32,000 bases of DNA, from assembly GCF_900289195.1 (NCBI RefSeq), contig NZ_OMOH01000004.1, forward strand, positions 210,001 through 242,000, given 5' to 3'. This DNA comes from Propionibacterium ruminifibrarum. Its GTDB lineage: Bacteria > Actinomycetota > Actinomycetes > Propionibacteriales > Propionibacteriaceae. Below the pieces are notes generated by a model. It ran no database searches, had not been told where the DNA came from, and saw only the letters and a program-made list of their open reading frames with translations. Each line of letters starts with the position of its first letter. The first letter of the stretch is position 1. Positions 1-32,000 of the stretch are shown piece by piece. The position numbers and the translations under genes were made by a program.

Positions 1-136
1 TGCCGCACGGCACCTCCCACCGGCCGGCACGGACGCTCGGGCATGGCGCCCCGGCCAGGGCTGTGAGAGTGCCACGCCTCGAACCAGTACGAACGTTTCC
101 TTCCCCACCCTCGGGCCCGACGTCTACCGTTGGGTC

Positions 137-1093
137 ATGCGAACGTCCACGCGTCATCCCTCGAAACTGTCCATCGTCGGCGCCGGTGCGGTCGGCACCT
201 CCCTCGCCTACGCCGCGCTCATCCGTGACTCGGCCCAGGTCATCTCCCTTTACGACATCGCCACGAAGAAGGTCGACGCCGAGGTCAAGGATCTCGCGCA
301 CGGCACCCAGTTCACGAACTCCGTCGTCATGGGCGGGGACGACATCTCCGTGGTCAAGGACTCGTCCATCGTCATCATCACCGCAGGCGCCAAGCAGAAA
401 CCGGGCCAGACCAGGCTCGATCTGGCCGCGACGAACGCGAAGATCCTCGCCTCGATGATGCCCCAGCTCGTGGAGCAGGCCCCCGACGCGCTCTACGTGC
501 TCGTCACGAACCCCTGCGACGTGCTCACCGTCGTCGCGCAGAAGGTCTCCGGCCTGCCGACGGCGCAGGTGCTGTCCACCGGCACGCTGCTCGACACCTC
601 GCGTCTGCGCTATCTCATCGCCCGGAAGGCCCAGGTGGCCCAGCCGAACGTGCACTCGATGATCGTCGGCGAGCACGGCGACTCGGAGTTCCCGCTGTGG
701 TCGAGCGCCACGATCTCGTCGGTGCCGATCCGCGACTGGACGGTGGCGGGCGAGCGCGTCTTCACCCAGCCGGTGCTCGACGGCCTGGCGCACGAGGCGG
801 CATTCGCCGCGTACGAGGTCATCGAGGGCAAGGGCGCGACGAACTACGCCATCGGTCTCGCCGGGGCCCGGCTCGTCGAGGCGCTGCTGTCGCCCACCCG
901 CAGCGTGCTGCCGGTCTCGAGCGTCCTGGACGGCTACTACGACATCTCCGGCGTCGCGCTCAGCCTGCCCACCCTGGTGAGCGAGCACGGCGTCGACCGC
1001 GTCGTCGAGGCACCGATGAGCGCGGACGAGGTGAGCCTGCTGCACGCCTCAGCCGAGCGCATCCGCGAGACGGTGGCCTCGGTCGGATTCTGA
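137..1093 (+). CDS. ldh: L-lactate dehydrogenase
   Basis: 318-aa ORF. Has the Rossmann motif [16 protein letters not shown] plus [16 protein letters not shown] and [14 protein letters not shown] motifs typical of LDH-type 2-hydroxyacid dehydrogenases. A strong hairpin follows at 1111-1156. Confidence 0.9.
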
Positions 1094-1110
1094 CTCCTCG
1101 CCCCTGCCCC

Positions 1111-1156
1111 ACGCCCTGCGTTCTTCGTGCGTCACCCCACGAAGAACGCAGGGCGT
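1111..1156. repeat. Palindromic intergenic element, copy 1 of 4 (also a candidate ldh terminator)
   Basis: Perfect 18-19 bp stem CGCCCTGCGTTCTTCGTG / CACGAAGAACGCAGGGCG with 8-nt loop CGTCACCC, starting 18 nt after the ldh stop. The same core recurs three times at 20328-20568. Confidence 0.8.
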
Positions 1157-1174
1157 TACGCATAGCCTGGATGC

Positions 1175-1546
1175 ATGACCGACGAAGAACTCATCCTCGA
1201 GTGCTGGAACGCCCAGCTCGACGCCATGGACGCCGCCGACACAGCGGCGCTGGGCGCCTGTTTCACCCCTGACGCGCACCTGGTGCACATGACCGGCCGC
1301 GTCCAGCCCCTCGACTCCTGGCTGGCCGGTATCCGCGCCGGTCAGTTCGTCTATCACCGCATCGACCGCCGATCGGTCACGGTGACCGACGTGACCGGCA
1401 CCACCGCCCACCTCGTCGGCCACGTCACGACCGGCATCACCGACGACGGTTCCGGCCAGGCCTGGCCGCTGCGGATGGCCCAGACCTACGTGCGCAGCGG
1501 CGACAGCTGGCTGTGCAGCGAGTCACGGGTCACCTTCGACCGCTGA
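1175..1546 (+). CDS. Small NTF2/SnoaL-like (DUF4440-type) protein
   Basis: 123-aa ORF with balanced composition. The N-terminal pattern (ELILECWNAQLDAMDAADTAALGACFTPDAHLVH) resembles SnoaL/NTF2-fold proteins. Family call is by recollection only. Confidence 0.5.
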   Translation: MTDEELILECWNAQLDAMDAADTAALGACFTPDAHLVHMTGRVQPLDSWLAGIRAGQFVYHRIDRRSVTVTDVTGTTAHLVGHVTTGITDDGSGQAWPLRMAQTYVRSGDSWLCSESRVTFDR

Positions 1547-1816
1547 CCGGCCGATGGTCCCGCGGCGTGCTCACGGGCGCGCCGCAGGCCCATGCCGTCG
1601 CAGACCCGCGCCGCCCCTGGCCGGCCCGGCCCTCAGAAACCAGGGCCGCGGACAGCTCCGAGGCACTGCCCAGGGCGGGCCGGACCACGAGCACGATCGC
1701 ACCCCGCACCCGTCCCGGAGCCAACAAACGGCAGGTCGGCCCGCCGCCCCGGTTCATCGGCGACCATGGTGCCCCTGGCCGGCGACGCCGCCGTGCCCGA
1801 CACGAAAGGAGGGTCA

Positions 1817-3307
1817 ATGCAGATCACACCCTATGGAAGCGTCCTGGCCGACGTCACCGGCGGACGGGTCGTCGGTGTCGTCGACAACGACGGCATGAAG
1901 ATCTTCCGGGGCATCCCGTACGCGGCAGCCCCGTACGGCGCCAACCGCTTCAAGGCGCCCCAGCCGGTCGAGCCGTGGGACGGCGAACGCGACGCGACGA
2001 CCTTCGGCCCCAGCACCTACCAGATCGAGCCGCTGTTCCGCGGCCACGGCTTCAACTACCGCGCCATCATGAGCCCGGGGTGGCGTCCCGGCGACGAGAC
2101 GCTCAACCTCAACATCTGGACCCCCGGCGAGGCGGGCGACAACCTTCCCGTGCTCGTCTACATCCATGGCGGCGCCTTCCTCACCGGCAACGGCGGCCTG
2201 CCCGCCTACGACGGCCACCACCTGGCCGAGCGCGGGGCCGTCTACGTCTCGATCCACTACCGCACCGGCACCGAGGGCTTCGGGGCCTTCGAGGGGGCGG
2301 CCACCAACCGCGGCCTGCGCGACCAGATCGCGGCCCTGGCCTGGGTACAGGAGAACATCGCCCGCTTCGGCGGCGACCCCGGCCGCGTCATGGTGCACGG
2401 CGAGTCGGCGGGCGGCATGAGCATCGCCCTGCTGCTGGCCAGCCCGGCCGCCGACGGGCTCTTCCACCGCGCGGTCGTCCAGTCCGGCTCGGCCCCGATG
2501 GCCGAGGGCCCCGAGCAGGCGGCGGACCGGGCGCGCCGGATCGCCGCGGCCCTGGGCACCGAGCCGACGGCCGGCGCGATCGCCGCCGTCGACCAGAAGA
2601 CACTGCTCGACACCGCGCTGGCGGCCCTGGCCGAGCACCACACCGACCGGTGGGACATGCTCGCGCTCGGCCCGTGGGTGGACGGCGAGATCGTCCCCGA
2701 GCACCTCGACACGGCGATGCTGTCCCGGCCCGCGCGCCGGACGGTCTGGGGCACCAACCGCGACGAGGGCAATCTGTTCCTCATCACGCCCGACATGATG
2801 GCCACCGCCACCGAGGAGACCCTGGCCGGTTACCTGCTGGCGTCCCACGGCGCGGTCGAGCCGCTGCGCACGATGCTGCTGGAACGCACCCGCATCCACG
2901 AGCCCGGCATGGCGCTGGCCCAGCACCTGTCCTGGACGACCTTCACCGGCCCGACGATGACGGCCGTCGACCAGCTGGCCCGGGACGGGCGCCCCACCTG
3001 GCTGTACCGCTTCGACTACGCCTCACGCGCCGACGACGGCCGCGCCCAGGCATGCCACATGAGCGAGTTCCCGTTCGTCTGGGACAACCTCGACAGCCCC
3101 GCGCACCGGCAGATGACCGGCCCCAACCCGCCCCAGCGGCTAGCCACGGAGATGGCCGACGCCTGGGTGCGCTTCGCCGCCACCGGCGACCCGGGCTGGC
3201 CGGCCTTCACCGACCCGCAGCGGATCGCCCACGTCTTCGACACCACCAGCAGTGACGTGCCCGGCCTCGACCAAGAGCTCTGGCGGGCCTGGACCGGCAA
3301 GGACTGA
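1817..3307 (+). CDS. Carboxylesterase/lipase family (type B, para-nitrobenzyl-esterase-like)
   Basis: In-frame ATG at 1817 is preceded by AAAGGAGGG. The upstream part of track ORF 1592-3307 is P/R/G-rich junk. Motifs: FRGIPYAAAPYGANRF, oxyanion HGGAF, nucleophile elbow GESAGG. Confidence 0.85.
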   Translation: MQITPYGSVLADVTGGRVVGVVDNDGMKIFRGIPYAAAPYGANRFKAPQPVEPWDGERDATTFGPSTYQIEPLFRGHGFNYRAIMSPGWRPGDETLNLNIWTPGEAGDNLPVLVYIHGGAFLTGNGGLPAYDGHHLAERGAVYVSIHYRTGTEGFGAFEGAATNRGLRDQIAALAWVQENIARFGGDPGRVMVHGESAGGMSIALLLASPAADGLFHRAVVQSGSAPMAEGPEQAADRARRIAAALGTEPTAGAIAAVDQKTLLDTALAALAEHHTDRWDMLALGPWVDGEIVPEHLDTAMLSRPARRTVWGTNRDEGNLFLITPDMMATATEETLAGYLLASHGAVEPLRTMLLERTRIHEPGMALAQHLSWTTFTGPTMTAVDQLARDGRPTWLYRFDYASRADDGRAQACHMSEFPFVWDNLDSPAHRQMTGPNPPQRLATEMADAWVRFAATGDPGWPAFTDPQRIAHVFDTTSSDVPGLDQELWRAWTGKD

Positions 3308-3516
3308 CCGCACCGGACCGCGCCCGCCCACTCCCCGGACCGGCAACCCAGGACAAGAGTCTGGCAACAGGCGGCAATGCGGGGCATGACAATGCTCGTT
3401 GCCTACAGAGTATGAAGAACCATTCCGCCGGGCTGCTTCGGCGGGACAACAGCGTCCCGCCCGGTGAGGCCGCCGGCGCGTGAGCGTACGACCTCGACGA
3501 GGAGAATCCACCGAGC

Positions 3517-6015
3517 ATGAGAACACTCGACCAGATCGCCGGCTTCACCCAGACCCCGACCGGCCTGCGCGCGGAGATCGCCGGTGGCTTCACGCTGCAC
3601 CTCGACATCCTCGAGAACACCCTGGCACGCGTACGCGTCCTGCCGGCCGACGCCCCCGCCGTCACCGGCACCTGGCTGATCACCCCGGGCCGACCCGTCG
3701 ACGAGGACACCGGCCTGGACCCCGAGCACCTGCTGACCCCGGCCGAGGACGTGCCATGGTCGGGCCGGAACCGTTCGGATCTGAGCGGCTTCACCTGCCC
3801 GGCGGTCACCGTCGAGGAGGTCGACCTGGAGGCCGACGGCCCGGCCGTCACGGGCATGGGCCGCAACGCCACCGACGAGATGGCGATCTTCGACCGCCCG
3901 CGCCCCGGCCAGCACCGCATCATCGTCGCCAGCGGCGACCTGCGGGCCGTCGTCCAGGACATCCCGTTGCGCATCTGCTGGCAGGTGCGCGTCGACGACG
4001 GGTGGACGACCATCACCGAGGACCGGCGCACCGGCGGCTACGAGATCAACCCGCGGACCGGGCGGGTCGCGCACTACATCATGCGCGAACCCGAGGACCG
4101 CTACTACGGGCTCGGCGAGAAGGGCGGCGACCTGGAGCGCACCGGGTCCAGCTACGACATGCGCTGCCTGGACGCGATGGGCTACGACGCCGTCGAGACC
4201 GACCCGCTGTACAAGCACGTGCCGTTCATCATGACCCGCCGCGCCGGGGCCGGGGCCGCCGGCATCCTCTACGACAACCAGACGGCCGCCGTGCTCGACA
4301 TGGGACGGGTCAAGGACAACTACCACCGCCCCTTCATCAGCTGGACGGCCGAGGGCGGTGACATCGACTACTACGTCATGGTCGGGCGGCGGCTCGCCGA
4401 CCTGACCAGGGCCGTCGTGCGCCTGACCGGCGACAACGCCTTCCTGCCGCGCTGGGCGCTGGGCTACTCCGGCTCGACGATGCACTACACCGACGCCCCG
4501 GACGCCGCCGGGAAGCTGCTGGAGTTCCTCGACCTGCTGGGCGAGCACCGGATCCCCTGCGACTCCTTCCAGATGTCCAGCGGCTACACGAGCATCGGCC
4601 CGAAGCGCTACGTCTTCAACTGGAACCGGGACAAGTTCCCCGACCCGCGGGCCACCGCGCAGGCGTACGCCGACAAGGGGCTCCACCTGGCGGCCAACAT
4701 CAAACCGGCCCTGCTCGTCGACCATCCGCTGTTCGACGAGGCCGCGGCCCGGGGTGTCTTCGTCACCGATGCCGAGACCGGCGAACCCGAGCTGAGCCTG
4801 TTCTGGGGCGACCGCGGCGCGCACGTCGACTTCACCTCGCCGGCCGGGCGGGACTGGTGGAAGGAGAACGTCCGCACCAAGCTGCTCGAGATGGGCATCG
4901 GCTCCACCTGGAACGACAACAACGAGTACGAGGTCTGGGACGACCGCGCGGTGTGCGAGGGTTTCGGCTCGAAGGCGCCGCTGGCTCTCATCCGCCCCGT
5001 CCAGTCCCTGCTCATGATGCGCGCCTCCGCCGAGGCCCAGCGCGAGTTCGCGCCGACCGAGCGCCCCTACCTCATCTCGCGTTCGGGCATGCTCGGCATG
5101 CAGCGCTACGTCCAGACGTGGAGCGGCGACAACTACACCAGCTGGAAGACCCTGAAGTACAACACCCGCATGGGCACCGGCATGTCGATGAGCGGCGTGT
5201 TCAACGTCGGCCACGACGTCGGCGGGTTCTCCGGCGCCGCCCGACCCTCGCCGGAGCTGTTCGTCCGGTGGGTGCAGAACGGCGTCATGCACCCGCGTTT
5301 CACGATCCACTCCTGGCACGACGACGGCTCGGTCAACGAGCCGTGGATGTACCCGGAGGTCACCGACCTGATCCGGGACGCCATCGAGCTGCGCTACCGC
5401 CTCATGCCGTACCTGTACACGGCCCTCTACCTGGGATCGCAGCGCCGCGAACCGATCATCGCCCCGACCTTCTACGCGGACGAGTCCGACGAGTCCCTGT
5501 TCGTCGAGAACGACGACTTCCTGCTGGGCCGTGACCTGCTCGTGGCCAGTGTCGTCGAGGAGGGCGCCACGACCCGCACCGTGCGGCTGCCCGGCGTGCC
5601 GGGCGGCTGGTTCGAGTTCGACACCGGCGTCCACCACGACGGCGGGCAGACGGTCACCGTCGACGCGCCGCTGGAGCGGCTGCCGCTGTTCGTGCGCGCC
5701 GGCGCGGGCATCCCGCTGGCCGAGCTTCCCGATGACGCCGACATCGTCACGACGACCTCGCTGGAGGCCACCGGTCGGCGGGTCGTCCTCTACCTGCCCG
5801 AGCGCGTCACCGACGCCCAGGGCTTCCTGTTCGAGGACGACGGCGTCAGCGACGCCTACCTGGACGGCGACGGGCTGTGGCTGCGCTGGAGCGTCGACGC
5901 CGACGAGACGCAGGTGCGCGTCCACACCGAGCGCGCTGGCCGGTTCGCCCCGGCCTGGGGGCAGGTCGAGTTCGTGCTGCGGCCCGGCGACGACCGAGAG
6001 ATCGTCGTCGACTGA
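3517..6015 (+). CDS. Glycoside hydrolase family 31 (alpha-glucosidase/alpha-xylosidase-like)
   Basis: 832-aa ORF with GAGGAG upstream. GH31-type catalytic regions are GSTWNDNNEYEVW (nucleophile region) and RYVQTWSGDNYTSW (acid/base region). Confidence 0.85.
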   Translation: MRTLDQIAGFTQTPTGLRAEIAGGFTLHLDILENTLARVRVLPADAPAVTGTWLITPGRPVDEDTGLDPEHLLTPAEDVPWSGRNRSDLSGFTCPAVTVEEVDLEADGPAVTGMGRNATDEMAIFDRPRPGQHRIIVASGDLRAVVQDIPLRICWQVRVDDGWTTITEDRRTGGYEINPRTGRVAHYIMREPEDRYYGLGEKGGDLERTGSSYDMRCLDAMGYDAVETDPLYKHVPFIMTRRAGAGAAGILYDNQTAAVLDMGRVKDNYHRPFISWTAEGGDIDYYVMVGRRLADLTRAVVRLTGDNAFLPRWALGYSGSTMHYTDAPDAAGKLLEFLDLLGEHRIPCDSFQMSSGYTSIGPKRYVFNWNRDKFPDPRATAQAYADKGLHLAANIKPALLVDHPLFDEAAARGVFVTDAETGEPELSLFWGDRGAHVDFTSPAGRDWWKENVRTKLLEMGIGSTWNDNNEYEVWDDRAVCEGFGSKAPLALIRPVQSLLMMRASAEAQREFAPTERPYLISRSGMLGMQRYVQTWSGDNYTSWKTLKYNTRMGTGMSMSGVFNVGHDVGGFSGAARPSPELFVRWVQNGVMHPRFTIHSWHDDGSVNEPWMYPEVTDLIRDAIELRYRLMPYLYTALYLGSQRREPIIAPTFYADESDESLFVENDDFLLGRDLLVASVVEEGATTRTVRLPGVPGGWFEFDTGVHHDGGQTVTVDAPLERLPLFVRAGAGIPLAELPDDADIVTTTSLEATGRRVVLYLPERVTDAQGFLFEDDGVSDAYLDGDGLWLRWSVDADETQVRVHTERAGRFAPAWGQVEFVLRPGDDREIVVD

Positions 6016-6017
6016 CG

Positions 6018-6038
6018 CACCGGGGCTTCGGCCCCGTG
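6018..6038 (+). terminator. Hairpin after the GH31 gene
   Basis: CAC-CGGGGC-TTCG-GCCCCG-TG, a GC stem with a UUCG tetraloop, lies 3 nt after the stop. There is no clear U-tract. Confidence 0.4.
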
Positions 6039-6144
6039 AATGATGGCGGACACGCGGCGCCTCGGCCCCGCCAGGGTCATCTGCCGGCCCGGAAGACAGC
6101 GGACACCGTGGGCGGGCGGCGCCGGCACGGCTAGGCTTTGAGGC

Positions 6145-6708
6145 GTGAGTGAGCCCGGATCGGTCAATGCGCTGCGCGTCGGCGACGCGGATCGCGGTGC
6201 CGTCGTCGAGATGCTGACCAGGGCACACGCCGAGGGACGCCTCGACCTGGCGGAGCACTCCGACCGCTCCGACCGGGCCCTGACGGCCAGGACGGTGGGC
6301 GACCTGCTCGCCCTGGTCGAGGACCTCACACCGGCACGCATCCCCCAGGCCGCACTGCCCGCGCCCAGGGGCTCGGGGGCGGTCCGCGCGACGTTGGGCA
6401 GCACCCGCCGCGCGGGGGCCTGGATGGTGCCCGAGACACTGCACGTCTCGGTCCTCATGGGCGACGCCAAGATCGACATGACCGAGGCCGTCTTCACCCA
6501 CCCCGTCGTGGAACTCGATGTGAGCATCATCATGGGCGACGTGAAGTTGTACGTGCCGGCGGGGCTCACCGTCATCGACGAGTGCACCCACATCATGAGC
6601 GACTTCAAGATCAAGGGGATGCTTCAGCCGGCTCAAGGCGCCCCCACGATCATCGTCAAGGGTTCGAGCATCATGGGCGACGTGAAGGTGCGGGTGCGCC
6701 CCTCTTAG
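6145..6708 (+). CDS. DUF1707-domain protein with LiaF-like C-terminal repeat region
   Basis: GTG-start ORF. The N-terminus LRVGDADRGAVVEMLTRAHAEGRLDLAEHSDR matches the DUF1707 pattern as I recall it. The C-terminus has repeated IMGDVK(L/V) strands. Start codon is uncertain. Confidence 0.65.
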   Translation: MSEPGSVNALRVGDADRGAVVEMLTRAHAEGRLDLAEHSDRSDRALTARTVGDLLALVEDLTPARIPQAALPAPRGSGAVRATLGSTRRAGAWMVPETLHVSVLMGDAKIDMTEAVFTHPVVELDVSIIMGDVKLYVPAGLTVIDECTHIMSDFKIKGMLQPAQGAPTIIVKGSSIMGDVKVRVRPS

Positions 6709-7184
6709 ATCAGAGCGCTGAGACTCCCACACGAACCCGCGAACCGCTGGAACACTCCCAGGTGAGATGGCGATGACATCAGCGATGCCCGCGGATGGAC
6801 GGTTGCCGCCCGCCACCGTCTCGATATTCCCCGCCGCCCCGGCGAAACCATTGAAATGTTCAATGCATGGCACCAGAGATGGCGCTCGCCGAGGGCTGGC
6901 TTCCTTCGACGGGAAGAGGACCAGTGGTTGCCGTTGACCCGACTCAGGAGAGTGTGACGGGCATGAGGCGCATCGAGAAGCCATTTCGATGTAGGATGAT
7001 GTCGACGTGGGGCCAGTGCGAGAGCCGGTGTCCCGCCACCGCCCCGCGTGAGCGCTCGCACCCTTGTCAGAGCCATGTTCGTGTTGACAAGACCATAGGG
7101 ACGCCCTACGATTCCGGCAAGAGCGAGGGAGCGCTCGCAACACGAGGTATCGCCGCTTGTCAGCCCCCACAAAATCTGACAGAC
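6709..7184 (+). promoter_or_regulatory. Putative CRISPR leader (non-coding, locally lower GC)
   Basis: 476 bp with no credible ORF between the DUF1707 stop and repeat 1. An A-rich stretch CACAAAATCTGACAGAC abuts repeat 1. Contains a 7-bp inverted repeat CATTGAA-ATG-TTCAATG (6849-6865) and a duplicated AGCGCTCGCA...CTTGTCAG motif (about 7051 and 7130). The leader role depends on the inferred + orientation. Confidence 0.4.
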
Positions 7185-9024
7185 GTTTCCCCACCTGAAT
7201 AGGTGGGGCTCCATTGAGGCGTTCCGGACGCCCCAGTTAAATTGCTCGATGGTTTCGTTTCCCCACCTGAATAGGTGGGGCTCCATTGAGGCGCGTTGAT
7301 CCCCGCGATGGCATTCTCATAGTCGCCTGTTTCCCCACCTGAATAGGTGGGGCTCCATTGAGGCCTTGACAGTGTGCACGCCCGAATGTCATTCACCGAA
7401 GTTTCCCCACCTGAATAGGTGGGGCTCCATTGAGGCCCTATGACATGGCCGTATGGGAGTGATGACGATGAGTTTCCCCACCTGAATAGGTGGGGCTCCA
7501 TTGAGGCATCAGCTTGAGCAGCATGCTCTTTAACTGAGTGCCGTTTCCCCACCTGAATAGGTGGGGCTCCATTGAGGCTCGTGGACTGCATTGAGGGTTG
7601 CTGCCACCACGCCAGGTTTCCCCACCTGAATAGGTGGGGCTCCATTGAGGCACGGTGCGAGGCATGGTGGTCACGCAAGACAAGAAAAGTTTCCCCACCT
7701 GAATAGGTGGGGCTCCATTGAGGCTTCTGAAACTCGTTGACGTTGCACATGAGCACATGGTTTCCCCACCTGAATAGGTGGGGCTCCATTGAGGCTGTTG
7801 GACTTGCCGAACATCTTGATCTGGTGTGCCGTTTCCCCACCTGAATAGGTGGGGCTCCATTGAGGCCAGTGGGCGACGTTGACGGCGACGGCGTTGCCGG
7901 CCTGTTTCCCCACCTGAATAGGTGGGGCTCCATTGAGGCACCGCCATGAGGAAACTGCCCTCGCCCTGTGCGAGGGGTTTCCCCACCTGAATAGGTGGGG
8001 CTCCATTGAGGCTTGCGACTCAAGTCCTCAACGTCTCTGCCACGGCCCAGTTTCCCCACCTGAATAGGTGGGGCTCCATTGAGGCTTGCCGTAGTGGTCT
8101 GCGAGGCCACGCAGGGCCTCGTTTCCCCACCTGAATAGGTGGGGCTCCATTGAGGCAGGGTTTCGCCGGCGGTGATGATGTAGACCTCGGGGTGTTTCCC
8201 CACCTGAATAGGTGGGGCTCCATTGAGGCAGGACGATGTGTACGACACGGCCGTTGTCGAGCAGTGTTTCCCCACCTGAATAGGTGGGGCTCCATTGAGG
8301 CTCTCATGTACTCCGGTACCTCACCGGAGTGCTGTGCCCGTTTCCCCACCTGAATAGGTGGGGCTCCATTGAGGCGGTCATCATAGCTAAGGGATATGAA
8401 ACTGAACTCGTGTTTCCCCACCTGAATAGGTGGGGCTCCATTGAGGCCGCTCGACCTGGTGGACGAACAGACCCGCGAGCGGGCGTTTCCCCACCTGAAT
8501 AGGTGGGGCTCCATTGAGGCGCCGAGCTGGACAAGGAGATGCTCGCCCAGTACGAGTTTCCCCACCTGAATAGGTGGGGCTCCATTGAGGCGTGAGGAAC
8601 CCCGATCTCGTCACCCAGTGACCCTTCGTTTCCCCACCTGAATAGGTGGGGCTCCATTGAGGCGCGGCAATGGTGGTGACGGGTTCGGCGTGGGCCGGGT
8701 TTCCCCACCTGAATAGGTGGGGCTCCATTGAGGCGGCGCCAGCCGGTACGAGGTCGCCCCCCAGCTCGGCGTTTCCCCACCTGAATAGGTGGGGCTCCAT
8801 TGAGGCGAGATGGAGGCGATCAACCCGGCGATCTCGGCGGCCGTTTCCCCACCTGAATAGGTGGGGCTCCATTGAGGCGCCAGGGCTCGTGACACTGACG
8901 ACTTACCGACACCGAGTTTCCCCATCTGAATAGGTGGGGCTCCATTGAGGCTGGTCTCGCTGGGTTTCGGGCATGGCGGCCAGGATCGGTTTCCCCACCT
9001 GAATAGGTGGGGCTCCATTGAGGC
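7185..9024 (+). CRISPR. CRISPR array, 26 x 36-bp repeats and 25 spacers
   Basis: The repeat GTTTCCCCACCTGAATAGGTGGGGCTCCATTGAGGC was located by hand at 7185, 7257, 7329 ... 8989. Spacer lengths are 36, 36, 36, 35, 35, 37, 37, 35, 35, 37, 37, 37, 35, 37, 36, 38, 36, 37, 35, 36, 35, 36, 36, 37, 37, summing to 904. With 936 bp of repeats that gives 1,840 bp, which is consistent. 25 repeats are identical; repeat 25 (8916-8951) has CCCCATC instead of CCCCACC. Each repeat has an internal 7-bp stem CCCCACC/GGTGGGG with loop TGAATA. Strand was inferred from repeat architecture. Confidence 0.97.
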
Positions 9025-9061
9025 GATTCTTTGATCGTCTCCAGGGCGATTCAGACCCCAG

Positions 9062-9424
9062 ATCGTGAAGAACCTGAAACCGGTCTACGGGGCTGCCGAT
9101 GCCACCGATGCCGGGCAGGCGTGTGAGGAGTTCACCGCCAAGTGGGGCAGACCTGCCTCGCGATCGTCCGGCTCTGGCGCGGCGCCTGGGGTCAGCAGAG
9201 CCCTGTTCCTGGACCACCGAACCTCGGGGAGCCGTAAGGTTCTCTGCCCTCTCGAACCCGAATCGAAAGCCTCAATGCCAGGTTCGGTCGCGCGGTGAGA
9301 GCGAGGAGCCACTCACCAGAACGAACTGGCCGCATTGAAACCTTGTCCCTGGCCGCCAGATCGCCCGCACCGTACCGCCCGGCCCCGGGGCGAGCACTCG
9401 CGCCAGGACTCGGAGGCCAAGGAT
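9062..9424 (+). pseudogene. IS256-family (mutator-type) transposase, degraded C-terminal fragment
   Basis: Pieces in three different frames read IVKNLKPVYGAADATDAGQACEEFTAKWG, AIVRLWRGAW, FLDH...RKVLC, IESLNARFGRAVRARSHSP, NELAALK and LSLAARS. These are colinear with the C-terminal third of IS256 transposases as I recall them (DLKAIY...FAEKWG..YPAIVRLWRNAW..FLDY..EIRRVI..TNAIESLNARFRRAVRARGHFPNEQAALKCLYLA). Several frameshifts and stops are present, and the N-terminal two thirds is absent. Confidence 0.65.
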
Positions 9425-9427
9425 GAA

Positions 9428-9467
9428 GAAGAGGGGCCGCGGAACGATCGTTCCGCGGCCCCTCTTC
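9428..9467 (-). terminator. Perfect 40-bp palindrome downstream of galE
   Basis: GAAGAGGGGCCGCGGAACGA|TCGTTCCGCGGCCCCTCTTC lies 10 nt past the galE stop. On the minus strand it is followed by TTCATCC. It could act bidirectionally. Confidence 0.6.
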
Positions 9468-9476
9468 TGGTTCGAG

Positions 9477-10445
9477 TCAGCCCTGGTGGGCCTTGCGGGC
9501 CGACCAGGCCGAGGCGACCATGTCGTCGAGGCTGTTGCGCATCTTCCAGTCGATGTCGCGGGCCGCGAGCTCGCCGCGGGCGACGATGCGGGCCGGGTCG
9601 CCGGGACGCCGGGGCGCGATCTCGGGGGTGAAGTCGATGCCGGTGACGCGGGCGATGGCCGCCATGATCTCACGCACCGACGAACCATTGCCCGAGCCCA
9701 GGTTGTAGGAGGGCTCCAGGGGGCGGCCGGCCATCATGGCCTCGGCCGCCGCCACGTGCGAGCGGGCCAGGTCGGCGACGTGGATGTAGTCGCGCACGCA
9801 GGTGCCGTCGGGCGTCGGGTAGTCGTCGCCGTTGATGCGCGGCGTCCGGCCCTCGAGGAGCATGTCGAAGACGATCGGGAACAGGTTGTGCGGGCTGGCG
9901 TCGTACAGCTCGTCCGTGCCGGAGCCGACCACGTTGAAGTAGCGCAGGTTCACCGACTGCCAGGCCTCGTCGACGGCGGCCATGTCCCTGTTGAGCCATT
10001 CGCCGATGAGTTTGGTCTCGCCGTAGGGCGACTCGGGGTGCAGCGGGGTGTCCTCGGTGACCGGGTCGGTCTCGGGCGTGCCGTAGACCGAGGCGGACGA
10101 GCTGAACACGTAGCGGTGGACGCCGGCCTCGCGCATGGCCCGCAGCAGCGAGACGGTGCCGGTGACGTTCTGCGTGTAGGTGTGCAGCGGGCGTGAGACG
10201 GACACGCCCGCGTACTTGAAGCCGGCCAGGTGGACGACGCCCTGGCAGGAGTGCTCGGTGAGCGCGCGGCGCACGAGAGCTGTGTCGAGGATGCTGCCCT
10301 GTACGAAGGGCACCTCGCGGGGTACGAAGTCGGCGAAACCGCTCGACAGGTCGTCGATGACGACCGGCTCGATACCTGCCTGCTGGAAGGCCCGCACGAT
10401 GTGCGAGCCGATGTACCCTGCCCCGCCAGTGACCAACCAGCTCAT
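9477..10445 (-). CDS. galE: UDP-glucose 4-epimerase
   Basis: True start is ATG at 10445, preceded by AGGAGG; the track ORF extends spuriously to 10706. Motifs: WLVTGGAGYIGSH Rossmann, catalytic SPYGETK (YxxxK), and RYFNVVGS. Length is about 322 aa. Confidence 0.9.
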   Translation of the reverse strand: MSWLVTGGAGYIGSHIVRAFQQAGIEPVVIDDLSSGFADFVPREVPFVQGSILDTALVRRALTEHSCQGVVHLAGFKYAGVSVSRPLHTYTQNVTGTVSLLRAMREAGVHRYVFSSSASVYGTPETDPVTEDTPLHPESPYGETKLIGEWLNRDMAAVDEAWQSVNLRYFNVVGSGTDELYDASPHNLFPIVFDMLLEGRTPRINGDDYPTPDGTCVRDYIHVADLARSHVAAAEAMMAGRPLEPSYNLGSGNGSSVREIMAAIARVTGIDFTPEIAPRRPGDPARIVARGELAARDIDWKMRNSLDDMVASAWSARKAHQG

Positions 10446-10723
10446 GAATCCTCCTTGCGCGCCTGTCGGACGGGCCGACGCTTCGCCCTCGGCCGAGCCT
10501 ACCGAGTGTCTGCCCTCCGCCGGCAGTGACGCACCCATGTGCTTCTCACTGACCAATCCATCCCCGGCATGTCCGCGACATGTGAATTCACTCGCGGCAT
10601 CCTGTGAAACGCCTCTGGAATGGGCCTGGCAGGCGCGAATGCCACGACCGCGCCCTTGCTGCGGGCTAATGTTCCCGAACAACAGAACAGCGGCGAGGCT
10701 GTTCACGGACGCAAGGAGTCCTC

Positions 10724-11719
10724 ATGTGCACGGGAATCAGGTTCACGGACAGTGACGGGAACATGTACTTCGGGCGCAACCTGGACTGGAGCACCTCGTA
10801 CGGTGAGCATGTCGTCATCGTGCCGAAGGGCTTCCCGTCCGATTGGGCGTTCATGGCCGACGCCCCGGCCGGCCACGCGGTGATCGGCATGGGCATCGTC
10901 TACGAGAATCACCCGCTGTACTTCGACTGCGGCAACGACGCGGGCCTGGCCGTCGCCGGGCTGAACTTCCCCGGCTACGCCCAGTACGAGGACGCCCCCG
11001 TCGAGGGCCGGACCAATGTGGCCGCCTACGAGTTCCCGCTGTGGGTCGCCTCGACGTTCTCCACCGTGGACGAGGTCGAGGCCGCCCTCGCCGACACCGC
11101 CATCGTGGGCAGGCCCGTGAGCGAGAACCTGGACGTGTCCCTGCTGCACTGGATCATCGGCGACGGGCAACGCAGCATCGTCGTGGAGTACATGGCGGAC
11201 GGCATGCACGTCCACCATGACACCGTCGACACGCTGGCGAACCAGCCGGCCTTCGACTGGCACCTGGAGAACCTGCGCAGCTACATCACGGCGACGGGCG
11301 GCCTGCCCGAGCCCGCCCACTGGCGGGACGCCGAGCTCGCCCCCTACGGCTCGGGGGCTGGGATGCGGGGCATCCCGGGCGACTACTACTCGCCGTCACG
11401 CTTCGTCAAGGCGGCCTTCCTCAACGCCCACTACCCGACCAAGGACACCGAGGCCGAGAACGTGGCCCGCCTGTTCCACACCCTGGGGAACGTGTCCATG
11501 GTCGACGGCGCGGCGCTCATGGCGAACGGCGCCTACGAACGCACCCTGTACACCAGCTGCTTCTCGGCCAGCACCGGCACCTACTACTACTCGACCTACG
11601 ACGAACCGGCCCTGCGCCGCGTCCGTCTGGGCGACCACGCCGACGCCGACCCGGGGCGCCTGCTGGAGCTCGACCCGCAGCCCGGGGCGATCTCGGCGAC
11701 CATTCGTCGTGTGTTCTGA
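10724..11719 (+). CDS. Choloylglycine hydrolase family (bile salt hydrolase / penicillin V acylase-like Ntn hydrolase)
   Basis: 331-aa ORF beginning MCTGIRF, with the Cys2 nucleophile exposed after Met removal. Has the FGRNLDW motif and AAGGAG upstream. Confidence 0.85.
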   Translation: MCTGIRFTDSDGNMYFGRNLDWSTSYGEHVVIVPKGFPSDWAFMADAPAGHAVIGMGIVYENHPLYFDCGNDAGLAVAGLNFPGYAQYEDAPVEGRTNVAAYEFPLWVASTFSTVDEVEAALADTAIVGRPVSENLDVSLLHWIIGDGQRSIVVEYMADGMHVHHDTVDTLANQPAFDWHLENLRSYITATGGLPEPAHWRDAELAPYGSGAGMRGIPGDYYSPSRFVKAAFLNAHYPTKDTEAENVARLFHTLGNVSMVDGAALMANGAYERTLYTSCFSASTGTYYYSTYDEPALRRVRLGDHADADPGRLLELDPQPGAISATIRRVF

Positions 11720-11751
11720 TGGGGGTGACTCCACCAGAACACACGACGAAT
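11702..11751 (+). terminator. 17-bp inverted repeat spanning the hydrolase stop codon
   Basis: ATTCGTCGTGTGTTCTG (11702-11718) pairs with CAGAACACACGACGAAT (11735-11751) around a 16-nt loop, in a convergent intergenic region. Confidence 0.4.
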
Positions 11752-11890
11752 CGCCAATGACCCGGGCCTTGTCCGGGGCCTGCGACCTGGGTCCAGCAGG
11801 CGGCGCCACCGGCGGTGGCCCCTGGCGCCGGGACAGGAGGGGCACGTCGTCCACGTCGAGCGATCTGTGGCGCTCCCCTCTGCCTGGAGC

Positions 11891-12679
11891 CTACCCGGTG
11901 CCACCGCCGCATCCCGGTTCCGGCAGGCGGGCGAAGACGACCCGGTCGTCCAGCAGCTGGTAGAGCTGGCCGGTCTCGGTGAACCCGGCGGCGCGCAGGG
12001 CGGCCACATGGAAATCCAGGCTCACCTTCACCGTGGGGTGGTCGTCGGCCCAGACCCTCTCGCGTTCAGCGGCCTCCTGCTCCCAGCCGGGCATGCCGGT
12101 GGCGGCCGCCCACCACTCGTCCCAGCCCATCACACCGCCATCGGCCACCGCGTCCTGCTGGAACGCCGCCCTCGCCGCCGGGGCGTATGCCGCCAGCCAG
12201 GGCGTGTGCTGCGCGTCGTAAAACAGGTGGTCGGCGTTCATGAACAGCGCGCCGGGCCCCAGCAGGTGCGGCAGGCGCTGGTAAAGCGCCACCAGGTCGT
12301 CCGGGTCCAGCCAGTGCAGGGCGGTCGCGCTGAAGGCGGCGTCGTACGGTCCGGCGGGGAGGCGGTCGGGCAGGTCGGGTGCGGTGAGGTCCGCCTCGAT
12401 GATCCGCAGCCGGTCGCCGTACCGGTTCGTCTCGCGTGCCAGGCGCAGCAGTACCGGGTCGCAGTCGACGGCCACGGCCTCGCCATCGGGCAGCACGGCC
12501 AGGGCAGCGGACGCCAGGCTGGCCGGGCCGCCGCCCAGATCGAGCAGCCGCAGCGGACGCGCCCTCTCCTCGCGCAGCCGAACGAGGGCGTCCGTGATCA
12601 TGCGGGTGCGCAGCTCGCGGAACTCGATGAAGGCGGTCTGTTGCCGGTGCCAGGCCTCGAGTAGTTCGTTCGGGGTCAT
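11891..12679 (-). CDS. Class I SAM-dependent methyltransferase
   Basis: 262-aa ORF with motif I LLDLGGGPASLA and a post-I acidic residue (AVDCD). Its ATG overlaps the stop of the upstream ABC ATPase gene (ATGA at 12676-12679). Confidence 0.75.
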   Translation of the reverse strand: MTPNELLEAWHRQQTAFIEFRELRTRMITDALVRLREERARPLRLLDLGGGPASLASAALAVLPDGEAVAVDCDPVLLRLARETNRYGDRLRIIEADLTAPDLPDRLPAGPYDAAFSATALHWLDPDDLVALYQRLPHLLGPGALFMNADHLFYDAQHTPWLAAYAPAARAAFQQDAVADGGVMGWDEWWAAATGMPGWEQEAAERERVWADDHPTVKVSLDFHVAALRAAGFTETGQLYQLLDDRVVFARLPEPGCGGGTG

Positions 12680-13476
12680 CTGTTTCCTTCCTCGTCGGGT
12701 GTTTCCCCGGCCGCGTCCCGGGGCTCGGAGTCGAAGAGCAGATAGGGCCTGCCCCGGTGCTCGACGCGGTCCACGCGCATCCGGTAGACGGGAGCGATCC
12801 GTTCGGGGGTCAGCACGTCGGCCGGCTCGCCCGAGGCCACCACGTGTCCGTCGGCCAGCAGCATCACCTCGTCGCAGAAGCGCGCCGCCATGTTGAGGTC
12901 GTGCAACACGATCACCGTCGTGCAGTCGAGCTCACGCACGAGCTCCAGCAGGGCGAACTGATGGCGCAGGTCCAGATGGTTCGTCGGCTCGTCGAGCAGC
13001 AGATGGCTGGCCTGCTGGGCGATCGCCCGGGCCACCATCGCCCGCTGCCGCTCCCCGCCGGAGATGCGCGTGACGAGCCGGTCGGCCAGCCCGGTGAGTT
13101 CGACCCTGCCCAGCGCCTCGTCCACCAGGGCGGCGTCCGCGTCATTGCCGTAGTCGAACATCGTGCTGGTCGCGAGCCGCCCCAGGGCGACGCTGTCGCG
13201 CACCGTCAGCGGGAGCACCGCCTCGTTCTCCTGGGCGACCACCGCCACGCGGCGGGCGATCTCGCGGCGCGACAGGCCGGTGACGTCGTCGCCGTCGATG
13301 AGCACCCGGCCCCCGGCCACCCGCAGCGCCCGGTTGAGCGACAGCAGGAACGTGGTCTTGCCCGAGCCGTTCGGCCCGACGACGCCCACCACCTGGCCGG
13401 GGTTCACGGTCAGGTTCATCCCGTGGCAGATGGTCCGGCCGCCCCGGTCGATGGTGACGTCCTCGGCCTGGATCAC
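12676..13476 (-). CDS. ABC transporter ATP-binding protein (metal-chelate/FecE-type)
   Basis: Walker A GPNGSGKTT, signature ISGGERQR, Walker B LLLDEPTNHLD. I chose the GTG start at 13476 because it overlaps the binding-protein gene's stop (GTGA). The track ORF's N-terminal extension to 13674 is R/G/P-rich. Confidence 0.85.
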   Translation of the reverse strand: MIQAEDVTIDRGGRTICHGMNLTVNPGQVVGVVGPNGSGKTTFLLSLNRALRVAGGRVLIDGDDVTGLSRREIARRVAVVAQENEAVLPLTVRDSVALGRLATSTMFDYGNDADAALVDEALGRVELTGLADRLVTRISGGERQRAMVARAIAQQASHLLLDEPTNHLDLRHQFALLELVRELDCTTVIVLHDLNMAARFCDEVMLLADGHVVASGEPADVLTPERIAPVYRMRVDRVEHRGRPYLLFDSEPRDAAGETPDEEGNR

Positions 13477-14474
13477 CGTGCCTCGCCGATGAGCTGCGAC
13501 AGGCGCACGGCGCCCTGCACCGACAACGTGTTCGGCGGGTCGGTCAGCCGGAAGGGCAGGACGAGCACGTGGCCGTCCTTGACCGCCTGCAGGTCGGCGG
13601 CCCCGTTGAGACCCATGAGGGTCTCGGTGAGCTGCTCGGTCGTCGTGCCGGCGTCGCCCATGAGGACGATCCACTGCGGGTTGCGGTCGAGCAGGTCCTC
13701 CATCGAGGCGTCGAAGACGCGTTCCTGGGTGTCCTCGTAGGTGTTCTTCAGCCCGTTCGCCTCGAAGATCGGCTGGACCATGGAGGGCGTGCCGTAGGCG
13801 TAGAAGACGTCCGACCCGGGTGTGAGGTACAGCGCCGCGGCGCTCTGGCCGGCAGCCGAGGTCTGCTCGATGTCGTCGAGCCGGGCGCGGACGCCGTCCA
13901 TGAGGGCGGGCACCTTGTCGGAGACGCCGAAGATCGTGGCGGTCTTGGTGACCTCGTCCTCGACGTTGTCCCAGGTGGCGTGTTCCAGGGTCAGCTCGTC
14001 GCAGAAGGCATCCGGGGCGTAGAGCGGCACCCCCGCCTCGCGGAGCGCGTCGCGTTCGACGCCGCTGTCGTAGCCGATGACCAGGTCGGGGCGCACCGAC
14101 AAGACGGCCTCGGTGGAGACGACGCGACCACCCGTGGCGTTGCCACTCGACTCGATCTCGGGGATGGCCTCGATCCGGCTCTGCAGATCGGGGTCGGCGT
14201 CCTGGAGGCCGGGGTCACCGGCGCGGGCGACGACATGGTCCATGAGGTCGAGGTCCTTGAGGATCGAGGCGCTGGTCCCGCCGATGATGACGACGCGCTC
14301 GGGCGCGGAGTCGAAGTGCAGGGTCTCGGTGCAACTGGTGACCTCGGCGGGGAAACCGGCGGCGCCGGCGGCCTCGCGCGCCGACGAGGCCGCCCGGTCG
14401 GCTGCGGACGAGCCGCAGGCCGTGAGCATCATCGTCGCGGCCAGTGCCGCGACGGCGGGTGCGAGTCTCTTCAT
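13473..14474 (-). CDS. ABC transporter substrate-binding lipoprotein (metal-chelate/siderophore/cobalamin class)
   Basis: Signal peptide with lipobox (AATMMLTAC), AAGGAAGGA RBS, RPDLVIGY-type motif, and operon context with a FecCD permease. Confidence 0.8.
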   Translation of the reverse strand: MKRLAPAVAALAATMMLTACGSSAADRAASSAREAAGAAGFPAEVTSCTETLHFDSAPERVVIIGGTSASILKDLDLMDHVVARAGDPGLQDADPDLQSRIEAIPEIESSGNATGGRVVSTEAVLSVRPDLVIGYDSGVERDALREAGVPLYAPDAFCDELTLEHATWDNVEDEVTKTATIFGVSDKVPALMDGVRARLDDIEQTSAAGQSAAALYLTPGSDVFYAYGTPSMVQPIFEANGLKNTYEDTQERVFDASMEDLLDRNPQWIVLMGDAGTTTEQLTETLMGLNGAADLQAVKDGHVLVLPFRLTDPPNTLSVQGAVRLSQLIGEAR

Positions 14475-14525
14475 GAGTTCCTTCCTTGTTGGTTCGCGGT
14501 GGTTTTGTGAGGCTGAGCCAGCAGG

Positions 14526-15638
14526 TCACCACGTGGCCCGGCTCCGGCGGATGATGACGATGAGGAAGGGGGCCCCGACGAGCCCCGTGATGACGCCGAG
14601 CGGCAGTTCGGCCGGTGCGAAGACGATGCGGGCCACCGTGTCGGTCCACACGCAGAACAGCGCGGCGGCCAGCGCCGTGCCGATGACGAGCAGGCGGTGC
14701 GAATGCCCGATGAACGAGCGCATCAGGTGGGGGATGATGAGGCCGATGAAACCGATCCCGCCGGCCCCGGCGACGGCGATGGCGACGGCCGCCGACACGG
14801 GAATGAGCAGGCCGATGCGCACCCGCCCCGGCTCGATGCCCACCGACTGGGCGGTGCGGTCGCCACTGGCCAGGGCGTCGAGCACGGGCCCCAGAACGGC
14901 CATGGCGATGACGAGGACGACGGCGGTGACGATCATGCGCGGCAGGTCGCCGTTGCCGATGCGGGCCATCGAGCCGAGCATCCAGAAGGTCACGGCCTGG
15001 CCGGCCTCGGCCGAGTCGGCCGAGAAGATGATGAGATTCGTCAACGCCTGGAAACCGAAGCCGACGGCCAGGCCGCCGAGCACCAGGTGCAGCGGGCTGT
15101 GGGTCCGGCCCGCCACGGCGAGCACGGCCGCAGTCGCCAGGGCGGCGCCGGCGAAGGCCAGCAGGCCGACCCCCGTGCCCGAGGAGATGCCGAGCACGAT
15201 CATGGCGAGTGCCGCACCGGTCGAGGCGCCCGAGCTCACCCCCAGCACGTAGGGCTCGGCCAGCGGGTTGCGGACGATCGCCTGCATGACGACACCCGAC
15301 ACGCCGAGGATCGCGCCGACGGTCATGGCGCCGATGATGCGCGGCAGCCGGGTCTGCCAGACGATGGCGTCGGTCGTCCGGTCCCAGGTGATCTCGACGG
15401 GCAGGGAGGGCACGTGGCTGGCGATGACGCCGAAGACGTCGTGCAGGGGCACCGCGGCCGGCCCCATGGCGATGGTGAGTGCCGGTGAGAGGGCGAGAAG
15501 CACAGTGAGAAGGACGATCCGGCGCACCGTCGCGACGCGCCGCGATCGGGCCGCCGCCCGAGCCGTCGGTATCACGGCCTCCGACGCTCCGCTCGGGTTA
15601 TCGGCTGGTGCACCGCGTCGGTGCTGGAGTGCGCTCAT
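14526..15638 (-). CDS. FecCD/BtuC-family ABC transporter permease
   Basis: 370-aa polytopic ORF with RLPRIIGAMTVGAILGVSGVVMQAIVRNPLAEPYVLGVSSGAS, typical of iron-chelate permeases. Confidence 0.85.
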   Translation of the reverse strand: MSALQHRRGAPADNPSGASEAVIPTARAAARSRRVATVRRIVLLTVLLALSPALTIAMGPAAVPLHDVFGVIASHVPSLPVEITWDRTTDAIVWQTRLPRIIGAMTVGAILGVSGVVMQAIVRNPLAEPYVLGVSSGASTGAALAMIVLGISSGTGVGLLAFAGAALATAAVLAVAGRTHSPLHLVLGGLAVGFGFQALTNLIIFSADSAEAGQAVTFWMLGSMARIGNGDLPRMIVTAVVLVIAMAVLGPVLDALASGDRTAQSVGIEPGRVRIGLLIPVSAAVAIAVAGAGGIGFIGLIIPHLMRSFIGHSHRLLVIGTALAAALFCVWTDTVARIVFAPAELPLGVITGLVGAPFLIVIIRRSRATW

Positions 15639-15690
15639 GTCTTCTTCCGTTGGTCACGCGAGGATCGCTACCCGTCCTTCGTCACGGAGC

Positions 15691-15725
15691 ACAACTATGC
15701 TAAATAAGAATCATTCGCACAAATC
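15691..15725 (-). promoter_or_regulatory. Candidate promoter plus metalloregulator operator of the ABC operon
   Basis: An AT-rich island in GC-rich DNA. The minus strand reads TTGTGC-(17 nt GAATGATTCTTATTTAG)-CATAGT, about 56 nt upstream of the permease ATG. The spacer AATGATTCTTATT is an imperfect palindrome resembling Fur/Zur-type boxes. Confidence 0.35.
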
Positions 15726-16094
15726 CAGGATGACCCTGTACACGGCTCCGCAACGGCAGACAGCGGCCAGGCCCAGTCCGTACACGGTGACCCGACGGCC
15801 GACGCCCGTGTTGCCCGCGGTGGTGCGGCAGCTGGAGCTCACCATTGATGGACCGAGCCGACGGACTCACTGTCGCACATGACCCGGCCAGAACCCCATG
15901 TCATGGGCCAGTGAGAAGCTCACGGACCACGAGTTCGGGACCCGGGCCGCCGTGTCCGCACCGACGCGGCGGCGCAGAACAGAACAACGGACTGGCCGCG
16001 TCCCGCCCGTCTTTCGCGCATCGGTCCGCGGCCGGCGGGGCGCCCGCAGCCCCCGACTCCGGCAGAAGACGGCTCCTGCCGCGCACGGGCCGGG

Positions 16095-17006
16095 TCAGAC
16101 CGGCTCGGCGACGACCTGGGGGACGCCGGGCGCGGCACTGCGCTCAACGGCGCTGCGGTCGGTGGCCACGACGAGAACGGCGATCGCCCACACCATGAGC
16201 AGCACGACGGCCGCGGGGACGAGGGCCCCCTGGGGCAACCCCAGGCTGCTGAACAACTGCCCCAGGTTCGTCATGACGATCGCCCCGCCCACGAGGGCAC
16301 CCATGATCTTCGGCGGGATCCGGCTCACGAGCCATGCGGCGATCGGAGCGGCGACCAGGCCGCCGGCGAGCAGCACCAGGACATGGGTCAGTCGCACTCC
16401 GGAGCCGCCCAGGCCGACGATGAAGCCCGCCGAGGCGGCCAGCGACACCAGGAACTCCGAGGTGTCCACCGAGCCGATGACCGTGCGCGGCGAGGTGCGT
16501 CCGGCGCTCACCAGGGCCGTGGTCGAGACCGGCCCCCAGCCGCCACCGCCGGTGGCGTCCACGAACCCGCCGAGCAGCCCGAGCGGGACGAGGAAGCGCC
16601 GGCCGTGCGGGGAGACGCGGGACTCGCTGACGGCGGCGCCGCGACGCCGGAAGGAGCGGAACAGGATGAACAGCCCGAGCCCCACCAGGAGGAGGGCCAT
16701 CACGGGTCTGGCCGCCTCAGTCGACAGGCTGGACAACACGGTGGCACCGAGGAACGCGCCGACGGCCCCGGGGACGCCCAGCCGCAGCACGAGCCACCAG
16801 TCGACGTTGCGCAGCCGCCAGTGCGAGACCCCGGAGGCCACGGTGGTGCCGAGTTCGGCCATGTGCACCGAGGCGCTGGCCGTGGCCGGTGTCAGGCCGC
16901 CCGCGAGCAGCACCGAGGTGGAGGTGACGCCGTAGCCCATGCCCAGTGATCCGTCGATCAGCTGGGCGGCGAGACCGGCCGCGGCGAGAAGAACGAGTTG
17001 CTTCAT
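16095..17006 (-). CDS. TauE/SafE-family sulfite/anion exporter
   Basis: Start is ATG at 17006 (AAGGAA upstream); the track ORF extends further. Multi-TM protein with the N-terminal LIDGSLGMGYGVTS motif typical of the family. Confidence 0.8.
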   Translation of the reverse strand: MKQLVLLAAAGLAAQLIDGSLGMGYGVTSTSVLLAGGLTPATASASVHMAELGTTVASGVSHWRLRNVDWWLVLRLGVPGAVGAFLGATVLSSLSTEAARPVMALLLVGLGLFILFRSFRRRGAAVSESRVSPHGRRFLVPLGLLGGFVDATGGGGWGPVSTTALVSAGRTSPRTVIGSVDTSEFLVSLAASAGFIVGLGGSGVRLTHVLVLLAGGLVAAPIAAWLVSRIPPKIMGALVGGAIVMTNLGQLFSSLGLPQGALVPAAVVLLMVWAIAVLVVATDRSAVERSAAPGVPQVVAEPV

Positions 17007-17398
17007 CTGAGGATTCCTTGCCCGAGTTCCTGAAGGAGTACGTGGAAGGGCCACGGACGGAATCACTGCTGCTGAAGGAGATGGAAGGACCACGACATGG
17101 TCGTCTTCCCGCTGCCCGCCCGGCCCGGGCAGCCGCGAGGGGAACGGCTGCGGTCAGAGGCGAGGAGTACGACAGGCCATCGCGGCGACACGCACCAGGT
17201 CGATGTGGCGCCGGACGACGAGACGAAGCATGACACGAGGGTATCGCCCCGGGCCCCGGTCGGGCAATGCGGAGCATCCCCGACGGCGGGCGTCGGGCGC
17301 GTGGCGTTGCTAGGGTTCACTCATCACCGGGCCGGTTCGCGTGGCATGGCACGGCGGCCGGATCCCGACCACCGATCGTCTGACTCCAAGGGGAGGAC

Positions 17399-17983
17399 AT
17401 GCTCGGAACCAGGTACCCCCGCGTGGGCCGGGCAGTGGCGTTGTCGTCGCTGGCGGCGGTGCTCTGCGCGACCGCGTGCACGCCCTCCCCCTCGCCTCGT
17501 CCCCAGCGTTCGGGCAGCGGCTCGGCCGCCCCGGCGAGCAGCGCGGCCTACGACTACTCCCCCTTCACCGAGCAGACCTACGAGCAGGTCGAGGTGAGCG
17601 ACGACCCCACCCGGGTCACCCGCTTCCTGCCCGAGCTGAACGTCTCGCAGGCCCACTCGATGATCGCCAGCCGGGAGAGCCCCCGCGAAATCCCCGGCCC
17701 CGACCCCCAGTACTGGATGAACGCGGTAGTCACACTCGAACAGGACTCGGTCGAGGCGCTGGCTGAACGCGTCGATCCCCACGAGTTGAGCACGCTGCCC
17801 GCCCTCGCCCCCGAGCTCCAGCAGTACGTCCCGGAGGGCTGCACCTTCACCCGGCTGCCGCTGAAGAACGCGACGCCCGTCACAGGTGCCACGCCGGCCA
17901 GCGCCGACAGTTTCCAGCTCACCGCGTTCTCGCTGTCGACCGGCTGCTCGACGGCGATCATCATGGCCGAGATCGTCTACTGA
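17399..17983 (+). CDS. Hypothetical secreted lipoprotein
   Basis: AAGGGGAGG RBS. Signal-like N-terminus with Cys (LAAVLCATAC) followed by an S/P-rich linker. No family recognised. Confidence 0.55.
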   Translation: MLGTRYPRVGRAVALSSLAAVLCATACTPSPSPRPQRSGSGSAAPASSAAYDYSPFTEQTYEQVEVSDDPTRVTRFLPELNVSQAHSMIASRESPREIPGPDPQYWMNAVVTLEQDSVEALAERVDPHELSTLPALAPELQQYVPEGCTFTRLPLKNATPVTGATPASADSFQLTAFSLSTGCSTAIIMAEIVY

Positions 17984-17989
17984 GCGGCC

Positions 17990-19387
17990 TCAGCGCCCGG
18001 GCGCATGGACCGTGCTCGTGGCCCCGGACTCCTCGACGAGCAGGCCGTCGACGACCGTCGTGAATCGTGGCGCCTCGCGCAGCATGGCCCCGTCGCTGGA
18101 GTAGATCGTCCAGCTGTCGTCCCTGCTGGCCCTGCCGCCGTGGGTGTAGGTGCGGGCCAGCACCATCGACCCATCGGCGCTGACCAGATCGATGAAGTCG
18201 GCATCGATGAGTTCGCGTGAGGGCAGCATCCTGATGCTGCCGCCGAAACGGATGGCCACCACCTCGCCCGAGGCATCGACACCGGCCTTGGTCGTGAACC
18301 GGCTGCTCATGAGCAGGTCGTCCCGGGAGTAGAGCAGCCCGCTCGAACCGTAGCCGGGCAGGTTGATCGCGTCGACGTCCCCACGGCGGTTGCCGTTCAG
18401 GTCGAAGACGAGCCGGGACAGCCCGCCGCCGTTGCCGTTGGTCGTGAAGCCGTTCCACAGCCATTCGACCGACAGTTCGTCGCCGGCGTGGTCGTACTCG
18501 GTGGGGTCCAGGCTGAACCGGCCGGTGTCCAGGTCGATGACGGCGATCTGCGCGTCGGCATACGAGACGCACCCGAGATGATCGCCGAGGAAGCGGCACT
18601 GGCCCCACCAGGGCAGGTCGAGCCGCCAGTCCACCGCGCCGTCGGGGCCGACGGCGAGCACCTGTTGGTTGTCGGGGCCGGCCGCCTCGGTGATGACCAG
18701 GGTTCCGTCGCGCTCGCCCTGGGCTTGGACGAAGGACAACTCCTCACTGTCCTCGAGGACGACCCGCTGCCCGCCGGTCGCTATGTCGACGGCCACGAGC
18801 CGGTTGAGCCCGTCGTCCGTCACCCGCGCGCAGTAGACGGAGCTGGCCAGGACGGCGGCACGGCCCATGCACCTCAGCCCGGTGACCCGCCAGCGTTCGG
18901 CGCCGGTGGCGGTGTCGAGGCCGACCAGGTCCTCGCTGCTCTCGTCCTGGCCGTTGGAGCCGCGTTGCGTTGCGACCGTCGTCCAGTCCGAGGAGCGGCC
19001 CAGCACCGTCGCATCGGTGCGCCACGAGGTGTACCCGTCGGCGTAGCCGGTGTTGAGCCAGTCGCCGTCGGAGCTCTGCGGCGAGTAGGCGACCCGCCGG
19101 GCGGCGTACTCGGCAGTGCCCGGGCCGCCCAGGAGGGTGTTGGTCACGAGCCCTGCCACGAGGACGAAGACCACTGCGAAAATGACGAGCCAGACCCGCA
19201 GGATCCTGCGGGCGCGGTCACCCAGACCGCGGCGGGCCGGCAGTACCGGGGTGTCGGGGTCGTCGGTGCTGGCCCGCCGAGGGGAGGCCTCGGGATGCAG
19301 CGTCGGGCCACTGGCGTGGCCGGGCTGCTCGGTGCTCGATGACGCGTCCGGTTCGGGGGTGTCGGACGCGCCCTGCTGCTGCGACAT
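17990..19387 (-). CDS. Membrane-anchored protein with PQQ-like beta-propeller repeats
   Basis: Start is ATG at 19387 (MSQQQG..., GGGAGAA upstream). Has a disordered N-terminus and a single TM segment (VWLVIFAVVFVLVAGLV). Repeated (L/I)D..TG...W motifs: GLDTATGAERWRV, VAVDIATGGQRV, VIDLDTGRFSL. The upstream 310 codons of the track ORF are antisense to ppgK. Confidence 0.65.
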   Translation of the reverse strand: MSQQQGASDTPEPDASSSTEQPGHASGPTLHPEASPRRASTDDPDTPVLPARRGLGDRARRILRVWLVIFAVVFVLVAGLVTNTLLGGPGTAEYAARRVAYSPQSSDGDWLNTGYADGYTSWRTDATVLGRSSDWTTVATQRGSNGQDESSEDLVGLDTATGAERWRVTGLRCMGRAAVLASSVYCARVTDDGLNRLVAVDIATGGQRVVLEDSEELSFVQAQGERDGTLVITEAAGPDNQQVLAVGPDGAVDWRLDLPWWGQCRFLGDHLGCVSYADAQIAVIDLDTGRFSLDPTEYDHAGDELSVEWLWNGFTTNGNGGGLSRLVFDLNGNRRGDVDAINLPGYGSSGLLYSRDDLLMSSRFTTKAGVDASGEVVAIRFGGSIRMLPSRELIDADFIDLVSADGSMVLARTYTHGGRASRDDSWTIYSSDGAMLREAPRFTTVVDGLLVEESGATSTVHAPGR

Positions 19388-19540
19388 TGGTGTTTCTCCC
19401 AGATTGTGTGCGCCCCATCCAATCAGCCCGTCGGCTGTGATGGTGTGCGCCCACGCCCGGCGCCGCCGCAATGGCCGCCCCTGCGGGCGGGGAGGAGGCG
19501 CCGAGTAGCCCATCAGGTCCGAGCCACGTAGCATGAGCCC

Positions 19541-20284
19541 ATGGCCTACACCCTCGGAATCGACATCGGCGGCTCGGGCATCAAGGGCGCCCCGGCCGAC
19601 CTCGACAAGGGCGAGTTCGCGCTCCCCCGCCTGCGCATCCCCACGCCGCAGCCATCGACGCCGCAGGCCTGTGCGCAGGTCATCAGCGAGATCGTGGACC
19701 ACTTCGGCGACCAGACCGAGGGGCCGATCGGCGTCACCGTCCCGGCGCCGGTCATCCACGGCGTCACGCCCTCGATGGCCAATCTCGACCAGGGCTGGGC
19801 GGGGTTCGCCGCGCAGGACTTCCTTGCCGAACAGCTGCACCGCCCGGTCAGGCTCCTCAACGACGCCGACGCCGCCGGCATCGCCGAGATGCGCTTCGGC
19901 GCCGGCCGCGACAGGGATGGCCTGGTCATCATGACGACGCTCGGCACCGGCATCGGCACGGCCCTGTTCTACAACGGGGTGCTCATCCCCAACAGCGAAC
20001 TCGGCCACATGGAGGTCAACGGCCACGACGCCGAGACCCGCGCCTCGTCCGGCTACCGCGAGCGCGAGGGCCTCAGCTACAAGAAGTGGGCCAAGTCGTT
20101 GCAGCGCTACTACGCGGCGCTGGAGCGCCTGCTGTGCCCCGATCTGTTCATCGTCGGCGGCGGCGTGAGCAAGAAGCACGACCGTTTCCTGCCCCTGCTC
20201 GACCTTCACACGCCCATCGTGCCGGCCCAGCTGCGCAACGAGGCCGGCATCATCGGCGCGGCCCTGGCCGCGGCGCAGGACTAG
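19541..20284 (+). CDS. ppgK: Polyphosphate glucokinase (ROK family)
   Basis: 247-aa ORF. Motifs: LGIDIGGSGIKGA phosphate-1, LLNDADAAGIAE, TLGTGIGTALF, ELGHMEV. Size and sequence pattern match actinobacterial PpgK. Confidence 0.9.
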   Translation: MAYTLGIDIGGSGIKGAPADLDKGEFALPRLRIPTPQPSTPQACAQVISEIVDHFGDQTEGPIGVTVPAPVIHGVTPSMANLDQGWAGFAAQDFLAEQLHRPVRLLNDADAAGIAEMRFGAGRDRDGLVIMTTLGTGIGTALFYNGVLIPNSELGHMEVNGHDAETRASSGYREREGLSYKKWAKSLQRYYAALERLLCPDLFIVGGGVSKKHDRFLPLLDLHTPIVPAQLRNEAGIIGAALAAAQD

Positions 20285-20327
20285 GCCAGTTCCCAGCAGG
20301 GCCTGCTGACCCCACATTTCGCGCTCA

Positions 20328-20568
20328 CCCTGCGTTTCTCGTGCGTCTTTTCACGAAGAACGCAGGATCGCCAGCCCGACGACGAGGTCTCCACCCAGCC
20401 GACCCCCTCCGGGCCACAGACGCCCTGCGGTTTCCGTGTGTCTTTTCACGAGAAACGCAGGGTTTCTCACTCGACGATCAGCCGCCAACCACCCAGAGAA
20501 TCGCCTGCCAACCCCAGGCCTCGCGCTCACCCTGCGGTTTCCGTGCGTCATTCCACGAGAAACGCAGG
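20328..20568. repeat. Three tandemly spaced copies of the ~40-bp palindromic intergenic element
   Basis: Copy A is 20328-20366: CCCTGCGTTTCTCGTG-CGTCTTTT-CACGAAGAACGCAGG. Copy B is 20421-20462: CGCCCTGCGGTTTCCGTG-TGTCTTTT-CACGAGAAACGCAGGG. Copy C is 20530-20568: CCCTGCGGTTTCCGTG-CGTCATTC-CACGAGAAACGCAGG. Spacing is 95 and 107 bp. Copies A and C also share the upstream CGCGCTCAC. The cluster sits between the convergent ppgK and larC. Confidence 0.85.
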
Positions 20569-20587
20569 ACGAGGCCGCAGGGGCGCC

Positions 20588-21919
20588 TCAGCCGAGGCGT
20601 TCGCCGGAGCGGAGCCCGGCGGCCTCGGCGGCCGCACGGGCGCCTGCGAGGACATCGGCCACGGGGCGGCCGAGGTCGGCGGCCAGGGCCGCCACGTCGT
20701 CGAACTCGGGCTGGGCCTGGACGATGACGCCGTCCCGGTGCCCGATCTTGACCCACACCGCGTGGCCGTCGACGGTGACCGTGCGCCAATCGCGGGCCAG
20801 CACGTCACGGACGACACCGGCGTAGCGGCGCACACCGAAAGTGCTCGTCAGCGTCATGATCCGGGCACTCAGGGCGTCGGCCTGGGCCGGCGCGCAGAGC
20901 ACGTGGAGCACGTGTGCGGGACGGCCCTTCTTCATGACCGCCGGCTCCGACCAGGCGTCGAAGGCACCGGCCGTCATGAGGGCGGCGAGCACCTCCGGCC
21001 AGACACGCGGGTCGAGGTCGTCGATGTTGGCGGCCAACTCGCAGACCTCATCGGAGCCTGCCGGCTGGGTGTCCTCGTCGCCGAGCACGACCCGCACCAC
21101 GTTGGGACGTCCCGGGATGTCCTTGGTGCCGGCCCCCACGCCGACGGCTCGGGTCGTCATGGCGGGCTGGGGGCCGGGGCGCTCGGCGAGGACGGTGACG
21201 AGGGCCATGCCGGTCGGGGTGCAGAGCTCTCCCGGCATCGGACCGCCGGCCCCGCCGTGGCCCTGGTGCCCCGCGGCATGCTCGTGGGTGTCGTGGCCGT
21301 GCGGATGCGTGTGGGCGTGGTCGCCCCCGTGGTGGCCGTGGTGGTGCCCGTGGTGTCCTGCCGGCACGAGCCCGGCCGTGGTCGGCCAGCCCAGGGCGAG
21401 CTGCGCGACGGCCGGGACCGGCACGGGCATGAGCCCGTGGGCCACCTGCACCTCGCCGGCGCCGACGGCGACCGGGGTGGCCACGACCCTCTCGACGCCG
21501 AGCAGGCGAAGCCCCTCGCAGCAGGCGACGACGTCGGCGATGGAGTCGAGCGCGCCCACCTCGTGGAAGTGGATCTGCTCGGGGTCGACGCCGTGCACAT
21601 GGCCCTCGGCCCGGGCGATCGCCTCGAAGACGGCCAGGGCGCGAGCCCTCGTCGTCGGTGCCAGCTCGGCCCGCTCCAGCAGGGCGCGGATACTCGCCCA
21701 GGTGCGGTGCGGCGGGTCGTCGACGAGGGTGGCGACCTCCGCCTTGGTGGCGCGCATGCCCTGGCGCGTGGCCGGTGCTGCGGTCAGGCGGACGGAGCCG
21801 GGGATGACGGCGTCGACGGCGGCCTGCAGGGCGTCGACGTCGGCGCCCGCGTCGATGAGTGCGCCCATCATCATGTCGCCGGCCATGCCGGCGGAGGCGT
21901 CCAGCCACAGGGTCGTCAT
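20588..21919 (-). CDS. larC: Nickel insertion protein LarC (DUF111; nickel-pincer cofactor biosynthesis)
   Basis: Start is ATG at 21919 (GAGGAGAA upstream). N-terminal LWLDASAGMAGDMMMGALIDAG, HFHEVGALDSIADV, an internal His-rich tract, and C-terminal KKGRPAHVLHVL. Operon context with larB and larE. Confidence 0.85.
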   Translation of the reverse strand: MTTLWLDASAGMAGDMMMGALIDAGADVDALQAAVDAVIPGSVRLTAAPATRQGMRATKAEVATLVDDPPHRTWASIRALLERAELAPTTRARALAVFEAIARAEGHVHGVDPEQIHFHEVGALDSIADVVACCEGLRLLGVERVVATPVAVGAGEVQVAHGLMPVPVPAVAQLALGWPTTAGLVPAGHHGHHHGHHGGDHAHTHPHGHDTHEHAAGHQGHGGAGGPMPGELCTPTGMALVTVLAERPGPQPAMTTRAVGVGAGTKDIPGRPNVVRVVLGDEDTQPAGSDEVCELAANIDDLDPRVWPEVLAALMTAGAFDAWSEPAVMKKGRPAHVLHVLCAPAQADALSARIMTLTSTFGVRRYAGVVRDVLARDWRTVTVDGHAVWVKIGHRDGVIVQAQPEFDDVAALAADLGRPVADVLAGARAAAEAAGLRSGERLG

Positions 21920-21929
21920 CGTGTTCTCC

Positions 21930-22643
21930 TCATTGATCTGTCGGGGCAAGATTCGCGTGCGCGATCTGTGCGGCGAGGTGGCCGGCTCCGTAGCCGTTGT
22001 CGATGTTGACCACCGCCACGCCCGGTGCGCAGGCGTTGAGCATGGCCAGCAGCGCGGTCATCCCCTCGAAGGCCGCCCCGTAGCCCACCGAGGTGGGCAC
22101 GGCGATGACCGGGGCCGCGACGAGCCCGGCCACCACCGATGGCAGGGCACCATCCATACCGGCCACGACGACGATGACGGACGCCTGTTCCAGCAGGGTA
22201 CGCCGCGCGAGCACCCGGTGCAGCCCGGCCACCCCCACATCGACGACCAGCTCCGCGCGACAGCCCAGGTAGCGGGCCGTCAGCCAGGCCTCCCGGGCCA
22301 CCGGGATGTCGGAGGTACCGGCGCAGGCGACGACGACGAGACCGCCGCGGGCCGCCGGCACCTCGCCGGGCCACGCGAGCAGGCCGGCCTGCTCGTCCCA
22401 CAGCGCGCCGGGCAGGGCCTCTGCGACGGCCTCGGCGCGCCGGGCGTCCATGCGGGTGAACAGGGCCACCTGCCCCGCGGGGCGTTCGCGCAGCGCCGCG
22501 GCGATGGCGACCAGCTGGCCGACCGACTTGCCGGGCCCGTAGACGGCCTCGGGGATGCCGCGGCGATCGGCGCGGGCGGCGTCGAGGTCGGCGATCCCGT
22601 CCAGGGGGCCGGGCCCGGGCCCGGCGGCGGCGCGCTCACTCAT
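21930..22643 (-). CDS. larB: LarB (PurE-like pyridinium-3,5-biscarboxylic acid mononucleotide synthase)
   Basis: 237-aa ORF with AIR-carboxylase-like motifs VVACAGTSDIPVA and VVAGMDGALPSVVAG. Its start overlaps the larE stop by 8 bp (ATGAGTGA). Confidence 0.85.
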   Translation of the reverse strand: MSERAAAGPGPGPLDGIADLDAARADRRGIPEAVYGPGKSVGQLVAIAAALRERPAGQVALFTRMDARRAEAVAEALPGALWDEQAGLLAWPGEVPAARGGLVVVACAGTSDIPVAREAWLTARYLGCRAELVVDVGVAGLHRVLARRTLLEQASVIVVVAGMDGALPSVVAGLVAAPVIAVPTSVGYGAAFEGMTALLAMLNACAPGVAVVNIDNGYGAGHLAAQIAHANLAPTDQ

Positions 22644-23505
22644 GGCGGTTCACGCTCACCAGTGGCAGGGTGAACGCGCCCGACTGGATACCCGCCAGGT
22701 CGAGCGTCACGAAACGGAAGCCGGCCGCCCGCACGCCGTCGACGACGCGCCGGCGCAGCTCGTCGTCGGCGAGGCGTCCAAGCTCGTCGGCGGGCACCTC
22801 GATGCGGGCGACGGCGCCGTGGTGGCGCACCCGCACGTCGCTGAAGCCCTCGGCCAGGACGACGTCCTCGGCGGCGTCGATCTGACGCAGCTTCTGCCCG
22901 GTCACCTGCTGCCCGTGCGGGATGCGGCTGGCCAGGCAGGGGGCGGCTGGCTTGTCGGCGACGGGCACGCCCCAGGCGCGGGCGATGGCCCGCACCTGCG
23001 CCTTGCTGAGGCCGCATTCGGCGAGGGGGCGCAGCACCGCGTGGTTGGTCGCGGCGCGGGCGCCGGGGCGGTCGGGCCGCAGCCTGTCGTCGGCGTTCTC
23101 GCCGTAGGCGACGGCGGCCAGCTGGTAGTCGCCGGCGATTTGCTCGTCGATGACGGTGAACAGCTCGTTCTTGCAGAAGAAGCAGCGGTCGGCGCCGTTG
23201 GCCGTGTAGCCGGGTATCTCGTCCTCGTGCGTCGTGATCTCGGCGAGTCGCACGCCGATGGCCTCCGCGGTCTCGTGCGCCGTCCGGCGTTCGCGGCGGG
23301 CCAGCGAGTCCGAGACGGCCAGCAGCGCCACGACCCGGTCGGGGCCGAGGGCCCGGACCGCTGCCGCGCACAGCAGCGCCGAGTCGACGCCGCCCGAGTA
23401 GGCGATGCCGAGGCGCCCGGTGGGCAGCGCCGCGCGCAGGTGCTCGACCAGCAGCGCGGCCTTCTCGCCGACGCCGCCGTGAGCCGGGACTGGTACAGCG
23501 CTCAC
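22636..23505 (-). CDS. larE: LarE (ATP-dependent sacrificial sulfur transferase, PP-loop ATPase)
   Basis: GTG start at 23505 overlaps the argS stop (GTGA). PP-loop GIAYSGGVDS and a conserved Cys context PAAPCLASRIPHG. The track ORF 22636-24474 is this gene fused to an out-of-frame antisense shadow of argS. Confidence 0.85.
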   Translation of the reverse strand: MSAVPVPAHGGVGEKAALLVEHLRAALPTGRLGIAYSGGVDSALLCAAAVRALGPDRVVALLAVSDSLARRERRTAHETAEAIGVRLAEITTHEDEIPGYTANGADRCFFCKNELFTVIDEQIAGDYQLAAVAYGENADDRLRPDRPGARAATNHAVLRPLAECGLSKAQVRAIARAWGVPVADKPAAPCLASRIPHGQQVTGQKLRQIDAAEDVVLAEGFSDVRVRHHGAVARIEVPADELGRLADDELRRRVVDGVRAAGFRFVTLDLAGIQSGAFTLPLVSVNRHE

Positions 23506-25145
23506 ATGCGCTCCGGGGCTGCCATGCCGAGCAGGTCGAGGCCGGCGGCCAGCACCTGGCGGGTGGCGGCGCACAGGCCCAGCCGTGAGGAGAGGACCTG
23601 CCCCTCGCTCCTGAGCACGGGGCACTTCTCGTAGAAGACCGAGTACTTGGTGGCCAGTTCGAACAGGTAGGTGCACAGCTTGTGCGGGGTCAGTTCGGCG
23701 GCCACCTCGTCGACCGCCTCGCCGAAGCGGGTCAGCCACAGGGCCAGTTCCTGCTCGGCGGGTTCGTCGATGACGGTGACGGGCCCCGTCCGGTGGCCCT
23801 CGGCCTCGGCCCTGCGCAGGATCTGGCAGACGCGGGCGTGCGCGTACTGCAGGTAGGGGCCGGTGTCGCCGGTGGTGGCCGTCATGCGTTCGGGGTCGAA
23901 GACGTAGTCCTTCTGCAGCGCGTTCGACAGGTCGGCGTACTTGATCGCGGCCAGCGCGATCTGGGGGGCGGCGTGCTGTTCGGCCTCGTCCAGCAGGTCG
24001 TCCAGGTGCACGGCCGTGCCCTCGCGGGTGGAGAACTTCTTGCCGTCGGGGCCGAGCACCATGCCGTAGCCGACGTGGCGTGCCTCGACCCGCTCGGGCA
24101 GGTAGCCGGCCTGGCGGGTGAGCGCGAAGATGAGGTTGAAGTGGTAGGTCTGTTCCGAGCCGACGACGTAGATGAGCCGGTCGGCGCCCAGCTCGTCGAC
24201 GCGGTAGCGGACGGCCGCCACGTCGGTGACGTCGTAGCCGTAGCCGCCCTGGGAGTTGCGCAGGATGGCGGGGGCGTCGAAGCCGTCGACGAAGACGACG
24301 AGGGCGCCCTGGTCGTGCACGGCGATGCCGCGTTCCTCGAGGTCGGCGCAGACCTGCGGGAGCATCTCGTTGTAGATCGACTCGCCGGCGTAGTCGGCGT
24401 CGGTCAGGCGCACGTTCATGCGCGCATAGGTCTGGTTGAAGCCGTTCTTCGACAGGCCGACGAGCTTGTCCCACATCCGGCCGGTGGTCTCGTCGCCGGC
24501 CTGCAGGGCGACGACCCGGTCGCGGGAGCGGGCGGCGAAGTCGTCGTCGGCCTTGATGTGGGCGTTGGCGCGCTGGTACAGCTCCTCGGCGCCGGCCAGG
24601 TCGAGGGCGTCGAGGTCGAGGCCCTCGTCGAGGGCCTGTTCGATGAGCATGCCGAACTGGCGGCCCCAGTCGCCGATGTGGTTCTGCGCGATGACGGTGT
24701 GTCCCTTGGCCGCCAGGACGCGGTGGAAGCAGTCGCCGATGATCGTCGAGCGCAGGTGCCCGACGTGCATCTGCTTGGCGGCGTTAGGCGCCGAGTAGTC
24801 GATGACGACGCGCTGGGGGGTCTGGGCCTGGGCGATGCCCGCGTGCTCGTCGGCGAGCTGGGCGTTGACCGCGGCGGCCAGCACGTCGGAACGCAGCCGC
24901 AGATTGATGAACCCGGGGCCGGCCACGTCGGGGGTCTCGCACAGGTCGTCGATGTCGAGCCTGGCGACGATGTCGGCCGCGACCTCGCGCGGCGGGCGTC
25001 CCTCGGCCTTGGCCAGGCGCAGGGCGACGTTCGACTGGAAGTGCCCGAACTGGGGCTTCGTGGCGGGTCGCAGCTCGGGATCGACGCCGGCGACGGCCTC
25101 GATGCGGGCGGCCAGCTGGGACGGCAAGGACGGCATGACATTCAT
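23502..25145 (-). CDS. argS: Arginine--tRNA ligase
   Basis: The HIGH-region variant is NAAKQMHVGHLRSTIIGD, and KKFSTREG sits in the KMSKS position. The C-terminal anticodon-binding domain ends in ...GMAAPERM. Start is ambiguous: ATG at 25145 or 25136, while the track uses 25172. Confidence 0.9.
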   Translation of the reverse strand: MNVMPSLPSQLAARIEAVAGVDPELRPATKPQFGHFQSNVALRLAKAEGRPPREVAADIVARLDIDDLCETPDVAGPGFINLRLRSDVLAAAVNAQLADEHAGIAQAQTPQRVVIDYSAPNAAKQMHVGHLRSTIIGDCFHRVLAAKGHTVIAQNHIGDWGRQFGMLIEQALDEGLDLDALDLAGAEELYQRANAHIKADDDFAARSRDRVVALQAGDETTGRMWDKLVGLSKNGFNQTYARMNVRLTDADYAGESIYNEMLPQVCADLEERGIAVHDQGALVVFVDGFDAPAILRNSQGGYGYDVTDVAAVRYRVDELGADRLIYVVGSEQTYHFNLIFALTRQAGYLPERVEARHVGYGMVLGPDGKKFSTREGTAVHLDDLLDEAEQHAAPQIALAAIKYADLSNALQKDYVFDPERMTATTGDTGPYLQYAHARVCQILRRAEAEGHRTGPVTVIDEPAEQELALWLTRFGEAVDEVAAELTPHKLCTYLFELATKYSVFYEKCPVLRSEGQVLSSRLGLCAATRQVLAAGLDLLGMAAPERM

Positions 25146-25287
25146 TCTCTCACGGGGCCGGGGGCCGGCCACCGCAGTGCAACCGGCTTGCAGTGACCGG
25201 GCCGGCGAGCAGGGCCAGGCGCCACCTGCCGCCCCGGGGGCCCGTGACAGGCCTGCGCCGTGGGACGGGCCGGCTGAGCCTGGCCGC

Positions 25288-25947
25288 TCAGCGCCCGTGG
25301 CGGGCCAGGGCGTCGGTGACGGACGTCTCCTGTGCGCCCATGATCGTCGCCTCGCGGCGTTGCACCAGGTCCACGATGAGCTTGGTGTTCGAGCCGAGCT
25401 CGCGGACGACGCCCCAGCGCCACGTGCTCGTCGCGTGGGGCTGCTCGTTGCCGACGCCGATGGCGTCCAGGCCGAGCATCCGGCAGGTCGTGACGGCCCG
25501 TGCGATGTGGTAGCTCTGCCCGATCACGGTCACCGAGGTGACGCCGAAGATGTCGCGCGCCCGGTAGCAGGAGTCGTAGGTGTCGAGCCCGGCGTAGTCG
25601 GCGACCACGTCCTCGCGCGGCACGCCCTGCTCGACGAGGTAGCCGACCATCGCGTCCGGTTCGGAGTAGGAGGTGGTGCGGTTGTCGCCGCTGACGAGGA
25701 TGACGCTCACCGAGCCCGCGTTGTACAGCGCGACGGCCTCGTCCAAGCGGCCCGACAGATATGGCGACGGCGTGCCGTCCGCTGACAGCCCCGCCCCCAA
25801 CACGAGGGCGACGTCACGGTAGGGGGCCTCGGTCGCGTCGTAGATGCGGTCGTGGGCGACGACGCGCACCCATGCGAAACCGCCTGCGGCGACGATGACT
25901 GCCAGCACGATGACGGCGCCGACGAGGCGGCGCAGGAATTTGAACAT
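25288..25947 (-). CDS. SanA/YdcF-like DUF218 membrane protein
   Basis: Start is ATG at 25947 (GGAGGAG upstream). Has an N-terminal TM anchor, then ALVLGAGL..G.PSPYL..RLD.A..LY..G....ILVSGDN and GVTSVTVIGQSYHIARA, typical of SanA/DUF218. Confidence 0.75.
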   Translation of the reverse strand: MFKFLRRLVGAVIVLAVIVAAGGFAWVRVVAHDRIYDATEAPYRDVALVLGAGLSADGTPSPYLSGRLDEAVALYNAGSVSVILVSGDNRTTSYSEPDAMVGYLVEQGVPREDVVADYAGLDTYDSCYRARDIFGVTSVTVIGQSYHIARAVTTCRMLGLDAIGVGNEQPHATSTWRWGVVRELGSNTKLIVDLVQRREATIMGAQETSVTDALARHGR

Positions 25948-26095
25948 CGCGGGCTCCTCCGATGATCGGGGTTGTTCGTGCAGGGGTTTTCGCGCGGGGC
26001 GCTCTTTCGAGGCTACCCGGGGATCACCTGTCGGCCGGTATCCGCCCCGGCGTGGCCGCACCCTGTACGCCCCGGAGGGCGTCTTCGCGGCTGCG

Positions 26096-27871
26096 TCAGC
26101 GCGGCCGCAGCTCGGGGTGCAGGAACCATTCGCGCAGCGTGCTGGTGCGCTCGGCGACCTGCTCGGTCGTGCACTGGGCCAGTCGGGGCCCGCCGCAGTG
26201 CCTGCGCAGCGCGGCGTGCACGTGCGAGTGCGGCACCCCGACAGTGCGGGCGTACTGGGACACGAGCGAGTTCAACTCCTTGCGGGACGCCTCGAGCGCC
26301 TTGTGCAGGCTCACCTGCTGCGGCACCTTGGCCTTGCGGTCGGCCTTCTCGTGGCGGCGCATCTGGCGGCGCTGACGCTCCCGCAGCAGCGCACTCACCT
26401 GGTCGGGTTCGAGCAGCCCCGGCAGCCCGAGGTAGTCGGCCTCGTCCTGGCTGGTGGCGTCGGCCGGCAGCCCGTAGGCCTGCGAGTCGAAGAGCACGTG
26501 GTCGAAGTTCGCGTGCGCCTCGAGCGCCTCGAAGCTGCCGAGCAGGTCGTCGCTGGCCTGTTCGGCGCGGTTGGCGGCCGCGAGCAGTGCCTCCTCGGGC
26601 GCCCACAGGTCGCCCTCGTCGTTACGCGGGCGGCCGATGACGTGGTCGCGTTCGCGTTCGAGCAGGGCGGCGTGCGCCAGGAGGATCGGCACGGTCGGCA
26701 GGAAGACGGTCGCCAGCTCGCCCTTGCGGCGGGTGCGGACGAAACGCCCGACGGCCTGGGCGAAGAACAGCGGCGTCGAGGTGTTCGTCGCGTAGACGCC
26801 CACGGCCAGGCGCGGCACGTCGACCCCCTCGGAGACCATGCGCACGGCGACCATCCAGCGTTCGTCGGACTCGGAGAACTCGGCGATGCGGCGGCCGGCG
26901 TTCGCGTCGTCCGAGACGACCAGCGCCGGAAGCTCACCGGTGACCTGGTGGAGGATCCGCTGGTAGGCGCGGGCCAGCTCCTGGTCGGATGCGATGACCA
27001 AGCCGCCGGCGTCGGGCATGTGGGTGCGCACCTGGCTCAGCCGGGTGTCGGCGGCGCGCAGCACCGAGCCCATCCACTCGCCCTTCGGGTCGAGTGCGGT
27101 GCGCCAGGCCGACGCCGTGACGTCCTTCGTCGCCGGTGCCGCCAGGTCGGCCTCGATCTCGTCGCCCATCCTGGTGCGCCAGCGCATCTGCCCGCCGTAG
27201 GCCATGAAGATGACGGGACGGACGACCTGGTCGCGCAGCGCCTCCGCGTAGCCGTAGGTGTAGTCGGCGTGCGAGTGCAGGGAGCCGTCGTCGAAGCGGT
27301 CGTAGCGGACGAACGGGATCGGCGAGTCGTCGCTGCGGAAGGGCGTGCCGGTCAGGGCCAGGCGGCGGGTTGCGGGTTCGAAGGCCTCGGCGATCGCGTC
27401 GCCCCAGCTCAGCGAGTCACCGGCGTGGTGGATCTCGTCGAGGATGACGAGCGTCTTGAAGTTCTCGGTGCGGGCCCGGTAGTGGAAGACGCGGGCGGCG
27501 ACGCCGGCGTAGGTGACGGCCACCCCGTCGTACTGGCGGCTGCGGCCCTTGCGGCCGGCACCGCCCAGGCCGGGGTCGAGCTGGATACCGACCTTGGCCG
27601 CGGCCTGGGCCCACTGGGTCTTCAGGTGCTCGGTGGGGCACACGACGATGACGCGCTGCACGATGCGGGCGCCGAGCAGTTCGGCGGCTACCCGCAGAGC
27701 GAACGTCGTCTTGCCCGCGCCGGGGGTTGCCACTGCGAGGAAGTCGCGCGGTGATGCCTCGTTGTAGCGGGCGAGGGCGTCACGCTGCCAGGCGCGCAGC
27801 CGGCCCGATGTGCCCCACGGCGCACGGCCGGGGAAGGCGGGCGACAGGTGCTCGAAGGCCGAGGTGCTCAT
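26096..27871 (-). CDS. Superfamily-2 DEAD/DEAH-box helicase (ResIII-type N-terminal domain)
   Basis: Motif I ATPGAGKT, motif II ILDEIHHAG, motif III LTGTPFRSD, motif VI QAVGRFVRTRR. No HD nuclease domain is visible. Confidence 0.8.
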   Translation of the reverse strand: MSTSAFEHLSPAFPGRAPWGTSGRLRAWQRDALARYNEASPRDFLAVATPGAGKTTFALRVAAELLGARIVQRVIVVCPTEHLKTQWAQAAAKVGIQLDPGLGGAGRKGRSRQYDGVAVTYAGVAARVFHYRARTENFKTLVILDEIHHAGDSLSWGDAIAEAFEPATRRLALTGTPFRSDDSPIPFVRYDRFDDGSLHSHADYTYGYAEALRDQVVRPVIFMAYGGQMRWRTRMGDEIEADLAAPATKDVTASAWRTALDPKGEWMGSVLRAADTRLSQVRTHMPDAGGLVIASDQELARAYQRILHQVTGELPALVVSDDANAGRRIAEFSESDERWMVAVRMVSEGVDVPRLAVGVYATNTSTPLFFAQAVGRFVRTRRKGELATVFLPTVPILLAHAALLERERDHVIGRPRNDEGDLWAPEEALLAAANRAEQASDDLLGSFEALEAHANFDHVLFDSQAYGLPADATSQDEADYLGLPGLLEPDQVSALLRERQRRQMRRHEKADRKAKVPQQVSLHKALEASRKELNSLVSQYARTVGVPHSHVHAALRRHCGGPRLAQCTTEQVAERTSTLREWFLHPELRPR

Positions 27872-28324
27872 GGCGCCGCTCCCCTCGATTCATCGGTTCC
27901 GCCTGGTCAGCGCCCGGTTCAGAGCGCTTGACGTCTTCTTCGCCGCCCTCGGCACGGTTCAGTCGGCCGATGCGGCACAAGGCTCCACATGGTAGCGATT
28001 CGGGGCGGTGTGGCGAAAAACCAGCGGCCTCCCCACGTGTCCGCTCCGGGGCGAACAGCCTCCCCGACGCCTCCCTGATGCGAGGGCTGGGGGCTTGGCA
28101 AGGGGGTGTGCGATGGAGAAAAATTGCGTTGTTCGTCTCCGGCGGGGCATCCGCCGAGCCGGGACGAGCGGGTGGAACGTGAGTCCCGAGACACCGCCTC
28201 ACGGATCACCCCTACCGACGCACGGAGCTGGGTACCCCTCGACGAGCGCCTGACCACATGTGTCGGGTCATCGGAAACCGCCGGCCTCGCGCCTCACGAC
28301 AGCGGTGGCGCATGAAAGGTGAGC

Positions 28325-30337
28325 ATGAGCGAGAACAACGGCCACGACATCCCCTGGCCCGGCGCTCAGCCCAACGGGACGAATGACCCCACCCGATACA
28401 ATCCCGTGCAGGGCCCCGGCCGGCCGGCCGAACCCCGCGGGCCGCAGCCCGATGACGACGCGACACGCTCCTGGGGCACCGACGAAACCATGGCATTCGG
28501 CCCGGACGACCAGAAGACCATGGCATTCGGCCCGGACGACCAGAAGACCATGGCATTCGGCCCGGACGACCAGAAGACCATGGCATTCGGCCCGGACGAC
28601 CAGAAGACCATGGCATTCGGCCCGGACGACCAGAAGACCATGGCATTCGGCCCTGGTGCGAACCAGGCGGGCCCCCACGGCAACCCGCCCGAGCAGCCCG
28701 GAAAACCCGCCGGTCAAGACGAGCCGGGCGCCGAGAAGACCCTCTTCGACGTGACCGGCCAGGGTCCCACGGCACCGGGCCAGTGGCCCCAGCCTGACCC
28801 GTCGGCCATGTGGCCGGGTCAGGCGGGTGCTGCGATGCCCGCCGGGCAGCAGAATCCCCAGGCCGGCTGGGCCCCCGACCAGCCCTACCAGCCACCCCAG
28901 AACGGATCCCAGCCCTACCAGGGCCAGAACGCATACCAGCAGCCCTACCAGGGACAGCAGCCCTACCAGGGCTCCGGCGGGTACCCGTACCAGGGGCAGG
29001 CCGATTACCAGCAGGGCGGGTACCAGCAGTACTACGAGCAGGGCGGGTACCAGCAACCGGCGCAGCCCGGTTATGGCCAGCCCTGGTCGGACCCACGGGC
29101 CGAGAACATCGCCGGCCACACCAGCTGGGACGCCTCCGGCCAGTTCATCCCGTACCAGCAGCCGAACCCTCAGGTTCAGGGCTTCTACAACCAGCTGGGC
29201 CAGTGGGTGCCCTACCAGCAGCCGCAGCCGCCCCGGTCGAGGTCGAAGAAGGTCGCCGGGGTCGTGGCGGCCGTCGTCCTCGGTCTCAGCGCGCTGGCGC
29301 TGGGCGCCAACGAGGTGAACAATGCGCTGAACCCGACGCCGACGTACACCCCGACTCACCCGCCCTCCTCGGTGCCCTTCCCTACGCCGAGCACGGATGT
29401 CCCGAGCGCGTCGACGAGTGAGCAGACCCCGGCCACCGACGCCCAGTCGCGGGGTGTCGTCCTCATCGAGAGCGAGCTGTCGAACGCCACGTCGGCCGGT
29501 ACCGGCATGGTGCTCAGCTCAGACGGCTACGTGCTGACGAACTACCACGTCGTGCAGACGAGCACCGCGATCTACGTGAAGGTGGCCAGTACCGGTGACA
29601 CCTTCGAGGCGACGATGATCGGGCACGACGCCACCAACGACGTCGCGCTGCTCAAGCTCAACGGCGCCAGCGGCCTGGACACGGTGAAGGTCGACGACGA
29701 CACCGTCTCCGTCGGTGACGACGTCACCGCCGTCGGCAACTCGAACGGCCAGGGCTACCTGTCCGCCGCGGACGGGAAGATCACCAACACATCCACGACC
29801 GTCACCGTCGGCTCAGAGCTCGCCGACAGCGGCGAGGAGACCCTGGTCGACGTGTACGAGACCACGTCGCAGGCGGTCCCCGGCGACTCGGGCGGGCCGC
29901 TGTACGACGACGAGGGCGAGGTCACCGGCATGACGACCGCCGGCGAGCAGGACAGCAATGGCGCCTCGGCCACGACGCTGCGCAGCTGGGCGATCCCCAT
30001 CGCGCATGCGATGAAGATCGTCGACCAGATCGAGGCCGGCGACGAGTCCGGCACGGTCTCGATCGGGCCGAAGGCCTACCTGGGTGTCAGCGTCGAGGAG
30101 GCCGCCGGCGCCCTGATGATTACCTCCGTTGTCGAGGACGGCCCGGCCGCGAAGGCCGACCTCCAGGAGGGCGACAAGATCGTCTCGGTCAACGGCACCC
30201 CGGTGACCACTCAGAGCGCGCTGTCGTCGGTACTGGAGGATCTGGAACCGGGTGACACCGCCACCCTCGAGGTCACCCCGCTGGCCGGCGGGGACAGGAC
30301 CGTCAAGGTGACCCTCGGCGAGAGCCCCGTCAACTGA
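28325..30337 (+). CDS. Membrane-anchored trypsin-like serine protease with C-terminal PDZ (HtrA/PepD-like)
   Basis: I prefer ATG at 28325 (AAAGGTGAG upstream) over GTG at 28319. About 300 aa of low-complexity N-terminus precede a TM segment (VAGVVAAVVLGLSALALGA). Catalytic triad contexts are TNYHVV, NDVALLK and GDSGGP. The PDZ-like tail includes ADLQEGDKIVSVNG. Confidence 0.85.
   Translation: MSENNGHDIPWPGAQPNGTNDPTRYNPVQGPGRPAEPRGPQPDDDATRSWGTDETMAFGPDDQKTMAFGPDDQKTMAFGPDDQKTMAFGPDDQKTMAFGPDDQKTMAFGPGANQAGPHGNPPEQPGKPAGQDEPGAEKTLFDVTGQGPTAPGQWPQPDPSAMWPGQAGAAMPAGQQNPQAGWAPDQPYQPPQNGSQPYQGQNAYQQPYQGQQPYQGSGGYPYQGQADYQQGGYQQYYEQGGYQQPAQPGYGQPWSDPRAENIAGHTSWDASGQFIPYQQPNPQVQGFYNQLGQWVPYQQPQPPRSRSKKVAGVVAAVVLGLSALALGANEVNNALNPTPTYTPTHPPSSVPFPTPSTDVPSASTSEQTPATDAQSRGVVLIESELSNATSAGTGMVLSSDGYVLTNYHVVQTSTAIYVKVASTGDTFEATMIGHDATNDVALLKLNGASGLDTVKVDDDTVSVGDDVTAVGNSNGQGYLSAADGKITNTSTTVTVGSELADSGEETLVDVYETTSQAVPGDSGGPLYDDEGEVTGMTTAGEQDSNGASATTLRSWAIPIAHAMKIVDQIEAGDESGTVSIGPKAYLGVSVEEAAGALMITSVVEDGPAAKADLQEGDKIVSVNGTPVTTQSALSSVLEDLEPGDTATLEVTPLAGGDRTVKVTLGESPVN
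28487..28653 (+). repeat. Perfect 30-bp in-frame tandem repeat, 5 full copies plus a 17-bp partial
   Basis: The unit ACCATGGCATTCGGCCCGGACGACCAGAAG sits at 28487, 28517, 28547, 28577 and 28607, with a partial copy at 28637-28653. It encodes (T)MAFGPDDQK x5, then TMAFGPGANQ. Confidence 0.95.
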
Positions 30338-30365
30338 TCTGGGGTTTTCTGTCACGTGGCAGGGT

Positions 30366-30400
30366 CAGGTGCCCCCGCGCTGGTTGCGCGGGGGCACCTG
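30366..30400 (+). terminator. Terminator hairpin after the protease gene
   Basis: Perfect 15-bp stem CAGGTGCCCCCGCGC / GCGCGGGGGCACCTG with loop TGGTT, followed by TTCGTT, 28 nt after the stop. Confidence 0.65.
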
Positions 30401-30602
30401 TTCGTTGCCGGTGCCGGGGCAGGGATGCCAAATCCGACGGGATCCGGCCGTTTCCGCGCTTTTCCGGTCTGAAACGGCCAGATCCTGTCAGGAAAAGCAT
30501 GCCCACGGCGCCGGTCGCACCGGGATGCCCGAGGTTGTCTTGTAGGTCCATTTGCCAGCCCGGGGCTGTTCGTGCGAACCGGAACGGGCGAGAATGGGTC
30601 CC

Positions 30603-32000
30603 ATGACCGCACAGGACCGTTCACGCATCAATGCAGCCATCAACCTCCGCCTGTCGCTCTTGGGTCTGCCGCTGCCGGAGAATGCCGACGGAAGCACCGA
30701 GACCGCTCTGGTCGAGCCGCTCCTCGCCCGCCAGCGCGAGTTGAGCCGCCGCCTCAACCAGCAGTTGAGCGCCCCTGACAAGCGTGTCCAGACATTCCTC
30801 GACGACTACCTGTCCGACACCGGCCTGCAGCCGCAGCTGCCGCGCACCACTCTCGTCCTGGACGAGCCGGGCCTGGCCCGCGGCCTGTCGCTGCCGGTGG
30901 ACGGCGACGAGTTCCACTCCCCCGTGATCGAGTCGTACCGGCTCGTCAACGGCGTCCTGCACAACCCGAAGAACGACCGGCGCACCACCGCAGGCGTCTT
31001 CCACATCGCCACCGGCGGCCTGCCGATCCCCGAGGACAAGATCGAGGTCGACAAGACCGTGTTCGCCCGCATCCTCGAGGCGGCCCTGCAGGCCCCCGAC
31101 GACGAACTGATGCTGCCGTACACCGCGAACATGACCACGCCGGCCCGCTGCTGGGTCTCGCTGCTCATGCACCCGATCGTCGTCCCCGAGGTGCCCGGGC
31201 GGGCCCGCCGCCGCAGCTACGAGGTGCGTTTCATCGCGCCGGGCGGCCTGGTCGCCAACCTCGACTTCGTCGAAGCCATCTTCGGCAACGGCGGCGACCC
31301 CTACCTGCCCGAGAACGACGCCTCGCTGGACCCGGCCTCGTGGACCGGCACGACCGGCTGCGTCATCCTGGCGCCGCACCTGGTGGGCACCCTCACGAAG
31401 AAGGATCTGGGGCTGCCGTCCTGGGACGAGGCCACCGAGCGGCAGCGCCGGGACGGCCAGTGCTGGAAGAGCGCCGACGAGCTCTACAACGACGGCAAGT
31501 CCTTCAAGGTGTGCGCCCGCGACGAGCGCGGCGTCATCGTCACCGTGCTGGCCGACAACTACTTCGGCTACTGCAAGAAGGAGGTCAAGACCCAGATCTC
31601 CTACTCGGCGAACCTGCTGGGCTCCGCCGAGGAGGAGCACTCCGGCGGTGCCATCACCTACCCGGCGTGGAACCTGGGCGTCGAGTTCACCGACCGCACC
31701 CCCGACGGCTGGACGCTCGACGACGCCCTGGCCCGCAACCCGGACCGTTTCGCGGTGCAGCCCGAGGGCCATGCCATCGACCGGAAGTGGCCGAACATCG
31801 TCCTGGTGCCCGAGCATGCGCGCTATTCGATGCGTGAGCAGAGGATCTCGTGGTCCAGGGGCGGTGTCGAGCAGTCCATCAAGCTGCTCGCCGACAAGCA
31901 GTACCTGTCCCCCGACGGCTACCGGGTGCACGCCAAGCACCGTGAGATGGACGCCACCCAGTGGCACCTGATCGGTGTCCTGCAGGAGGCCACCCAGTGC
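30603..32000 (+). CDS. Large conserved protein, 5' partial (open to the window end); PEPCK-superfamily-like, possibly PPi-dependent PEP carboxykinase
   Basis: Frame 3 is open from 30546 to 32000 and is absent from the ORF track because it has no stop. Candidate starts are ATG 30603 or ATG 30594. The translation is balanced (MTAQDRSRINAAINLRLSLLGLPLP...). NPKNDRRTTAGVFHI resembles the GRSPKDK substrate motif, and DNYFGYCKKEVKTQISYSANLL resembles the YGG(x)nKK motif of ATP/GTP PEPCKs. Functional call rests on motif recollection only. Confidence 0.7.
   Translation, partial: MTAQDRSRINAAINLRLSLLGLPLPENADGSTETALVEPLLARQRELSRRLNQQLSAPDKRVQTFLDDYLSDTGLQPQLPRTTLVLDEPGLARGLSLPVDGDEFHSPVIESYRLVNGVLHNPKNDRRTTAGVFHIATGGLPIPEDKIEVDKTVFARILEAALQAPDDELMLPYTANMTTPARCWVSLLMHPIVVPEVPGRARRRSYEVRFIAPGGLVANLDFVEAIFGNGGDPYLPENDASLDPASWTGTTGCVILAPHLVGTLTKKDLGLPSWDEATERQRRDGQCWKSADELYNDGKSFKVCARDERGVIVTVLADNYFGYCKKEVKTQISYSANLLGSAEEEHSGGAITYPAWNLGVEFTDRTPDGWTLDDALARNPDRFAVQPEGHAIDRKWPNIVLVPEHARYSMREQRISWSRGGVEQSIKLLADKQYLSPDGYRVHAKHREMDATQWHLIGVLQEATQC

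What the first reader, a model, noticed from the sequence alone, without database searches (positions are those of the whole stretch)
7185..9024. Large, almost perfectly conserved CRISPR array with no cas genes in 32 kb
The array has 26 repeats, 25 of them identical, and 25 unique-looking spacers, so it looks functional or recently active. Yet none of the ORFs in the 7 kb upstream (ldh, NTF2-like, esterase, GH31, DUF1707) or the 23 kb downstream shows Cas1, Cas2, Cas3-HD, Cas5/6/7 or Cas10 features. It may be an orphan array, an array served in trans by a distant cas locus, or what remains after deletion of the cas operon.
Basis: partly seen in the sequence, partly recalled or inferred. Interest (0 to 1): 0.7.

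Follow-up and report, generated by a model that had tools for sequence, protein, structure and literature searches.

The report
Stand-alone type I-G CRISPR array
This is a genuine, recently active CRISPR array of the type I-G class in a Propionibacterium chromosome; it has no cas genes nearby and is most likely served by cas genes elsewhere, an arrangement already known to be common.

Summary
Window 7185-9024 holds 26 copies of a 36-bp repeat. Twenty-five are identical and one has a stem-preserving C>T change. The 25 spacers are unique and 35-38 nt long. No Cas protein is encoded in the window, nor in about 17 kb to the left or 29 kb to the right of the array in same-species contigs.

The repeat belongs to the type I-G (formerly I-U) class. 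It has an 8-bp hairpin and a 12-nt tail ending in ATTGAGGC. Arrays with this tail in metagenomes sit next to cas3g, cas7g, csb2, cas4/cas1g and cas2. The window leader carries the same CTCGC motif at -51 as those cas-adjacent arrays, plus a conserved promoter-like site.

The same cas-less array occupies the same site (DUF1707 gene to epimerase gene) in Propionibacterium australiense, whose flanks are about 90% identical and which shares no spacers. Near-identical strains differ at the leader end of the array. Acquisition has therefore continued without adjacent cas genes.

The best reading is a distant array served in trans. A leftover of an adjacent cas deletion is unlikely. A true orphan cannot be excluded, because I could not scan the whole genome. 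Distant and orphan arrays make up about 35% of all arrays, so interest is low.

The parts
6709..7184 (+). Leader: the 476-bp non-coding stretch between the DUF1707 gene stop and the first repeat.
   Evidence: It holds no high-GC3 ORF. It is about 90% identical to the P. australiense leader, and the last roughly 150 bp are well conserved (alignment A1). Spacer differences between strains lie at this end of the array.
7084..7112 (+). Promoter-like site TTGACA-17-TACGAT reading into the array, 73 nt upstream of repeat 1.
   Evidence: It is the only site found in 6600-9600, with 10 of 12 matches. Both hexamers are unchanged in P. australiense and in two other strains (A1). This is a consensus match only; transcription was not shown.
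7134..7138 (+). Leader motif CTCGC at -51 from the first repeat, shared with cas-adjacent type I-G arrays.
   Evidence: CTCGC lies at -53 to -49 in 36 of 53 non-redundant arrays of this repeat class and almost nowhere else in their last 100 nt. The 36 include the window and P. australiense leaders. It is also present in L144, directly downstream of cas2.
7185..9024 (+). CRISPR array: 26 repeats of 36 bp and 25 unique spacers of 35-38 nt. The transcribed strand is inferred to be +.
   Evidence: define the array. The repeat folds into an 8-bp stem, a 4-nt loop and a 12-nt 3' tail, CUCC+AUUGAGGC. Spacer lengths match cas-adjacent I-G arrays.
8916..8951 (+). The single variant repeat (C>T, copy 25 of 26), near the trailer end.
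   Evidence: Found. The same variant repeat sits in the same relative position in five other contigs (mismatch lists), so it is old. The stem is kept as a G-U pair.
9025..9385 (+). Trailer replaced by a frameshifted C-terminal remnant of an IS256-family (Mutator-type) transposase gene. The recognisable coding part is about 9056-9357, and the remnant abuts the last, perfect repeat.
   Evidence: A conceptual translation stitched across one frameshift matches Pfam PF00872 Transposase_mut positions 272-367 of 379, with E = 4e-7 and 29.7 bits against a cut-off of 21. In P. australiense this stretch is replaced by a degenerate terminal repeat and an unrelated trailer. Homology resumes near 9385 (A2).

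Best explanation
This is a functional CRISPR array of the type I-G (formerly I-U) class. It sits at a fixed chromosomal site, between a DUF1707/LiaF-like gene and an NAD-dependent epimerase gene, in an uncultured Propionibacterium related to P. australiense.

Inferred mechanism. The array is transcribed from a promoter in its own leader. The transcript is cut inside each repeat by a Csb2 (Cas5-Cas6 fusion) enzyme, 4 nt 3' of the hairpin. This would give crRNAs of 71-74 nt that start with the 8-nt handle AUUGAGGC. These crRNAs would be loaded into a type I-G Cascade with Cas3. New spacers would be inserted next to the leader by Cas4/Cas1-Cas2.

All of these proteins must be encoded elsewhere: more than about 17 kb to the left, more than about 29 kb to the right, or on another replicon or mobile element. 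The array would then be a 'distant' array served in trans.

Shown here: the array anatomy, its repeat class, its leader signals, the absence of nearby cas genes, the conservation of the site across two lineages, and spacer turnover.

Inferred: transcription, processing, and the existence and location of the cas genes.
For: (1) Repeat class. A periodic scan for the 3' tail found more than 100 metagenomic arrays with 36-nt repeats built the same way. The flanking genes sampled in six such loci are Cas3g, Cas7g/Csb1, Cas5-6g/Csb2, Cas4-Cas1g and Cas2 (PADLOC E down to 1e-250; L144 gene table). The published I-U repeat of P. freudenreichii, ATTGCCCCTCCTTCTGGAGGGGCCCTTCATTGAGGC (PMC5644110), has the same architecture and tail.

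(2) Repeat geometry. An 8-bp stem followed by 12 nt fits the measured Csb2 cleavage in a type I-G system: 36-nt repeat, cut 4 nt 3' of the stem, 8-nt handle (PMC9638904).

(3) Spacer lengths of 35-38 nt equal those of cas-adjacent I-G arrays.

(4) The leader has the class-wide CTCGC motif at exactly -51 and a conserved promoter-like site.

(5) Recent acquisition. The window has spacers w1-w4 at the leader end. Five other same-species contigs have n1 and n2 there instead, and share 14 older spacers in the same order. A further contig starts with yet another spacer, n5. A MAG that carries the n1-n2 allele is 99.95% identical to the window over 3.7 kb of flank.

(6) Long-term maintenance without adjacent cas. 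P. australiense NML98A072 has the array at the same site, with an identical 36-nt repeat and at least 31 repeats. It shares no spacers, although the flanks are only 89-91% identical.

(7) Spacers look foreign. None matches the host loci. The newest spacers average 53% GC against 70% for the genome. Spacer w10 is 92% identical to C5-methyltransferase genes on Streptomyces plasmids.

(8) No cas genes or cas remnants were found in the window or its extended flanks.
Against: No cas gene of this organism was found, and I could not scan the genome.

In the one reference genome that could be searched by DNA pattern (P. australiense type strain), the 32-nt repeat core occurs only at this locus. There is therefore no second, cas-adjacent array with the same repeat. 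Any I-G cas operon there must either lack an array or carry a variant repeat.

Two protein searches with Cas4-Cas1g queries did not list a Propionibacterium protein in their top 120 of about 8000 hits. This is weak evidence, because the queries came from distant taxa.

No protospacer was found in phage, plasmid or IMG/VR collections.

The leader-end differences between strains could in principle come from differential deletion or from recombination between strains, rather than from acquisition in each strain.
Confidence: 0.6

Rival explanations
1. True orphan in this genome. The I-G cas genes are absent here. They were either lost recently or are present only in some strains of the population, for example on a genomic island or plasmid. 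The array persists as a silent but not yet decayed memory, and its leader-end variants arose in cas-positive relatives and spread by recombination.
For: No cas genes lie within about 46 kb around the array. The P. australiense reference has no second array with this repeat. In the sister species P. freudenreichii the I-U system is variably present, lies on genomic islands in several strains, and at least one strain keeps an I-U array remnant without cas genes (PMC5644110). Twelve percent of bacterial arrays are orphans (PMC7145637).
Against: Orphan arrays are usually short, about 8 repeats on average (PMC7145637); this one has 26 and the P. australiense one has at least 31. The repeat is 36/36 identical between lineages whose flanks differ by about 10%. 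The leader motif and promoter-like site are intact. Strains with 99.95% identical flanks differ in their newest spacers.
Confidence: 0.27
2. Remnant of an adjacent cas operon. The cas genes once lay next to this array and were removed by a deletion, perhaps mediated by the IS256 element whose remnant abuts the last repeat.
For: A truncated IS256-family transposase gene is fused directly to the last, non-degenerate repeat, which shows that a deletion removed the old end of the array.
Against: In cas-adjacent I-G loci the cas genes lie upstream of the leader, with cas2 followed by the leader and then the array. They do not lie at the trailer, where the IS remnant sits. Upstream of the leader here is the conserved block of ldh, esterase, GH31 and DUF1707 genes, also present in P. 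australiense. P. australiense has no IS remnant, keeps a degenerate terminal repeat and an ordinary trailer, and still has no cas genes on either side. No cas pseudogene fragments were detected. Spacer acquisition continued after the IS junction formed, since the junction is shared by all array alleles.
Confidence: 0.06
3. The array is used by a different CRISPR-Cas type in the genome, for example a type III or I-E system, or it serves a non-immune role such as a regulatory RNA.
For: The P. australiense type strain is reported to have 9 CRISPR elements (PMC6256612), so other systems may exist there. Cross-use of arrays between types is known (cited in PMC7145637).
Against: The repeat, the spacer lengths and the leader motif are all specific to the I-G class. 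Polarised turnover of 35-38-nt spacers requires an adaptation module that recognises this repeat and leader. No spacer matches the host sequences in hand.
Confidence: 0.05
4. Not a CRISPR array: a chance or assembly-derived tandem repeat.
For: None beyond the lack of cas genes. Rfam has no model that reaches threshold.
Against: The array was assembled independently in at least 8 contigs from different samples and in an isolate genome. It shows the expected spacer polymorphism and a class-typical repeat and leader.
Confidence: 0.01

Closest known systems
Type I-U/I-G CRISPR-Cas of Propionibacterium freudenreichii (Deptula et al. 2017, PMC5644110)
   Same: Same genus. The repeat is 36 nt with the same layout: a short 5' tail, a GC-rich hairpin and a tail ending in CATTGAGGC. 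By my own count, 24 of 36 positions are identical. Some strains keep an I-U array remnant without cas genes.
   Different: In P. freudenreichii the arrays lie next to cas3, csb1, csb2, cas4/cas1 and cas2, often on genomic islands. Here no cas genes lie within about 46 kb, and the stem sequence differs. I could not test whether the chromosomal site is the same, because the GH31 marker gene has no close P. freudenreichii homologue.
Type I-G system of Thioalkalivibrio sulfidiphilus (Shangguan et al. 2022, PMC9638904)
   Same: The repeat is 36 nt. It has a hairpin followed by 12 nt, which allows Csb2 cleavage 4 nt 3' of the stem and an 8-nt 5' handle. The mature crRNA is about 72 nt, matching the 71-74 nt predicted here.
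   Different: That system is a complete cas operon with biochemical proof. Here only the RNA-coding half is present, and nothing was tested experimentally.
'Distant' CRISPR arrays served in trans (Bernheim et al. 2020, PMC7145637)
   Same: The array is far from any cas cluster. Its repeat can be assigned to a known subtype. It is presumed to be used by cas genes encoded elsewhere.
   Different: With 26 repeats it is larger than the average distant array (13) or orphan array (8) and is similar to cas-adjacent arrays (24). Its site is conserved across two species-level lineages with complete spacer turnover. The cognate cas locus has not been found.
The orthologous array in Propionibacterium australiense NML98A072 (NZ_RCIV01000033 / NZ_RCIV01000012)
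   Same: The 36-nt repeat is identical. The flanking genes and the leader are the same (about 90% identical), and there are no adjacent cas genes.
   Different: All spacers differ. It has a degenerate terminal repeat and an ordinary trailer in place of the IS256 remnant. In the draft assembly the array is split across two contigs.

Membership tests
CRISPR array (generic) | Three or more near-identical direct repeats of 23-55 bp, regularly spaced | tested here: met
   There are 26 repeats of 36 bp, 25 of them identical, with a period of 71-74 bp.
CRISPR array (generic) | Unique spacers within a narrow length range | tested here: met
   There are 25 different spacers of 35-38 nt. The best pairwise ungapped match is 20 nt.
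CRISPR array (generic) | Polarised spacer variation between related strains (new spacers at the leader end, shared spacers at the trailer end) | tested here: met
   Array alleles A, B and C differ at the left end and share 14 older spacers in the same order.
Type I-G (formerly I-U) CRISPR-Cas | A 36-nt repeat with a hairpin and a 12-nt 3' tail that yields an 8-nt handle (AUUGAGGC-like) | tested here: met
   Fold. The same tail occurs in arrays next to I-G cas genes. The geometry matches PMC9638904.
Type I-G (formerly I-U) CRISPR-Cas | Leader shared with cas-adjacent arrays of the class | tested here: met
   CTCGC lies at -51 in 36 of 53 non-redundant arrays of the class, and in L144 next to cas2. 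This motif is my own observation, not a published definition.
Type I-G (formerly I-U) CRISPR-Cas | Signature genes cas3g, cas8g, cas7g (csb1), csb2 (cas5-cas6 fusion), cas4-cas1 fusion and cas2 at the locus | tested here: not met
   None was found in the window or in -17 kb / +29 kb of same-species flanks (Pfam, PADLOC and tblastn). The array is therefore of the I-G repeat class but is not a complete I-G locus.
Type I-G (formerly I-U) CRISPR-Cas | pre-crRNA processed by Csb2 and crRNA loaded into I-G Cascade | not testable with these tools
   This needs small-RNA-seq or biochemistry.
Distant (trans-served) array, as defined in PMC7145637 | More than 20 kb from the nearest cas cluster | tested here: inconclusive
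   On the right, at least 28.8 kb is free of cas genes (window plus L129). On the left, only about 17 kb could be examined (window plus L002/L005).
Distant (trans-served) array, as defined in PMC7145637 | A cognate cas cluster elsewhere in the same genome | not testable with these tools
Protein searches list only the top 120 hits and showed no Propionibacterium entry.
Orphan array, as defined in PMC7145637 | No cas cluster anywhere in the genome | not testable with these tools
   Same limitation. Indirect evidence (recent spacer turnover and an intact leader) argues against long-standing orphan status.

The most novel reading that the evidence does not exclude
The P. australiense-group genomes carry no type I-G cas operon of their own, yet keep a large chromosomal array at a fixed site over species-level divergence. 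In this reading the array is refreshed and used only when I-G cas genes arrive on a mobile element such as a plasmid, ICE or phage. A stable chromosomal memory bank would then be decoupled from a mobile, intermittently present protein machinery.
Probability: 0.08. Interest if true: 0.6.

Novelty: new member of a known kind. Interest (0 to 1): 0.2.

Why it matters
The practical value is mainly for annotation. The array can be typed as I-G from its repeat, spacer lengths and leader alone. It marks an uncultured Propionibacterium lineage that probably has an active I-G system, and its spacers give a strain-typing marker and a record of unknown mobile elements with lower GC than the host.

The evolutionary point is modest. 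A cas-less array has stayed at one chromosomal site through about 10% sequence divergence with complete spacer turnover. That is a clean natural example of an array remaining active far from its cas genes.

It does not open a new question. Distant and orphan arrays together are about a third of all known arrays.

Tried and rejected
(1) The Rfam gathering scan of the window found nothing. A permissive scan gave only a sub-threshold CRISPR-DR20 hit (14 bits against a cut-off of 42). Rfam simply has no model for this repeat.

(2) The exact 36-mer was absent from the metagenome-contig collection and the 32-nt repeat core was absent from IMG/VR.

(3) Spacer targets. A BLAST of the whole array against 50,697 phage records gave one chance-level hit. 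Against plasmids, only spacer w10 gave hits, to a conserved C5-methyltransferase motif. Six 28-nt spacer cores (w1, w2, w3, w17, n1, n2) had no exact match in IMG/VR. No PAM could be derived.

(4) Looking for this organism's own cas genes. Cas4-Cas1g queries from the two metagenomic loci with the most similar repeat (L128) or leader (L078) returned about 8000 hits each. The listed top 120 were Acidimicrobiia, Nitriliruptorales and Frankiaceae for L128, and Pseudonocardiaceae and Mycobacterium for L078. One look-up of a well-sampled hit (P0077) gave an unrelated organism. This is not evidence of absence.

(5) Synteny test in P. freudenreichii through the GH31 gene. The gene has close homologues only in the P. 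australiense group, and the next-best hits are about 60% identical and lie in a different context. The test could not be made.

(6) Helicase 26096-27871 as a diverged Cas3. Rejected: it has ResIII/DEAD domains, its best PADLOC match is PbeA, it has no HD domain, and it is conserved next to argS in all strains.

(7) Contigs with a single repeat between leader and trailer (L137, L138). I treated these as probable assembly collapses, not as evidence of array loss.

(8) A full-text search for the repeat tail returned only unrelated primer sequences.
Full report

Yes. The window holds 26 copies of the 36-bp sequence GTTTCCCCACCTGAATAGGTGGGGCTCCATTGAGGC on the + strand, from 7185 to 9024. Twenty-five copies are identical, and copy 25 (8916-8951) carries a single C>T change. 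The 25 spacers between them are unique and 35-38 nt long. The repeat occurs nowhere else in the window.

As RNA the repeat folds into an 8-bp stem (CCCCACCU/AGGUGGGG), a 4-nt loop and a 12-nt 3' tail. The variant copy keeps the stem through a G-U pair. The window is 70% G+C, so the long ORFs that cross the array are artefacts.

**2. What surrounds the array?**

I picked real genes by GC3 and named them with Pfam.

- Upstream, all on the + strand: ldh (137-1093), a DUF4440/SnoaL protein (1175-1546), a carboxylesterase (1592-3307), a GH31 glycosidase (3517-6015) and a DUF1707/LiaF-like protein (6145-6708).
- A 476-bp leader, then the array.
- Downstream of the array: an NAD-dependent epimerase (9477-10706, - strand), a choloylglycine-family hydrolase, a methyltransferase, an iron-siderophore-type ABC transporter, TauE, two unknown ORFs, a ROK protein, LarC/LarB and a LarE-like protein, ArgRS, a DUF218 protein, a ResIII/DEAD helicase, an HtrA-like protease and the start of a PPi-type PEP carboxykinase gene.

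None of these is a Cas protein.

- PADLOC found no Cas match for the unknown or doubtful ORFs.
- The helicase matches PbeA-type models at 6e-24 and Cas3 models only at 7e-6 over about 40 residues. It is conserved next to argS in every strain.
- A tblastn search with a complete type I-G protein set (Cas7g, Csb2, Cas3g, the 301-aa subunit, Cas4/Cas1g, Cas2) gave no hit better than E = 0.3. The targets were the window, 10 kb further left, about 6 kb further right, and the P. australiense loci.

**3. Beyond the window edges.**

Contigs that encode exactly the window's ldh extend 10 kb to the left. They carry a PemK-like toxin, ABC ATPases, an aminotransferase, an acetyltransferase and YjbR, and no cas genes. 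A contig that encodes exactly the window's helicase extends to about 37.9 kb in window coordinates. It carries the HtrA-like protease, the PEP carboxykinase, a GATase and an ECF sigma factor, and again no cas genes. The array is therefore at least about 17 kb (left) and 28.8 kb (right) from any cas gene.

**4. Which organism, and is the site conserved?**

The 32-nt repeat core occurs in one species representative out of 185,579: Propionibacterium australiense NML98A072. It lies on two contigs there. These contigs are the two halves of the same locus, broken by assembly inside the array. One carries ldh, esterase, GH31, DUF1707, the leader and part of the array. The other carries the rest of the array, then the epimerase, CBAH and ABC transporter genes.

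The flanking genes are 89-91% identical to the window at the nucleotide level. A MAG contig from GCA_015062705.1 is 99.95% identical. The window therefore comes from an uncultured sister lineage of P. australiense.

The P. australiense array has at least 31 repeats, the same 36-nt repeat and no spacer in common with the window. A third lineage (L146, 85-90% identical) has different DNA, an AAA_21 ATPase gene, directly after the DUF1707 gene. The interval is therefore variable.

**5. Which CRISPR type?**

I scanned metagenomes for the periodic 3' tail with the pattern CATTGAGGC ... CTYCATTGAGGC. This returned 120 loci, of which more than 100 are arrays of 36-nt repeats with the same plan: a short 5' tail, a 5-8-bp GC-rich hairpin, and a tail of CTYCATTGAGGC.

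Where flanks were available and sampled, the neighbouring genes were:

- Cas3g (E about 1e-255)
- Cas7g/Csb1
- Cas5-6g/Csb2 (E down to 1e-184)
- the Cas4-Cas1g fusion (E down to 1e-250)

A complete operon (csb1, csb2, cas3, a 301-aa gene, cas4/cas1, cas2, then the array) is seen in L144.

The published P. freudenreichii 'subtype IU' repeat ATTGCCCCTCCTTCTGGAGGGGCCCTTCATTGAGGC (PMC5644110) is of the same kind. In the biochemically studied type I-G system, the 36-nt repeat is cut by Csb2 4 nt 3' of the hairpin, which leaves an 8-nt 5' handle (PMC9638904). The repeat here has exactly 12 nt after its stem (CUCC + AUUGAGGC), so the same rule predicts an AUUGAGGC handle and crRNAs of 71-74 nt. Spacer lengths (35-38 nt, mean 36.2) equal those of the cas-adjacent arrays (means 36.1-37.4).

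**6. Orientation and leader.**

Four independent signs place the leader on the left (6709-7184) and transcription on the + strand.

- The class-typical tail CATTGAGGC is on the + strand.
- The only variant repeat lies near the right end.
- Strains differ at the left end (see section 7).
- A promoter-like site, TTGACA-17-TACGAT at 7084-7112, is the only one in the region and is unchanged in P. australiense (A1).

I also anchored 53 non-redundant arrays of this class at their first repeat. In 36 of them the pentamer CTCGC lies at -53 to -49, most often at -51, and it is nearly absent from other positions. The window (7134-7138) and P. australiense have it at exactly -51, and so does L144 just downstream of cas2. 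The leader is therefore a complete I-G-type leader, not a truncated leftover.

**7. Is the array active?**

Same-species contigs carry three array alleles.

- Allele A is the window: w1 to w25.
- Allele B is on five contigs from different samples, including the MAG that is 99.95% identical in its flanks. It reads n1 n2 w5 w6 w10 w11 w12 w14 w15' n3 w16 w17 w18 w19 n4 w21 w24 w25.
- Allele C begins with yet another spacer, n5.

Old spacers are shared in the same order. The leader-end spacers are allele-specific, and the internal differences look like deletions. This is the classic signature of polarised acquisition, and it occurred between nearly identical strains.

All alleles share the same trailer junction, so acquisition went on after that junction formed. 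Between the two lineages the spacers turned over completely, while the repeat stayed 36/36 identical against about 10% divergence in the flanks.

The spacers also look foreign.

- None matches the host DNA in hand.
- The nine newest average 53% G+C and the sixteen older ones 65% (Mann-Whitney p = 0.001), against 70% for the genome.
- Spacer w10 is 92% identical to a conserved part of C5-cytosine methyltransferase genes on Streptomyces plasmids.
- Spacer n3 of allele B and one P. australiense spacer overlap on what looks like homologous targets.

No protospacer was found in the phage, plasmid or IMG/VR collections.

**8. The trailer and the deletion hypothesis.**

The last repeat (8989-9024) is perfect and is fused directly to a frameshifted C-terminal fragment of an IS256-family transposase gene (Pfam PF00872 positions 272-367 of 379, E = 4e-7). 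P. australiense instead has one more, degenerate repeat and an unrelated trailer of about 270 bp. Homology to the window resumes near 9385 (A2).

So an IS-associated deletion clipped the old end of the array in the window lineage. This is not the scar of a lost cas operon, for three reasons.

- In I-G loci the cas genes precede the leader. They do not follow the trailer.
- The lineage without the IS remnant has no cas genes on either side.
- No cas pseudogene fragments remain.

**9. Interpretation.**

The data show a complete and recently active array of the type I-G class that has existed without neighbouring cas genes since before two lineages diverged by about 10%. The simplest mechanism is service in trans by I-G cas genes encoded elsewhere in the genome or on a mobile element. 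I give this a probability of about 0.6.

The main rival, at about 0.27, is that this particular genome lacks the cas genes. This could be through recent loss, or because the cas genes are present in only some strains, as is documented for P. freudenreichii in PMC5644110.

One observation weakens the simple two-array picture. The P. australiense reference has no second array with this repeat. Any cas operon there would have to lack an array or use a variant repeat.

I could not settle this.

**10. Novelty.**

Arrays far from cas genes are common. In complete bacterial genomes 23% of arrays are more than 20 kb from a cas cluster and 12% are orphans, and 75% of the distant ones share the subtype of a cas cluster in trans (PMC7145637).

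This array is larger than the typical distant array (26 repeats against 13) or orphan array (8). It is also a clear case of a conserved site with ongoing turnover. But it is a new member of a known kind. Interest is low, at about 0.2.

The -51 CTCGC leader motif of I-G arrays, noticed along the way, may be the more useful by-product. I did not check whether it has been described before.

Noticed in passing
window 7134-7138; leaders of L014, L017, L020, L024, L044, L046, L059, L078, L111, L115, L144 and others: A pentamer CTCGC, often as GCGCTCGCRA, lies 51 (+/-1) nt upstream of the first repeat in 36 of 53 non-redundant arrays of the ...CTYCATTGAGGC repeat class. The arrays come from many taxa, and several are next to I-G cas genes. 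A looser GGTCA/TGTCA element follows about 25 nt before the repeat. This may be a leader-anchoring signal for type I-G adaptation. I did not check whether it is already described.
   Followed up: partly
window 9025-9385: A frameshifted C-terminal remnant of an IS256-family transposase gene (PF00872) is fused directly to the last, perfect repeat. P. australiense has a degenerate terminal repeat and a different trailer at this position. An IS-associated deletion therefore removed the oldest end of the array in this lineage.
   Followed up: yes
window 7221-8988 (spacers): Spacer G+C rises from the leader end to the trailer end: the mean is 0.53 for w1-w9 and 0.65 for w10-w25 (Spearman rho 0.60, p = 0.001). 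The two newest spacers of the other allele are also low in G+C (0.44 and 0.50). Recent acquisitions seem to come from DNA with much lower GC than the 70% GC host.
   Followed up: partly
window 7867-7903 (spacer w10): This spacer is 85-92% identical to a conserved segment of DNA cytosine methyltransferase genes on several Streptomyces plasmids. It probably targets a methyltransferase gene of an unknown actinobacterial mobile element.
   Followed up: partly
L001 spacer n3 (between w15' and w16) and the sixth spacer of L008 (P. australiense): ACCCCGCTCCCACGCGCCGATGCACTCGGCAAGCGCC and CCACGCGCTGATGCTCTCAGCAAGCGCCTCGCCCAG overlap over about 27 nt with 3 mismatches. The two lineages appear to have sampled homologous targets independently.
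   Followed up: no
L146 13186-14068 (ERZ26139110 NODE_919): A third lineage, 85-90% identical to both the window and P. australiense, has no leader or array directly after its DUF1707 gene. An AAA_21-type ATPase gene on the opposite strand lies there instead. The DUF1707-epimerase interval looks like a variable, possibly defence-related, hotspot. The contig ends after 880 bp, so an array further on is not excluded.
   Followed up: partly
window 17399-19387: Two ORFs (194 aa on the + strand, 465 aa on the - strand) have no Pfam or PADLOC match and lie between the TauE and ROK genes. In other strains of the same species (L130, L132, L133) this interval instead holds a DeoR regulator and PTS EIIA/EIIB/EIIC genes. 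This is a strain-variable cassette.
   Followed up: no
window 28487-28653: A perfect 30-bp tandem repeat, 5.6 copies at 100% identity, lies in the 5' part of the HtrA-like protease ORF and encodes a repeated decapeptide. Further Gln/Pro/Tyr-rich imperfect repeats lie at 28897-29055. My ORF start (28319, 672 aa) does not match the gene called in other assemblies (630 aa), which is why the exact look-up failed.
   Followed up: no
window 26096-27871 (- strand): A ResIII/DEAD helicase whose best defence-database matches are PbeA models (E = 6e-24). It is conserved next to the DUF218 and argS genes in all strains, so it is probably a housekeeping helicase rather than a defence gene or Cas3.
   Followed up: partly
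L137 and L138 (GCA_040307615.1 JAWRJE010000055.1; Logan SRR7030482): These contigs join the leader, one repeat and the IS256 trailer directly. This is most likely a collapse of the array by short-read assembly. MAG-based surveys would then under-count or miss this array.
   Followed up: no
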